A stretch of 64,000 nt of DNA from a virus. Lineage: Duplodnaviria; Caudoviricetes. The stretch spans positions 3,312 to 67,311 of the IMG/VR virus record IMGVR_UViG_3300032327_000961. The stretch is one strand, 5' to 3'. The notes beneath the pieces are model-generated. The model made no database searches. It worked only from the letters and a program-made list of their open reading frames with translations, and had not been told where the DNA came from. Shown here one piece after another: positions 1 through 64,000 of the stretch. Within the stretch, counting starts at the first letter, position 1, and every line of letters begins with the position of its first letter. The position numbers and the translations under genes are program-made.

Positions 1-2
1 TC

Positions 3-695
3 TCTATATTAATTAAAGGGAATTCAGGTACAGGGAAAAGTTATTGCTTTAGAAGCTTTCCTCCAGAAGAAACTTTATTTATTAATTTAGAGAAGTTGTT
101 GCCTTTTGAGAACAAATTCAAGAACTTCAAGAATTATGTAACAAAAGAACAAATCTTACAAAGATTTACAACTGTTAATAAAGATGCTATTCATAGCCCT
201 CTTGTAACAGCAATAAAATCTAGTTTGAAAGCAAATCCAAAACTAAAATATGTAATAATAGATAGTTTTACTGGTTATCAAGATATTATTGTTCATAAAA
301 TTAACGAGATGAAAGTCTTAAAAGGTTTTGATATATGGACAGCAATAGGTGCAGAAACAGGTGCATTTCTTCAAACTATGAAAACTATACCTGCAATGGT
401 GATAGTTACAGCCCATGACGAGATAATACAAGACGAAACCGATGAGAATTTCAAGGTAAAAAGAACTCTTGTAGTAGGTAAGAAATGGGAAGGTAAGGTA
501 GAAACAATGTTTAGCATTGTAGTATCATCTAAAAGTAAGATGTTGGATGCAAATAAAAGACCAGAGTACTATTTAAAACTAATTCCTAACAACGATGGTG
601 TAAAATGTCCACCACATATTTTTGGTGAAGAAGTTTTAGAGTTACCTAATGACTTTTATCCATCAGCAAAAATAATTGAAGAAAAATATTGGTAA
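3..695 (+). CDS. P-loop (AAA_24-like) ATPase, 5'-truncated by the window edge
   Basis: The frame of ORF 96..695 is open back to position 3 and reads SILIKGNSGTGKSY (Walker A). Walker B-like VIIDS follows. It sits next to SSB-like and primase genes as in crAss-like replication modules. Confidence 0.8.
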   Translation, partial: SILIKGNSGTGKSYCFRSFPPEETLFINLEKLLPFENKFKNFKNYVTKEQILQRFTTVNKDAIHSPLVTAIKSSLKANPKLKYVIIDSFTGYQDIIVHKINEMKVLKGFDIWTAIGAETGAFLQTMKTIPAMVIVTAHDEIIQDETDENFKVKRTLVVGKKWEGKVETMFSIVVSSKSKMLDANKRPEYYLKLIPNNDGVKCPPHIFGEEVLELPNDFYPSAKIIEEKYW

Positions 696-794
696 TAATT
701 AGTAAGTAAAACAAAAAAGTAGTATTTTTACATAGTGAAAGTCAGCAATGACAACAAAAACAAAAACAAAAACTAACCTAAACACAACAATCGT

Positions 795-1391
795 ATGTTA
801 GATCTAAGTAATTTGACAGTATTAACTAGTAATACCAGCACTGGTAAAAAATCAGGTGGTAAAAAAGGTAAGCCAAAATCAACTGATTTGAGAGCTACTT
901 TCCAAAAAGGTTCTATTAGCCTTAGCAATGCTGCAATGGAAAAATTTGATATTAAATCAAATTGCATATTCCCAGTATTGAATGGTGGTAAATTACTTTT
1001 AGTAGTAGTTCCAGAAGAACTTTCTAATAGCCCAATGTTTGGAACAGCTAAAGCTCTTTACAAAGCTACTCGTAAAGTAGGAACAGTAAAAGCTAAAACT
1101 GCTACTTTCAATAATCCTGCTATTAATGATTATGTTACTACATTATCAGGAGAAGGAGTTTATGAAATTTCTCAAATGATTGATGCTTCTGGACAACCAG
1201 TACAAGTAACTAATGCAGGAAATGTAATTGATGGTTCAGCAGTTATTGAAATTGGTATGTTTATCAGACCTGTTTCAGAAAGAAAAGCTAAAGTAGCAAC
1301 TTCTAGTGAAAGTCAAATGAATATCAACTTTACTTCACCAGTAAGTTCAGATGAGTCAGATGATGATTCTGTAGATTTTGATAGTATCTAG
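795..1391 (+). CDS. Hypothetical protein with basic N-terminus and acidic C-terminal tail
   Basis: 198-aa ORF with an A-rich leader; GKKSGGKKGK near the N-terminus and SDESDDDSVDFDSI at the C-terminus; followed by a terminator. Confidence 0.7.
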   Translation: MLDLSNLTVLTSNTSTGKKSGGKKGKPKSTDLRATFQKGSISLSNAAMEKFDIKSNCIFPVLNGGKLLLVVVPEELSNSPMFGTAKALYKATRKVGTVKAKTATFNNPAINDYVTTLSGEGVYEISQMIDASGQPVQVTNAGNVIDGSAVIEIGMFIRPVSERKAKVATSSESQMNINFTSPVSSDESDDDSVDFDSI

Positions 1392-1412
1392 TAGTCAGGG
1401 TTTAAATTAATT

Positions 1413-1447
1413 AAAAGGGGTTTTGTTTTACAAAACCTCTTTTTTTA
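1413..1447 (+). terminator. Intrinsic terminator
   Basis: GGGGTTTTGT-TTT-ACAAAACCTC stem followed by a T-tract, just after the 795..1391 stop. Confidence 0.7.
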
Positions 1448-1491
1448 CCTAAAAAATTAAAAAACAACACATTAAAACAAAAAAAACAAGT

Positions 1492-2133
1492 ATGTTAAGT
1501 AAAATAAGTAACGAAGAAGTAGAAGGTAAAAGTGGCAATAGTAACTTTGCTCCAGGAATATACAACTGTTTTCTTAGTAATATTACAAGAGAAACTCTAA
1601 AAGGAGATTTTGATGTAGTAGTATTGAAGTTTAAAAATGCAGATGAATCTAGTGATTCAAGAGAACATTCTCATATAATCTGGGATGTTACTAAAATACA
1701 AGCAAATTCAAATAAAACTCAAGAAGAAAGACAAATAGCTGCTTACAAAACACTTTGTCATATTTTTGATCCATTAGGATTTGATTTTCAAAATAAATAT
1801 CTTGCAGCAGGTAGTAATCAACCTTTAAATACAGAACAATTATTCAATCTTTTGAATATTAATATTACTGCTAGTCATAAACAAATTGCTTTAGTAGTTA
1901 AAGTATTAGGTAATGTTTACAACGAAAAAGCTAATGCTGGGTTTCCTGGTTATCTTCCTTTCCTTAGAAAGAAATCTGATATTGATGAAAAACCTCTTAG
2001 TTTTAGTGCAAAAGAATTAGCTAGTAATGCTGAATATCGTGATTTCTTAAATAAACCTAAGAATAACGAAGGTCAATTTGGTCAAGTTGATTCAGTAAAT
2101 ACTCAAACTAAAGATGATGATTTACCATTCTAA
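1492..2133 (+). CDS. Single-stranded DNA-binding protein-like (crAss-type)
   Basis: Ends in DDDLPF, the typical acidic SSB tail; N-terminal APGIYNCFLSNI motif; lies between the ATPase and primase. Confidence 0.65.
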   Translation: MLSKISNEEVEGKSGNSNFAPGIYNCFLSNITRETLKGDFDVVVLKFKNADESSDSREHSHIIWDVTKIQANSNKTQEERQIAAYKTLCHIFDPLGFDFQNKYLAAGSNQPLNTEQLFNLLNINITASHKQIALVVKVLGNVYNEKANAGFPGYLPFLRKKSDIDEKPLSFSAKELASNAEYRDFLNKPKNNEGQFGQVDSVNTQTKDDDLPF

Positions 2134-2168
2134 TTTAAATTGTTTCTAAACATTAATGTAATTAATTT

Positions 2169-2191
2169 AAGGGGAAGAAATTCCCCTTTTT
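2169..2191 (+). terminator. Intrinsic terminator
   Basis: AAGGGGAA-GAAA-TTCCCCTT hairpin (GNRA loop) plus T-tract. Confidence 0.8.
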
Positions 2192-2209
2192 CTATTTAAA
2201 AGAAATAAA

Positions 2210-2422
2210 ATGAAGATAAAAATGAAATGTTTACAAGCATTACCACTAAGAGATGGAACTTTATCAGTAATGATGAAAAGAGTAATTGATGTAGCTACAG
2301 AAAAAATTGATTGGACAGAACCTCAAGTAACAGCTTATTTTTCTTTTACAGTAATAGATGAAAAAGAAAAACAATTATTTGAAGAGAATAAAATTTACAC
2401 TATAACTATAAAACCAGAGTAG
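2210..2422 (+). CDS. Hypothetical protein (70 aa)
   Basis: ORF with an A-rich leader fills the gap between the terminator and primase. Confidence 0.6.
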   Translation: MKIKMKCLQALPLRDGTLSVMMKRVIDVATEKIDWTEPQVTAYFSFTVIDEKEKQLFEENKIYTITIKPE

Positions 2423-2431
2423 TACTATGTA

Positions 2432-3367
2432 ATGTTAAAAAAATATGAAGAAGTTGAATTATCTAAAAAACTAGTTCTTGAGAAATTTAGTCAAGAAACA
2501 ATTTTTGCTACCTATGGTATTCCTGTTACTAATAAGCTTATAAGAAATCCTTTAAGAGATGATAAAAATCCTAGTTGTAGTTTTTATGAAAGTAGAGGAA
2601 CTATTTATTTTGTAGATAAAGCAGCAGATATTCATTATGACTGTTTTAATTTAGTTCAACATATTTATAAAGTAGGATTTTATGAAGCTTTGAGAATTAT
2701 CTATTATGGTGTAAAAGAAGCAAATATCATTAGAACTCCTAGAGTAAAACTAGAAAATACTAGAACAGAAATTTATGTAGAACCAATTCCTTATACTAAA
2801 GAATTACTAGAGTATTTTAATTACTATGGTATAAGAAGAAGTACTCTAACTACTTATAAGGTTTACAGTGTAGGAGAAGTAATCCTTAATAGAAAAAATA
2901 GAATTTATAAATACAACAAAGATTTAGCAATTTGTTATAAATACGATGTAGGTGTTTATAAAATCTATTTTCCTTATATGGAAAAAAGATTCATTAATAA
3001 CTGTGGTGGATATGTAGAAGGTATAAATCAATTACCAGAAAAAGGGGATTTGTTAATTATAACAAAATCACTTAAAGATGTAATGTGTTTATACGAATTA
3101 GGATATAATGCAATTAGTCCTAATTCAGAATCAAGTTTTATTACAGATAAATTATTTAACTCTCTAAAAGAAAGATTTACAAGAATAGTATTATTTTTTG
3201 ACAATGATGAAACAGGTAAAATGTATAGTCAAAAAATAACAGAAAAGTATAAGATCGAATCAATATTTATTCCTTCTTATATGGAAATAAAAGACCTATC
3301 TGATTTCATATATGATTATGATATGGAGTCAGCAAAAGAATTAATGAATCAATTATTAAATAATTAA
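2432..3367 (+). CDS. DNA primase (Toprim), crAss-type
   Basis: N-terminal NPLRDDKNPSCSF zinc-finger-like motif, ITKSLKDVMCL, and Toprim DxD motif LFFDNDETG. Confidence 0.9.
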   Translation: MLKKYEEVELSKKLVLEKFSQETIFATYGIPVTNKLIRNPLRDDKNPSCSFYESRGTIYFVDKAADIHYDCFNLVQHIYKVGFYEALRIIYYGVKEANIIRTPRVKLENTRTEIYVEPIPYTKELLEYFNYYGIRRSTLTTYKVYSVGEVILNRKNRIYKYNKDLAICYKYDVGVYKIYFPYMEKRFINNCGGYVEGINQLPEKGDLLIITKSLKDVMCLYELGYNAISPNSESSFITDKLFNSLKERFTRIVLFFDNDETGKMYSQKITEKYKIESIFIPSYMEIKDLSDFIYDYDMESAKELMNQLLNN

Positions 3368-3368
3368 A

Positions 3369-6245
3369 ATGATATTACAAAAAGACACAGATGAAATAGT
3401 TATCTCAAATGTAGATAACTCAGAACCATTAATAGGTTTAAAAATAAATGCTGACATAGGGCATATACTTCAATTAGTAACTAAAGATTTGTATAAATAT
3501 CCCATACAAAGTGTATGCAGAGAAATTATATCAAATTGTTATGATGCTAATAAAGAAGCAGGATATTCAGAAGAAGAAAACAAAATCTTAATCAAAATAT
3601 CTGATAAAAGTATTTCTTTTATAGATAAAGGATTAGGTATGTCGCCTGATTTTATAGATAAAGTATATTCTAGTTATTTTACTTCTACTAAGAAGACTAG
3701 TAATGAATTTATTGGCGGATTTGGATTAGGTTCTAAATCCCCATTAGCTTACAATAGTTATTTCTATATTAATACTGTAAGTAATGGTGTTAGATATAAT
3801 TATCTATTTGATAAAAATGATATAGAAACTGGTATTGCAGCAATTAGATTATTAGATTCTTATGAAACAGAAGAAGAATCTGGTACTGAAATAGTAGTAG
3901 AGTTTGTAAATAAAATTGATAAATTTACTTTTCAAAAATCTGTAGATAATATAAGTTTATTGTTATTTAAAAACAATATAGTTTTACATATAGAGGAAGT
4001 CCTTGTAGAAAGTAAACCTATTAATATATTAGAATATGAAAACTTCTATTTAATTAATACTAATGAAAATTCTAAAACTGATAATGAAAGAGTTTGTTTG
4101 TCTTTAGGTAAAGTCATTTATGAAATTAAACCAAAAGATTATCTTTCTCAATATGCCAATTTATCAACTGCTATTACAAAAGTAGAGGAATGGTTAGGTG
4201 TAAATGGTAAAGGTATTGTCTTAAAGTTTAATGTAGGAGATTTAAATCCTTCGTTACCTAGAGAAGAAATTAATATTTCTGAATCTAATAATAAGAATAT
4301 AGCTACTAAAGTAAATTTAGCTTTACATGAGTTTTTTCTAAACTTTTTTAGTTTATTAGACTTTCTTGGTTACGAAGTAATAAAAGGTGAAGAATCTGCT
4401 TATCTTATAAATAATAGAGATTTTTCTCCCGTTAGTAGAAATGGAGATTATTCAATCTTATCTGGTGCTGATAAATTAAATATTTTAAGGTATTCTAATT
4501 TATCACAATACTATGATAATACTAATATTATAAATCCTAAAGAAGATTATTATTCATTCAATAAAAGTCTTTTAGATCAAGTTTATAAAAATGAATGTAT
4601 TCTTATTGGTAGAGCTTATTATGATAAGTATGGCATTCCTCCTTTGTTAAATAATATTGAAATTGATAACATTGCAAAATATTCAACCCAGATATATAAA
4701 GAAACAGAAAAAAGAAATAGTGGTCTTTTGTATTCATTGATCTATGAACATAAAGGTTGTAAACTGAAAGAAGTTTATAATAGAAATAAACTAAAAAATG
4801 ATATTCAAATAAAAATTAAAAGTGGAAACTATAATATAGAAAGTAAAGTTGGATTTATTAATAATTTAATTAATGAAGACAATTTATTTTTTACAACTAG
4901 GAAACCTAAAGAAGTATTTGGAAAAGCAATACTCCTAAAGCTTTTAAAAGTAAAGAATCTAACAAATAAATATAAAGAGTATCAAGCTAATTTACATAAA
5001 GTTTATACTTCTTTATCAGAAGAAGATAAAGCTGTATATACAAACAGCCCTTTGAATATAGCAAGTTTCTTTGGTAATCCAACTTATAAAAATACTTTAG
5101 GGTTTAGTAGATATTGTCAAACTAATTTTTCTAGCAGGACTATTGCATTAGATGAGTATATAAAAACTATTTATGATGATATTTTTGAATCTATTTCTGA
5201 AGTATACTCTGAAGAAATAGTAGATAATGTAGCTTCATTCTTTATTCAACTAAATAGATTTATCCCAGAAAGTTATTTATTAAGTTTAAATACTCAAGAA
5301 AAAGTTGTAAAATATAAAAACACAACTAGATCAAGAGTTAAAGCTTATCATTATAATAGTAATTTTAACTTAGAAGCTATCAATGTTAATGTAAAATACA
5401 ATTCAAATCTTGGTACTTATGAAAGCAGATTAGAAACTAGTAATAATATAGTTTTTACTAAACTAGATGAGTTTTTATTTGTAAGTTATGGTTTATGGGT
5501 AGGTAAATTATTAGGTCAATCTATTGGAAATAGTATTAGTTTATATTCTTTATATTATTTTCCAGACGATTTAGATGGATTATTGAAATTTGAATCTAGT
5601 TATGCTGATAATAATGTAGCTATGTTTAAGAAATGGTTTGGCACTCATACTACTAAACTATACTTATCCGTATTATTCAATAAAAGGAATGAAGAAAAAG
5701 GTATTGAATTTGATTTTTACAAAAATTTGTTTGATTCAAATTTGAACTTCTATAAAAGATTAAATGAAAGTAACACTAGAATAAAAAGTTTACTTAATTA
5801 TAAAGAAGATCCTAAAAGTATTTATTCTATTGATCATTCTTTAAATGTTATATTCAATATTCGGGTTAGCGATATACAAATGAGTTTTGTAAAAGATATA
5901 CAAACTCATTTAGATTTAGATTTGAGTAGTGTAGATAATTTCTTTTCATTTGGCGAAAAGATATTATCTTTATATTCTGTTGATGAAACTCTTGAAATTC
6001 TAAAAAAGTTAATTGAAAGAGAAAATCGTATTATTGACATAGCAAAGAGTTACATTTCAAAAATAGATAACACACCTTTCCTAAAACATATAATTAACAA
6101 ACCTGATAGTAAAGTTAGTCCTTTAACTAAACATATTAAAACATTCAATCAACAGATTGAATATACAAACAACCTAAGAACAAAAACCAATCGTAAAAAT
6201 TCAAAAGTAAGAAAAGATGAAAAAAGCAATCACATTCCGTTTTAG
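3369..6245 (+). CDS. rIIA: rIIA-like protein with N-terminal GHKL (HSP90/MORC-type) ATPase
   Basis: Bergerat-fold motifs REIISNCYDA, IDKGLGMS and GGFGLGSKS; directly followed by an overlapping rIIB-like gene. Confidence 0.75.
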   Translation: MILQKDTDEIVISNVDNSEPLIGLKINADIGHILQLVTKDLYKYPIQSVCREIISNCYDANKEAGYSEEENKILIKISDKSISFIDKGLGMSPDFIDKVYSSYFTSTKKTSNEFIGGFGLGSKSPLAYNSYFYINTVSNGVRYNYLFDKNDIETGIAAIRLLDSYETEEESGTEIVVEFVNKIDKFTFQKSVDNISLLLFKNNIVLHIEEVLVESKPINILEYENFYLINTNENSKTDNERVCLSLGKVIYEIKPKDYLSQYANLSTAITKVEEWLGVNGKGIVLKFNVGDLNPSLPREEINISESNNKNIATKVNLALHEFFLNFFSLLDFLGYEVIKGEESAYLINNRDFSPVSRNGDYSILSGADKLNILRYSNLSQYYDNTNIINPKEDYYSFNKSLLDQVYKNECILIGRAYYDKYGIPPLLNNIEIDNIAKYSTQIYKETEKRNSGLLYSLIYEHKGCKLKEVYNRNKLKNDIQIKIKSGNYNIESKVGFINNLINEDNLFFTTRKPKEVFGKAILLKLLKVKNLTNKYKEYQANLHKVYTSLSEEDKAVYTNSPLNIASFFGNPTYKNTLGFSRYCQTNFSSRTIALDEYIKTIYDDIFESISEVYSEEIVDNVASFFIQLNRFIPESYLLSLNTQEKVVKYKNTTRSRVKAYHYNSNFNLEAINVNVKYNSNLGTYESRLETSNNIVFTKLDEFLFVSYGLWVGKLLGQSIGNSISLYSLYYFPDDLDGLLKFESSYADNNVAMFKKWFGTHTTKLYLSVLFNKRNEEKGIEFDFYKNLFDSNLNFYKRLNESNTRIKSLLNYKEDPKSIYSIDHSLNVIFNIRVSDIQMSFVKDIQTHLDLDLSSVDNFFSFGEKILSLYSVDETLEILKKLIERENRIIDIAKSYISKIDNTPFLKHIINKPDSKVSPLTKHIKTFNQQIEYTNNLRTKTNRKNSKVRKDEKSNHIPF

Positions 6246-7788
6246 AATAAAAAAAGATGCAGAAGGTTTAACCAATGCAGCAATTTCAGTTAATTCTGGC
6301 AAAGGTAAATACAATCTAAATCTAAAAAATCTAAATGAAGATACTATATCTTCAATTAGAAAACATTTAGAAGAAGAAACTGCTACTAGTATTAAAGTTC
6401 ATAAAAAGAACTTGGAAAATTTTGTTAAAACAAGTATATACAAAACTGAAAAACTACAAGACAGAGAAGAAACTTTTGGGGAAAAAGGATTTCATCATGA
6501 AAAAGTAGAAGAAGTTAAACAAGAAGTTGTTGAAGAAGTAAGTAAATTAGTTCAAGAAAGCAGAAATATAATTACTATTGGTAAATATAAATTTGCTCAA
6601 TTTGGACATAATGTTTATTTCTCAGAAATACTAAGTTTGGCAGTTCCTCCTGTGTTATTAGAAATGATGAAACAATCTGATGAGTATAAATTGGATTGTT
6701 TGATTAATTATTTTAGGTTATTAGCGTTAAATCCAGATCCTAATATAGTTGAGAAAATAACAGATTATGTTGTGAGAGGTCAATTCAAAATAAGTAATTT
6801 AGGATTTTTAGTAGGTTATAAAAAGGTAACTAGTAGGAGTAATACTAGTCAATCTTATATAAAAGAGAGTGGTGATCATTTTTATAATATCTTAGAATCT
6901 AATAAAACTATTGAATATAGTGATTTAATAGATAAATGTGAATTTACAGATTCACATACTAAAAGAATGACTATTAAAAATGGTCATTTAATTACTATGG
7001 CTAGAAAAGATTGTGATAACAATCCTAATAATGGCTGTAGTACTGGTTTGCATATAGGAACTTATAGTTATTCAAGTTCTTTTTCAGGTAATGTACTTCT
7101 TCTTTGTTTGTTCAGTCCTTCTGATATTGCAAATTTACCTTTGGCAGAACCTAATAAACTTAGAGCTTCTGCTTATATCCCATTAGGTATATTAGAAGGA
7201 GATGATTTTCAAACATCTGTAGAGAAAAATGATTTTAGGATACATCCTGATATTATATTTGAAGCTAAAAGAAATTTAGAAACATTCTTTGATAATAATA
7301 AAGATTTAAAAAATCAATATACTGATTTTATATCTGATATAGATACACATATTAGTTTTATTGAAGCTAGAGAAATCTTAAATAAAACAGCTAATACTGT
7401 TTTAAGTTTTGTAAAAGTATCTGAAGCTGATTTAGTCAAAGTAACAGAAGTTCCTAAACTTGTAAAATCTAAATATGAACATTTAGGAAGTTCTGAAGTT
7501 CCTTCTGTAGTTACAGAAGATGAAGATTTAGAAGATGAAGAACTTGATGAGGATGAAGATTACGATGATTACAATGATGAGAAAATGTATGAAGACCAAG
7601 ATTCTGATGAATCAGAAGACGAAGAAATTGATTCTGAATTAGAAGAATTTAAACAAAGTTCTATTAATCGTTTAACTAGAATGCGTTGGAAATTAGAAAA
7701 GTATTGTGTAATTTCAACGGACAAAGGTTATGAACTTATAGCTAAAGAAAAGCTGGGAGATAATAACTATATTTGTGATCTAGTTTAA
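6217..7788 (+). CDS. rIIB: rIIB-like protein
   Basis: GFLVGYKKV and CDNNPNNGCSTGLHIG motifs typical of rIIB proteins; pairing with rIIA; long acidic stretch near the C-terminus. Confidence 0.75.
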   Translation: MKKAITFRFRIKKDAEGLTNAAISVNSGKGKYNLNLKNLNEDTISSIRKHLEEETATSIKVHKKNLENFVKTSIYKTEKLQDREETFGEKGFHHEKVEEVKQEVVEEVSKLVQESRNIITIGKYKFAQFGHNVYFSEILSLAVPPVLLEMMKQSDEYKLDCLINYFRLLALNPDPNIVEKITDYVVRGQFKISNLGFLVGYKKVTSRSNTSQSYIKESGDHFYNILESNKTIEYSDLIDKCEFTDSHTKRMTIKNGHLITMARKDCDNNPNNGCSTGLHIGTYSYSSSFSGNVLLLCLFSPSDIANLPLAEPNKLRASAYIPLGILEGDDFQTSVEKNDFRIHPDIIFEAKRNLETFFDNNKDLKNQYTDFISDIDTHISFIEAREILNKTANTVLSFVKVSEADLVKVTEVPKLVKSKYEHLGSSEVPSVVTEDEDLEDEELDEDEDYDDYNDEKMYEDQDSDESEDEEIDSELEEFKQSSINRLTRMRWKLEKYCVISTDKGYELIAKEKLGDNNYICDLV

Positions 7789-7798
7789 ACAACGCAAC

Positions 7799-8260
7799 AT
7801 GAAAAACTTTTTTATACCCAACAATGTACCTTCTAGTAAGAATAGTAAGAATATTATTACTCTTAGAGATGGAAGTAAAAGAATAGTACATTCTAAATTA
7901 GTTCAAACTTATATAGCTGAAACTAAAAAGAATTACTTGTTGTGTAAAAAAGATTTTCTAAATTACATTGATGAAAATAAATTATGTAAGCCCTACGTTA
8001 TAGGGCTTACTTTTTATCGTGATCAAAAAAGAAATTTTGATTATATAAATGCTGCTCAAATTGTTCAGGATTTAATGGTAAAATATGAATGGATTCAAGA
8101 TGATAATAATCTTGAAATAATCCCTTTGTTTTTACCTTATGGTTATGATAAAGAAGATAGTGGTGTAGTTATAACTATATTTTCAAAACAAGAACAATCT
8201 CAACTAAAAAAAGTATTCAAAGAAATAAAAAATAACAATGGAAAGTCAAAGCCAGAATAG
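7799..8260 (+). CDS. RusA-like Holliday junction resolvase
   Basis: IPNNVPSSKN start, then KRNFDYINAAQIVQDLM..WIQDDN, matching the RusA D-x-x-N...D...DD pattern. Confidence 0.7.
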   Translation: MKNFFIPNNVPSSKNSKNIITLRDGSKRIVHSKLVQTYIAETKKNYLLCKKDFLNYIDENKLCKPYVIGLTFYRDQKRNFDYINAAQIVQDLMVKYEWIQDDNNLEIIPLFLPYGYDKEDSGVVITIFSKQEQSQLKKVFKEIKNNNGKSKPE

Positions 8261-9425
8261 TGATAAAGAAGAAAAGTATGATTATTTCAAAGATTTAGCT
8301 ATAAATAATTCATTACTTAAATATATAAGAAGTAATGATCATTTAGGTTTTTTAAAAGAATGGCATAGGATGTCAGAAGGAATTCATGTAGAATCAGATA
8401 ATCCTTCTTTACAATTTGGAAGTTTAGTTCATGCGTATTTAGAAGATCCAGAATCTTTTATTGTTTATGAAGGTAGTATAAAACCACAACCTAAAAGTTT
8501 TATTGAGGAAGTAAGTAAAATTACTGAAGATGAATTGATAACAATAGTTATTAATGAAGGTGGATCTGATGATTACAAAATTGATTATGAAACAGGGGAA
8601 ACTATAATTTCTGATGAAGTTAAACTAAAATTTAAATTTGAAACTGCTTATAAAAGAATAGGTGCTAAAGTTAAAATTGAAAGTTTGATAAAAGAATTTG
8701 AAGAAAACTCTAATTATTATGAATTATTGAAATCAGGAAAAACTTTAATTTCTTCTGAGGAAAACACTTTGCTGTCAAAGATGGGATATTTAATAGAGGA
8801 ATCTGTTAATAATTGTATGAGTTTTACCACTTTACCTGAATTTAGAAGGTTAGTTCAAAAAAAATGTAATTATAATATCCCTGAAAACTTAGAAAATTTA
8901 GGGTTTATTGAAAGCAGAGAATTACCAATTAGTTTTAATTTAGATATGAGAGAGGATGTTAATTTTGAATCGTTATTTAAAATAAAAATTAAAGGTAAAA
9001 TAGATTTAATGTTAGAATATATAAACGAGGAAGAAGGTAAACCAAATCTTATTTATATATTTGATTTTAAAACAATTAATGATTTATCAGAACAATCTAT
9101 TAAAGAAGCTATAATTAAATATAAATATGATCAGCAATTATTTTTTTATTCTAAATTAATAAAAAGTTTAAATCAGAATCTCGGTATTGAAAATCCTTTT
9201 ATAATTACTTGTTTGATATTTGTATCTAGGAATAATTTGGATTATTCAATACCTAAAATTTGTTATTTTTCTGTTTCTGAATTAGAAGAAGAGTATGATA
9301 ATAAATTTTTAATTGAATTAGGTATTGCTAGAAATTTAGTAGATGATTACAACAAATTAGGTTATAAAAAAGCTTTACAAAAAAATATCCTCTCACCTCA
9401 TACTATTTTTGCTAATGGGCTATGA
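8238..9425 (+). CDS. PD-(D/E)XK exonuclease (RecE/exonuclease VIII-like)
   Basis: FGSLVHAYLE, KGKIDL, IFDFKT and YDQQLFFY motifs. Confidence 0.8.
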   Translation: MESQSQNSDKEEKYDYFKDLAINNSLLKYIRSNDHLGFLKEWHRMSEGIHVESDNPSLQFGSLVHAYLEDPESFIVYEGSIKPQPKSFIEEVSKITEDELITIVINEGGSDDYKIDYETGETIISDEVKLKFKFETAYKRIGAKVKIESLIKEFEENSNYYELLKSGKTLISSEENTLLSKMGYLIEESVNNCMSFTTLPEFRRLVQKKCNYNIPENLENLGFIESRELPISFNLDMREDVNFESLFKIKIKGKIDLMLEYINEEEGKPNLIYIFDFKTINDLSEQSIKEAIIKYKYDQQLFFYSKLIKSLNQNLGIENPFIITCLIFVSRNNLDYSIPKICYFSVSELEEEYDNKFLIELGIARNLVDDYNKLGYKKALQKNILSPHTIFANGL

Positions 9426-9846
9426 CATAGATTTTAATGTTAGTTTAAGTGAAATATATGCTGAATATATTAATTGCAGAGTAATAGTAAATTATAATGG
9501 AGATCGTTGGTTATCTACTCTGAAAGGAGTAGATACTTTTAAAAAAGAATGCTATGTAATTAGTAGGGATAAAGAAACAGATATAAAAATACCTGTTAAA
9601 AATACTACTTTGTTGTTAAATAATTTTTCTGATTTAGATATATATTATCTATCAGAAGATTTTGAGTATAAAGTAATCAAATTGGAAACTTCACAAGTAA
9701 GAGAAGTTACAGATAATTTTATTCTTAATTTAAATAGAATGCCTAAATCAGCAAAAGTATTAACTAAGTATTTATTCTTAGATATATACAATTTAATACC
9801 AAGAAAAATAGCACTAGATGCTAAAAAAATCAATGAATATAAATAA
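9409..9846 (+). CDS. Hypothetical protein
   Basis: 145-aa ORF overlapping both neighbours, in operon orientation. Confidence 0.65.
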   Translation: MLMGYDIDFNVSLSEIYAEYINCRVIVNYNGDRWLSTLKGVDTFKKECYVISRDKETDIKIPVKNTTLLLNNFSDLDIYYLSEDFEYKVIKLETSQVREVTDNFILNLNRMPKSAKVLTKYLFLDIYNLIPRKIALDAKKINEYK

Positions 9847-10258
9847 AAAAATAATATGTATTACAGGAGAAAGTAATACTGGTAAGACTCATTTCTCTAA
9901 TCTATTAGCTGAATATATCAATTATAAAACTAATAATAAAGTTGTAGTAATTGATTTTTCTAAGCCTTTAGAGTTGGCAAAAGCAGTAATTTCTTTTTTT
10001 GAAGATAGCTCAGTGGATTTTCTTATAGTGGATCATGTTTATTCACTAGATATGTTAGAGTTATTAATTCATAAAGGTTGTACTCTTGTAAAAGTAGAGA
10101 GATTATTCAATACTTTAGAAATATCAATAAATGAAGGTAAACCTGAATTATCTTTAGATGCTTATGATTTTGATGTAATAATCAATAATTATGGTACAAC
10201 AAAAGAATTATCTAAACAAGCTTTAGCATTAGTAGAAAAGATATATGGTAAAATCTAA
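9818..10258 (+). CDS. P-loop nucleotide monophosphate kinase-like protein
   Basis: IICITGESNTGKT Walker A; C-terminal FDVIINNYGT resembles the DxxIxNxGT motif of phage dNMP kinases. Confidence 0.6.
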   Translation: MLKKSMNINKKIICITGESNTGKTHFSNLLAEYINYKTNNKVVVIDFSKPLELAKAVISFFEDSSVDFLIVDHVYSLDMLELLIHKGCTLVKVERLFNTLEISINEGKPELSLDAYDFDVIINNYGTTKELSKQALALVEKIYGKI

Positions 10259-10955
10259 AGAACAATTAGGATTAGATTTTGATTATTATGTTGATGATAA
10301 AACTAAATCTTTAATAGGAGAATCTTGGACTAAAGCTATAGGTAATATTGCTTCTACTGATTTTTTAAATACTATTAGAACTAATTTAAAAGAAGAAAGA
10401 AAGTTATATTCTGTATATCCAAATGTAAATAATATATTTAGATGTTTTACAGAAACTCCTTTTGATAAAGTAAAAGTAGTATTATTAGGACAAGATCCTT
10501 ATTATAATGGTGTTGCTAATGGATTAGCTTTTGCTACTAATAATAGTAAATGTCCTGCATCATTAAAAGTTATGTTACAAGCTGCTAATTCTTCTCTTTT
10601 AAATGGAAAAGATTTTACTTTAACTCAATGGACTGAGCAAGGAGTTTTTCTTTTTAATTGTCAATTAACAGTAAGAGATGGAGAAGCAAACTCTCATAAA
10701 TACTTAGGTTGGCATAAATTAACAAAACAAGTACTTAGAAAATTAGATGAAAAGAAATCAGGAATAGTATTTGTTTTATTAGGAGCAACACCTAGATGTT
10801 TTAAAGATCAACTTAGTAATCCTAAGAATTTAGTGATAGAAGTAGAACACCCTGCTGCATCCTTGTATGATAAAAGGGATTGGGAAGGTAGAAGGTTATT
10901 TGAAAATATAAATTCTTTTTTAGAAAAGAATGATCAAAATAAAATTAATTTTTAA
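10245..10955 (+). CDS. ung: Uracil-DNA glycosylase, family 1
   Basis: VKVVLLGQDPY, GLAF, QGVFLFN and EHPAA signature motifs. Confidence 0.92.
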   Translation: MVKSKEQLGLDFDYYVDDKTKSLIGESWTKAIGNIASTDFLNTIRTNLKEERKLYSVYPNVNNIFRCFTETPFDKVKVVLLGQDPYYNGVANGLAFATNNSKCPASLKVMLQAANSSLLNGKDFTLTQWTEQGVFLFNCQLTVRDGEANSHKYLGWHKLTKQVLRKLDEKKSGIVFVLLGATPRCFKDQLSNPKNLVIEVEHPAASLYDKRDWEGRRLFENINSFLEKNDQNKINF

Positions 10956-10985
10956 TACCTTATTGTGAGTTATAAATAAAATTTG

Positions 10986-10993
10986 TAGTTTTG
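10986..10993 (+). promoter_or_regulatory. Bacteroidota sigma-A-type -7 box (TAnnTTTG)
   Basis: TAGTTTTG(TAT) in the intergenic region, 22 nt upstream of the ATG at 11016. Confidence 0.55.
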
Positions 10994-11015
10994 TATCGAA
11001 CTAATTAAAACTGAT

Positions 11016-11114
11016 ATGAAAACGAAAGCAAAAACTAAGACTAGTGCAGAAAAGGCAATAGCTCAAATTAGAGCTGCTATGTTGTTGATACAAAAGGGTA
11101 TCTACAGCTTTTAA
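11016..11114 (+). CDS. Small 32-aa basic peptide (MKTKAKTKTSAEKAIAQIRAAMLLIQKGIYSF), not in the ORF track
   Basis: Hand-translated ATG..TAA; has its own promoter box, an A-rich leader and a downstream terminator. Confidence 0.5.
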   Translation: MKTKAKTKTSAEKAIAQIRAAMLLIQKGIYSF

Positions 11115-11149
11115 AAATTTGGTTATTTTATTGAGAATAGTATTTAAAA

Positions 11150-11179
11150 TCCCTACTTTCTAAGTAGGGAGTTTTTTTT
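11150..11179 (+). terminator. Intrinsic terminator ending the + strand block
   Basis: TCCCTACTT-TCT-AAGTAGGGA stem followed by a T8 tract. Confidence 0.85.
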
Positions 11180-11186
11180 ACCCACG

Positions 11187-11217
11187 AAAAAACTCTAATA
11201 GAATCTACTAGAGTTTT
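11187..11217 (-). terminator. Intrinsic terminator ending the - strand late block
   Basis: AAAACTCTA...TAGAGTTTT stem with an A-tract on its left (U-tract on the - strand); back-to-back with the + strand terminator. Confidence 0.7.
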
Positions 11218-11250
11218 AATAAACTAATCAAACTAACCAATAATCATTAT

Positions 11251-11736
11251 CTATTTATTTATATAAGTTATAGTAACTTCTTTTCCTGATGCAATAGCCT
11301 TTGCAATAATAGGATATAACTTACAATAAGCTATTTTAGAAGAAGCTACACCTTCTTTACCATCAAAGATTGCAATAGAGTTTCCTACTATTAAACAACC
11401 ATCTGTATCTTTATCGGTATTACCCCAATGGATTAGAACATATTCAAAATTAGGTACATCTTTTATCCATATCAACTTATGATCTGGTAAACTAGGATTT
11501 GAAGTTGTTGTTGCTTCAATAATAAAATCCTTATTTATTACTTTAAAAGATTTACTAAATTTAGGACTATCTCTTAATCCTAATTTATAAGTCCCTGCTG
11601 GAATTGCAGTTTCCCCTTTTACTTTTACTTCTCGTATTTCATCTTCTACTGTATAGCAATGAAGTACATCATCTATAAATAGATGTCCTAAAGTATAATC
11701 TTTAGTTTTCTTGTAGCGTTCTACTCTAATTTTCAT
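11251..11736 (-). CDS. DUF5675-like protein, candidate endolysin
   Basis: TLGHLFID, CYTVED, GETAIPAGTYKL and LIHWGNTDKDTDGCLIVG motifs recognised as DUF5675; last gene of the late block. Confidence 0.65.
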   Translation of the reverse strand: MKIRVERYKKTKDYTLGHLFIDDVLHCYTVEDEIREVKVKGETAIPAGTYKLGLRDSPKFSKSFKVINKDFIIEATTTSNPSLPDHKLIWIKDVPNFEYVLIHWGNTDKDTDGCLIVGNSIAIFDGKEGVASSKIAYCKLYPIIAKAIASGKEVTITYINK

Positions 11737-11749
11737 TTTATTTTACTAT

Positions 11750-11938
11750 TTAAATTAAATTGTTTTTTACTATATATAAAGCTATAGCACTATAATCATA
11801 ATTTAAATTTTGAAAATAGCTTACTGCTTCTTGTAATGTACCTAGAAATACTTGTCTATCATCAGGTACAAATAATTGACCTTCTTCCCCATGTATAAAT
11901 AACACTTCTTGTGTTACATCTGAATATTCAAATTTCAT
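11750..11938 (-). CDS. Small hypothetical protein, possibly a tail-fibre chaperone
   Basis: 62-aa ORF immediately downstream of the largest fibre gene. Confidence 0.5.
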   Translation of the reverse strand: MKFEYSDVTQEVLFIHGEEGQLFVPDDRQVFLGTLQEAVSYFQNLNYDYSAIALYIVKNNLI

Positions 11939-11956
11939 ATTGTTTTTCTTTTTTTT

Positions 11957-14713
11957 TTATAATGTTACAGACCAGTTATATTTTTTAGTTGTAGTAAAAT
12001 CTATATTTTGATTAACTAACACATATGCTACTTTTCTTATTTTTACTAAATCTGAATCTAACATATTAAGTAAATCTCCATCATTTCCTGCTGTTGTAGC
12101 ATTAGCTTGTACATAACCAGTAGGTATAGTTATACCACCTCCTACTTCATTACTAAAACTAAAACTTTTTTGCGCACTACTACTAAATCCTGTATAATTT
12201 GAATATAAATTATATATAGAAGAATATAAAAAAGAAGTATTGCCTACAGGATAAATAGTTCCGCCTATAGTAATTGAATTACAAACTATTCTAGTACCAA
12301 AAGGTAAACTTGTCCAACTATTCCAAATAACGTCATTTGCTTTAAATACTGTTCCCGTACCAGAAACAAAAGTACATCCTACAGGAATACCACTTCCGTA
12401 AATCCATCTATTTGAAGCAGCAGGTAAAGCACCATTTGCAGCAATTCCAGAAATATCAAAATAAGCAATATTTCTTGAACTAGGTAAAGTTATATTTAAA
12501 AAAGAACATCCTGATAAATAAATTCCTCCAGAAATAGTAATATCATTAGCTAAACCTGACAAATCTATTGTCCCAGAACTTAAATTTTGTAAATAAACAT
12601 TATTTCTCAAATCTAAAAGAGTTACAGAAGTAGGTATTCTATTTATAGAAGTACAAGAAGTACCATTAATGAGCAAAGTTGTAATAGTATTAGTAAGAGG
12701 CAAAGTTATCTTTCCATCAATTACGTTAGTAGTATTTATTGTAGTAAAACCAGAATCAGCAATAATTCTTAAAGTAGTTAATGTAGATGAATTTGGTAAT
12801 ATAACAGAAGTAAAATTATAACTAGTTATATTTATTGTAGTTAATGATTTAGAATTTGTAAAATTAAAAGGTCTGGTTTGTTGAGCAAGACCAAACCCAC
12901 CTGTTCCAATAGAACTAGGAGTAATAATAAAGGAAGTTAAATTTATATAATCACTAAAAGATTGAGTAAAATAAAAATAACCTGTAAATGAAGTTATTGA
13001 AATAATACTATAACTAAATAAAATAGGTGTATTATCAAAAAAAGCATCTTGTAAACCTACAGATATAAAAGAACTAGAACTAATTATTAAACTTCCTAAA
13101 GTATAAGAGTTAAGAGTTATTACACCAAAGCCAATAAATTTAATAGAACAACTTGTTATTGTAATAGTAGTATCTACTTTAGATACATCATTTATTCTCA
13201 AAAATAAATTAGTAGAATTAGATACAGTTATACTTTTACAAAAGGTATTATTTAAAGTTAAACTTAAATAAGCAAAAGTTATTCTATTTAAAATTAATTC
13301 TTTTAAAGAACTTCCAGAATAATTAACAAAAGTAGAAGGACTTAATGCAGAATTATCAATATCAATTACGTTTATATAAGAAACACCTTCATAAAAATAA
13401 TTTTGTAAAGTATTAACTTCTGGAAAATTAGATTTTACAATTACAGCATTTCCATTTCTATAAGGTTGTCTATTTGCTGCATCATCATAATAACTTTTAG
13501 GTAATGATTTACCATTTAAAGTATACTGAAACCAACCATCATTGATATAATAACCTCTTTCAGATCTATTTGAAGTAGAGTTTGCAGTAGCATTATTATT
13601 AAAAGAAAATGTACTTAATGGATTTCTTGAAACTAAAAAATCACCGATAATAAAATAAATATTAGAAGTAGTTAATAAAGTTCTAGATATATTATCTAAA
13701 GCTAATCCTTGTCCACCATTATATAATTGTTGAACTTCTGTAAATGTAAAAAGTTGATCTGATTGTTTAGCAACTAAATCAAATAAATTAAAATTTACAT
13801 TTGTCCAGCCTATACTTATAAAAGTAAAATTAGAAGCAAGACTTGTATTAGGTATGATATAAAAAGGTTGATTATTTATTGAAAATGAATAAGCTATTGT
13901 AGGAGAATAATAACCAACACCTAAAGTTTTATAATAAGGATTTATTCCAATAGCAATATGGTAAAGTGTATTTGTAGTAGCAGTAATACCTGTATCTAAA
14001 ACAGGAATAAATAAAAATCCTGATTGAGTACTTACATCTCCAGATGGGGAACTTGTAACAGTTATAGTAGTAGCACTAGTTACAGCAACAACAGTATGTA
14101 CTGCTCGGTCAGTTATTATTTTAGTACCTACTGAAATATTTAAACGTGTATAATCACCACCTCCTGTTAAAACCCCACCTGTAATTGAAATACTACCTAA
14201 AAAAGGTAAATTTGAACCAAAAGGTACTGCTCCTAATTTATTACTTATATCTCCTTCTGAATACATTAAAGTAATAGAAGTATTAGATGAAACTGTAGCA
14301 CCTACTACATATCTTTTATTGTCTATGTATAGCATAGAACCTTTTACTAATCCTAAAGAAAGATAATTACTACCAGTTCCAGTAAGAGTAATAAAAGTAG
14401 ATGTAGATACAGTATGAGTGCCTGGCATATTTCCTGAAAAAGTTGGAAGTGCAGCACTATTAGCTATATTATTTAAAAGTGTGTATAAGACAAACCTATT
14501 TGGGTATGGAGAAACACTAGAATCTTTAACTAAATATTGTCCTTGTGAATTATAAGAACCTCCTTTATTAGTACTAATTAATTGTTCAGCACCAAAAGCT
14601 TCTTTATTAAAAGAAATCCAAAAAGAAAGCGCACTTCTTACAATTGGAATTATGCTTAGCATTCTTTCTCTGATTACTAATCCATAAGACCTAGAAATAT
14701 TAGATTCTATCAT
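11957..14713 (-). CDS. Tail fibre / receptor-binding protein with beta-repeats and LRR-like C-terminal half
   Basis: 918 aa, S/T/I/N-rich; G-T-x-T-V...TGTG fibre repeats; LRR-like segments (LTTLRI, ITTLLIN, VTLLDLRNN). Confidence 0.65.
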   Translation of the reverse strand: MIESNISRSYGLVIRERMLSIIPIVRSALSFWISFNKEAFGAEQLISTNKGGSYNSQGQYLVKDSSVSPYPNRFVLYTLLNNIANSAALPTFSGNMPGTHTVSTSTFITLTGTGSNYLSLGLVKGSMLYIDNKRYVVGATVSSNTSITLMYSEGDISNKLGAVPFGSNLPFLGSISITGGVLTGGGDYTRLNISVGTKIITDRAVHTVVAVTSATTITVTSSPSGDVSTQSGFLFIPVLDTGITATTNTLYHIAIGINPYYKTLGVGYYSPTIAYSFSINNQPFYIIPNTSLASNFTFISIGWTNVNFNLFDLVAKQSDQLFTFTEVQQLYNGGQGLALDNISRTLLTTSNIYFIIGDFLVSRNPLSTFSFNNNATANSTSNRSERGYYINDGWFQYTLNGKSLPKSYYDDAANRQPYRNGNAVIVKSNFPEVNTLQNYFYEGVSYINVIDIDNSALSPSTFVNYSGSSLKELILNRITFAYLSLTLNNTFCKSITVSNSTNLFLRINDVSKVDTTITITSCSIKFIGFGVITLNSYTLGSLIISSSSFISVGLQDAFFDNTPILFSYSIISITSFTGYFYFTQSFSDYINLTSFIITPSSIGTGGFGLAQQTRPFNFTNSKSLTTINITSYNFTSVILPNSSTLTTLRIIADSGFTTINTTNVIDGKITLPLTNTITTLLINGTSCTSINRIPTSVTLLDLRNNVYLQNLSSGTIDLSGLANDITISGGIYLSGCSFLNITLPSSRNIAYFDISGIAANGALPAASNRWIYGSGIPVGCTFVSGTGTVFKANDVIWNSWTSLPFGTRIVCNSITIGGTIYPVGNTSFLYSSIYNLYSNYTGFSSSAQKSFSFSNEVGGGITIPTGYVQANATTAGNDGDLLNMLDSDLVKIRKVAYVLVNQNIDFTTTKKYNWSVTL

Positions 14714-14715
14714 AG

Positions 14716-16356
14716 TTAAAAACTTCTAGGTGTAAAGAAATTAATTAATACTTTAGTAGCTGAAAAAGCTTTTAAACTAATATAGTTAGTTATACCTGAA
14801 ATAAATTGAGAATTAATAATCGTTGTTATTCCTGAAACATTAAAGCTAAAGCTATTAGCTTTAGTTAATGTAGCATTGTAAAAAGTATTTGTATTTCCTG
14901 ATAAACTAGTAGCAAATGTAGTTGTTGCAGTAGTTGTAGTTGGAGTAACTGTTCCAAATAAATTACCAATTCTAAAAGAACTTCCTGCAACTAATCCATT
15001 TGTAAAATCTGCTCCTATTGCAGCTAAAACTATACCTATTCCATTTGAAACACTTGTTCCTGATGCAGTTAAAACTATAACTGTTGTGCTAGTAATACTA
15101 CTTACAGTATAGGTATTTGTATTTATCCAAATTACACTACCTACAGGAGTAGTACTTGTATTAAAACTAGTTCCTACTCCAGTCATTGTAGTTCCACTTA
15201 CAGAAATAGTTCCTGCTAAAGCTGTACCACAAACAACAGTTCCTTGATAAAAATTGTAAGTTCCTGTATAAACTATTTCATTATTTAGAGTACCACTAGT
15301 TCCTACTGCTACGTTTGTAGTTGAAAAAGTAATACCTGCATTTACACCTGTTCCTGAACCTGTTAATATAGTTATGGAAGTATTACTATTTACACTAGAT
15401 ATTCCATAAATATTTCCACTTATAGTAATTGTATTTCCTGCTGAACCTGTTGTAATTCCTAAAGTTGTAAAAAAAGTTCCAGAACCAACTATTGTATTTC
15501 CTCCTGTAACAGTTAAAGTTCCTGTAATTGTACTTGCACAATTAACTTCTAAAATAACTTCTTTACCTATTGCTAAATTACTAAAAGTATCTATTACGAT
15601 ACTACTCCCTTGAGTTAAAGTTACTGTTTGTAATTCTGTATTAAAATTAACAGTAGTAGCAGATTGAGTTGCATTTCTAAAAGTAGCTTGATTAAAATAA
15701 TGTAAATGGTTTATATTAGGTAAATTGGTAGTACTACTTTCAGCATTTGTAACTATATAACTAGAAGCACTTATATCAGCATCTTCTAACATAGTAGTTG
15801 TATTAGCAACTGAACTAATATTTTTTCTAAATAATAATCTATCCGAAGTATTTCTCCATAACTGACCTAATAATGGACTAGAGTTAGTATATTGATTAAA
15901 AATTAAACCTCTTCCTAAAGTTACAAAAGCATTATTAAAAGTAATACTACTAAGAAAAGTTATTGCTGAATTTACTAAAGTACTAGGACTTATAAATTTA
16001 TTAGTTTCAGTACCAGTTGTTATTTCACCAGTAGATGCTCTTACATCAAAAAATTCTAAAGCACTTTCTCCAGAATTAACTCTTACTATTTTTAAACTTT
16101 GTCCTGTATAAGTATCAGGGGTATCAGTTAAATTTAAAAAATTAGTAGTTAAAGTTCCTGTTGGTATAACACTCCAAGTAGTTAAATCAGAAGATAAGAT
16201 ATATAAAGTATTTGTATCTGTTTGATAACATTGCATTCCAGAATATCTAACACCTGCAATAATACTAGTTCTAGCAGAAGAATTAGCAGCTACATATAAA
16301 TAATCTAATGAGTTATTAAAAACTCTAAACAAAGGTTGTTCTATGTTATATGCCAT
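14716..16356 (-). CDS. Tail fibre protein (start probably MAYNIE at 16356)
   Basis: T/G-rich repeats (GTLTVTGGNTIVGSGTFF; GTISVSGTTMTGVGTSF), FLNLTDTPDTYTGQ and ASTGEITTGT..ISPSTL fibre motifs. The ATG at 16356 lies 1 nt after the upstream stop. Confidence 0.75.
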   Translation of the reverse strand: MAYNIEQPLFRVFNNSLDYLYVAANSSARTSIIAGVRYSGMQCYQTDTNTLYILSSDLTTWSVIPTGTLTTNFLNLTDTPDTYTGQSLKIVRVNSGESALEFFDVRASTGEITTGTETNKFISPSTLVNSAITFLSSITFNNAFVTLGRGLIFNQYTNSSPLLGQLWRNTSDRLLFRKNISSVANTTTMLEDADISASSYIVTNAESSTTNLPNINHLHYFNQATFRNATQSATTVNFNTELQTVTLTQGSSIVIDTFSNLAIGKEVILEVNCASTITGTLTVTGGNTIVGSGTFFTTLGITTGSAGNTITISGNIYGISSVNSNTSITILTGSGTGVNAGITFSTTNVAVGTSGTLNNEIVYTGTYNFYQGTVVCGTALAGTISVSGTTMTGVGTSFNTSTTPVGSVIWINTNTYTVSSITSTTVIVLTASGTSVSNGIGIVLAAIGADFTNGLVAGSSFRIGNLFGTVTPTTTTATTTFATSLSGNTNTFYNATLTKANSFSFNVSGITTIINSQFISGITNYISLKAFSATKVLINFFTPRSF

Positions 16357-16357
16357 A

Positions 16358-17680
16358 TTAACTAAATTGATAATTATAAGCACTAGGACTTGTTATAGCA
16401 TAAAAACTATAAACATAATAAGAAATTCCATCTACAGTAACAGTAGTAGGAGTAAAAGAACCAATAGCATTTGTACCTAAAGTATTAATTGCACGAGTTA
16501 AAGAACCTAAACTACTAGGATAACAATAAACAATATATTGATTAGAAGGACTTATATCTCCTGTATTATAATCTTTTACAGTAAATAGGGTTTGTTTTGT
16601 TAATGCTTTTACACCTTCTGAATCAGTAGGTACTGTATCAACAATTTTAAAATATCTATTTCTAATAAAGTTTAATGTTAAACTTTTAATTATAGTACTA
16701 CTTCCACAAATAGCAGTAAAAGTATAAGTACCATTGTTAGTCAATGAAGGACTAAGTGTTTTTGTTCTAGGACTAGTTTCACTAAAGTTAGTTAAATTAG
16801 TTCCAGAAACAGTAAAACTTGATAAAGTATCCCCGTTTAAAGTAACAGAATATGTAAAAGTCATACCTGTTACAGTTGCCCCATATTCTATATTTAAACC
16901 AGAACTTGTTCCACCTGTAAGAGATATACTACTTATACTAAAAGTAGTAGTCGCTGCAATAAAAGGTTTAAATAAAGAAGTCATTACTTGTTCAAAAGTT
17001 TTATTACTTAAATTAGTACCAGAAGTAATTCCTCCTACTGTAATTAAAGTATTTCCAAAACTTCCAGATAAAACAGGACTTGAAGCAGCTATTTCAGCAG
17101 TAACTTGTGTTCTTGTAGGATAATTAGTAGTAAGATAACTAGTTGTAGAATAATTACTTAAAGTAGAAGTTAAAACATAATTGTTTATATTTAATGCTGC
17201 TATTTGACTAGTTACATAACTTTGAGTAGCATAAGTACTTAAATCTGTAACAGGTAGAGCAAAAAAGCCTATTGCTCCAGAATTATTTTTACCATAATAA
17301 TAACTATTTCCTGCTCCTGATATTCCTAAAACTCCTGCTGCTAGAGTTACTATTCCATCATTATTTGGATCATATATACTTTTAAACATATCTCCAAAAT
17401 TACCTTCTGGCTGTGGAGTTAGGACATTAAAAAAAAAAGGAGTTATTAAAGAGTCTAGTCTAATATTATATTTATTAACTATATAAGAAAGTAAAACTTC
17501 TTTTTCATCATTACTTCTTACTGTTCCTTGTAAGATTCCAATGGAAGTTTCTAGTTCACTTATATCATCTGTTTGACATAAACATTTTGCATATTCATAT
17601 TCAATACCTATTTCTTTAGAAATAGAATAAATCTTTTCTATTAGTAAACTAATGTATGAATTAATATTATCTATTAGCAT
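16358..17680 (-). CDS. Tail fibre / tail-associated protein (start probably MLIDN at 17680)
   Basis: GDMFKSIYDPNNDGIV motif common in phage fibres; S/T-rich Ig-like C-terminal part. Confidence 0.7.
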   Translation of the reverse strand: MLIDNINSYISLLIEKIYSISKEIGIEYEYAKCLCQTDDISELETSIGILQGTVRSNDEKEVLLSYIVNKYNIRLDSLITPFFFNVLTPQPEGNFGDMFKSIYDPNNDGIVTLAAGVLGISGAGNSYYYGKNNSGAIGFFALPVTDLSTYATQSYVTSQIAALNINNYVLTSTLSNYSTTSYLTTNYPTRTQVTAEIAASSPVLSGSFGNTLITVGGITSGTNLSNKTFEQVMTSLFKPFIAATTTFSISSISLTGGTSSGLNIEYGATVTGMTFTYSVTLNGDTLSSFTVSGTNLTNFSETSPRTKTLSPSLTNNGTYTFTAICGSSTIIKSLTLNFIRNRYFKIVDTVPTDSEGVKALTKQTLFTVKDYNTGDISPSNQYIVYCYPSSLGSLTRAINTLGTNAIGSFTPTTVTVDGISYYVYSFYAITSPSAYNYQFS

Positions 17681-18294
17681 AAGCAATCCAAACAGTTTTG
17701 GCAATTAGCGGTTAGGGCATCAAATATTTTTTTGGTATTTTCTAAATCATTTTTACCTGATGTAACATACATACCTGAGTAAAGAGAAGCTAAATGGATA
17801 TATTCTTCTGAATCAAATTGAATACCATCCATTATTTTATCACATATATTTTTATTAACTGTTTCTAAACAACTTTTAATATTTACATCATTAATAAAAA
17901 TATATTTTGTTTGTGCAAGTATAAGTGAATTAGCTAATAGTGTAGTATATCCAGTATAATTATCATTTTGAGATCTAAGTGTAGCAATAGTAGTTGATAT
18001 TGTAGTACTTGAATTAAGATATTCAAAAAATATTAACTCATAAACATCTAAACTTAATTCACTAATAATTGTATCACTATAAGCATCTGAATGATAAGTT
18101 AAATCAACAGTAGTATATTTATTATTTGTACCAATAGTTCTATAAAGTAAAACTAAAGTTACAGTATTTCTAGCAGGATTAGGGGTATTATAACCACCTA
18201 AGTTTGTACTAGAATAAACACCAGTACTATCTAAGGCAGCTAATGTTTTACTATTATTAGTAAGAGTAAAAGTAAACTTTAATGATAGAGCCAT
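17674..18294 (-). CDS. Putative tail-associated structural protein
   Basis: DSTGVYSSTNLGGYNTPNP N-terminal motif and Cys-rich C-terminus (NCQNCLDCLC), inside the tail gene cluster. Confidence 0.55.
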   Translation of the reverse strand: MALSLKFTFTLTNNSKTLAALDSTGVYSSTNLGGYNTPNPARNTVTLVLLYRTIGTNNKYTTVDLTYHSDAYSDTIISELSLDVYELIFFEYLNSSTTISTTIATLRSQNDNYTGYTTLLANSLILAQTKYIFINDVNIKSCLETVNKNICDKIMDGIQFDSEEYIHLASLYSGMYVTSGKNDLENTKKIFDALTANCQNCLDCLC

Positions 18295-18518
18295 TACAAA
18301 TAATTTTTAGTAATAAAGTTTGATACTCTTTCTATTTCAGGAGTATCTTGTCTTGTATATACATAATACATCCTAGCTTTAAAAGTTTTTAAATTATGTA
18401 AAGTTGTAGTATGTTTATCTTTAATTTTATCAACTGTATCTTTTGATATTTGAATCAAAAGTTGATACTCTTTTGTTGATATATTTGCTATTAAACCATT
18501 ATATTCTGTAGAAGTCAT
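18294..18518 (-). CDS. Small hypothetical protein (start probably MTSTEY at 18518)
   Basis: The in-frame ATG at 18518 overlaps the upstream stop; the longer N-terminal extension in the track is probably not translated. Confidence 0.55.
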   Translation of the reverse strand: MTSTEYNGLIANISTKEYQLLIQISKDTVDKIKDKHTTTLHNLKTFKARMYYVYTRQDTPEIERVSNFITKNYL

Positions 18519-19036
18519 TTTTTTATTAATAAAATAATAAATAAGGTTAAAGATAATACAAAAGCAAAAAACCAAATATCTCTATACCATTCCATTTCTT
18601 TATAAACCTTAATCTGTTTAACATCTATATTAGTTTGTGGTTTTTTTATATCAAATATGAAATTATTTTTGTTATCCATACCAAGTTTGATTGTATAACC
18701 ATCTTTATATAAAGTAGTATCTTTAATACGATTGACATAAATCAATTTTTCTTTTATGTTTGTTAGTCTTTTTTTAATTGCTTCTTTTTTTTCTTTTGAC
18801 AAACAAGTATCGTTTACTACTATTGTTTCAACAGTATCTAAATCACTTATAATTATAGTTTTTATAAAAGTATCTGCTTTTATTGTATCATGAATTGATA
18901 CAGCAGGTATTTTAGTTTTTAAACTATCAAGTAATTCTGGATGGTTTTTCAACAAGTTACTTAGTCTTTTTTGAGGAGAACAACTTGTAAACAAACATCC
19001 GAAAATTATTAAAAAACTTAGAATAATCTTTACCAC
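18515..19036 (-). CDS. Unimolecular spanin (u-spanin)-like lipoprotein
   Basis: N-terminal signal with lipobox (FGCLFTSC-SPQ) plus a C-terminal transmembrane helix (WFFAFVLSLTLFIILLIKK); next to holin-like genes. Confidence 0.7.
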   Translation of the reverse strand: MVKIILSFLIIFGCLFTSCSPQKRLSNLLKNHPELLDSLKTKIPAVSIHDTIKADTFIKTIIISDLDTVETIVVNDTCLSKEKKEAIKKRLTNIKEKLIYVNRIKDTTLYKDGYTIKLGMDNKNNFIFDIKKPQTNIDVKQIKVYKEMEWYRDIWFFAFVLSLTLFIILLIKK

Positions 19037-19277
19037 TTGTTTTTATAAATTTAGCAATAGCATTCAAAGCATTAAACAATGAAACTATTAAGGTTAATAA
19101 AATTATTATAATATTAGCAACATCTTTAGCTTGAGATATATCTATTACAAATATATTCATTGCCATAGAAGAGATAAATCCTACTACAATAGAATTTATA
19201 TTGTGAACAAAAACAGATAAAATACCTAATATTTGGAGTACCAATCCCAATTCATTATTATCATTACTCTGGTGCAT
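18957..19277 (-). CDS. Membrane protein, holin/antiholin candidate (start probably at 19277)
   Basis: Two to three hydrophobic segments and a basic C-terminus; lies between the holin-like gene and the spanin. Confidence 0.55.
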   Translation of the reverse strand: MHQSNDNNELGLVLQILGILSVFVHNINSIVVGFISSMAMNIFVIDISQAKDVANIIIILLTLIVSLFNALNAIAKFIKTSGKDYSKFFNNFRMFVYKLFSSKKTK

Positions 19278-19638
19278 TTCCTGTTCTTGATTCAGTTGAT
19301 GATGTTGAAGTTTTAATTTCTTCTGTTGTAGTCTTAAATATTCCATTTTTAATATTTATTGCCTGCTCTGCTAATCTTTGAGCTAGTAAAACTCCGATTA
19401 AAGATAAGAATGTAATTGTATCAACTAATAAATATTTAAAACTTAAATCAGATGTTATTACTGGATCTGAATAGTTATTTACTAAATCATAATGTAAATA
19501 AGCAATTAAAACAAAAAAAGATAGACCTGCTAATTTTCTATAAGCAAAATCAGAACCGCTTGTTTCTTTACTTGACAAAGAACCCAATACTCTAGGCAAT
19601 ACCCCTTTAATAGTTTCCCACATAGTGTTGTTTTTCAA
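19264..19638 (-). CDS. Holin-like membrane protein
   Basis: Two hydrophobic helices (LAGLSFFVLIAYL; YLLVDTITFLSLIGVLL) and a hydrophilic tail. Confidence 0.55.
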   Translation of the reverse strand: MKNNTMWETIKGVLPRVLGSLSSKETSGSDFAYRKLAGLSFFVLIAYLHYDLVNNYSDPVITSDLSFKYLLVDTITFLSLIGVLLAQRLAEQAINIKNGIFKTTTEEIKTSTSSTESRTGNAPE

Positions 19639-19649
19639 GTACTTATATA

Positions 19650-19657
19650 CAAATATA
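19650..19657 (-). promoter_or_regulatory. TAnnTTTG -7 box upstream of the holin-like/spanin genes
   Basis: TATATTTG(TAT) on the - strand in the 83-nt intergenic gap. Confidence 0.5.
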
Positions 19658-19721
19658 GTTTATAATATACAAAGTAACTAATCAAAATAATGATTTGTTT
19701 TTGTCTAAAGAAATACCAACA

Positions 19722-22700
19722 TTAGAATGCTCTAGTTGCATTTAACATTTTCAATTGCTCATCTGGATTAGTTGTATTTTCAATTTGAGTTATAATTGGA
19801 ACTGCATCATAAAATCTTGCTTTCAATTTTAAATCTCCTTTGTCATAACTTCCAGTAGATCTTTCATATTCTTCTAACGGATCTGTTAATTGACTTAATA
19901 ATCTCCAAACTTTATTAACACTACTAAAAGAAGCACTAGGACTTTTAAATTGTCTTAATATATCTGTAGGATTTGTGTAAAATAACATATCAGATTGAGT
20001 TCTTGCAATTTGATATTTTGTAAATGACGTTAAATAATCATCATCATCATCTGGTAATGCTGCATAAGCTAAACTAAAAGCTAATACTAATCCTATTTCA
20101 CCAACTGTTTTTCTTATACCAGCTTTTTCAAAATCTTCTAACTCATTATATTTAGAAGACATTACCAAAACAGTTTTTGGATCTTGTAAGAATTGTTTAC
20201 AGAAGTTAAAAAAGGTATTATAATAACCCCTATTTATTTTATTTGTTTCTACATCAAAATATGTATTTTCATATCTTGATTTAAAACCACTTCGTATGTA
20301 CTTTCTAAATAATCTAGCTAATCTACCTATTATATATCTATCTGCTGCTACATTATCTTCATAAACTCCGTGCATTTGTTTATTCAATGCGTGTACTGTA
20401 TTTCTAATATCTTCTTCTATTTCTGGAGTTATTTGACTTTGGAATTCAGGTAATACTTCTAATCTACCATTCACAATTTCATAAGCTTCATCCATTGCTA
20501 CTAAATTTCCATTTGCATCTTTTACTTTTCTATTATTCATCAATGCAATTAAAGTACAACTTTGAGCAAAATGTTCACCCATATTATTCATAAAGAATAA
20601 ATTACTTGTGCTGAATGCTTTTTTAGTCATACTTTGTGAATCAGCTAACCCCTTTTTAAAATTTCCTTGAATAGGATCGTATTTTTCAAAAAGTAATCCC
20701 CATTTACTTTTAGGCAAATTAGAATTAGCATCGTTTATTATTCCAAGTATATTACCCATATACTTAGTTTCTGCTACTGCTAAATCTTTAGGAGTATAAT
20801 GTTTTGCTCCTATTGACTCCATCAAAAAAGTAAGTTTAGCTAGTAATACGTTATTAAAACTACCTAGAAAATTTAAACCTAAGCTATTTAAACTAGTATA
20901 TTTAGTTATTGCTTTTTCTAAAGCCATTGCTTTAGGGTTTTCTTTTTCTTTATATCTACCATAAACTACTGCATTATTAAATTCTCTTAATGATTTAACA
21001 GAATTTGCTTCATTTTGATTTGCTAATAATTTCTTTAATCCAATTTTATTAGACAAAGAATCAAATACATTTTCACCTTTTGCATTAGTTAAAGCTGTTT
21101 TCCTCATTCCTATTACATCTGTCATTAGTTGTATTTCTGAATAAACTTCTCCTAATGCTTTATAGTTATTAGCCATTTGTCCAAATTTTAATAAACTTGG
21201 TATTACATCAGAACTAACTTCATTTGCATCTAAATACTGTGTATAATAAATAGGTATTGATTTTACTTCATTACCTGATTGATCTTGAATACCATATTGA
21301 GTATCTGTTTCTCTGATTTTAAAAGAATCTTTTGCTTCATTTAATACAGATTTTAAACCATTTTCATTAAACCTATCTACATTATCCTTTCTTATAGAAG
21401 GTAATACCAAACCTCTTCTATATGATTTAGGTAAAGAACTCTGTGAATATAAATAGTTATCTGTTAAAACATTAAGAAAAGTCTTTTCTGCTTGGGATAA
21501 ATTTTTATAGTTTTGATTAATATATTTAGTTTTTAAAGGACTGTCTAAATCATATTGAATTCTAGGATTGCCAAAATCATCTAATATAGTTACTTTTTGT
21601 CCTGCTGAATCATATTGAGGTTCACAATTTTCCGCATACCATTTACCTCTTTGTGCACTAGTTGAATTTTTTAATAATGCAGCTTTGTTTTCATAGAAAG
21701 TTTTATAATCAACTGATGAAACTAATCTTATTTGTTCAACACCTTTTTCATCTTTAATCCTTTCTGTAAAAGGTTCATAAAACTTAGCTGTATTATTTTC
21801 TGATCTACCAGTAGCATTTATATAAGCTTGTTTTGCTGTTTGTAAAATATAATTATTTTCAATATCTTTTGCTCTAGCTTTTTCTTGTTGTGCTTTTATT
21901 AATTTACCATATAAAGCAAAAGGTAAATCTTGTGAATTTATCATTGGATCTAACCAAAGATTCATCCAACCTATATCTGCTGTACTTTCTTCTAATTGTT
22001 TAATTACATATTCTTCAGTAACTTCAGCTTTACCTTTACTTTTTAAAACTTTATTTTGTTCTGTTAAATCGACATTTCTTAAAGCTGTATATAAATAGTT
22101 ACCTAATAATTTAGGAGCTACTGACTTAAACCTATTCTGTATTTGATTAAAATTAGATTGTGCTTCTCTTAATTTTGCACCTGTTTCTGTATCATTAATA
22201 TCATCGACTATATCAGATAATTCTTTTATAATAGTAAAACCATCAATATAATCTTTTGCTTCTGCTAAAAAATCTATTGCTTCTTTTTTATCTTGAATTT
22301 CAGATAAGTTTTTTCCATCAAATCTTTGTTTCATTCTGTCTAAAAGAATTGCTGATTTAGAAGACGCATCTTTTATGAATAAAGAAATAGCTTCTAACTC
22401 ATCTAAAGTATTTACTTTCTCATTTAACTCTTCTAGTTCTTTAATTACACTATCTTTATCGATTCTATTCTTATAGATAGCTAACCTTCTATTTACAACA
22501 TCTCTTATTTCATCGTAAATCTTTTTAGTTTTTTCTATTGGATCATATAGCTTTTGAAAGTTATATGCAGTTTTAATTTCTCCAAATTCATTTACAAATT
22601 TAGCATCTTCAAAAACTGGTTCTCCATTTTCATCCATTTTTCCATTACTATACCATTCTTTAAATTCTGGTGATTTAGTAATTAGATAATGCTCTAATGA

Positions 22701-22805
22701 ATCATCCAATGAATCATTTAAAGTATTAAGACTTTGAAAAAGTATTGAAGGGTTACCATTTTCTGATAACACTTCAATACTATCTATTCCTTTTGCACAA
22801 ACCAT
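19722..22805 (-). CDS. Large virion cargo/ejection protein (1027 aa)
   Basis: Largely helical/coiled-coil; directly downstream of the virion RNAP, the position of an ejection protein in crAss-like genomes. Confidence 0.65.
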   Translation of the reverse strand: MVCAKGIDSIEVLSENGNPSILFQSLNTLNDSLDDSLEHYLITKSPEFKEWYSNGKMDENGEPVFEDAKFVNEFGEIKTAYNFQKLYDPIEKTKKIYDEIRDVVNRRLAIYKNRIDKDSVIKELEELNEKVNTLDELEAISLFIKDASSKSAILLDRMKQRFDGKNLSEIQDKKEAIDFLAEAKDYIDGFTIIKELSDIVDDINDTETGAKLREAQSNFNQIQNRFKSVAPKLLGNYLYTALRNVDLTEQNKVLKSKGKAEVTEEYVIKQLEESTADIGWMNLWLDPMINSQDLPFALYGKLIKAQQEKARAKDIENNYILQTAKQAYINATGRSENNTAKFYEPFTERIKDEKGVEQIRLVSSVDYKTFYENKAALLKNSTSAQRGKWYAENCEPQYDSAGQKVTILDDFGNPRIQYDLDSPLKTKYINQNYKNLSQAEKTFLNVLTDNYLYSQSSLPKSYRRGLVLPSIRKDNVDRFNENGLKSVLNEAKDSFKIRETDTQYGIQDQSGNEVKSIPIYYTQYLDANEVSSDVIPSLLKFGQMANNYKALGEVYSEIQLMTDVIGMRKTALTNAKGENVFDSLSNKIGLKKLLANQNEANSVKSLREFNNAVVYGRYKEKENPKAMALEKAITKYTSLNSLGLNFLGSFNNVLLAKLTFLMESIGAKHYTPKDLAVAETKYMGNILGIINDANSNLPKSKWGLLFEKYDPIQGNFKKGLADSQSMTKKAFSTSNLFFMNNMGEHFAQSCTLIALMNNRKVKDANGNLVAMDEAYEIVNGRLEVLPEFQSQITPEIEEDIRNTVHALNKQMHGVYEDNVAADRYIIGRLARLFRKYIRSGFKSRYENTYFDVETNKINRGYYNTFFNFCKQFLQDPKTVLVMSSKYNELEDFEKAGIRKTVGEIGLVLAFSLAYAALPDDDDDYLTSFTKYQIARTQSDMLFYTNPTDILRQFKSPSASFSSVNKVWRLLSQLTDPLEEYERSTGSYDKGDLKLKARFYDAVPIITQIENTTNPDEQLKMLNATRAF

Positions 22806-22816
22806 TGTGTTTATAT

Positions 22817-25800
22817 TTATACTTTACAAGTTAATTTTATAAGTCCTTTTGCTACTAATTGATTTAGTAAATCTTCATTTTCTTGTAGATAGTTATCTTT
22901 TAATCCTAATACATCTAAAGAAATTGTACTGTCATCAGTCATCATATCTGCTAAATCAGATAAAGTAGTATTTACATCTAAGATAACCATACTTCTCGGA
23001 ATACCCAAGATATTAGCTATTTTATTTTTGATCTCATTAATAAAGTCTAAAATACTATCTATTAATGTTTTATTATCAATTTTATTTGCTGCTAGTTCTC
23101 CTAAACTTTGAACTACTGCTTCTTCTACTGCTTCATCGTAAGATAATTCAGGATACAATTGTTGAATTTGACTTAATATATTTCCTTCTTCTATCACTCC
23201 TTGTGCCAACCTATTATATAATTCAGGATTAGTTTTTCTAATTGCTTCTATAAAAGGGTGAGCAAATTCATGGAATGGGGTATCTAATCGTAAATCATAA
23301 TTAGTATTGATTTCAACTTTTCCTGTTAGTGAATTATATCTACCAAACCAATTTCCTTTACTACTTACATATTCTGTTGGTAATCCAAACTTCTTAGATA
23401 ACTTCTTTAAAATTTTATTTAGTTGAGTAAAGCCAATAATCTTAGCAGTACTTAATTTTTGTTTACCAAATTTAGACCAATCAACACTAGTACTTATAGT
23501 TTCATCTAAACCATTTGGTGTATTATTATCTTCTGGTTTAACAACTTCTTCTATTTGATTATTTAAAGTAAAAGGATTAAAAACTTTTTTACCTGTTGCT
23601 GCTTCTGTTAAAGCTTTGATAAAATAATCTTTACCGTTATTAGTATGCCAAATAGAAGGTTTATTTGTAGGTTGATGAGTAAATACAACTCCTTTATTTA
23701 ATTCTTTAAGAAAAGCTTCTTTTAATCTAGGGTAAGCTGCAAATTTAGCTTTGATTATATCTACCATTAAGTTATAATCATAACCTCTTAATTCATCATT
23801 TACATTACCGACTTTTAATTTTTGATAAATTTGTTCTGCTGTACCTTTTTCTCCTTGATATTCAAATTCATATTTTTCTGTTATGTTTCCTTTCTTAAAG
23901 GAAATTTCAGTTGGATTAGTTAATGCTCCATATAAACCTTTTTCATTAGAACTAATTTCTTGAGTTTTACTACTTGTTTGATTAACTTTTGAAGGTTCAA
24001 CTTTTGGTTGTTCAACAGGTTTTTGTACTGATTTTATTGGATTTTCAACCCCATTTTCAAGATCTTCTCTAGTGTTAGTATTTTCATTAGTTAAACTTTC
24101 TTTAAAATAATTACTCAAAACAATATTTTTTTGTTTATTGTCTTTAAATACATACGGATTTATTGCAGAATTAGATTTAAATTCAGCTACATTAATCAAG
24201 CTAAATGTTTTATCTTGATTTCTTCTCAATACCCAATTTTCTTTAGCATAATTAACCCTACTATATTTGGGGAAACTATCTTTAATAAAACTTTTATCTG
24301 TAGCTTTACTTTTATCGTATTCATATACAATAGATTTATCAGGATTTTCTTTTCTTACTAATAAACCACTTTCTATATATTTACCAAAATCAGGAGTTTT
24401 AACTAAAGTTCTATAATTGTAATTACTTATATATAACTCGGTGTAATGCTCTATATTAGTTTTTTCTAATAATTTTGCTAATTCATCTCTATCTGTTAAT
24501 TCAAGTAAACCATTAGAGTAATTTTTCATTATAGTCGGATTAATTATAGAAATGTAAGTACCATTTCTAAATTTCAATCCATCTTTAAATAAAATTGTAT
24601 TATATAAAGCTGTAGCAAAACTTTGGACATCTAAATTTTCATTTAGTTGTAAATCTATAAAAGCATTAGCAATTGCTTCTTTAAAAGAACTATCGCCTTT
24701 CATTCTAGTATTAAATTCTAAAATAGAAACTCCATTTTTTTCATTTACTACTAAGTTAGCTATAAATTGATTCTGTGCTAATTCAGGGTGGCTTAACAAC
24801 AAAGTTTTATACCTTTCAACAATATTATTTTTATCTTTTTTATTTATTAAAGGTATTCCCTTTTCTAAATACTTATCAAAAACTCCTTCCCCTTCTTTTA
24901 TAGATAAATACTCCCTCATTTTTTGTAAACCTAAATAGTTTACAAATCCTTTTATGTAATTAGCTTTATTTTCAGACTTCTTATAATCAGTAAATATATT
25001 TCCTACAATAGCATCTATATGAGTTTTTACAGAATAATTTTGTAATAATGTATAATCACTAGCACCACTTATTATTGTCCTAGTAGCAGAAATATTTTGA
25101 CTTACTACTTTATCATTATCAATAATCTGTTTAAAATCAATATTATCAGTAGTATCAATTTTATCTAAAAGTTCTTCTGCTGCATAAAACTTACTATCAA
25201 TACCTCTATTTAAAGCCAAAAACTCTCTAAAAGGACTGAAGAACTTATCACTCATTTCCTCAAACTGTATAAATCTTTTAGCTATTTGTATTTCAGTTAT
25301 TAGATTAGGCTTTTGTAAAGTATTTAACATATCTTGAGATGTTAAAGGTATTAACCCATTTTCTGAATAATTTTCTACTGAATAATAATCAAGACCAAAA
25401 CCTTTATTGTTATGCTCAATAACATCGTTTAAGTTTAATTTGTATTTAGCTATTATACTATCTATTTCAGAATCTTTACCCGCAGAATAAGTATTTCTGT
25501 ATTCAGGTCTTTCTCCGTATTTAGTTGCTGCTTCTTCATTAACAAAGATTTTATAATTAGCCAATTTATTTTCAACTCTAGCTAAATCACTTTCTACTTT
25601 CTTTATATTATTGGCAATTAAATCTCCAAGTATTTCTTTTAATTTAAAACTAGGGTTTGCATTTTTAATAGTAGAAGCTTTTCTTAAAATAGGATTGCTA
25701 ATAAACAAACTACTTCTAGTTAAACCATATCCATTAGCTAACATAAAAGTAAATGTTGGCACCATTTTATCTGTTAGATTTAATGCTGCACAAATTAATT

Positions 25801-28800
25801 CTTTAATATCATCTGTTGCAACTGATAAAGTTGTAGATAAACTATCTGCTTTTCTGCTATAAGTTTTTTTATAGTCCCCTTTTTCATCTAAAAGAATAGT
25901 TACTTTTCCATCTTTTTTAACAAGGACAATATCTTCTTCATTTATTTTGTTAATTCCTTCTGAACTATAACCATCAATTTCAGGAGTTTTAGATATTGTT
26001 ACAACTGGTGCACCATCTTTTATTTTTGTAGTTTCAAATTTATAATTCAACTTAGTTAAATAAGCTGAAATTGCATTTGCTACTGCTGCAATACCTACAT
26101 TTTTTTTAGATATTGTGTTGCTTCTCCAATGATTAAATTGAGTAAGCAAGCTATTATAAGAAAATGTAGGTTCTTTTTCAAATATATCTGACAAAATTTC
26201 TTTTACTTGTTTTAGCTTATCAATAGAAGCAGGAGTAAACATTCCCTCTATTACATTTTCATCTTGTACAGTTTCAAAGAAAGCTAATCTGTTTTCTAAA
26301 AGACTATTATTAACCGCATATTTATTATATTGATAATTACTATAATCTTTATGATTTACTAATTCTTCTACTGTACTAGGATAACCAAAGTCAAATAATA
26401 AATCTTTTATTAAATCAAGTTTAGTTTGACCTTCTTTAAGAGTATCTTTAAGTTCGTCAAATTTGTCTGAAAGTTTATTATTATTCTTTTTAATTTGGGA
26501 AATAAAATCATTAAACTCAACTTGATCTAATTCTTCTTGAGTTGCATTAGGGTTAATTTTTTTATTTTTATCTCTGTTAAAAACAGAATAAACTGTTTTA
26601 TATCTTGTTTCTCCGTCTTTTTCAAATTTAACTCTGTGTTTAGTAAATTCTTTTCTTTGAGCATACAAACTATCTACGTCAAAATCTGCTCCTGATAATG
26701 CAACTATTTCTGATGGACAAGCAACAACTGAACCCATAAAAGAAGGTAAAAATCCTACTACTTTAAAAGGTAGCATAGAATGATGAGATTGTGTAGGTAT
26801 TCTATAACCTAACATTTTCATTATTTCGTTTGCTAAAGCAGGGTTATCTAATACTTCTTTTTCTGTTAATCCATTTTGAACTAATACTTCTGCTCCTAAT
26901 AATACTTCTGCATATTCAAATGTATATTTTCCATCAGCTCCTTTTACATAGTTATGTAATTTTAAAGGTGTTCCATCTGTTTTTGCTAAACCTTCTGAGG
27001 GAACTAAAGTTAATTTAAGTCCTGGAACTTTCTGTCTAAATGCGTTACTATTAAAATAAGCAATAAACATTTCCTCAAACTTATTCTGAATATTAGGTAA
27101 ATCTATTGAGTAATTAGGTAAACCTTGTGCGTTTTTACTTAAATACTCAATCATATTAGGATCTCCTTGAGAAGAAATCAAATTATCAACTAAGTAGTCA
27201 TAAAATCCAGATACATTTTTTAAATCTTCTTTTACATAATTTAAAGATATTTCTCTAATCTTGGCTAGATTAGCTTGATAATCATCTCTTAGTGTTTGTA
27301 AAGTTGTTTCTTTACCGTTGTAATCAATGACAGTATCGTTATCTAATTCAGAATCTATTAGTTGTATTAATTGAGTTCCGTCTGTAATTTTTAATTTACC
27401 AGAAGGGTTTTCCATCTGTAATCTAAAAGTATTGTTTTTAGCTTTTACAGTTTTTAATACATCTGGGTATTTTCCATCTTCCAAATAGTTTACATTTTCT
27501 TTTCTCCCTTTCATAGAAGAAGTTGTAAAAACTACATCTACTTTATTAGCGTACATTTTATTAAGAAGACCATGTAAATGATCTCTTCCTTCTAATGCCA
27601 TCCATTCTCCAATACCGTTTGATTCTACCCATTTAGAAGTAGTTTCTCTGTTTAAATTTATTACAGCAGTTTTAGCATATATAGACCCATCAACTAAAAC
27701 AAATTTTCTACTAATTAGTAAATTAGTTATTTCTTTATTTGCTTTAGTTACTATATTATCTACAGATTTTTTATCTATACCTTTAAACTTTTCTTCTGTT
27801 TTTTTAATTAACTCTAAATCTCTATAATGCTGAATACCTTTGTTTACTCTTTTTAAAACCTCTTTGTATTGCTGAGAAGATTTTGCTTTAGAGGTTTTAA
27901 CTGTATTCAAATCCCTATAATAGTTTTTCAAATATTCGTTTTCTAATAATACTTGGAATAACAAATCTGTATGAAAAGTTAATTTACCTAAACCTTTTGC
28001 TACTTTGTATGCTCTTTCTATTGTATCATAAGATCCACCATCATCTACTTCTGTTTTACCAAATTTAGGTAAATCTTTTATTACTGTTTCATTAATTGCA
28101 ATAGTAAAATCCTGTTCTTCTTCTATATCAAATGATCCATCATTTTGTCTAATTCTTTCATAAATAACTGGTGCTGCACCTGCTGCAATAGAACCTTTAC
28201 CTCTTTTAGTTACATCTCCATCATTCTTATATATATTAAGATTGCCTTCTTCGCCTCTAATTATATCTTGATAAGAATGTCTAATAATAAAATCTTTAGC
28301 TAAATATTCTTTTACCTGTTTTCTTAAATCATCTTCTTTGCTAACATCAAACAACTCTTTGCTAGTTAGTTCATAATCAGGTAACATTTTACCAAATGCT
28401 TGGTACTCATCTTCCAAATATTGATTTATTTCAGCTTCTAATTCTTTATCTGTTAATTTTGCAGCATCTCTACTATTAGGAAATCTTACTCCTAAATTTT
28501 CTTCACCGCTATTAATATTTTCAATATCACTATGATGAATAGTATTATAATTGTAAGCTACTGTAGGATGTTCTTCGCTTAATACTTGTGCTTTTCTAGT
28601 TCCTTTAGGAATTGAATAATGGATATTTAAAGATAGACCTTCTAATTCTGGACTATTTAAATCTAAAAGTTTTCCTTCAATACCTTTGTCTTTTACTAAA
28701 GACAACATTTTATCTTTTACATAATTATCCTGATCAATAATTCCTTTAAAAGCTTTTATTAAAGCAGGAGTAGCTTTATCTTTTTCTATAAATTGAATTT

Positions 28801-31800
28801 TAGCTATTTCTGGTGAAACTTTTACAGTAGTCATTGTACTTGCTGCTTCATGTACGGCAAATACAAATGTGTTATTGTTATATAAAAGTTGTTTAGCTAA
28901 TAATAATTCTCTATGAGAAATATTTTTAAAAGTACTTCCGTCTGCATTTTTATCTGTGTAATCAATACCTCCAAACCCTCTTAGAGTTACACCAGACATA
29001 TTTTTATCACTGAAGAAATTATATTTATAATACTCAGGATTTTCTTCCATTATTTTAGCAGCTTGTCTTGCTCTTTTAGCTGCTAAGAATCTAAATAAAT
29101 AAGCATATTGAGATTTTTTTTCTGCATTTTGAAAATTACCTTCTTGTGAATCATATCTAAGATTAGAATTGGCTAAACCAATAACTTTTAACCTTGTATC
29201 AATTTCTTTCTTTTCTTCAGACCTTTCATCTTTTCCTATTATGTTATCTTCTTCTACATAATCTAGGAAAGGATTTTTATAAATAAAATTTGAATCCCCA
29301 GTTGCTTTTAAAGCTTCATCTATAAATTTTGATTTTGATAAATTAGGTTTATTCAATATTATTTGAAACATCATACTTAAAGTATTAGGAAACGCATATC
29401 CATCTTCTAATTCATTAAGTTTAAGAATAGTATTTTTTTCTAAATCAATACCTATATTAGACAAATTTCTTTGAAACTCATTAATATCTATTAATAAAGC
29501 TTTATCTTTTTCAGTAAAATTAAAATTCTGTCTAGCTATTATACCTGAAATTGCTTTTAAAGATTCTTTAAATTGATTTCTGTTATTAGATATTGCTTCA
29601 TTAAAGTTATTTTTTTGTCTTTGTATTTCTACTAAAACTTGAGATTGTCTAGTTGCATTATAAAGTCTGGTTTTAGGATTAGAAAAATCAGATTTAATAA
29701 TCATTGATTTAGATCCTTCATCCCAACTTTGAGCACCTTCTATTAAACAAACATCACTTTCAATATATTCTTTTTGTCCATACTGAAAATAAAATAATTC
29801 TTTAAAATTATTATTGAGTAATTTTACAACTGGTTTATTTGTATTAGCAACATCTGTTTTATTTAAACTATCTGTAACATCTTTATATTTAGCTAATATA
29901 AGAGCCATATTATTATCATTTTGTGCTGCTTTTTCCATTCTAGTTTCCATTTCTTTTATGGAATCACAGCCTACTAAAGTTGCATTTAAAACTTTATTTA
30001 CAGCACTTAATGGTAAAACAGTTGGTACTTCAAAACCATTAGGTAGTTTTTCAGTAGAAGGAATGGTTGATAAAAATATTTTTAGTACTTTACTAATTTT
30101 ATTAATACCACCATTTTCAAACATATTAGCGTCATAATCTCTGTTTTTATCAGAGTTTTCATTTTCTTCAGCAAAATCATTTTCAATATTTTCTATTGCT
30201 AACAAATCATTAAGATTTGTTATTGCTTGATTTGCTTGATCTAAGATTATTTTAGCATTATTAGTTGCTTTTTGACTACCTGTTTCTTTGTCTAATGCAG
30301 TTGGTCTTAAATAAGCGTTAGCCATTTTAGAAGAATCTTTTGGCAAAACTCTCCAACCTAATCTTTTTAATTCTTCTAATAATTTAGGATCGCTAGGTGT
30401 ATCTTTTGTATATGCTAATAATGCGTTATTCATTGCATTTGTAACCTCTTCTTCTGTTACAAGTTGCATATAAGTATCATTTACATCTCCAGTTTTAGTT
30501 TCATAAGCCACTTTAGAACTTACAAGAGAGTAAATTAAATTATGGGCAATAGTACTAGGAACTCCTGTTAAAAGTTTATGTGCTACTAAATCCCCTTCTA
30601 CATTTAATACAGTTGCATTTCTAAATCCTCCATTTTCAATCTTCTTAAATAAAGATGAAATTGTATTTTCTCTTTTTGTAAAGAATGAAATTAAATTCTT
30701 TAAATATCTAAAGATTTTATCAAACAAAGCTTGAGGTCTGTTATTCATATATTGCTGAAACTTATCAGCTAAATGTTCTTCTGCTATTCTATCTACTACT
30801 TGTTCATCAGATAATCTTCTGTAATTAGGATTAGAGGTTCTAAATATAGCAATTTCTTCTCTGCTAATATCACCTAATTCTTTTTTAGCTAAATTAAGAT
30901 AATATTGTTTTTCATAAGGAGTTAATAAACTTCTATATACAGCATGGAATGCTTCGTGATATTCAGTTCCTTTTTCAAATGCTTTAGCTAAATAAATTGT
31001 GTTATTTAAATAAGCACCTAATTCTTGACCTGTTAAAGTAATTCTTCCTATTAAACTTTCTATACTATCTATAGAAATTTCTTTAGGTAAAATTCTTTTT
31101 AATGTTTTCCTTACTTTTTCTAAATCCTGAACTGTTAAATCATTATTAGTTTGTAATTTAAAAGGTACATCGGCGTATTCTGGATTTTTAAGTTTACCTT
31201 CTTTATCATAAATATATAACAAGTTGTTATACTTATATGCTCCCATTGTTCTATCAAGTACAATAGGTCTTTCATTACCAGATTTATCTTTTAAATAATA
31301 TTCATTTCCATTTTCATCTTTTGGATAATACTCTTTACCGTTTTTATCTATTGGATAAATAGGTCTTCCAAAAAAATCATACTTTGTTTCTTGTTGATTA
31401 ATATTTGGTGCAGAAGTAACTTTTGTACTTGTAGTATCTGTTGGATCATCTAAATCTTCTTCTAGTTCAATTCCTGCTAGAGAATCATCAACTATTTTAG
31501 TTTCTCCTAATGATTGTGTTTCAACTGATATAGGTTGTATATTTACTCCATTTAATATAGAAGTTTCTGAATCATTTACTATTATATTTGCATTTTGTAC
31601 ATCTTTAGTAGCAGTAGAGGAATTTGGATAAACAACTATATTACTAAATATTTCTTCATTAACTAAAGGAATAAAGTCATCATAAGTTATTTTTTTATTA
31701 GAAATAGATATTTTTCCTTTATTACCTAAAATATTTTCATTCCATATTTTTAATCTTGCTTGGTCTTTTCTTAATAAAGGACTTGCTTGAAAAAGATTAT

Positions 31801-34800
31801 CTTGTTCTATAGTAACATGATAACCTAAAATAAAATCAGCTATAATATTATTATTATCTCCTTTAGTTGATATTCTTATTTTAATAATATTACCTTCTTT
31901 TGTTACTACACCATCTTTGTCTTTTACTTTAAAATAATCTGGTTCAAATTGTATTGTGTTTTGAGAAGTTTGATTCTTAATAAAAATAAGATTATTTAAT
32001 TCTTTTGCTGCTTTTTCTGTAAACTCTTTTGTATTAACTTTTTCTACTTGTTCTAGCAAATCAGTTATTTTAACACTAATTTTATTTAATTCTGCTATAT
32101 TTAAATTAACAGTAGTTCCACTAATTCTTCTTTTTCTGTTATTAAATTCATCCAACAAAAAATATAAACCTGGAATAGGTACACCATCTTTGCCTAATTG
32201 CGGTACATCTTCTAATTTTACTAATCTTTCATCTCCATTATCTAATAACTCAAAAACTTTATTTTCAGAAACACGATAAGGTTTTCCGTTCTTAGCAAAT
32301 GGCGTTTTTTTAATTAATTCAGATAAAGGTAAAGTAGCCTTATTATTAAAACTGATTCTGTCTTTTATAGTTAATTGAACATACATTTGTTTATTAACTT
32401 TTAATTCGTTTTGAAATTTACCAAGATTAATTAAATCTTTTTCCCAATCTTTATATCTATCAATTAAATCTTGAGTTAATACATAATTTTTACTAGCATC
32501 TTTAAATTCTCTTAGTTGTTTAAATTGATTTTCTAATTGGTTTTTTGTAGCTAAATAACCTAAAGATACAACTTCTTCTTTCCTAACATTATTTTTATAA
32601 GTTTGTACTTTTACATAAGCATTAAATTGACCATTATCATTGTAAACAACAAAAGGTTCATTTGCAGTTAAATTTACACTAGAAGGATTAATCAAAAAAG
32701 AGTAATACTCATTCCTTAATTCATTTTGAGAATCAAATTTCTTTTGGTCTTCTGGTAAATATTTAGTTTGGAAATTAAATAATCGGTGTCCTTTAAATAA
32801 TGGATTATCCAAAAACTTTTTTACCTGATCACTTTCTTTAGTAGAATCTAAATTCTGTATTACAGGTGGTTTTACATTGCTAATTTTTTTACTATTATCA
32901 AAATGTGTAGTTTCAAAGAAAATAATTTTATTATCTATATTCCCTTTTAAATATTCTTTTTTGTTTTCAAGTAAACTTGTATATGCCTGAAGTTGTATTG
33001 AATAATTAACTTTGTTTGAATCAAAAGAGTTCTTACTATTTTTAACATCAAAAATAGTAATTTTACCATCTTTTTTACTAACTCCAATTACATCTATTTC
33101 ACCTGCTATATTTACCTTTTCATTAAAAGCATTTACATCAGTATATAACTGATAATCTTCATTTAATTTATTAACTGTTTTTCTTATTTCTTCTTTTAGT
33201 TTTTCAAATTCTTCTTTTTCTACAACTTTGTATAATTCTTTTGATCTAGCATCATGAGTATTAACATCATAGTCCAATAAACTTTCATAAGAAATAAGTT
33301 TTATGTTTTTTGGATTATTAATTCTAGCTATAGCTGATTTAAATAAAGCATCTACTAAATTACCAAATGCAATAGCAGTTTTAGCAGAATTTTGTTCTAT
33401 TGCTTTATCTTGAAATATATCTGTTTCTACATCTAAACCTGTATTAATATCTTTGACTTTAATTTTAGAACTAGCAGGTAACCTTTCTTCTTTTCCAAAA
33501 ACTTTTTTAAATGCCCTACTTACTCTTAAATATTTTTCACCTTCAATAGTATAGTAACCATTATCTTGTTTTATAGTCTTTTTACTATTTTCTTCTTGTA
33601 TAGCATTTATCAATGAAACACTATTGTCAAATGTTGTAGCTATTGAACTTCTTTGAGTTTTCTGATTTGTTTGTTGTTGATTAGAACTAGGATTTGAATT
33701 ATTAGTAGTATTACTAACTGGATTACTAACTGGATTAGTAGTAGGATTAGTAACTGGTGCTGGTGTAGGATTAGTAGGATTAGTAGTATTACTACTAGGA
33801 TTAGGATCAGTAGGATCAGGATTTGGTGGTTGTGTAGGATTTGGTGGATTTGGTGGATTTTCAGAAGAAGGAGTTTCATATGAATAAGAACCATCTTCAT
33901 TTACATATATTGGTGTTAATTGACCATTAAAATCTATATCTGAATTTTCAAAACCATCTTCTACATTATTATCTTCTGTAGTTGCAGAAACTTGACTTTC
34001 TAAATTTTCTTTTTCAGGTTCTTCTACTGCAACTTCATTTTTTTTAGTTTTGTTTTCACTAACAATTCCTTTTTTAACTAAATCTGCAAAACTAAACATC
34101 TCTTCATAATTTCTATAAAGAGCTTCACGTTTTTGTGCAATTCTTAATAAATCACTAGCTTTTTTATCAATATCTAATCTATCTTGATATGAAATATTTG
34201 TAATAGAAGCAATTTTATCTTTAAGTTGTTTAACTTTTTCTTGGTGGTCTTTTATTTTTTGTCTATAGGCATCATCAAATGCTGCAAATTTACCTTTTTC
34301 AGTTCTAGGTCTTGCAGGTGCTTTTGTTTCACTTAAAGTTTTTTCAACACTTTCTGAATCTATTTTGTCTAAAGTGTTAGTAACAAGAGTTTGTTTATAA
34401 TCTTCTAAACCATTTAATATGTTATTAGAACTTGTTTTTACGTCAGTATCATTTCCAACTTTAGGTATTTCTAAGTCTGCTAATTTATTTAATGTTTCTT
34501 GTGCTACAGAAATCCTATTTGGATTATTTTCAAAATCAGATTTTATTTGATTATAATCTATTGGTATTCCTTTTGATGCAGTAAAAGCTAAAATTTCTGC
34601 TGATAATTTATCTTCTCTTTCTTCTAAGTCCTTAGTATTAGAAGCATTATATATCATCCTATCTTTTAAATCATCTGAAATAGGTAATACAAAACTTGTA
34701 ATTTTTTCATGTAAGCCTTTTATCTCATTTGCTTTTTTAACAAGACTAGCAATTTTATCATTTTTTTCTTGTTCTGATGTAAACTTAGAACCTTCTAGTT

Positions 34801-36418
34801 TATTTACTTCTTCATAAGATAAACTTGTTAAATCTTTAGCATGATCTTCAAATTCATCAAATCTATCTGTTTTTAATAAACTATCAACTTTTGCAAATAA
34901 AACATCATGATCTTCATTTTTATATTCAAAATCGTCATTATTTAATATTGCTTCTTGTTTTGCATCACCTGAACCTTGATTAACAGCAGCATTTTGAATT
35001 CTAGCTTTGTATTTTTCACCAATAGTATCTGATATTAATCTAAAGTCTTTATTTTCATTATAAAGTTTAATTGCATTTTCAACTTGTTTTTTTTCAAATA
35101 CTCTTGAATTTCTATTTAATAAATAAGAAGCACCTCCCATTCCACTACCTATAATAGCACCAATTAACATTTCTGTTTGACCTTCTGTAGTCCCAACAGA
35201 TTGTTTAAATCCTTCTCCTATAGATTCATAAATATCTAAAAGACTACTTTTATTTCTGTCTTCATCTCTTTTAGCAAAATAATCCGATGAAGCATAATTA
35301 AATACTCCTTGTAGCCCTTCTTCTCCTGCTTCTACTAGTGGTAATTTAAGAGCATTTAAAGTATTTTTGCCATATTTAATTGTTTTTTCTAATCCAGTCT
35401 TTGCAGTTTCTTCTACTAATTCACCTGCTGCATTTTTTATTAATTTACCTGCTATTGATTTTCCATACTTTAAAGGTTTAAATAAAGCTTGTATTTCAAA
35501 AGCATTTGTAACTGTAGATAATGCTGCATTTAAAGCAAAATTTACATTCCCTGCTTTATTTGCTTTATCTAATATATCTGCTTTGTCTTGTTCTGGAATT
35601 AAGTTTTCATCTTCAATTCCTAATTCTTTCATTTTCTCTTCTTTTAATCTTTGAAGAGTTTCAAGTTTAGTTCCTCTGGCTTCCGCAGCACCTTCATGAA
35701 TACCTGTTACTGCTGATGATTTTGCTAAACTAGTAGCATTTTTAAATACAACAGCTTTATTTAGTTTAGTTGCAGCTTCTAGTATATTTTCACCTTTTGA
35801 TACTGCACTTATTAATTGATTAGCATGAGATTTAAGAGCTAGTTGTGAAAGTAATTTTAAACCTCTTGCTCCTCCTTTTGTGTACACACTAGCACCACCT
35901 GTATAATAAGCTTCTGCTGCCATTTCAGCTACAAAACCTAAAGCTTCTGGAAGTGTATCACACCATAATTTAGAAGTACCTAATTTTTGCCAAGCATTAT
36001 AATCTTTTTCTTTTTTAGGTTCATAATTAGGAAATTGCTTTGTAAAATCTTCGTAAGTTTTATTTACAAAACTTATTGCATCATTATCATAGATTTTTGA
36101 AAAATCTCTATTAACAATAGCTGATCCTACACCATAACCTATTGCAGGTAATTCTGCTGCACTTTTAACAAAGTTTCCTAAAAACTTAGCACCACCATTA
36201 CCTAGTTCATCTAAATATCCTTGATTATTTGCTCTAATTTCATTTTGATCAAATAAAGGACTTGATAACCTACCATCAAATTTTGAATCTTGAGGAAAAG
36301 CATTATTTTGAAAACCTTGTTCTTCAGGTTTAGAAATAAGTTCTTCTGGACTGAAAAGTGGTTTTGGATTTTCAGAAACAGGTTTTGCTTTATTAATAAC
36401 TACTTTTTTCTCAGGCAT
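22817..36418 (-). CDS. Virion-packaged RNA polymerase polyprotein (phi14:2 gp66-like) with accessory domains
   Basis: 4533 aa. GYRIPTQ...LSGADFDVDSLY carries the DxDxD catalytic motif (26672..26686). It also has two HExxH motifs, a PD-(D/E)XK domain and a NADAR-like segment. Confidence 0.9.
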   Translation of the reverse strand: MPEKKVVINKAKPVSENPKPLFSPEELISKPEEQGFQNNAFPQDSKFDGRLSSPLFDQNEIRANNQGYLDELGNGGAKFLGNFVKSAAELPAIGYGVGSAIVNRDFSKIYDNDAISFVNKTYEDFTKQFPNYEPKKEKDYNAWQKLGTSKLWCDTLPEALGFVAEMAAEAYYTGGASVYTKGGARGLKLLSQLALKSHANQLISAVSKGENILEAATKLNKAVVFKNATSLAKSSAVTGIHEGAAEARGTKLETLQRLKEEKMKELGIEDENLIPEQDKADILDKANKAGNVNFALNAALSTVTNAFEIQALFKPLKYGKSIAGKLIKNAAGELVEETAKTGLEKTIKYGKNTLNALKLPLVEAGEEGLQGVFNYASSDYFAKRDEDRNKSSLLDIYESIGEGFKQSVGTTEGQTEMLIGAIIGSGMGGASYLLNRNSRVFEKKQVENAIKLYNENKDFRLISDTIGEKYKARIQNAAVNQGSGDAKQEAILNNDDFEYKNEDHDVLFAKVDSLLKTDRFDEFEDHAKDLTSLSYEEVNKLEGSKFTSEQEKNDKIASLVKKANEIKGLHEKITSFVLPISDDLKDRMIYNASNTKDLEEREDKLSAEILAFTASKGIPIDYNQIKSDFENNPNRISVAQETLNKLADLEIPKVGNDTDVKTSSNNILNGLEDYKQTLVTNTLDKIDSESVEKTLSETKAPARPRTEKGKFAAFDDAYRQKIKDHQEKVKQLKDKIASITNISYQDRLDIDKKASDLLRIAQKREALYRNYEEMFSFADLVKKGIVSENKTKKNEVAVEEPEKENLESQVSATTEDNNVEDGFENSDIDFNGQLTPIYVNEDGSYSYETPSSENPPNPPNPTQPPNPDPTDPNPSSNTTNPTNPTPAPVTNPTTNPVSNPVSNTTNNSNPSSNQQQTNQKTQRSSIATTFDNSVSLINAIQEENSKKTIKQDNGYYTIEGEKYLRVSRAFKKVFGKEERLPASSKIKVKDINTGLDVETDIFQDKAIEQNSAKTAIAFGNLVDALFKSAIARINNPKNIKLISYESLLDYDVNTHDARSKELYKVVEKEEFEKLKEEIRKTVNKLNEDYQLYTDVNAFNEKVNIAGEIDVIGVSKKDGKITIFDVKNSKNSFDSNKVNYSIQLQAYTSLLENKKEYLKGNIDNKIIFFETTHFDNSKKISNVKPPVIQNLDSTKESDQVKKFLDNPLFKGHRLFNFQTKYLPEDQKKFDSQNELRNEYYSFLINPSSVNLTANEPFVVYNDNGQFNAYVKVQTYKNNVRKEEVVSLGYLATKNQLENQFKQLREFKDASKNYVLTQDLIDRYKDWEKDLINLGKFQNELKVNKQMYVQLTIKDRISFNNKATLPLSELIKKTPFAKNGKPYRVSENKVFELLDNGDERLVKLEDVPQLGKDGVPIPGLYFLLDEFNNRKRRISGTTVNLNIAELNKISVKITDLLEQVEKVNTKEFTEKAAKELNNLIFIKNQTSQNTIQFEPDYFKVKDKDGVVTKEGNIIKIRISTKGDNNNIIADFILGYHVTIEQDNLFQASPLLRKDQARLKIWNENILGNKGKISISNKKITYDDFIPLVNEEIFSNIVVYPNSSTATKDVQNANIIVNDSETSILNGVNIQPISVETQSLGETKIVDDSLAGIELEEDLDDPTDTTSTKVTSAPNINQQETKYDFFGRPIYPIDKNGKEYYPKDENGNEYYLKDKSGNERPIVLDRTMGAYKYNNLLYIYDKEGKLKNPEYADVPFKLQTNNDLTVQDLEKVRKTLKRILPKEISIDSIESLIGRITLTGQELGAYLNNTIYLAKAFEKGTEYHEAFHAVYRSLLTPYEKQYYLNLAKKELGDISREEIAIFRTSNPNYRRLSDEQVVDRIAEEHLADKFQQYMNNRPQALFDKIFRYLKNLISFFTKRENTISSLFKKIENGGFRNATVLNVEGDLVAHKLLTGVPSTIAHNLIYSLVSSKVAYETKTGDVNDTYMQLVTEEEVTNAMNNALLAYTKDTPSDPKLLEELKRLGWRVLPKDSSKMANAYLRPTALDKETGSQKATNNAKIILDQANQAITNLNDLLAIENIENDFAEENENSDKNRDYDANMFENGGINKISKVLKIFLSTIPSTEKLPNGFEVPTVLPLSAVNKVLNATLVGCDSIKEMETRMEKAAQNDNNMALILAKYKDVTDSLNKTDVANTNKPVVKLLNNNFKELFYFQYGQKEYIESDVCLIEGAQSWDEGSKSMIIKSDFSNPKTRLYNATRQSQVLVEIQRQKNNFNEAISNNRNQFKESLKAISGIIARQNFNFTEKDKALLIDINEFQRNLSNIGIDLEKNTILKLNELEDGYAFPNTLSMMFQIILNKPNLSKSKFIDEALKATGDSNFIYKNPFLDYVEEDNIIGKDERSEEKKEIDTRLKVIGLANSNLRYDSQEGNFQNAEKKSQYAYLFRFLAAKRARQAAKIMEENPEYYKYNFFSDKNMSGVTLRGFGGIDYTDKNADGSTFKNISHRELLLAKQLLYNNNTFVFAVHEAASTMTTVKVSPEIAKIQFIEKDKATPALIKAFKGIIDQDNYVKDKMLSLVKDKGIEGKLLDLNSPELEGLSLNIHYSIPKGTRKAQVLSEEHPTVAYNYNTIHHSDIENINSGEENLGVRFPNSRDAAKLTDKELEAEINQYLEDEYQAFGKMLPDYELTSKELFDVSKEDDLRKQVKEYLAKDFIIRHSYQDIIRGEEGNLNIYKNDGDVTKRGKGSIAAGAAPVIYERIRQNDGSFDIEEEQDFTIAINETVIKDLPKFGKTEVDDGGSYDTIERAYKVAKGLGKLTFHTDLLFQVLLENEYLKNYYRDLNTVKTSKAKSSQQYKEVLKRVNKGIQHYRDLELIKKTEEKFKGIDKKSVDNIVTKANKEITNLLISRKFVLVDGSIYAKTAVINLNRETTSKWVESNGIGEWMALEGRDHLHGLLNKMYANKVDVVFTTSSMKGRKENVNYLEDGKYPDVLKTVKAKNNTFRLQMENPSGKLKITDGTQLIQLIDSELDNDTVIDYNGKETTLQTLRDDYQANLAKIREISLNYVKEDLKNVSGFYDYLVDNLISSQGDPNMIEYLSKNAQGLPNYSIDLPNIQNKFEEMFIAYFNSNAFRQKVPGLKLTLVPSEGLAKTDGTPLKLHNYVKGADGKYTFEYAEVLLGAEVLVQNGLTEKEVLDNPALANEIMKMLGYRIPTQSHHSMLPFKVVGFLPSFMGSVVACPSEIVALSGADFDVDSLYAQRKEFTKHRVKFEKDGETRYKTVYSVFNRDKNKKINPNATQEELDQVEFNDFISQIKKNNNKLSDKFDELKDTLKEGQTKLDLIKDLLFDFGYPSTVEELVNHKDYSNYQYNKYAVNNSLLENRLAFFETVQDENVIEGMFTPASIDKLKQVKEILSDIFEKEPTFSYNSLLTQFNHWRSNTISKKNVGIAAVANAISAYLTKLNYKFETTKIKDGAPVVTISKTPEIDGYSSEGINKINEEDIVLVKKDGKVTILLDEKGDYKKTYSRKADSLSTTLSVATDDIKELICAALNLTDKMVPTFTFMLANGYGLTRSSLFISNPILRKASTIKNANPSFKLKEILGDLIANNIKKVESDLARVENKLANYKIFVNEEAATKYGERPEYRNTYSAGKDSEIDSIIAKYKLNLNDVIEHNNKGFGLDYYSVENYSENGLIPLTSQDMLNTLQKPNLITEIQIAKRFIQFEEMSDKFFSPFREFLALNRGIDSKFYAAEELLDKIDTTDNIDFKQIIDNDKVVSQNISATRTIISGASDYTLLQNYSVKTHIDAIVGNIFTDYKKSENKANYIKGFVNYLGLQKMREYLSIKEGEGVFDKYLEKGIPLINKKDKNNIVERYKTLLLSHPELAQNQFIANLVVNEKNGVSILEFNTRMKGDSSFKEAIANAFIDLQLNENLDVQSFATALYNTILFKDGLKFRNGTYISIINPTIMKNYSNGLLELTDRDELAKLLEKTNIEHYTELYISNYNYRTLVKTPDFGKYIESGLLVRKENPDKSIVYEYDKSKATDKSFIKDSFPKYSRVNYAKENWVLRRNQDKTFSLINVAEFKSNSAINPYVFKDNKQKNIVLSNYFKESLTNENTNTREDLENGVENPIKSVQKPVEQPKVEPSKVNQTSSKTQEISSNEKGLYGALTNPTEISFKKGNITEKYEFEYQGEKGTAEQIYQKLKVGNVNDELRGYDYNLMVDIIKAKFAAYPRLKEAFLKELNKGVVFTHQPTNKPSIWHTNNGKDYFIKALTEAATGKKVFNPFTLNNQIEEVVKPEDNNTPNGLDETISTSVDWSKFGKQKLSTAKIIGFTQLNKILKKLSKKFGLPTEYVSSKGNWFGRYNSLTGKVEINTNYDLRLDTPFHEFAHPFIEAIRKTNPELYNRLAQGVIEEGNILSQIQQLYPELSYDEAVEEAVVQSLGELAANKIDNKTLIDSILDFINEIKNKIANILGIPRSMVILDVNTTLSDLADMMTDDSTISLDVLGLKDNYLQENEDLLNQLVAKGLIKLTCKV

Positions 36419-36441
36419 AATAATTTCCTTTTAATTATAAA

Positions 36442-36472
36442 CAAATATAACTATTAAAAACAAGTACTCAAA
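36442..36472 (-). promoter_or_regulatory. Bacteroidota sigma-A promoter (TTTG-N19-TATATTTG) for the RNAP gene
   Basis: -33 and -7 boxes at canonical spacing, 23 nt before the ATG at 36418. Confidence 0.65.
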
Positions 36473-36478
36473 ATTTTT

Positions 36479-38224
36479 TTATTGTGGTAATTCTCCCAAA
36501 TAAGCTTTCAATATATCTCCTTTAAACATCTGTTTTGATAAAGTATCAAAATCAACTTTTTGAGTTTCAGATTCAGTAAACTTAGGATTTGATTGATTTG
36601 GATTTGCCATTACTTTTTTAATATCATCAAAAGTAATACTTTTATCTTTTGGTGTTAAAACTTTATAAAATACATCTGTACTTTTATCTAAAACTGGTGA
36701 TGAGTTTTCACCTACTTTTACTCTTGTATTAGTTCCATTTGCATAAACATAAACTCTTCCTGTTTTATCATCATAATAAGGAACATAAGAAGCTTTTCCG
36801 TCATTAATTGATTTACCCAAAGTGTGCAATACTTGATAACTTTGAGTATTTTCTACACTTTTTGGTGGGTGCATTACAAATGTTTTTACTTTTTTTCCAT
36901 CAGGACTACTTGCAGTCATAAGCATAGAAGCAGGAGCTAATCCACTTGTAGGCATAAATGCTAAATTTGTATTTACATTTTTTACATCATCTACTCCTAA
37001 TTCATCTTTCACAAATTGACCAAAGTCTTCTGGACTTACTGCATTACCTTCTTGTGTAAACCATGCTCCTTTGCTAAATGCTAATAAAGGATCTTTCATG
37101 TCATTACCCAAATAAGTTTTAGCTAGTTGTTCATAAACTTTATTATCTGCTATTGAAAGTATTGTAGGATTTGATTTATTTGAATTTAAATATGCCTTAT
37201 CAAACTCTTCTGTACTTTGATTAGGATTTGATTTTTTAGCTTCTGCTAATAATTGATTATATTGAGCAGAACCAATTCCATCAGTTTTATTTACAAAATC
37301 TCCTTGTGGAGTAGTAAATTGAAAACCACTTACAGAATCAACTAATGGAACTTGTGATGTTACTACATTTGTATTTTTTTGTTTATATATATGTTCAGGT
37401 GCATAATTAAACTCACTTGTACTTTCATTAAATGCTCCACCTTTAGTATATTTTGTAGCAAAATTAACCATTTGCTTCAAAGACTGTTCTGGTGTTAATC
37501 CATATTGTTTTGAAAACTTCCTGAGTAATTGTTTTCCTGCTTGTGTATGAGAATAGTTATTAACTATATAATCAGCAGTTAATCCTTCAATTTTAGCTAA
37601 ACCAATTCCTCCTCCTCCAAGTTGTACTCTATCTCCAGTTACAGGATCTATTTTTGTATATCCATATTTATCAGCTTTAAATTGTTTTGCAAAATCAGAA
37701 ATAGGTTCCATTATTTCTTTATCTAGTAAACCTCTTTCTACATTATATGAATAAGGAGTAAGATTTCCATCTTTTCCTATTGGATTCATATCTTTTTCAT
37801 GTAAATAATCTTGATACCTACCATCTTTTTTTAATTCAGCAATTTCTTTTTGTTCTTGTTCATATTTCCCTTGATTAGCAATTAAAGTTTGTAAGTTAGG
37901 ATCTGCAATTAACTTATTACTATAATCATTAACTGCTTTTTTAAAGTTATAAGATCCATAATCATTGTGTGAATCTGCTATAGCAGTAAGGTTTTTATTT
38001 ACATCTTCTACAAATTTATTTCTATAAGCAGCATCTCTTTCTCCTGCTCCTCTCACAGAATTAAATAATCTTTTATTTTGATTATATAGTTCTTCATTTT
38101 TATCCCAATTTTCCTGTCTTCGTAATAAATTACGCTCAATAAGCTCCAAGTTTTTTGGAGCAAATTGAGAAACGTAAGTTTGAAAAGGGGTTGAAGCAAT
38201 AGGTTCGTTATATCTAGTTACCAT
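36479..38224 (-). CDS. Virion cargo/ejection protein (581 aa)
   Basis: Between the cargo-1-like gene and the RNAP; N-terminal TPFQTYVSQFAP followed by a coiled coil; contains KYTKGG. Confidence 0.6.
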   Translation of the reverse strand: MVTRYNEPIASTPFQTYVSQFAPKNLELIERNLLRRQENWDKNEELYNQNKRLFNSVRGAGERDAAYRNKFVEDVNKNLTAIADSHNDYGSYNFKKAVNDYSNKLIADPNLQTLIANQGKYEQEQKEIAELKKDGRYQDYLHEKDMNPIGKDGNLTPYSYNVERGLLDKEIMEPISDFAKQFKADKYGYTKIDPVTGDRVQLGGGGIGLAKIEGLTADYIVNNYSHTQAGKQLLRKFSKQYGLTPEQSLKQMVNFATKYTKGGAFNESTSEFNYAPEHIYKQKNTNVVTSQVPLVDSVSGFQFTTPQGDFVNKTDGIGSAQYNQLLAEAKKSNPNQSTEEFDKAYLNSNKSNPTILSIADNKVYEQLAKTYLGNDMKDPLLAFSKGAWFTQEGNAVSPEDFGQFVKDELGVDDVKNVNTNLAFMPTSGLAPASMLMTASSPDGKKVKTFVMHPPKSVENTQSYQVLHTLGKSINDGKASYVPYYDDKTGRVYVYANGTNTRVKVGENSSPVLDKSTDVFYKVLTPKDKSITFDDIKKVMANPNQSNPKFTESETQKVDFDTLSKQMFKGDILKAYLGELPQ

Positions 38225-38225
38225 A

Positions 38226-41200
38226 TTAGCATTTGTTTATTTTAATTTTTTTAGAACCGTATTTTTTCTGACTGACTAAATCTTTTTTGTAATTTGGATC
38301 TAGTGGGTTATATGTAGAAGGATCAAACATTGAATTTTGACTAGTTACAGCATTAGGAATAACTCTTGTAGTTGTTGTAACTGGTGAAGTAGTTCTTGTT
38401 GTACTACTACTGCTACTACTAATAACATTATTATTGTTGTTATTGTTATTAGCACTGTTTCCTTTATCAGTAATTACATTTCCTTCATCATCATTTTTAT
38501 AATTAGCAGTCCTTAAATTATTAATATATTGTTTTTGATTAGCGTCATTTTTTGCATCAAGTTGTTTTTGATAACCTTCTTGTCTTCTTAACATAAGTTT
38601 ATCATCAGTACCTTTCATAGCTTGATCAAAAGACCTTTGTTTAATTCCTAATCTTTGTTCTTTTGCATCATTATACATATCATATCTAGGTAAATTGTAT
38701 TTTTGAGCATCATTTTTAACATCGACATTTGCATTTGCTATTCCTGTACTTTGAGTTGCTTCAAAGTTATTTATATCAGCAGTTTGCCCATATTGAGTTG
38801 CTAAAGCATTTGCCATATTTGCTCTTACATTTCCTGCATTTCCAGAACCTATATTTCTAGCATTACTTACACTCATGTTTTTATTTTCTAAAGCAGCTCT
38901 TCTATTAGGATCTGATTTATCTTGATATTGATAAAGTTCAGGTGTATAATATCTTTCTGGTGCTTGGTAAACAGGAGTGTTACTTTGATATAAATTATTT
39001 AATTCATTTACATAAGGCATTGGAAAATCTTTTGGTTTTACTTCTTCCTTTTTATTTTCTATTTTTACTTCCTTAGTTTGTTTTTCAGTTGTTTGTTCTT
39101 TTTCTTTCTCTTTTTCCTTTTCCTTTTCTTTTTCCTTTCCCTGTTGTACAGCAGCAGGTCTATCATCTAAATAAGGAGTGTTTAAATCACCATGTTTTCC
39201 ATCTCCCATTCTTACTTTGCTATAACCTTCAGTATCTTGTGTTATTGAAGGATCTACTTTATCAGTTCCTTTTTTAACATAAGCAACTTTTAATTTTGCA
39301 AAATCATCATCAGATCTTAAATTATTATATTTAAACTTTCCTATTTTTGCAGAAGGAACATATACATTTCCTTTTTTATCTTTTTTATAACCTGTTCTTT
39401 GAGTACCTGTATCACCTGTTTTTGCATTTGGAAAAGTACCACCAAGATTTATAGTTCTTTGTTTAACAGTTCCTTTATTTCTAATAATTACATTTTTTCC
39501 ACCATCAACATATTTTTCAGATTTATCAGAAGGAAGTTTTTGTCTTTCTTTTTCTAAAGCTTTTTTATCACCTGCTGCAATTAATCCTACAATTTTCATA
39601 AATTTACTATGATTATTTTGAGTAGGGAAAACTACATCTCCATCTTTAGCTAAAACTTTATTTCCACCTTTACTATGTGGAATACTTCCAAAGTTTTTAA
39701 TATTAAAGTTTTTATCAGTATGAATTTCAGGAGTTCCTTTTCCTTCTATTTCAATAACAACATTTTTACTTATAGTTTTTCCATCTTCACAATTCCACTT
39801 CCTTAAAGCTTTATTAATTCTGCTATCAGGATCATTTGCTGTTTTTGCACTAGTAAGTTTCTTTTTCATTCCTCCCATTCTTGCACAAAAACTATCTCTT
39901 CTGCTTCCTCCTTCTGGTTGAGGTGCTTTTAAATTAGCTCCATTTGCTTTATTATAAGAATCTCTACCTTTTTGATTTAATCCACCATCAGGATTTTGTC
40001 CTTCTTTTCTAGTCCAAACAGTTCCTCCTTTTGCATATTTAGTAACCATTCCTCCTTGTTTAAATTTTTTATTTAAAGTAACCATATTTTGTTTATCCTC
40101 AGTTTGCTTGTTTGATGCAAAATAATTAACATCTTTTGGTTTTACTCTACTTTGATATTTTTCTAACATTACTTTATGTTCAGGTATATTTGAATCTAAT
40201 ACCAACAAAGTATCGTCTTTCTGAATATCTTTCAAACTAGCTTGTACATATTGACCTTTTGCATTAATACATCCATAACTAACATTTGCTTTATCAGTAC
40301 CATAAAGTTTATCCCTAACTTTAGGATCAGCAGTTTGGTGATAAGCTAATTGTTTGACATCAGGTTTTTTTAAACCATTGTGCTCTATTGGATTTAAAAA
40401 ATTAATGTTGTTGTTATAATGAGATTTAGTTTTTTTATTAATTCCTTTATCACTTAATTTATAATAACCATAAGGGGTACTCATACTAGGATTATCAGAT
40501 TTTAATGAATTAGAATTTAACTCTACATTTTTTCCTGTTAAAACATCGTATTCATAATTATTTTTACCATCTTTATTCAAAACAATAGCTTTATTTTTTC
40601 TTTTATCCACAACAATGCCATCTCTAAGTTCTTGTGAATAAGAAGTTTTTTTAATGTTATTAACATTTTCACTTTTTATTTTTTTTTGGGCATTGATTGC
40701 TTTATATTTTAAACCTGTTAAAGGGTCTGTTATATTTCCTTCTGAATCAACTTTACCTTTTTCTGCTCTAGCATAACCTCCTTTATTTTTTTTATATTGT
40801 TCTAATAAAGAAAGTTTTTTTAAATCAGAATTTTCTTTAATTGACTTTGAACCATCTGGATATTTATTATTTATCTTACGTTCTTGCTTTAACATTTCTT
40901 TAGTAGGTTTTCTACCAGAACCTTTATTCTCCCTGATAGAATCCCATAATCCATGTCTGCTATAACTACCATCTGCTCTTTTAATTAGACCACCCTTACT
41001 ATATTTATCTACATCTTGTTGTGGTACTCCATTTGTAATTGGTCTTTTAGCATCATAAACTTCACTTCTTGTAGGTGTTTTAAATTTATCTATTAAACCA
41101 TTTATCATTCCTAATCCTTGATTTACCATTTGCATTTTTCCTCCTCCCATATTAGGAGTTCCTCCTGCATTTCCCATTCCTTCCATACTACCTTGCATTC

Positions 41201-42515
41201 CTCCCATTTTAGATAAACCAGCCAGTCCTTCTGCTCCACCCATTCCACCTGCTAAACCTGCTAAACCTGCAAAATATTTATTAATCTTTATATTGCCATT
41301 TCCTTTTTCCATTTTTCTTTGGTTATTAGTACCTAATCTTGGAAAAACTTTATCTTTAATTCTGTAAAAACCTTCTTGTACTTCCTGAATAACTTTTGGA
41401 TTTTCTTTATTTACATGACCAATTAATTGTCCTTTATTATTGTAAAAATGCTTTACATTTCTAGATCCTTTACGGGGATTATCTTTTGGTTTTTCTACAG
41501 GAGATGTAACTGGATTCTCAGGTATTTCTTTTTTAGTTACTCCTACTAAATTTAAGTCAAGATCTTTTCTTTTTTCTGGAATTAAAGGTCTTTCAGGTAA
41601 ATCAAGTTTTTTTAATTTACTTTGTCTTGTATCTAAATAAGCAGAACCTTTATCTCCATATATTCCACTTCCTACTCTAACTTTAGAATATTTATTTGAA
41701 TCAAAATTTTCTTCATTAATACCATCTACAATAGTATCAGTTCCTTTTAGTACATACGCTCTTTTAAGATTATTAAATTCTTTATCAGAATAACGAGAAT
41801 TAAACTTTTTATCTCTTTTTTCTTTTCTAGCTTGAAAACCAAGTCCTCCTGTATTATCAGAATTATTTGTTGCTCTGTTATAAAATAATCCTATTTGTTT
41901 AGAAACACTCCTTTCTTGTGGGGTATTAGGATTTTCTATTCTGAAGTTTTTAGCATCGTCTTCTATTTCAGAAGAACCACCTTCATACCTCTTTGTTATT
42001 TTTACTTTTTTAGTTCCCATTTTAAAGTTTACTTTTTGGTTTTTAGTCATGTCATTACCTGCATAAGATTCAGCATATTTTCTTGCTGCTACAATATCAT
42101 CTGCTTTTTTCTTTTCTCTTTCAAATTGAGTTTTATCAGATTCTCCTAATAAACCATAAGAATAATCATTAGCTAAACCTTCCCAGTTTCCAGTTGCAAT
42201 ATGTCCAACCATATCAGAACCTTTAGTTAAAGGGTTTAATTGAGCTAAGTTTTTAGCAGTAGTACTTTTATAATTACCGTCTTTATCTTTTGTAAATTTA
42301 CCTGCTATTCCATCTGCTGCACCTAATGCAGTTCCTACTCCAGGTGCAAAAGCATCTACTGCTGTTGATGCAACTGTTTTGTAAGCTGAACCTGCATTAT
42401 CAGATTTCATTTTTAACTTCTGCATTTCATAATAATCAGGAGTATCTTTAAAGTAATTAGTATTTACTGAATTACTTCCTGTATAATACTTTCTTTTTAT
42501 ATTTACCTTTTTCAT
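38226..42515 (-). CDS. Modular virion cargo protein (cargo-protein-1-like) with YkuD-like domain and repeated K[YF]xxGG motifs
   Basis: Directly downstream of the muzzle gene; glycine-zipper segments; H...SYGC L,D-transpeptidase-like motif; duplicated modules. Confidence 0.65.
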   Translation of the reverse strand: MKKVNIKRKYYTGSNSVNTNYFKDTPDYYEMQKLKMKSDNAGSAYKTVASTAVDAFAPGVGTALGAADGIAGKFTKDKDGNYKSTTAKNLAQLNPLTKGSDMVGHIATGNWEGLANDYSYGLLGESDKTQFEREKKKADDIVAARKYAESYAGNDMTKNQKVNFKMGTKKVKITKRYEGGSSEIEDDAKNFRIENPNTPQERSVSKQIGLFYNRATNNSDNTGGLGFQARKEKRDKKFNSRYSDKEFNNLKRAYVLKGTDTIVDGINEENFDSNKYSKVRVGSGIYGDKGSAYLDTRQSKLKKLDLPERPLIPEKRKDLDLNLVGVTKKEIPENPVTSPVEKPKDNPRKGSRNVKHFYNNKGQLIGHVNKENPKVIQEVQEGFYRIKDKVFPRLGTNNQRKMEKGNGNIKINKYFAGLAGLAGGMGGAEGLAGLSKMGGMQGSMEGMGNAGGTPNMGGGKMQMVNQGLGMINGLIDKFKTPTRSEVYDAKRPITNGVPQQDVDKYSKGGLIKRADGSYSRHGLWDSIRENKGSGRKPTKEMLKQERKINNKYPDGSKSIKENSDLKKLSLLEQYKKNKGGYARAEKGKVDSEGNITDPLTGLKYKAINAQKKIKSENVNNIKKTSYSQELRDGIVVDKRKNKAIVLNKDGKNNYEYDVLTGKNVELNSNSLKSDNPSMSTPYGYYKLSDKGINKKTKSHYNNNINFLNPIEHNGLKKPDVKQLAYHQTADPKVRDKLYGTDKANVSYGCINAKGQYVQASLKDIQKDDTLLVLDSNIPEHKVMLEKYQSRVKPKDVNYFASNKQTEDKQNMVTLNKKFKQGGMVTKYAKGGTVWTRKEGQNPDGGLNQKGRDSYNKANGANLKAPQPEGGSRRDSFCARMGGMKKKLTSAKTANDPDSRINKALRKWNCEDGKTISKNVVIEIEGKGTPEIHTDKNFNIKNFGSIPHSKGGNKVLAKDGDVVFPTQNNHSKFMKIVGLIAAGDKKALEKERQKLPSDKSEKYVDGGKNVIIRNKGTVKQRTINLGGTFPNAKTGDTGTQRTGYKKDKKGNVYVPSAKIGKFKYNNLRSDDDFAKLKVAYVKKGTDKVDPSITQDTEGYSKVRMGDGKHGDLNTPYLDDRPAAVQQGKEKEKEKEKEKEKEQTTEKQTKEVKIENKKEEVKPKDFPMPYVNELNNLYQSNTPVYQAPERYYTPELYQYQDKSDPNRRAALENKNMSVSNARNIGSGNAGNVRANMANALATQYGQTADINNFEATQSTGIANANVDVKNDAQKYNLPRYDMYNDAKEQRLGIKQRSFDQAMKGTDDKLMLRRQEGYQKQLDAKNDANQKQYINNLRTANYKNDDEGNVITDKGNSANNNNNNNNVISSSSSSTTRTTSPVTTTTRVIPNAVTSQNSMFDPSTYNPLDPNYKKDLVSQKKYGSKKIKINKC

Positions 42516-42516
42516 A

Positions 42517-45500
42517 TTATCTGTAAAGTTTTCTTAAATTGTAAGTTACTGAATGTAAATCAAAAACACAGTTATTACCTGAACTATCAGCATTAAAAGC
42601 TAAATGTACGATTAAATATTTAGAATTTAACCTATTTCTTGCCCCATTTATATTTGGGTTATTAGAAGTTCTTGGAATACAAAGTCTATATTCAGAACCT
42701 ACTCTTCTTACTAACAATTGATTTACTGGAATACCTTCTTCAAATCTGTTTAAAACACTATCAAATACCTTAAAAGACTTTTCCAATGAATCATCTTTAT
42801 TATATTTAAAATTACCTAAAGTAAAGAAATAAGATATTAAAGTTTTATCATCTTTACCTTGATATATACTTTCAAGATAACAATCCATTTGAAAAAATAA
42901 ATTGTCAAACTTTTTTGTTACATCTGGTTCATCATTAATAATAAAATCAAATTGAGCATCTAATCTAAAACCTTTATTATTTTGATTAAACACATTTCTA
43001 AAAGGAGTTTTACTATAAACTTTGTTTCCTACAGAAGCCATCCAATAAAAAGTAGCATCATGTTGAGATACCCAAACATTTTCTTTAGGTTTAAAAGAAA
43101 TTGTTAATGGATTAGCTCTTCTAGCATCACATAATATCCATCTTTGATTTTCATAATCATAAGTTGAAACATATCCATTTTCTACATTTGGAAAATATCC
43201 TATTTCTTTTATTCTTTCTTCAAAAAAAGTAAACATACCTAAATCAGATATTTCACTTAATTGGTCTGAAAATAAGAAAATCTTTTTCTGGATATTATCT
43301 ACAATGAATCTTCCATAAGGAGTATTACAGTTTGCCCATTTAGATTGAGTTCCTGCATATCCTCCTTCTATAGATACAAGTTCTTGAAAAGGTATTGGGA
43401 ATAATCCTCCATTTCCTAAAGTTATATCTCCCGAACTAGTTGCTATACTAGTTTGTTCATTCATAAAACCTGCAAATAAACTATATGGAGTTTGAGCATA
43501 TAACCTATTATTCAAAACAAACATATCAGATATTTCACCTTTATGTTTTTGTAAATCTGTATAGTTATTAGGTAAAAATACTCTGTATGAATCTAGTTGT
43601 TCTCCTTCTATGCTTAAATCTGAATATAAAATCCTGTTATTAAAATTACTACTTGCTTCATATAAGAAAGGTTTTGCATACTCTTTAACAAATGTATTTT
43701 TAAAACCATATTGTTTATTATACCCAGTGGAATATCCATTATTGCTAGGAAAATTTAATATCCCTAAAGGTAAATTAGTTCCTCCTATATCCCATATTCT
43801 TTTATATTTAGGAAAATAAGGCATTGTATTTGTATTGGTTTGTAAACCATCATCTACATAATGTCTTAATAAATAATTTTGTTCTGATTCTACATAAAAC
43901 CCAATACAAGTCCCTATTGTAAAATTAGAATTACTGTTTACTAGACCTTGATTAAAAGTTAAAAAGTATTTTTGTATATAAGTATCGCCTCCAAAAAAAG
44001 ATAATTGATTTTGATTTACATCAAAACTATTTCCACAATGGACATATTCTGCATTTTCTAGTTTTCCATATATATTTACACCAGAAGTTTCTACATCATA
44101 AATTTCTACTAATTCGTCATCAAATCTAATAATCTCATGTAAATTATTACTTCCATCTCTTCTATATACTCTATTATTTCCTTGAGCTCTTATCCCTAAA
44201 TTGTAATGAGTAGGATTATTTTCTGTTGTATTATTAATATCTAAAACTACTTCATTTGTATAAGTAGAGTCTGCAAATATTAATTTAGGTAATATACAAG
44301 GAACATTATTATTATTAACAATTTTAAATAAACTTATATCACTTCCAGGTTGGACATTAAAAGGAGTACCTGTAATATAAGTATTTTCAAAAAAAGGACT
44401 ATAATCATAATATTGATTTCTGTTATAAGAACTATATTCTCTATAGTCAACAATTTTTACTTTTACATTATCATTATAATCAGTAATATTAAAACTTGTC
44501 TTTCTACAGTTATAAAAATCACCTGCTGAAGAATTACCCGAATCACCAAAATTAGTAAAAAAACTAGGACTACCTAATGAAGTATATTTAGGATTAGCAT
44601 ATTGAACTTTAGTTAATTTAATATAAGTTCCATATTTAGCTAATGCTGCATTATGTATTAAATCAGGAGCATATAAATTAGCAAATCCTTTTGCATATTG
44701 AGTATTACTAAAACTTTGTCCTACTGAAGAATTACTATTTGGATCATTACTCCAATAAGCATATAAATCAGTTCTTCCTAAATTTGCAGCTATTCTTAAT
44801 TCATTGGCTCCTGTTACAGTCATTAAACCTTTACCAATAGCTTGATATATTTTTTTTCTTTTATTTAAAGCATTTCTTTCTTGTCTTACAATCATATATC
44901 CTTGTAAAACAGATTTCATTTCAGTTGTTAATTCAATATTTAATGCTTTTATACCAATAGTGCATAATAGATCATTTGTAATAGATAGTTCAGGAATATA
45001 ATGGTGTCTTATATTTCCTATTAAACCAGAACTATTATATTCAGTTGGGTAAGATAATCCTGTGTCATATACTTTTAATACTTTGCTAAAATCATTACTT
45101 AAAACACTAGTAAAATTAATGTTAAAAGGATTAACATTTGAATCAAGAGCAGGAATATGATAAGCAAAACCTTTAGTTCCATTTTTAAATATAGGAACAA
45201 ATGCAAAAGAATATATTTCCCCCCTTTTATAACCTACATAATCACAACTATTTGGGTCTTTATAAGTTCCTGATATTTGTCCAGAAGTAGTTGTATCTAC
45301 AAAACCATGATTTAAATCTCCACCTATAGTTATATTTCTTTGTTCTGGAGAAGTTTCATTTAATAATTTAGTTTCATAAGTTAATATAATTCTATTAGCT
45401 ACATATTGAAAATCATAACTTTCTTCTGTTCTAGTTAAATTAGCTAATAATAACCTATTATCTTTTTGGGCAATATGTTTTGCTTTATCATAATAATTAT

Positions 45501-46503
45501 TATCTAACAAAACATCTGTACTTAATAAAGTTCTTACAGCAGTTTCAGAACCAGTAACCTTGTATTGTATTGTTTCCTGACCTCTATTTTCAATAGTAGT
45601 TATTATTTTATAATTAGGTGTATTTTGAATACCTGTCCATGTAATTTGTAATAGCTCTATGTATTTAAAATTACTATCTAAATGAGTTAAATTTAGATTA
45701 ATAGATTTTAAAGTTTCTGTTTGTGGAGGACATCCGTCATAATTTTCACAACTTAGATTTTCAAAATCTTCTACAATAGAAATAGGATTAGTTAATAATC
45801 CAAAAGAAGTAGAGTTACCAGTATTTGTTAAATATCTTGCAGCAAATTGATATTTTCCAGAAAGTAAAGAACCATCTTGGGTTACAGCAGTAGAATTATA
45901 ACTAACTACAGGAAGTAAATAATCAAAAAATAAACTTATATCTTCTTTTAACCTAGTATTGTCAGGTAAATTATCTAAGTTTATTCTTCTAGGTACATTA
46001 TAATTATCTGTAAAATAAACAACTCTTTGATTATTAAAAAAAGTTTTTATTTCAACATCTATGTTATAAGTAAAGTTAAAGTTTAAAACATTTAAAGAAT
46101 CATATACCCAACCTGTTTTTTTATTTATAGAATTTCTAGGATACATTGAGTCATTTATAGAAGTAATATAAACTTTATAAAGATTGGCACCATTAAAAGT
46201 ATCTAATACACCTATTTCAGATTGCCTATTAGTATAAGGAGGAGCATCAATATTATTTACCCCATTAAATAAAGGATTATAAAAACAAATAAATAAAACT
46301 AAATCAGTACCAACAGCAATACTTCCTAATATTTCAAATAAAGGAACAGTACCAGTAAATCCTAAATTTACATCTATTGTTCCTTTTTCATTAGTTATCT
46401 TACCAACATTATCTTTTAGGATATTAAAAGCATTTCTATAAGTATCTGGTGGTTGATTTACAGGATCATTTTGAGTATGTAAACCTTTTATAAATGTTTT
46501 CAT
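42517..46503 (-). CDS. Tail muzzle / stabilisation protein (P22 gp10-like)
   Basis: 1328 aa; N-terminal KGLHTQNDPVNQPPDTYRNAFN, YKRGEIYSFAFV and FFGGDTYI motifs typical of crAss-like muzzle proteins. Confidence 0.8.
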   Translation of the reverse strand: MKTFIKGLHTQNDPVNQPPDTYRNAFNILKDNVGKITNEKGTIDVNLGFTGTVPLFEILGSIAVGTDLVLFICFYNPLFNGVNNIDAPPYTNRQSEIGVLDTFNGANLYKVYITSINDSMYPRNSINKKTGWVYDSLNVLNFNFTYNIDVEIKTFFNNQRVVYFTDNYNVPRRINLDNLPDNTRLKEDISLFFDYLLPVVSYNSTAVTQDGSLLSGKYQFAARYLTNTGNSTSFGLLTNPISIVEDFENLSCENYDGCPPQTETLKSINLNLTHLDSNFKYIELLQITWTGIQNTPNYKIITTIENRGQETIQYKVTGSETAVRTLLSTDVLLDNNYYDKAKHIAQKDNRLLLANLTRTEESYDFQYVANRIILTYETKLLNETSPEQRNITIGGDLNHGFVDTTTSGQISGTYKDPNSCDYVGYKRGEIYSFAFVPIFKNGTKGFAYHIPALDSNVNPFNINFTSVLSNDFSKVLKVYDTGLSYPTEYNSSGLIGNIRHHYIPELSITNDLLCTIGIKALNIELTTEMKSVLQGYMIVRQERNALNKRKKIYQAIGKGLMTVTGANELRIAANLGRTDLYAYWSNDPNSNSSVGQSFSNTQYAKGFANLYAPDLIHNAALAKYGTYIKLTKVQYANPKYTSLGSPSFFTNFGDSGNSSAGDFYNCRKTSFNITDYNDNVKVKIVDYREYSSYNRNQYYDYSPFFENTYITGTPFNVQPGSDISLFKIVNNNNVPCILPKLIFADSTYTNEVVLDINNTTENNPTHYNLGIRAQGNNRVYRRDGSNNLHEIIRFDDELVEIYDVETSGVNIYGKLENAEYVHCGNSFDVNQNQLSFFGGDTYIQKYFLTFNQGLVNSNSNFTIGTCIGFYVESEQNYLLRHYVDDGLQTNTNTMPYFPKYKRIWDIGGTNLPLGILNFPSNNGYSTGYNKQYGFKNTFVKEYAKPFLYEASSNFNNRILYSDLSIEGEQLDSYRVFLPNNYTDLQKHKGEISDMFVLNNRLYAQTPYSLFAGFMNEQTSIATSSGDITLGNGGLFPIPFQELVSIEGGYAGTQSKWANCNTPYGRFIVDNIQKKIFLFSDQLSEISDLGMFTFFEERIKEIGYFPNVENGYVSTYDYENQRWILCDARRANPLTISFKPKENVWVSQHDATFYWMASVGNKVYSKTPFRNVFNQNNKGFRLDAQFDFIINDEPDVTKKFDNLFFQMDCYLESIYQGKDDKTLISYFFTLGNFKYNKDDSLEKSFKVFDSVLNRFEEGIPVNQLLVRRVGSEYRLCIPRTSNNPNINGARNRLNSKYLIVHLAFNADSSGNNCVFDLHSVTYNLRKLYR

Positions 46504-47417
46504 TATCTTTTATCCCCACTAATTCTTTGTTCTAATCCTAAATTCTTAAATCCAATTCTATACTGATTTACATCTGGCATTAAAGTATACCAAATATTTT
46601 TTAATCTTTCCATATTCTCAACATTTGGCATCATTGCACTTCCTCTTGCTTGACCACAATAAAATTGCCATTTAGCAGAAGTAAATAATAAATCATTCAT
46701 TGTTTGGTTTTTAAACTTAAAACCTCTCATTCCTAATTGGTATGCTATTTTCCATTGACAAGCATCAATAAAAGAAATATCATTAGGTACTGTAGGAAAA
46801 CCATTTGAATCTAAATGTAATCCTTGATAAATAAGTGTAACAACTCCAAATCTAAATGAAGTTGTTATAGTATTCATTTCTAATTTATAATCAAGATTAG
46901 TTATTTTAGTTTTTTCTATCTTATCTAATCTTAAATTAGGATTCAAATTTAATCCTAAATACTTACTATTTATAGTTATTGTACTAGAAACACCAGCTTG
47001 AATTTTACTAGATTGATATTCTAAATCAGCTTTTAAATCAGCAATGCTAATTGATATAGATTTTATAACTAATGGATCTGTTTCAGTTATTAATCTTCTA
47101 GTGAGATCATCTATGTTATATCTAAGTTGTTGTATATTAGCTATATTTAAATCTAAATATAAATCGTTTGTATTATTATATGCTGTAGCAGATTCTATTT
47201 TTACTAAGTTCAATAAATCTTTTGGTAATTGTCCACAATAATCTTGAATTTCAACACTTATTGTTTTATTTTCAAAAGTATTTATAACTCCTATATGTTT
47301 CATTGCATCTGCTATCCATTCAATAAAATCATATTTAGGTATTTCATTATCACCTAAACCTAAGTTCATTGAAACTTTAGCTATTACTTCTTCTATAGAT
47401 ATGTTATTATATTCCAT
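46503..47417 (-). CDS. Tail ring protein (tubular protein A-like)
   Basis: EWIADAMKHIG and WKFYCGQAR-like (WQFYCGQARG) motifs; located directly before the muzzle gene. Confidence 0.7.
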   Translation of the reverse strand: MEYNNISIEEVIAKVSMNLGLGDNEIPKYDFIEWIADAMKHIGVINTFENKTISVEIQDYCGQLPKDLLNLVKIESATAYNNTNDLYLDLNIANIQQLRYNIDDLTRRLITETDPLVIKSISISIADLKADLEYQSSKIQAGVSSTITINSKYLGLNLNPNLRLDKIEKTKITNLDYKLEMNTITTSFRFGVVTLIYQGLHLDSNGFPTVPNDISFIDACQWKIAYQLGMRGFKFKNQTMNDLLFTSAKWQFYCGQARGSAMMPNVENMERLKNIWYTLMPDVNQYRIGFKNLGLEQRISGDKR

Positions 47418-47904
47418 TGTGTTTTGAACTAGCGTAGTTAGAAGTATTTCCTGTACGAATATTTTGTATCATCATTCCTTTACTACCTCTTGGTGATTTA
47501 GCAGAAACATAGGAATAAAATTTATCTTCTCCATTATATACAATTTTTAGAGGATGTTTTCTCCAAAAGAAAGCAAAGTAATAATTATTAGTTTCTAAAT
47601 TAGTATGATAGATCTTTTCACCTGTTTTCTTTAAATGATTATAATCTAACTTTAATTGATCAGGACTAGAAAAATCTCTTTCTACTTTTTTTATTTGTAA
47701 TGCACCTAATTTAAAAGGCATTGTAAAAAAACCTGTTGTTATAAACTCTTTTGTTAAATTATATAAATAAGCATTTATGATTTTAGTCATAAATTTTCTA
47801 TCTACATCATTTTGTTTTAGTAAAGGTCTTAATGCTTTTTCTACATATAACATTATGTGATAACCTTTTTTTACATTACTATCATTGACTTTCTTGCGAA
47901 TCAT
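47407..47904 (-). CDS. HU/IHF-like DNA-binding protein
   Basis: Helical N-terminus then GFFTMPFKLGALQIKK beta-arm-like motif; crAss-like genomes carry an IHF-like gene at this position. Confidence 0.5.
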   Translation of the reverse strand: MIRKKVNDSNVKKGYHIMLYVEKALRPLLKQNDVDRKFMTKIINAYLYNLTKEFITTGFFTMPFKLGALQIKKVERDFSSPDQLKLDYNHLKKTGEKIYHTNLETNNYYFAFFWRKHPLKIVYNGEDKFYSYVSAKSPRGSKGMMIQNIRTGNTSNYASSKHNGI

Positions 47905-48541
47905 TTACTACGTCTTGTGTATTGCCCATTAAGAATTTAAAATCAGATTCTATTATCATTTGTTTAATAATAGGAACCATGTGCATTTTTACTGGATAAT
48001 GAAAATCATAATACTCAAAAGGAACTAATTGGTTATTATACTCTCTAACTTCTTCTGGTTTTTCAAATACTCCTGAAACACTAATGTATTTTAACATTTT
48101 GTTTTCTGGACAAGAAATATAAAAATTATTTTCTATATTAAACCATCTAATCTCTTTACCTGTATAAGGTAAATGTCTATCTAGTTTATTTCTTTGCCTT
48201 GTTGTTTTCTGAAATGCACATCCATCTGTATTACCAATATAAGTAGAAAGGGGTGCATCTGCTCCTATAATAAAATCAGGTAATTTATTTATTGGTTTAT
48301 ATAAAAAACAATCTCCTATAAAATCATTATCCAAAGTAGTTTTTACTACTTCTATTTTAACTAAAGATTGCACAATACTTCCATCTATTGGATAACCTTT
48401 AGATACTTCTTGTCTTATTAATACAGATCTATAACTATTAATTAAAAAAGCAAGTTCTACATTAGATAATCCATTATCATCAGATTGTTTGCCACCTTCT
48501 TTTAAATTCTGTAAATCGTATATTATTTCTGAGAAAAGCAT
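47882..48541 (-). CDS. Tail ring protein
   Basis: GGKQSDD...FLINSYRSVLIRQ and VSGVFEKPEEV...YPV motifs; crAss-like ring-protein synteny. Confidence 0.65.
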   Translation of the reverse strand: MLFSEIIYDLQNLKEGGKQSDDNGLSNVELAFLINSYRSVLIRQEVSKGYPIDGSIVQSLVKIEVVKTTLDNDFIGDCFLYKPINKLPDFIIGADAPLSTYIGNTDGCAFQKTTRQRNKLDRHLPYTGKEIRWFNIENNFYISCPENKMLKYISVSGVFEKPEEVREYNNQLVPFEYYDFHYPVKMHMVPIIKQMIIESDFKFLMGNTQDVVNDSQESQ

Positions 48542-48564
48542 TTTCGATTTTTTAAAGTTGATAC

Positions 48565-48594
48565 AAAAAAAGAAGGAGTCTTTAAACTCCTTCT
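48565..48594 (-). terminator. Intrinsic terminator
   Basis: AGAAGGAGT...ACTCCTTCT stem with an A7 tract on its left. Confidence 0.8.
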
Positions 48595-48630
48595 AAAATT
48601 AGTAATAAATATTGAGTAATCCTAAAACTA

Positions 48631-50064
48631 TTAATATAAACCTAAAGTAGATTGTAAAGAAATAAACCAATCTTTTAAATATTTACCTTTAGTTGTAGAT
48701 CCAGTATTTAAATCAAGTTGGTTAATAGCAATTACAGTAGTATGTTGATCTTGATTTGCATTTCCTAAACCAACACCAATTTCTGAATCATGAGTTATAG
48801 AAATTAAACTATAATCAGAAGTAGGAGAAGTTATATAAGTAGGAACAACATGATAAAAATCAGTTCTAGCAACTATACCCATATTACCTTGCATTTCAGT
48901 TTCTAATGCTCTAACTTGTTCATACCAACCAATACCCATTCCTAATCCTTGTACTACAGTTTTTACTGCTGAATTAGTAGAATTAGTCATTGTGTTATTT
49001 GTATCTTCATAACAAGTAACATCAAAATTAGCTTTTAGATAATCATTGATAGTTGTAGTATTAGCATAAATAGTATTAGTAACAAGTTTACCTTTTATAG
49101 TAATGTTATAAGCACTAGTTGTACCAGTAACTTTTCTAACATAATCAGCAGATAAACCACTAACACTGTTTGCAGAAGCAATAGAAGAAGTTAAGGTTTG
49201 AGTAATACCTTGATAAGGTCTATCTAAAGTTATTGTAACTAATAACGCACCATCAGCAGCTCCAGTAGTAGGAATAGGAGTAATTGAAACTATTTTGTAA
49301 ATTGGATCTCCTGCTACAGGAAGAGCAGTCATATTATTAGTAACATGAGTACTTGCTGTATAAGTATTTAAATTATCAAAACACAAAAAATTATCTACTG
49401 CTAAACCTGTTACAGCAGGAGTTACTCCTGATTTTGCAGCAATAGATATAGTAACAACTTTACTATTATTTGTAACTTTAATAACTAAGTTATTAGTACC
49501 TGTACCAATAGTATATCCTATTGCCTGAACAGTATGTCCAGTACCTACTATATTAGCAATAACATCTTTACTAGCATCACCATCTGAGTTAATTTGATTA
49601 ACAAAATTTAATGCTAAAGCATAATCATCATCTAATCTAGTTCCACTTACAGTTCCAGTAGTTTGATAAAAAGTTCTACGAGGGTGTTGTGGAGCCATAT
49701 TATTTCTAGTTTTAGAAATAATATCTAAGAAATAATCAGTAGCAGATTTAGGAGCAGCAGGAAACAAACCTGTAGATGTACCTATTTGATAAACTAATTC
49801 AGTAGGAGCTACATAATTAGTAATGCTAATCTTCTTAATCTTACGAGTATTAATTGGATCTGAATAAATTGCATTTCCTGCACTTACACCTTGAGCAATT
49901 TTAATTGTCCCGTAGTTTTCAGTAGCAGAAAAACTTGTTATATCAATAATTTGACCTTTTGCGTCAAGTACTAATATATCATCTGTTGCAATAGCTTCTA
50001 ATGAAGAACTAGTGTTACCAGAAGAAGAATTTGATATTAAAACTTTATTTACTGGAGTGTTCAT
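48631..50064 (-). CDS. Abundant structural protein (auxiliary capsid / decoration-like)
   Basis: T/A/G-rich 477-aa protein in the capsid cluster, followed by its own terminator. Confidence 0.55.
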   Translation of the reverse strand: MNTPVNKVLISNSSSGNTSSSLEAIATDDILVLDAKGQIIDITSFSATENYGTIKIAQGVSAGNAIYSDPINTRKIKKISITNYVAPTELVYQIGTSTGLFPAAPKSATDYFLDIISKTRNNMAPQHPRRTFYQTTGTVSGTRLDDDYALALNFVNQINSDGDASKDVIANIVGTGHTVQAIGYTIGTGTNNLVIKVTNNSKVVTISIAAKSGVTPAVTGLAVDNFLCFDNLNTYTASTHVTNNMTALPVAGDPIYKIVSITPIPTTGAADGALLVTITLDRPYQGITQTLTSSIASANSVSGLSADYVRKVTGTTSAYNITIKGKLVTNTIYANTTTINDYLKANFDVTCYEDTNNTMTNSTNSAVKTVVQGLGMGIGWYEQVRALETEMQGNMGIVARTDFYHVVPTYITSPTSDYSLISITHDSEIGVGLGNANQDQHTTVIAINQLDLNTGSTTKGKYLKDWFISLQSTLGLY

Positions 50065-50086
50065 TATATTTTTGTTTTAGTTGTTT

Positions 50087-50770
50087 TTATTTATCTTTTA
50101 AAATTTGGTAATTATTTTGTAGTCTTTTACTCTCGACAGATTCTAGTCCTATAGCTACTGCTAATTGAACAATCTCACTATGAACAACTGCTGGTAAATC
50201 ACTAGTTTGATTAGAGCCTAAAGAAATTTTTCTTGGTTCAAATATACAAGTAATTTTTATATTATCACAAGTAAAAGTATTGTCTGTTACGATAACTAAA
50301 GATGTACCTTCAAAATAAAGTATTGGATAATCATATTTACTTTTATTAAAAGGATCTGATGAAAATTTACTTAAATAATCAATTCTTGCTAAATAACAGT
50401 TATCTACATATTTAGTATAAACAATACTACTTCCAATAGGTGTATAAGCTATTTTAGGAACTGTTCTTAAATTATACCAATATTTTTTAGTTGAATCTAC
50501 TGTTTGTGCTTCATTTGTATATAAAACACCTAAATCAAATCTGTCTGTAAATCCAGTAACTCTTTTAAGATTGAAAGTTCCTACTATACTTCTAATAGAA
50601 TCTGTAATCCTTTGTGTTTTTTGGAATTCATCATATTGACTTTTTACATATCTTATCTGAGCTTCATTTAATAATATATCAATCTCTTCCCCGAGAAAAT
50701 CAGGGAGAGATTGATCATTAACATCATCAAAGAAAAGTCTGAAATTAATATGTAATTCTTGCGCTGTCAT
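50087..50770 (-). CDS. Head-tail adaptor / ring protein (P22 gp4-like)
   Basis: EEIDILLNEAQIRYV and LPAVVHSEIVQLAV motifs. Confidence 0.75.
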   Translation of the reverse strand: MTAQELHINFRLFFDDVNDQSLPDFLGEEIDILLNEAQIRYVKSQYDEFQKTQRITDSIRSIVGTFNLKRVTGFTDRFDLGVLYTNEAQTVDSTKKYWYNLRTVPKIAYTPIGSSIVYTKYVDNCYLARIDYLSKFSSDPFNKSKYDYPILYFEGTSLVIVTDNTFTCDNIKITCIFEPRKISLGSNQTSDLPAVVHSEIVQLAVAIGLESVESKRLQNNYQILKDK

Positions 50771-50771
50771 T

Positions 50772-51593
50772 TTAAGCTTCTATATCAATACTATCTTTTT
50801 TACTAATACTTGCTATCTGAGATTTAATTTCAAGATAAATTCTTTGATTAACTTCAGATTTTGCATTAAAGTATTTTATAACTTCACCTTCACTCATTCC
50901 TAAAACAATTTGTCCATAAACATAAGAAATTCCATTTGTAGTTACTATATTATGGAACATTGCTTGTTTAAGGAAATATCTTAAATTTAATACTCCTTTA
51001 TCTTGACTTGCTTTTACTATCCTAGATATGTTAGAACCACCAGATTCTACCATTCTTACAAAATTACTTTTGACACCTGTATCAGACATATCATAAGTAT
51101 TTACTCCACAAACAGTAAGAATCATTCTTAATTCTTGAGGAGTAGATTTTTCTAAAATAGCATAAGCTTCAATTTTAGAAGAATGTTTCTTCAATAATAA
51201 CTCATCTTGTTTATCACTATTAACTAAAACAAAAGTAGAATAAGGTTTTGACTCAATCTCATCTTCATCCATTGCAAAAGAAGGTAAAGTCGATAGTATT
51301 TTTAAATGCAATCGATCTTCAACTATATCTGTATTGAAAACTGTACTTTCAGTAACAGTTATTAAATAGTCTTCCCAGTACTTACTATTTGGAGCAAAAG
51401 TTCCTTTATCTACTCTCATTAATTCTTCAAATTCATGTTCTTCTGCTTCATCTTTTAAACCAGTAATGAATTTGCTAGGATTTCTTGGAGCTGTAGTTAA
51501 TGGAGTAATCCAATTAAAAGGATTATTTTTAAAAGCCTCATCTTGGTTTTCTGTCCAACTACTATGTCCTTTTCTTTTAACACTAAATATCAT
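50772..51593 (-). CDS. Conserved crAss-like hypothetical protein downstream of the capsid gene
   Basis: 273-aa ORF with FITGL and GTFAPNSKYW motifs, directly after the capsid gene. Confidence 0.6.
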   Translation of the reverse strand: MIFSVKRKGHSSWTENQDEAFKNNPFNWITPLTTAPRNPSKFITGLKDEAEEHEFEELMRVDKGTFAPNSKYWEDYLITVTESTVFNTDIVEDRLHLKILSTLPSFAMDEDEIESKPYSTFVLVNSDKQDELLLKKHSSKIEAYAILEKSTPQELRMILTVCGVNTYDMSDTGVKSNFVRMVESGGSNISRIVKASQDKGVLNLRYFLKQAMFHNIVTTNGISYVYGQIVLGMSEGEVIKYFNAKSEVNQRIYLEIKSQIASISKKDSIDIEA

Positions 51594-51628
51594 GATGTTT
51601 TTTGTTTTTGTTATTGATTAATTAAGAT

Positions 51629-51659
51629 AAAAGAATAGGAGTTGTTAAACTCCTATTCT
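51629..51659 (-). terminator. Intrinsic terminator after the major capsid gene
   Basis: AGAATAGGAGTT-GTTA-AACTCCTATTCT 12-bp stem plus A-tract. Confidence 0.85.
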
Positions 51660-51673
51660 GTAATGTAATATAA

Positions 51674-53182
51674 TTAGTACAAGTATAGTTCTGCACAAGA
51701 AAGTGGATCACCTAATCTTATACCACATTCGGATAAGAAATAAACTTGATAACCATCTTTAGAAGAACCTCTTGAAGTTTGAATAGAACTACCAGTAACC
51801 ATAGCAGGATCAATAGAACCAGAAACATTAAACATAATGTTTTCAGAACCTTTACGATAAACTTTGTTTACTAGAGGTTTACCTTTATCATTTTGACCAT
51901 GATTGATTAACCAAATTCTATAACTTTCGTATGGCATACCAGAAACAGGATGCAATTTCATACCAAAGTTTTCTTTAGAATCTAACATTGGTAAATGTAC
52001 CAAAGTTAATTTTACTCCGTGAGGGAAATTAACAGAAGTAAATTGATCACCTTCAAATTTTAGTTCATTACCTTTTCCTGATAAGAAAATACCAGAACCT
52101 TGAGTAATAGTTACTAAAGAACTTGAACTTGCATATTTTTTCCTGATTGCTTCTGATAAAACTCTTAATCCCATTTTACCTGTATAAGCTACAAAGTTTT
52201 CTGTATTACCAGAAGCATTTGTACTGTCAGATAATTGCATTAAAATTTTATCCAAATAATCAAAACTTAATGAACCTGAATAACCAAATTTATTAATATC
52301 TGGAATTTGATCCCTCAAACCTGCTCCCATAAATACTGGTCTTCCACTTCCACCATTTAAGTAAATTCTACCTGTAGCATCTCTATTATATTGTCCATAA
52401 ATCATAGACAAATCTTGATCTGTTAAGAATCTTCCTGCTCCATACCATTCTGCTTGTGTTGCCCAAATTTTAGTCGTTTTTTCACCATTTGCACTTGGTA
52501 ATTCAATGAACTGTTTTGTCATTGCTGCACTTCTAGTAACTGCATAATTTAACCTTAAAGTAGTTAAGTTATTTTGCAATTTAATAGGAGTATTCATTTG
52601 GAAAGATCCACCTGCACTAGAACCTTCTTCTACTGCTGAAAACATTCTTTGGTATCTTTGTCCCAAATCAATTTCTGCAATTGGAATAAAAGCATCTGCT
52701 CTTGGATCAATCAATTGACAAGTATAGATAAAAGAATTACCATCGGAATATGGTTCTTCTTGTACCCTCATTTGTCTTTGATTTTCATTTACAAGTACAT
52801 CTGATTGAGCAAAATATTTTTTGTCTAATGCTATTCTGAAAGTACTTCTGTTAATTCCAGGATTGCTAGTATTTTGTTCTACTGAACTTGCTGGTTTATT
52901 TACAGTTCCATAAAAACCTTGACTAATTGCCAAATCCCACTCATATTGTTGTGCTGTTATAAAAATAGTATTTCCTAGACCTTCTGTCATAGTACTTAAA
53001 CCACCTTTATAATTTCCACTAAAACCACCAGAAGCAGTTTGTAATCTTCTGGACATAACCATACCTAAATATTCAGGTTTAGTTGCAAAAGCATTTACCA
53101 ACCTATTTTGTTCTAAAAGAGAAGCATCTATCTCTTTAGCATTATAGAGTTGAAGTTTACTAATTTGACCTGTAGCTGCCAT
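51674..53182 (-). CDS. Major capsid protein (crAss-like, HK97 fold)
   Basis: 502 aa; FRIALDKKYF, QVQEEPY-like (MRVQEEPY..GNSFIYTCQL), GAGLRDQI and VYFLSECGI motifs; strong terminator downstream. Confidence 0.85.
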   Translation of the reverse strand: MAATGQISKLQLYNAKEIDASLLEQNRLVNAFATKPEYLGMVMSRRLQTASGGFSGNYKGGLSTMTEGLGNTIFITAQQYEWDLAISQGFYGTVNKPASSVEQNTSNPGINRSTFRIALDKKYFAQSDVLVNENQRQMRVQEEPYSDGNSFIYTCQLIDPRADAFIPIAEIDLGQRYQRMFSAVEEGSSAGGSFQMNTPIKLQNNLTTLRLNYAVTRSAAMTKQFIELPSANGEKTTKIWATQAEWYGAGRFLTDQDLSMIYGQYNRDATGRIYLNGGSGRPVFMGAGLRDQIPDINKFGYSGSLSFDYLDKILMQLSDSTNASGNTENFVAYTGKMGLRVLSEAIRKKYASSSSLVTITQGSGIFLSGKGNELKFEGDQFTSVNFPHGVKLTLVHLPMLDSKENFGMKLHPVSGMPYESYRIWLINHGQNDKGKPLVNKVYRKGSENIMFNVSGSIDPAMVTGSSIQTSRGSSKDGYQVYFLSECGIRLGDPLSCAELYLY

Positions 53183-53241
53183 ATCTTATTTTTTTCTTTT
53201 TGTTAAGTTAAAAAGCTATTCTTAATACAAAAGAAGTCATT

Positions 53242-54291
53242 TTATAGCAAATCAACAAACTCATCTTTCCTAATATCTCCATTTTTATTTGAATTACTAG
53301 CTTTAGTTGAGTTATCTTTAGACCTACCATCATTAAATTTACTTAATTCGTTTCTAAGTTTTTTTGAAGCTTCAGTTTCTCCTTTAATTGTAAGTTTTTT
53401 TGCATCAAGTTTTTTCATTGTAGCATAAGCTGAAAATAAAGTATTTTCTAAATCTGATGCTATATCTACTTGATATTGTGTGTTACCTTCTTTATTTACA
53501 GGTCTTGTCATGTAAACGTGAAGTTGTTTTGCTTCTAAAGGTGTTATTTCTAAACCTTTAATCTCTCTTGTATTTACGATTTCTCTTTCAAGTTCTTCAT
53601 ACATTCTGATATTCTCAATCCTTTCTTCTTCTCTTCTTACTTCTAAGTTTTGAAAAGCATCTTCTTTTTCTTGTTGTTGAATAAGTCTTAAATGTTCAAA
53701 AGCTGTAACAGCTTCTTCTTGCAACATATCTTTTTCAATAAACTTAGATATTTTGCTATTTATTTGTTCCTCATTCATAGTACCTAGACTTTCTAAGTAA
53801 TTATAAACTAAATCTACATGGCTATCTGGACTATTAAGAATATCTTCTTCTGTATATTCAGAATAATCTGTTTCACCAACCATATCTTGATATTCTTCAA
53901 GAGTTCCTCCTCTCAACATAAACTCAATAGCTTCTTGAGTTCTTGAATCTTCAATGTTATTTAGAGTTTCTTGTATTCTATACTGTATAGTATCTTCTAT
54001 AATTTCCTGCAAACCTTCTTCGCTATCATCATATTCTTTATCTTCATCAAGATATAATAATCCTGATGCTTCTAAATTTTCAATAAAAGGAGCAAAAGAA
54101 GGTTCATTACTTTCTTCTATTGATTCTATTTCATTTTCAGAAACTTTATCATAATCATCATCTAAAAGGTCTATCCCTCTTCCAAATTGCGCATCATCGA
54201 TACTTTCTGAATCACCTTCATTTAAAGGAGTATCAAAATCTGGTAACTCATCATAAGTTACTTTAAACTCTTCTGTTTGGTTGTTTTCCAT
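53242..54291 (-). CDS. Acidic scaffolding-like protein
   Basis: Very D/E-rich, coiled-coil character, directly upstream of the capsid gene. Confidence 0.6.
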   Translation of the reverse strand: MENNQTEEFKVTYDELPDFDTPLNEGDSESIDDAQFGRGIDLLDDDYDKVSENEIESIEESNEPSFAPFIENLEASGLLYLDEDKEYDDSEEGLQEIIEDTIQYRIQETLNNIEDSRTQEAIEFMLRGGTLEEYQDMVGETDYSEYTEEDILNSPDSHVDLVYNYLESLGTMNEEQINSKISKFIEKDMLQEEAVTAFEHLRLIQQQEKEDAFQNLEVRREEERIENIRMYEELEREIVNTREIKGLEITPLEAKQLHVYMTRPVNKEGNTQYQVDIASDLENTLFSAYATMKKLDAKKLTIKGETEASKKLRNELSKFNDGRSKDNSTKASNSNKNGDIRKDEFVDLL

Positions 54292-54315
54292 TGTTATTGT
54301 TATTTAGTTTTAGTT

Positions 54316-55236
54316 CTATTTTTTCTTCATTTGTTGTTTTACTTTTTCTTGATAATCTCTTTGGTATTTTCCTGCTCCAAAACTAAAATCAAGAGGTGAT
54401 TTATCTACTTTCACTCCTGCTTTCTTAGCATAATATTCATCATCTACATAACCTTCTTTATTATAAACCATGTTAGGTTTACGTTTTATAGATTCTATAG
54501 TTCCTTTATATGCTTTTTTACCTTTTTCTATAGCTAATCTTTTTCTATTAGGTAGCATTTCTTGATTGGGATTTATATAAAACGGATTATAAAGTTTGCT
54601 AATAATTGGATTAACTGGATTATTTTTATTATCAAATTTACTTTCCTTTTTAGCCAAATTAAAATAATCTGTGTTATCTACAGGTTTTTTGCTACTCGGA
54701 GGTAAATAATTATCTTTTACAGAATCTAATCTTTGATTATTTTTAATAATCATATTCTTATTAACTTGTTTTACATCTACAGAAGTTTTATCTTTATCAG
54801 TTAAAGTTTGTAATTGTTTTGTAGAAATCTTATCATTATCTGAAACTTTATATTTCAAACCTGTTTTTGGATCTGTTGCATTCCCATCTTTATCTATTCC
54901 TCCTGCTAATGCTCTTTTATAACCTCCTTTATTTTCTTGGTATCTTTCTAATAAAGTTTTTTTTCTAGGTTCTGTTACAGAACTAGAGTTATCAGTAGCT
55001 TTACTTGTTGTTATAGTGTTAGAATTACTATAGCTTTGTTCTTCTTCATCATCAAAATCTTCTTGATTAGTTCCATATTTAGTTGCTCTTTCTTTTTGAT
55101 CTCCTATAGTACCACCTTTAGCGTATTTCGATTTAATAAGTTTTTTAGCTAACATTTTATCAGCTTTTATGTCTTCTGGCGAGTCTTCTATTTCAGACAT
55201 AGCTCTTTTCATTGACATTATTTTTTTCTTTTTCAT
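54316..55236 (-). CDS. Basic low-complexity protein, probable internal virion protein
   Basis: Lies between portal and scaffold; has KYAKGG and a ~45-aa module shared with the 1429-aa cargo protein. Confidence 0.6.
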   Translation of the reverse strand: MKKKKIMSMKRAMSEIEDSPEDIKADKMLAKKLIKSKYAKGGTIGDQKERATKYGTNQEDFDDEEEQSYSNSNTITTSKATDNSSSVTEPRKKTLLERYQENKGGYKRALAGGIDKDGNATDPKTGLKYKVSDNDKISTKQLQTLTDKDKTSVDVKQVNKNMIIKNNQRLDSVKDNYLPPSSKKPVDNTDYFNLAKKESKFDNKNNPVNPIISKLYNPFYINPNQEMLPNRKRLAIEKGKKAYKGTIESIKRKPNMVYNKEGYVDDEYYAKKAGVKVDKSPLDFSFGAGKYQRDYQEKVKQQMKKK

Positions 55237-55250
55237 TACTTTGTTTTTTT

Positions 55251-55433
55251 TTACTTGTTGGACTTATTTGTTTGGTTGAAATTAAATATTTTTTTTATTT
55301 TACTTTGATTTATTTTAAATATTATATGCAATACTTTTATTCTGAATAAATTCTTTAGTTGAGCTGTTATCAAAACAACTATAAGATGCAATGTCAAATT
55401 TATACTATGGAGAAAATGTAAAAAGTTATTCAT
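55251..55433 (-). CDS. Possible small hydrophobic protein
   Basis: 60-aa ORF starting 6 nt after the portal stop; may be spurious. Confidence 0.3.
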   Translation of the reverse strand: MNNFLHFLHSINLTLHLIVVLITAQLKNLFRIKVLHIIFKINQSKIKKIFNFNQTNKSNK

Positions 55434-55439
55434 TATCTA

Positions 55440-57842
55440 TCACTTTTTATTCGACCTTGCTAACTCCGCTTTAGTTTTATTCTCTTTTGCTATTGCTAAT
55501 TTAATATCATCACTTCTCATATCAACTTCAAGTTTTTTAATCTCAAGTTGTATTCTAGCCATATCTATTTCTGCTTGTGTTTTAGTCCTTTGTTGTTCTG
55601 CCAAATACTTAGTGTTTATTTCACCTTGTTTTAAATCCAATTCTCTAGTATTATCTGGAGTTATTGGTTCCATTGTAGGCATTTGTACTCTTGAACCTGC
55701 ATTAATTTCAGCAATAGCTATTTTATTTTCTCTATCTAGTTGTTTATCAACAGTTTCTTGATCTAATCTAGCTTGTGCTAATTGACTTTGTACTTCTGCT
55801 TGTTGTTGTTGAGCTTGTTGTTGTTGAGCAACTTGTTCTCTTTTAGCTTTATCTCCATCTATTAATGTATGACTAATTTCAGAAATAGATTGTGATTTCA
55901 AAATAGTAATAAACTCTTGTAAAGTTAATTTATCTTGTTGTATTGCTGTAGGTGCAAGGGAAGTAATCTGCTGCATAATTTGTGCATCTCTACTACTATT
56001 ACTTACAAATACTCCAAAATCAGAATCCTGAAATATACCTCCGTCTATTTCATTAAATACTGGATAAATATCATCTACTACTAATTGGTGTTGTATTTTC
56101 TTATTTTTATAACAACAAGCTGCTGTATGTAGTAAATGTTCTAGTACTTCTTTTTTTACTTCATTGTGATAGTAAAAAAGTCTTTCTGTATTATTATAAC
56201 TTTGACTTATTGCTGCACTATTTGAACTAGAAGTATCATTAGTCATTGTACCTAATCTTTCTGGTGTAATTCCAGAAATAGTATCCATTTCTCTATCTAG
56301 TTTATCTATTAAACTTATATAGAAACTAATATTATTACTTAAAGTCAAATCTACTGAACCAAATAAGTTATTTGCTGTTTGAACTCCTCCTCCTGCTTCA
56401 TCATTTCCATTATAAAAGTTAATACCAAAAGTACTAACATAATATAACCACTTATCCATATCCCAACCTTTAGGAATAGACGCTGCATTTATATGTACTA
56501 TTTTACCTTTTGCTTTACTAAGTTCTCTTTCTAAAGCACTGTAAATAGTTAGTTTTAAATACTGAATTGGTTTTAATCTATCTACTTGTGAAGTAGCAAC
56601 AGAATTTATATTATCATAAATTCTACCTACATAAGGTAATTCACATTCACTTATATTATCTTGGGTTCTAAATTGGTTTTCTATTGGGTGTATATTTATA
56701 AATATATCTCCTCCAATTTTAGTTCCTTCCCAAACTTCATTTATCCAACGACTTTCCTTAGTAACTCCATTTATTATATCCTCTTTAGTTAATTTATAAT
56801 CACCAAAGACTGTTTTTACTTGTTCATCACCATTTTCATCCTTATAAGTAACAAAAGTAACTTCTGTTAATGATTTCCAATAAACAGTTGCTACTTGTAA
56901 ATGACTTCCTGAACTAGCATAAGGACTTGTTAAATTAAAGTCAGTTGCTTTTTTTAAATCACTTTCTGATTCAAATCCTACTGAAAAATTAGAGTTAATA
57001 GTACCAAAATTAGTTACTGTATTTAAGTCTAATCTTTCTAGTTGTTCTTCTGTTAAAAACTCACCATATTCATCTAGTATATCTGAACTAGCCATATACC
57101 TAATTTCCCTTGCCCATTTTGATTTCTGTACCCATAATGTATTTGGGGTTTTATCATAATCAAAAAATACAGGATTTACTACTCTTACTTTAGGATTGCC
57201 ATTATTTATAGATATACAATAAAATTCTTCAGCTACTATATAAGCGTGCTCAAAACCTTGACTAAATTTAAGAACTAAATCTTCTTTTTCTTTTAGGTAT
57301 TCTAGTATTTCATTAGCTTGTTGTTCTTTTATATCACTATAACCATAACTATAATACTTTCTTATTTCTTCTGGTTCAGGAACTTTTTCTTCATCTCCTT
57401 TTATTTTACCTGCTTTAACTAAAGAGTTATATAAATGAGATTGTAAGTTATCTAGTATAGCTTCTTTCCTTTCTTTGTTTTTCTTATTAAGAATTTCTCC
57501 TGATTTAGCTATTACTGTAAACTTAAAAGGTCTTTTTAATTCTTCTCCTACTACATTGTTAAACTTAGAAACAATAGAATTTAAAGGTCTTACATCTTGT
57601 GGTAAACCATATTCAGTAGTATCTAAACCATAGGGATTCAATACTTTAACAAATTCTTCTGGATCAAAAATACTATTTATAATATTGTAATTTACTAATT
57701 TATTATTCCTAGTGGTTCTACCATTATGAGCTAAAGAATTTCCTAAACCCATTATTGCTTGAACGCATCTCTCTCTCCAATCTTTATCTTTTTCAGAAAA
57801 AGGTATTTTTTGTGGTGGTAATTGATTTGCGTATTCGTACAT
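55440..57842 (-). CDS. Portal protein
   Basis: 800 aa; LPPQKIPFSEKDKDW start, EVWEGTKIG, SQVDRLKPIQY and SGITPERLG motifs typical of crAss-like portals. Confidence 0.9.
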   Translation of the reverse strand: MYEYANQLPPQKIPFSEKDKDWRERCVQAIMGLGNSLAHNGRTTRNNKLVNYNIINSIFDPEEFVKVLNPYGLDTTEYGLPQDVRPLNSIVSKFNNVVGEELKRPFKFTVIAKSGEILNKKNKERKEAILDNLQSHLYNSLVKAGKIKGDEEKVPEPEEIRKYYSYGYSDIKEQQANEILEYLKEKEDLVLKFSQGFEHAYIVAEEFYCISINNGNPKVRVVNPVFFDYDKTPNTLWVQKSKWAREIRYMASSDILDEYGEFLTEEQLERLDLNTVTNFGTINSNFSVGFESESDLKKATDFNLTSPYASSGSHLQVATVYWKSLTEVTFVTYKDENGDEQVKTVFGDYKLTKEDIINGVTKESRWINEVWEGTKIGGDIFINIHPIENQFRTQDNISECELPYVGRIYDNINSVATSQVDRLKPIQYLKLTIYSALERELSKAKGKIVHINAASIPKGWDMDKWLYYVSTFGINFYNGNDEAGGGVQTANNLFGSVDLTLSNNISFYISLIDKLDREMDTISGITPERLGTMTNDTSSSNSAAISQSYNNTERLFYYHNEVKKEVLEHLLHTAACCYKNKKIQHQLVVDDIYPVFNEIDGGIFQDSDFGVFVSNSSRDAQIMQQITSLAPTAIQQDKLTLQEFITILKSQSISEISHTLIDGDKAKREQVAQQQQAQQQQAEVQSQLAQARLDQETVDKQLDRENKIAIAEINAGSRVQMPTMEPITPDNTRELDLKQGEINTKYLAEQQRTKTQAEIDMARIQLEIKKLEVDMRSDDIKLAIAKENKTKAELARSNKK

Positions 57843-57856
57843 TATGTTTTAAAAAA

Positions 57857-60022
57857 TTAAAAAACTAAATTCTTTTTGCTGTCAAATCTCCTCTTAAAAA
57901 ACAAATCATTGTTATAAACATCGCTATGGAGTTTATCTTGAATCCTTAAATGAACTTGCTGCCTATGCAACAAAGTTAAGAAAAAAGCATCAGCTCTGTC
58001 AAAGTTATCAATATCATTGTAAAAAATTAATTCTTTTAGTAACCCAATACTATATATAGAATGTAGATTTAATAAACCATCACCTCTATCAGTCAATAAC
58101 CAATCTCTAGTTTCTGTAATTAATACAGATTTTATTTGAACAGTAGCATGAACTCCTTTATTACCTCTTCCTTTTACAGAACTTTCCATATTTATTTTAT
58201 GAATTTGAGGAGTATCTGCCATATAACCTAATGACTTTGTATTTTCAAAGTACATTTTAATACCATTCTTTTCATTTTCATGTAGTACTCTACAGTTATA
58301 ATAAATACACAATCTTCTTACAGCTTCATAATAATTTTTTGCTGATTCAGGTCTTCCTGTATATTCAGCTACTAAAAATTCATGTGTTCCACTTTTAGTT
58401 GAAAAAGTTTTGTATATAAAAAAGCTACCTAATGAGTGTGAACTTCTTGCTATATCATGGTCATAAGGATCACAACCTCCTACATATAAGTTATAAGGAA
58501 TTTCTCCTTCTACTGGATGTTCCCATATTGTAATACAACCTTTATCTTTATCATCTGGAGTTACTGGATAATCTGCAATAGTAAACTTATTCTTTAAATC
58601 TGGTAACCACTGAACTACTCCTTTTTCATTTACTATTAACTCTCCTTTTTGTGGTATATATTTTCCTGTTGTATCTGATTCTATTACCCCTAACCAATTA
58701 GTCAGATCTTCTACTGGAAATATACTACCTTTTCCTTCTAAAAACGCTTCGCTTGGTACTTCTGGATTATTCTGCTTTTTAGAATCTATTATATCTTTAG
58801 TAAAATCTTTACTTAAATCAGAAGTTCTAGCTTTATTAACTAAATCTAAAGCTTTATTTTTATCAATAACTCCTTCTGAATTCCTAGCATCATTATATTT
58901 CATGTGGCTAGGAATAAACAAACCTATTTGTTTACCTGTATTTTCATAAATATCTTCAAAGCTTAAACAGTTATAAGTTTCTGGACTATAAAAAACTTTT
59001 TTCAAAGCTTTTGTTTGTCCTGATTTCATTTGCCCACCTGTTCCAAATATCCACACAGTACCCATTTGTACCATATCAATAGATACGCAATCTATAAGAG
59101 CATTTAGACTTTCTACTAAGTTTCCAAAAAAACCTGCTTCTTCTAGTAATACTAAATTTGGTCTTAAACCATTTCCTGCTACAGGATTATTTGCAAAAAC
59201 TCTATTGTGTACTTTACTATGACTACCTCTTTCTTCCCATTGTCCATTTTCTTTTACTTTAACAAATGCTTCTATATAATCAGCACTTCCTAATCCTCCT
59301 TGAAAACTTACACTTATAGGACTTGGTATTGCAGTAGTAATTCCATTTAACTTTATCTTTTGTTTTCCTGGAAGATACTCTAATCCATTTAAAAACTTAT
59401 CTGCTAAATCTGTAGATTTACTTGCATCTATTGCTCCTATTAAAGTTTCTGACGAAAGAGGTTCATTATTTTTCTTTCTTGTAAGGTAATAATCATAATC
59501 CGTTGCACCATCAAATAAGAAATTTTGTGCTATACATCCTGATGCAAAAAAGCTTTTACCAGTTCCCCTTGCTTCTACATCTACTATATTTCTAGCAGGA
59601 TTTGCATATAAAGCTTTTCCTAAATTAGTTCCATGATTTTTTCTTAAATAAGTTCTTGCATCCACATAAGTTCTTCCTAAATTATCTTTACCAGAATCTT
59701 TAAACTTTAAATCACAAGTAAACTTTTTATCTAATTCAAATCCACTAAAACCTCTTGCTTCTGTAAACAAATAACCTTTTTCCCATTCTAAATCTCTTAA
59801 TGTAGGAGAAGCAATTCCTAATGTTTTACTTAATTCATTTTCTTTTGCTTTTATTTTAAATCCATTAATATAAAAGAAAACTTGTGGAGGCATCCATTTT
59901 CCTCCACTCCAATAACCTTCTATACAAGCTCTTTTAAACATCCTCCAAAAATCTAAATAGTCTTTAGAATTAGGGTGAAAGTTTTCTATAGGTATAAGAA
60001 AGTTTTTGTTACTTACTAACAT
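57857..60022 (-). CDS. Terminase large subunit
   Basis: EARGTGKS (Walker A), VLLEEAG (Walker B), GGCDPYD and FDRADA nuclease motifs. Confidence 0.92.
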   Translation of the reverse strand: MLVSNKNFLIPIENFHPNSKDYLDFWRMFKRACIEGYWSGGKWMPPQVFFYINGFKIKAKENELSKTLGIASPTLRDLEWEKGYLFTEARGFSGFELDKKFTCDLKFKDSGKDNLGRTYVDARTYLRKNHGTNLGKALYANPARNIVDVEARGTGKSFFASGCIAQNFLFDGATDYDYYLTRKKNNEPLSSETLIGAIDASKSTDLADKFLNGLEYLPGKQKIKLNGITTAIPSPISVSFQGGLGSADYIEAFVKVKENGQWEERGSHSKVHNRVFANNPVAGNGLRPNLVLLEEAGFFGNLVESLNALIDCVSIDMVQMGTVWIFGTGGQMKSGQTKALKKVFYSPETYNCLSFEDIYENTGKQIGLFIPSHMKYNDARNSEGVIDKNKALDLVNKARTSDLSKDFTKDIIDSKKQNNPEVPSEAFLEGKGSIFPVEDLTNWLGVIESDTTGKYIPQKGELIVNEKGVVQWLPDLKNKFTIADYPVTPDDKDKGCITIWEHPVEGEIPYNLYVGGCDPYDHDIARSSHSLGSFFIYKTFSTKSGTHEFLVAEYTGRPESAKNYYEAVRRLCIYYNCRVLHENEKNGIKMYFENTKSLGYMADTPQIHKINMESSVKGRGNKGVHATVQIKSVLITETRDWLLTDRGDGLLNLHSIYSIGLLKELIFYNDIDNFDRADAFFLTLLHRQQVHLRIQDKLHSDVYNNDLFFKRRFDSKKNLVF

Positions 60023-60031
60023 TATTAAATA

Positions 60032-60577
60032 TTAAAAATTATCTTGATCAGATAAAGATAATGCTGAATCACCTCTACCACTTTTTGTTTTTTCATTTTC
60101 TTTTTCCAACATAGTTTGCAATTTATTCCATGTAGCTAATATCTTATCCATAGATATTAACATAGAATCTTTTTCTTTAACTGTTTCTGGACTGTAAGGA
60201 ACACTTCTAAAATAGGTATTCCTTTCATTAATAGCATCTGAAACTCCTTTTTCTAATTTCTTTATTGGACTTAAAGTTATATTATCATAAACTGTTTCTG
60301 CATAATCAATCCACTCCTTATTATTTTCATAAAAACTTATGTCATTTAAATAATCTTTTCCTACAAGTTCACGCTTTTCATATACATCCATAGTAAACAA
60401 TATACTAGTAGGATCAAAACAATGCCATAAAAACCACATTGTTTTTGAAGAATTAACTTTCTTCTTATCAATATCTTCTTTATATAAAGTCTTAAAAGGT
60501 TCAAAGTTTTTAAACTGAGGATTTAATTCCCAAAAGTTTTTAATATCACCATTGTAAGCAACAACATTACTTCCCAT
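60032..60577 (-). CDS. Conserved hypothetical protein upstream of TerL
   Basis: 181-aa ORF (FWELNPQF; SSKTMW) in the packaging cluster. Confidence 0.6.
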   Translation of the reverse strand: MGSNVVAYNGDIKNFWELNPQFKNFEPFKTLYKEDIDKKKVNSSKTMWFLWHCFDPTSILFTMDVYEKRELVGKDYLNDISFYENNKEWIDYAETVYDNITLSPIKKLEKGVSDAINERNTYFRSVPYSPETVKEKDSMLISMDKILATWNKLQTMLEKENEKTKSGRGDSALSLSDQDNF

Positions 60578-60824
60578 TTTGTTCTTCCTCTTTTTGTTTT
60601 TTTAACATTTCTCTGTAAGCTAATCTTTCTTCTTTAGTTCTTCTAGTAATAACTTTAAATAAACCTAAAGAGTTTAATCTAACAGAATGACTTCCTACTC
60701 TCATTGTATCTTCTACAAATCTAAATATTTCTATACCAATAGAGTTTACTACTTCTTCGGAAACACCTAACTCTTCTGCTGTTTTCTTAACAGCATTTGT
60801 GTGATTTAAATCAGAATACATCAA
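60567..60824 (-). CDS. HU/IHF-like DNA-binding protein
   Basis: AVKKTAEELGVSEEVV helices followed by SVRLNSLGLFKV, the HU/IHF beta motif. Confidence 0.7.
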   Translation of the reverse strand: MMYSDLNHTNAVKKTAEELGVSEEVVNSIGIEIFRFVEDTMRVGSHSVRLNSLGLFKVITRRTKEERLAYREMLKKQKEEEQNGK

Positions 60825-61167
60825 AGAAAAATTTAAGTTCGTTTGTAGGAATAAGATGTGGTTTCATTACATAAAAACTATATTTCTTATCCAATACAGA
60901 TTTCGCCACTAATTTAGATATTAATGTGCTTTCATTAGCATTACTAATACTAAGTCTTTCTCTAATTTTAGCTTTATTTTCTGTACTAAAAACCCAAGCC
61001 CATTTATCCATAGAATCAACAGAAGTATTTTCTTTAGATAAGTAATCCCTTATCAGTATTTCAAATAATACAGGTTCTCTGTTTTCCAAGCAAGAAACAC
61101 CTGCCCACAATTTACACCACATTTTTACTGAGTGATCAAAATCTTTTTTTCTTAAATCAATATTCAT
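60811..61167 (-). CDS. Hypothetical protein, possibly winged-helix
   Basis: 118-aa ORF; KIRERLSISNANESTLISKLVAK resembles a helix-turn-helix. Confidence 0.55.
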   Translation of the reverse strand: MNIDLRKKDFDHSVKMWCKLWAGVSCLENREPVLFEILIRDYLSKENTSVDSMDKWAWVFSTENKAKIRERLSISNANESTLISKLVAKSVLDKKYSFYVMKPHLIPTNELKFFFDVF

Positions 61168-61211
61168 TAGATTTACAGGTTATTGTTTTTGGTTAAAGGT
61201 AAATAGGTACT

Positions 61212-61242
61212 AAAGGTTATTTATTTTAAATAACCTTTTTTT
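61212..61242 (+). terminator. Hairpin with T-tract on the + strand (antisense to the flanking genes)
   Basis: AAAGGTTATTTA-TTT-TAAATAACCTTT 12-bp stem followed by T7. Confidence 0.5.
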
Positions 61243-61298
61243 AATTACTAATTAACTTTGTAAAATTAAGAAATACTTTTGAATTTATAAGTATGTTT

Positions 61299-61976
61299 TT
61301 AAAAAAATAAAAATGAAGGTGCTTGTTCTAATACACTTTTTGCCAAATCCTTTAAGTAATCCACTTTTATAAAATCAATTTTATTATTTTCCCTATCAAA
61401 CCACACTATATGTAGGGTTTTGATTTTTATATTTTCAGAAAGCTCTACCAATAAAGCATAAATTGACAACTGAATAGTGTATTCATTAACTTTACTAGCT
61501 TCTAAATGAGATAGCACTCCTTTAAAATTACCATAGCTTTTTTTATATAGTTTTAAATTAGTTTTCCAATCTACTAAACTAATTGTCCCATCTTTATTAT
61601 TGATTCTTAAATCACAAGTACCTGCAACCTTATAAAGATTGCTATAATAAAGCTGTTCGCATTTAAAATCTACTTTCTTAACTCTATTATCTAAAAACTC
61701 TTGTATATGTACAGGTAATTCTTCATTAATTCCTTCTAGTAAATACTTTTCTATTCTTTTATGGTAAGAAGTTCCTACTGTTTTACTTAAATCATTACCT
61801 TCTTTCCATAAATTTAAATAGTATTCTTCTTTTCCTAAATACTTATTTGGATTTCTAGCAAATATAGCTTTGGGATCAAAAGGTTCTTTGAATTTCCCAA
61901 TTAAAGTAGTAACAGAAATATACAACTCTCCTAATTCATTAGTATAAGTATGTTTTTCCTCATTAAAAGTTATCAT
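61299..61976 (-). CDS. PD-(D/E)XK (Cas4/RecB-like) exonuclease
   Basis: FNEEKHTY, YISVTT, VGTSYH, VAGTCDL, LVDWKTN and YTIQLSIY motifs. Confidence 0.85.
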   Translation of the reverse strand: MITFNEEKHTYTNELGELYISVTTLIGKFKEPFDPKAIFARNPNKYLGKEEYYLNLWKEGNDLSKTVGTSYHKRIEKYLLEGINEELPVHIQEFLDNRVKKVDFKCEQLYYSNLYKVAGTCDLRINNKDGTISLVDWKTNLKLYKKSYGNFKGVLSHLEASKVNEYTIQLSIYALLVELSENIKIKTLHIVWFDRENNKIDFIKVDYLKDLAKSVLEQAPSFLFF

Positions 61977-62057
61977 CAGCAGTTATGTTTTAACAAACAT
62001 ACAGCTATTTTTTAAATATTACATACACATTGCAAAGAAATCAAAACTATTTTTAGA

Positions 62058-62531
62058 TTATTTAGAAAACATACTCTCTCCTTCACATTTCAGCTTAGTA
62101 TAATAAACCCAACCAGCTTCATAACCAAGTTTATTAGCAATATACTTTATATTAGACTCCTTAATTTTGTAATTATTGTCCTTACAATAATCAAAAAACA
62201 ATAACCATACAGCACCTTTTTTAATTTTACCAACATTCATTAAAGTTATTAAACCATCAACCTTTAATTTCTTACTACTCTCATCATCTAATTTAACATC
62301 ATAGCCTTTACTTCCAAAACTACTTCTTGTATAGCTATTAACTTTTCTTTCTTGTATAGGAAATGGATGATATTCTTTTATATACTGATACTCAGAATTT
62401 AAAACTTTAAATTCTTCTCCTGATTTACCACTAGTATCTGGATGTAATTCTACTGCTTTAGTTTTAAAAACTTTCTTAGCTTGATCTATATTCAAACATC
62501 CTTGAAAATATTTAAAATTCATTTTGTTCAA
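62058..62531 (-). CDS. J-domain (DnaJ-like) protein
   Basis: KKVFKTKAVELHPDTSGKSGEEFKVLNSEY contains the HPD motif and helix III. Confidence 0.75.
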   Translation of the reverse strand: MNKMNFKYFQGCLNIDQAKKVFKTKAVELHPDTSGKSGEEFKVLNSEYQYIKEYHPFPIQERKVNSYTRSSFGSKGYDVKLDDESSKKLKVDGLITLMNVGKIKKGAVWLLFFDYCKDNNYKIKESNIKYIANKLGYEAGWVYYTKLKCEGESMFSK

Positions 62532-62961
62532 TAAGTTTAGTTTTCTCTTTAGCTTCTTGTAAAATTAAATCATTCCTTTGTTCTGCATAACCTTTAAACA
62601 CAGGATAACCAATTAATCTAAAATCACCTTTCTCTCCTTCTATAAGATTAGAGCCTTTGAGATTTCTAAAACTAGTAGATAACTGTGAACTACTTATTCC
62701 TAATTCCTCTAGTATAATCTTCCTACTACCTTCTGATATTGTTATACTATTACTTTCTTTCTGAACTAATTGTATCAACTTTATATAAACTTTTACATCT
62801 GTATGTTGCTTAATCTTCAACAAGTTATCTGTAAACTCTGGGTACATTAAATAAAATCCTCCCTTATTCTTACTCTTAATAGTAAAACTATGTTCAGTTA
62901 CAGAACTAATTACTTCTCCTGTACCCTTATCAAATACCTCTGTAGTCTTAATACGTTTCAT
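62512..62961 (-). CDS. RepL-like winged-helix replication/regulatory protein
   Basis: EVFDKGTGEV start, FYLMY and ILEELGISSSQLSTSFRNLKGSNLI HTH; first gene of the - block, as in crAss-like phages. Confidence 0.65.
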   Translation of the reverse strand: MKRIKTTEVFDKGTGEVISSVTEHSFTIKSKNKGGFYLMYPEFTDNLLKIKQHTDVKVYIKLIQLVQKESNSITISEGSRKIILEELGISSSQLSTSFRNLKGSNLIEGEKGDFRLIGYPVFKGYAEQRNDLILQEAKEKTKLIEQNEF

Positions 62962-62979
62962 ACCTATGATTTAGTTATA

Positions 62980-63011
62980 CAAATATACCATTTAGTTTTA
63001 ACTAAATCAAA
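62980..63011 (-). promoter_or_regulatory. Bacteroidota sigma-A promoter (TTTG-N20-TATATTTG) heading the - strand block
   Basis: Both boxes at canonical spacing, 18 nt before the ATG at 62961. Confidence 0.7.
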
Positions 63012-63175
63012 AATCAATTTATAAAAAACAAGCTATTTAGTAAAGTACTTGATTATCAATAACTTATCTTATTTATAAGTAAAGATGATGTTGTATTCAA
63101 GCACATATATGTTGTCAGGACACAACAACTAGTACTGATAATCAGATAGTTATGGCATTTCCCTTCTTCTCTATC

Positions 63176-63214
63176 ATAGGTATTTTGATCATATATCAAT
63201 ATCAAAATACCTAT
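63176..63214. repeat. Perfect 14-bp inverted repeat
   Basis: ATAGGTATTTTGAT-N11-ATCAAAATACCTAT. Confidence 0.9.
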
Positions 63215-63256
63215 CCAATAGTACTTTTCCTCCTTCTAGGATAATAAGTTTTATAT

Positions 63257-63294
63257 TAACAGAAGAAGAATAACAGAAGAATAACAGAAGAATA
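63257..63294. repeat. Tandem 11-bp repeat TAACAGAAGAA x3
   Basis: Read directly; the first copy has an extra GAA. Confidence 0.85.
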
Positions 63295-63413
63295 AAAAAA
63301 AATAAATAATTTTTTTTTAAATTTTTGATGTATATCTGAGTTTTATAGGGGTAACCTCGAGATTTGCACCCTCCCTTAAAATAGTGCGGATTATCCCCCC
63401 GCCACCATTTACT

Positions 63414-63677
63414 ATGTCAAATCTTATGACACTTTTTGTTTTAGCTTCGGTTAAAACAAAAAACACTGAAAACGTATCTTATTATACGACTTTCAGTAAG
63501 TTTTCTTTCCCAGTAATGGGAGAGAAACCGATCTATTGCTTTACTCCTGTTCAATTAGAGCAGGGCAAATCAGTAGAAGTTCCAAAGGATAGTCTTATTC
63601 CAGAGGAAACTACTTGGGTTTCTCCAGAAACAGGAGAAGTGAAAGTCTGCAAAGAAGGCAGATTCCGTATCAAGTAA
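63414..63677 (+). CDS. Hypothetical protein (probable start MSNLM at 63414)
   Basis: The in-frame ATG follows a GC-rich leader; strong terminator directly after the stop. Confidence 0.7.
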   Translation: MSNLMTLFVLASVKTKNTENVSYYTTFSKFSFPVMGEKPIYCFTPVQLEQGKSVEVPKDSLIPEETTWVSPETGEVKVCKEGRFRIK

Positions 63678-63680
63678 CGC

Positions 63681-63704
63681 AAAGGAGCTTCGGCTCCTTT
63701 TTTT
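63681..63704 (+). terminator. Intrinsic terminator
   Basis: AAAGGAGC-TTCG-GCTCCTTT (UUCG tetraloop) plus T-tract. Confidence 0.9.
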
Positions 63705-64000
63705 CAACCTTTCCAAAAGGTTGATTTTAATATTATGTAGTTATCTTAACAAATAACTACATTTTCCTCATCTTATGATGACAAGCTTGTGGGGCAAAGT
63801 AAACTTATTTATAAGTTGAAAATTGTGCAGACATAAAAATCAAGCAGTAGTTGATAATCTACTTTAACAAAATTATTAGGTCTTGAAAAGCAGACGTGCT
63901 TACCTAGAACAGTTTTTATTAGTTTTCCCAAAATGGAAGTTTAACTTGTGCAGAACTGTACTGTTATTAAAAACTAATTGTCCTCACCTAAAATAAATCT

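Follow-up and report, generated by a model that had tools for sequence, protein, structure and literature searches.

Why a short peptide motif, K-[YF]-x-x-G-[GS], should recur along the large protein encoded directly behind the muzzle gene of a crAss-like phage is the question raised by this locus. In the window (the whole stretch of 64,000 nucleotides that was analysed), the 1429-aa gene is predicted from its genomic place to encode the first cargo (ejected) protein, C1, of a marine crAss-like phage. It lies downstream of a muzzle gene (42517-46503; crAss_MUZ, 7e-55 in Pfam) and upstream of the genes for C2 and the virion RNA polymerase (RNAP), which is the order found in PhicrAss001 (muzzle, C1, C2, virion RNAP) and around the orthologue P0008 (MCP-rings-muzzle-C1-C2-RNAP).

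Table 1. Modules and motif copies of the 1429-aa protein and motif copies in other proteins of the contig.
Feature	Residues (aa)	Nucleotides	Strand	Basis or remark
C1-position cargo gene, 1429 aa		38226..42515	minus	ORF list; immediately after muzzle gene
Basic N-terminal leader, closed by motif copy 1	1-14	42474..42515	minus	sequence
Motif copy 1, KYYTGS	9	42474-42491	minus	
Conserved N-terminal domain	15-167	42015..42473	minus	common to orthologues P0008 and P0049
Basic strand and motif copy 2	169-181	41973..42011	minus	degenerate in P0008
Motif copy 2, RYEGGS	176	41973-41990	minus	
Duplicated module, copy A	237-303	41607..41807	minus	similarity to copy B
Basic strand, degenerate KYFAG, Gly/Met/Ala-rich hydrophobic segment	406-476	41088..41300	minus	sequence
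Motif copy 3, then WDNIR mini-module	504-551	40863..41006	minus	module matches
Motif copy 3, KYSKGG	504	40989-41006	minus	
Motif copy 4, KYPDGS	551	40848-40865	minus	seam behind WDNIR module
Module common to 306-aa head-region protein	566-606	40698..40820	minus	BLASTP
YkuD-type L,D-transpeptidase domain	633-759	40239..40619	minus	Pfam PF03734
Motif copies 5 and 6 in tandem, spaced by nine residues	817-831	40023..40067	minus	
Motif copy 5, KFKQGG	817	40050-40067	minus	
Motif copy 6, KYAKGG	826	40023-40040	minus	
DUF6321 module	832-909	39789..40022	minus	Pfam 1.7e-20 (840-907)
Beta-plus-helix module, in place of gp45 portal-binding domain	917-1000	39516..39767	minus	orthologues, AF2
Motif copy 7, then basic strand	1001-1014	39474..39515	minus	
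Motif copy 7, KYVDGG	1001	39498-39515	minus	
Duplicated module, copy B	1062-1125	39141..39332	minus	similarity to copy A
Conserved C-terminal domain	1165-1345	38481..39023	minus	common to P0008 and P0049
C-terminal tail, KYGS and basic strand	1417-1429	38229..38267	minus	P0008 ends KYGK
Motif copy, 581-aa C2-position protein	258-263	37436..37453	minus	
Tandem [YF]xxGG pair, N-terminal region of 4533-aa virion RNAP	171-183	35870..35908	minus	
Motif copy, 306-aa protein adjoining portal gene	37-42	55111..55128	minus	

The seven main copies reported in a first-pass annotation, together with the degenerate forms FKMGT, KYFAG, CEDGK and the C-terminal KYGS, were all recovered in the translation where it had placed them. 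The strict form was observed six times against 0.17 expected, a number reached in none of 5000 residue shuffles, so that its frequency exceeds the Lys/Gly background; the loose form [KR][YF]xxG[GS] was observed seven times against 0.48 expected in shuffles of the same protein. The basic stretch noticed beside several copies is likewise real: the strand [KN][VI]xIx[KRN] occurs five times (0.03 expected), is found only in this gene and always adjoins a motif copy. Since the codons vary among the copies (GGT/GGA, TAT/TAC), as do the flanks, conservation is at the peptide level and is not that of a DNA repeat. That the motif has no function and mirrors a composition rich in Lys, Gly and Tyr, or goes back to one segment that was duplicated, is hardly credible. 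The protein does contain 14% Lys and 9% Gly and one of its modules is duplicated, but shuffling yields 0.17 copies, codons and flanks differ, just two copies are situated near the duplicated modules, and an 8-fold enrichment is seen in independent proteins.

The 1429-aa protein is a chain of small modules evolving independently, and the modules named in the earlier annotation are real. The YkuD domain (1.5e-6, exceeding the curated cut-off of Pfam) carries an SYGCI Cys motif at aa 746-750 and is not present in the orthologues P0008 and P0049. The DUF6321 module is approximately 78% identical to small cyanophage genes, and the two copies of the duplicated module share 43% identity (E 6e-14). 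Despite a different module order, P0008 has a segment after KKYPGG that is comparable to the Gly/Met-rich one found here (aa ~414-475). The module at aa 566-606 is 55% identical over 53 aa (BLASTP, E 2e-9) to the 306-aa product of 54316-55236, and the WDNIR mini-module (48 aa) is matched by 1014 cluster representatives. The module at aa 917-1000 is conserved in P0008 and has 66% identity in P0049; AF2 predicts five strands followed by two helices (core pLDDT 70-88). The model had no match in the PDB (Foldseek E >0.09, VIA Z <4), but its modest quality (pLDDT 64) leaves room for a likeness to the CARG1 domain.

For the WDNIR mini-module, AF2 gives a small hairpin plus helices, with the motif residues as coil (pLDDT ~50-57) outside the module fold, and at motif copy 7 a hairpin of low confidence. 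As the models are of low confidence (mean pLDDT 60-64), a description of the motif as flexible is weakly supported. Such predictions would suit a mere structural joint with no recognition role, either a tight Asn/Asp-Gly-Gly turn or a flexible hinge, selected for independent folding and movement of neighbouring mini-modules. At its third position the motif mostly has N or D, with G next, residues that classically form turns; 58% of the copies have a beta-branched or hydrophobic residue at position +2 after GG; and the modules fold without the motif in stand-alone genes. This explanation is nevertheless unlikely: a conserved aromatic/basic residue is needless in a linker, copies at the extreme N- and C-termini link nothing, and the motif is not employed by multidomain proteins of these phages outside the cargo (muzzle, RNAP, tail proteins).

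The motif is a seam element, which precedes modules embedded in cargo polypeptides and is missing from their stand-alone versions. A motif prefix is present on 144 of 157 internal WDNIR modules (92%) but on none of 24 distinct stand-alone WDNIR genes (44-70 aa), which begin at the residue directly after the GG position. Stand-alone DUF6321 genes also begin at the seam, three to six residues before a conserved Trp, and DUF6321 has no motif prefix in non-crAss proteins. Many phages have WDNIR and DUF6321 as separate genes next to each other, and in one crAss-like lineage both stand, without the motif, as separate genes in the tail-gene block. In P0008, one motif copy joins WDNIR straight to DUF6321; at this joint, the 1429-aa gene has an extra module and YkuD, with motif copies flanking them. 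The placement of the motif at module borders, as claimed earlier, is thus borne out by the match of the seams to stand-alone gene starts and by its retention in orthologues even though module order and content change (copy 7 is kept in P0008 as KYPDGT). The modules are true plug-ins, standing alone elsewhere, and orthologues differ by the modules inserted between motif copies.

The motif is real, confined to cargo proteins and recurrent across crAss-like phages. In 147 proteins with a WDNIR module, [YF]xxGG was counted 660 times against 80 expected, 557 of these copies lying outside WDNIR and preceding other conserved mini-modules; in 80 IMG/VR loci it was enriched 7.8-fold in C1-like ORFs (161 vs 20.8) and found at background levels in the muzzle (25 vs 27) and RNAP (4 vs 5.8) and not at all in ring proteins and MCP; and the gene behind the muzzle was enriched as well in crassviruses from the gut and from culture (observed/expected 3/0.91, 5/0.78, 3/0.59 and 2/0.16; phi14:2 g070, 2/0.26). 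Some of the copies counted are internal to folded domains, e.g. FxNEGG within the CARG1 domain. The count across crAss-like proteins proposed as a check gave enrichment for C1-like proteins and none for those of muzzle, rings, capsid or polymerase (80 contigs). Although the pattern had been picked post hoc, after viewing the 1429-aa sequence, the independent data sets (147 carriers, 80 loci, gut and cultured crassviruses) remove this concern. Family-wide, the motif is hydrophobic-x-x-G-G, in some lineages GG-(W/hydrophobic)-L-x-K-Y-x-x-GG. A copy is located at the extreme N-terminus in 33 of 186 related proteins, and one and the same 9-mer can stand at an N-terminus or, internally, behind GG. 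Other post-muzzle genes open with similar basic leaders and K-Y-x-x-G-G; the strict motif falls within the first 25 aa in 5 of 19 ORFs right after the muzzle, compared to 12 of 498 other ORFs.

In the contig as a whole, [KR][YF]xxG[GS] is restricted to C1 (seven copies), the C2-position protein (one) and the 306-aa portal-adjacent protein (one), so the K/R-led form is confined to predicted cargo or internal proteins. The tandem pair in the RNAP has no leading K/R, and pairs resembling copies 5 and 6 are found, besides the RNAP N-terminus, in other WDNIR carriers. All four predicted cargo proteins of the contig have motif copies.

The protein in the same gene place in PhicrAss001 is gp45 (C1; PDB 7QOG and related; Pfam crAss_CARG1, PF25725). 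Both proteins have basic N- and C-termini, the leader of gp45 resembling that of the 1429-aa protein and its C-terminus containing YTGG and KAKGG. In addition, both harbor a Gly-rich hydrophobic segment of membrane type in the N-terminal half (aa ~414-475 here, 119-160 in gp45, with a transmembrane helix predicted at 136-158; PMC10172136) and motif copies that bracket structured pieces, and each is expected to reside in tail and capsid and to leave first on ejection. They differ in size (1429 vs 842 aa, with extra YkuD, DUF6321, WDNIR and duplicated modules here), in motif form (K-Y-x-x-G-G vs aromatic-GG) and in lineage, the phage studied here being marine and low in GC with an MCP only ~33% identical to those of gut crassviruses. 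BLASTP gave no match between gp45 and the 1429-aa protein (gp45 vs P0008, E 3.3), hhalign a probability of 0.1, and crAss_CARG1 was not found in the 1429-aa protein by Pfam at E up to 1. As the profile-profile match to gp45 rests solely on the mobile WDNIR module, the 1429-aa gene is a positional and architectural counterpart of gp45 and not a proven homologue.

Gly-Gly-directed processing is performed by the adenovirus protease and ASFV pS273R and is found in polyubiquitin and double-glycine leaders. By the logic of polyubiquitin and of adenovirus or ASFV precursors, the motif would be a processing site after which a cargo polyprotein is cut, in the capsid or after ejection, freeing modules in the form of the stand-alone genes. 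In such systems, as here, GG sits at unit borders with a hydrophobic residue upstream (P4 there, P5 here) and the units are also free-standing; the GG-x sites of this protein coincide with stand-alone borders, for WDNIR and DUF6321 to the residue, and modules that are separate neighbours in many phages are fused via one copy in P0008. Moreover, the N-terminal copies resemble short basic leaders ending in GG, two of three gp45 copies lie just beyond the ends of resolved segments, and the neighbouring RNAP giant protein has two HExxH zincin motifs, a proposed role of zincin peptidases being the processing of polyvalent proteins in phages (PMC5512222).

Several observations make cleavage rather unlikely and weaken the di-Gly polyprotein reading of the first-pass annotation. 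One portal-bound domain of gp45 is reported as resolved at residues 425-552 (PMC10172136), of which 425-428 are a motif copy, AFGG; this copy is thus ordered and runs on unbroken into the portal-bound domain, which argues against cleavage there, as evidence from one copy of differing form (aromatic-GG) in one distant phage. The further gp45 copies immediately precede the tail-barrel helix (208-212) and immediately follow the portal-bound domain (559-563). According to the authors, gp45 is one chain bridging tail and capsid (PMC10172136), and the virion gel bands of PhicrAss001 (85, 100, 150, 270 and >300 kDa) fit full-length cargo, the gp45 band being unreadable. No cysteine or other GG-directed protease, and hence no counterpart of the cognate enzymes of GG processing systems, was detected by Pfam among the 34 larger ORFs scanned on this contig, which has 67 kb where a relative has ~94 kb. 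In the 147 carriers, the residue at position +1 after GG varies and is not hydrophobic, which is a poor fit to a zincin, and cutting at tandem copies eight to nine residues apart would yield useless nonapeptides.

We favour, over a cleavage site, an exposed short linear element that would remain uncleaved inside the virion and act as handle and hinge, to which we tentatively assign a probability of about 45%. The aromatic/basic anchor would be the common handle by which all cargo modules are held inside the virion (at the portal, the tail barrel or other cargo), and the Gly-Gly hinge would keep the beads independent of each other, so that the chain could be stored and threaded through the tail, its small modules passing one after another. 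The extreme N-terminal copies, the shared 9-mer and the leaders of post-muzzle ORFs indicate that the motif is not a passive linker. Judged from the sequences, a tag appears to fit better than cleavage with the extreme N-terminal copies and with the presence of the motif in four predicted cargo proteins. Against the handle and hinge, the seam matches gene borders, and its GG looks, exactly as a processing site would; furthermore, should the stand-alone DUF6321 and WDNIR products of the tail-gene block be packaged, packaging would not require the motif.

Crassviruses belong to the most abundant phages known. How megadaltons of protein cargo are loaded and ejected is a question raised by the PhicrAss001 structure, for which the motif, an aromatic-x-x-Gly-Gly seam of cargo proteins that is found at every module joint and was not described before, offers a concrete handle. 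It predicts cargo proteins in uncultured genomes, delimits modules, two of which are very widespread, uncharacterised small proteins, gives defined residues for mutation in work on packaging, ejection or processing, and documents the recruitment of stand-alone small genes into injected proteins. A more speculative and quite improbable extension is a general cargo seam code, in which fusion behind hydrophobic-x-x-Gly-Gly would turn any small phage protein into injected cargo; the element would first dock the chain in portal or tail, and a GG-directed protease of phage or host would cut it after ejection, freeing dozens of small effectors; the release would be polyubiquitin-like, and the effectors would include the WDNIR peptide (>1000 protein clusters).

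Two further systems can be compared. The capsid targeting sequence of T4 is, like the motif, a short N-terminal peptide on otherwise unrelated packaged proteins and is removed from the internal proteins by the prohead protease; the motif has no sequence likeness to it and is also found internally and C-terminally. The polyvalent proteins of phages and conjugative elements (Iyer et al. 2017, PMC5512222) are large and delivered by the virion, as is predicted for C1, and like it they combine numerous unrelated small domains, among them an enzyme acting on the cell wall. With YkuD, DUF6321 and at least six further homology-defined modules, the 1429-aa protein falls within their range of 2-15 unrelated domains, while its modules are much smaller (45-85 aa) and no peptidase family apart from YkuD was found in it by Pfam, HExxH occurring only in the neighbouring RNAP. 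Among polyvalent proteins, a built-in zincin or other peptidase for self-processing is frequent, though not obligatory. The text of PMC5512222 mentions no seam motif, and neither 'linker' nor 'glycine' occurs in it. Other carriers of the WDNIR mini-module hold ART-PolyVal, M23, LysM and Zeta-toxin domains.

All copies of the K-[YF]-x-x-G-[GS] motif listed in the first-pass annotation were found in the 1429-aa protein, and the six strict matches to K[YF]xxG[GS] compare with 0.17 expected from 5000 shuffles, an excess over the composition background for which chance can hardly account. The basic stretch described beside the motif was recovered as [KN][VI]xIx[KRN] (5 copies, 0.03 expected); every one adjoins a motif copy, and this strand is confined to the 1429-aa gene. 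Among the modules proposed to lie between the copies, the YkuD and DUF6321 units were both matched by Pfam, and the two copies of the duplicated module are 43% identical. Since codon usage varies from motif copy to motif copy, selection acts on the peptide, and a DNA-level recombination signal was ruled out as the nature of the motif on the same grounds. Only three proteins, out of 44 predicted from window ORFs with a minimum length of 80 aa, contain [KR][YF]xxG[GS]: the C1 gene product (seven copies), the protein at the next cargo position, C2 (one), and a 306-aa protein (one) whose gene is flanked by those of the portal and of an acidic protein resembling a scaffold. The RNA polymerase carries a tandem [YF]xxGG pair close to its N-terminus. 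This looser pattern, counted in the 51 ORFs with a minimum length of 60 aa from the entire contig, also turns up in the terminase and the capsid protein, there at chance level.

The window belongs to a crAss-like phage of low GC content (about 27%), and the order of the muzzle gene, the 1429-aa ORF, a 581-aa ORF and a 4533-aa ORF corresponds to gp44-gp45-gp46-gp47 of PhicrAss001. In the latter, gp45 is cargo protein C1, resolved in parts at the portal (425–552) and the tail barrel (214–245) (PMC10172136). Direct sequence homology between gp45 and the window gene was sought and none could be demonstrated: hhalign of profile A1 against gp45 gave a 14-residue chance match and nothing more, and CARG1, the portal-binding Pfam domain of gp45, was not detected in the 1429-aa protein. 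For this reason the gene is called here the counterpart of C1 in position and architecture. Profile A1 had zero matches among PDB sequences at E 1. An iterated HMM built from the CARG1 domain of gp45 was discarded, because some proteins fuse CARG1 with the mini-module WDNIR (aa 504–551) and the model drifted into the latter. A locus search with the whole 1429-aa protein returned matches to DUF6321 only. Two orthologues were compared, P0008 (1227 aa, 28–35% identical, same gene order on a 94-kb contig) and the minimal P0049 (741 aa), which has in common with the window gene both terminal domains (N and C), WDNIR and the module at aa 917–1000. The contigs of P0049, P0064 and P0053 are too short to reveal the surrounding gene order.

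Coordinates and attributes of the features discussed (window positions unless a related locus, L, is named)
Feature	Position	Strand	Remarks
Terminase		-	
Portal		-	PHROG, 2.7e-119
Major head protein		-	3e-86
Ring proteins		-	
Muzzle		-	Pfam crAss_MUZ, 7e-55
1429-aa ORF (C1 gene)	38226-42515	-	
WDNIR peptide	40863-40991		aa 509-551; loci L029-L090
YkuD L,D-transpeptidase domain	40239-40619	-	SYGCI cysteine motif
306-aa protein	54316-55236	-	next to portal gene
349-aa protein	53242-54291	-	after 306-aa protein
HExxH, first	30944-30958	-	aa 1821 of 4533-aa protein
HExxH, second	23258-23272	-	aa 4383 of 4533-aa protein
gp45 of PhicrAss001	L010:30345-32873		
DUF6321/WDNIR-led gene pair	L065:8777-17142		alike in L045, L054, L056, L060, L062, L063, L080, L085, L093
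Carriers with recurrent C-terminal endings			P0128, P0154, P0155; P0045, P0051, P0062

The proposed location of the motif at module borders was borne out by the orthologues, as copies flank the modules inserted in the window gene relative to P0008. WDNIR and DUF6321 are joined in P0008 through a single motif copy; at that point the window gene has received YkuD and a module that recurs in the 306-aa protein, with motif copies on either side. The Gly/Met-rich segment retains its preceding copy, though it is placed differently in the window gene and in P0008. The motif is a seam element. A hydrophobic-x-x-G-[GS] prefix precedes 144 of 157 internal WDNIR modules, all of which have a Gly-Gly-type position, and in 106 of 154 the next copy follows within 10 residues. 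WDNIR itself matched 1014 cluster representatives (775 below 1e-10) in a library of 1.84 billion proteins, the bearers ranging from 74 to 2173 aa; tblastn against 50,697 GenBank phage records gave no match. As a stand-alone gene of 44–70 aa it was found in 24 distinct loci, where the Met-Lys-Lys start is the position right after GG and the end is where the next copy would start. The start of stand-alone DUF6321 genes coincides with the seam as well; inside non-crAss proteins, DUF6321 occurs without the prefix.

This match between seams and the borders of stand-alone genes would also fit a processing site, as would Gly-Gly, known as a classical processing signal, and the HExxH motifs in the neighbouring giant protein. 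Cleavage at the motif is nevertheless rather unlikely. Residues 425–552 of gp45 were reported as one resolved domain (PMC10172136), which by sequence opens with an aromatic-GG copy (425–428), and in the model of those authors gp45 is a single chain spanning the portal (PMC10172136). The virion gel bands of PhicrAss001 are compatible with uncut cargo proteins, the gp45 band itself not being readable. Furthermore, the position following GG varies, cutting at tandem copies, which are spaced by eight or nine residues, would release nonapeptides, and no suitable protease was found among 34 ORFs. The assembly comprises 67,311 bases compared to about 94 kb for the related contig of the same gene order; the genome is probably incomplete, and genes such as that of a protease may therefore be missing from view.

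The reading we favour, tentatively and with a probability of about 0.45, is that of an uncleaved handle or hinge specific to cargo proteins. The position at seams could also be that of a passive joint, which is slightly less likely than cleavage; terminal copies point to more than a linker. A copy is located at the extreme N-terminus in 33 of 186 related proteins, and the 9-mer W-L-D-K-Y-x-x-G-G was counted ten times directly behind the initiator region and another ten times at internal sites that follow GG. A basic leader with the strict motif starts 5 of 19 ORFs directly following a muzzle gene versus 12 of 498 other ORFs. Both gp45 and the 1429-aa protein have such an N-terminus, and short copies also occur at their basic C-termini. 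The C-terminal ending GG-W-L-x-K-Y-K at the stop, recurrent in other carriers, is a truncated seam 9-mer; a second recurrent ending in other carriers is GG-K-x-x-S-x-W-x-I-I-E, likewise at the stop.

AlphaFold2 (AF2) predicted aa 485–580 (41-sequence alignment) with a mean pLDDT of 60, WDNIR forming a small hairpin and two helices and the motif residues lying in coil (pLDDT about 50–57). For aa 905–1012, a core of five strands and two helices (pLDDT 70–88) was obtained between low-confidence flanks, with a tentative hairpin across motif copy 7. Both models fit, as weak evidence, a motif exposed outside the module folds. Fold searches with the aa 905–1012 model retrieved nothing (Foldseek best E 0.09; VIA-align best Z 3.7 among 48,161 chains), and the gp45 chain was absent from their listings.

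The observation is real and reaches well past the 1429-aa gene. When the motif was counted across 80 IMG/VR loci, it was 7.8-fold enriched in C1-like ORFs and did not exceed expectation in muzzle, ring, capsid or polymerase proteins. The best 147 WDNIR carriers contain 660 copies of [YF]xxGG versus 80 expected, 557 of them outside the WDNIR module and ahead of other recurrent mini-modules. The post-muzzle gene is enriched in PhicrAss001, DAC15, p-crAssphage and crAss002 (summed 13 versus 2.4) and likewise in Cellulophaga phage phi14:2. Neither the Pfam and PHROG matches nor the literature that could be searched contained a description of the motif.

The WDNIR peptide, without a Pfam or PHROG family, is strongly basic and highly conserved (65–80% identity), and frequent as a stand-alone gene of 47–51 aa. 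One crAss-like lineage has, upstream of its muzzle gene and flanked by the genes for ring-2 and ring-1, a stand-alone DUF6321 gene (88 aa) together with a WDNIR-led gene of 200–400 aa, and in locus L039 WDNIR and DUF6321 adjoin as stand-alone genes; the two modules look like a conserved pair. Residues 93–120 (approximately) of gp45 align with WDNIR of other C1 proteins (alignment A6) in the common pattern K-x-x-D-x-Y-S ... W-x-D-V-R ... G-S-T-G-Q-R-x-T; gp45 may keep a degenerate copy. No Pfam family was found for the 4533-aa virion RNA polymerase protein, which has two HExxH motifs, at E 0.01, nor for the 306-aa and 349-aa proteins. The 306-aa protein has, besides its motif copy, a 53-aa module in common with C1 (55% identity), while the 349-aa protein is extremely acidic and by its composition looks scaffold-like. 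The YkuD insert is found only in the C1 protein of the window, both orthologues being without it, and is a candidate virion-borne peptidoglycan enzyme.
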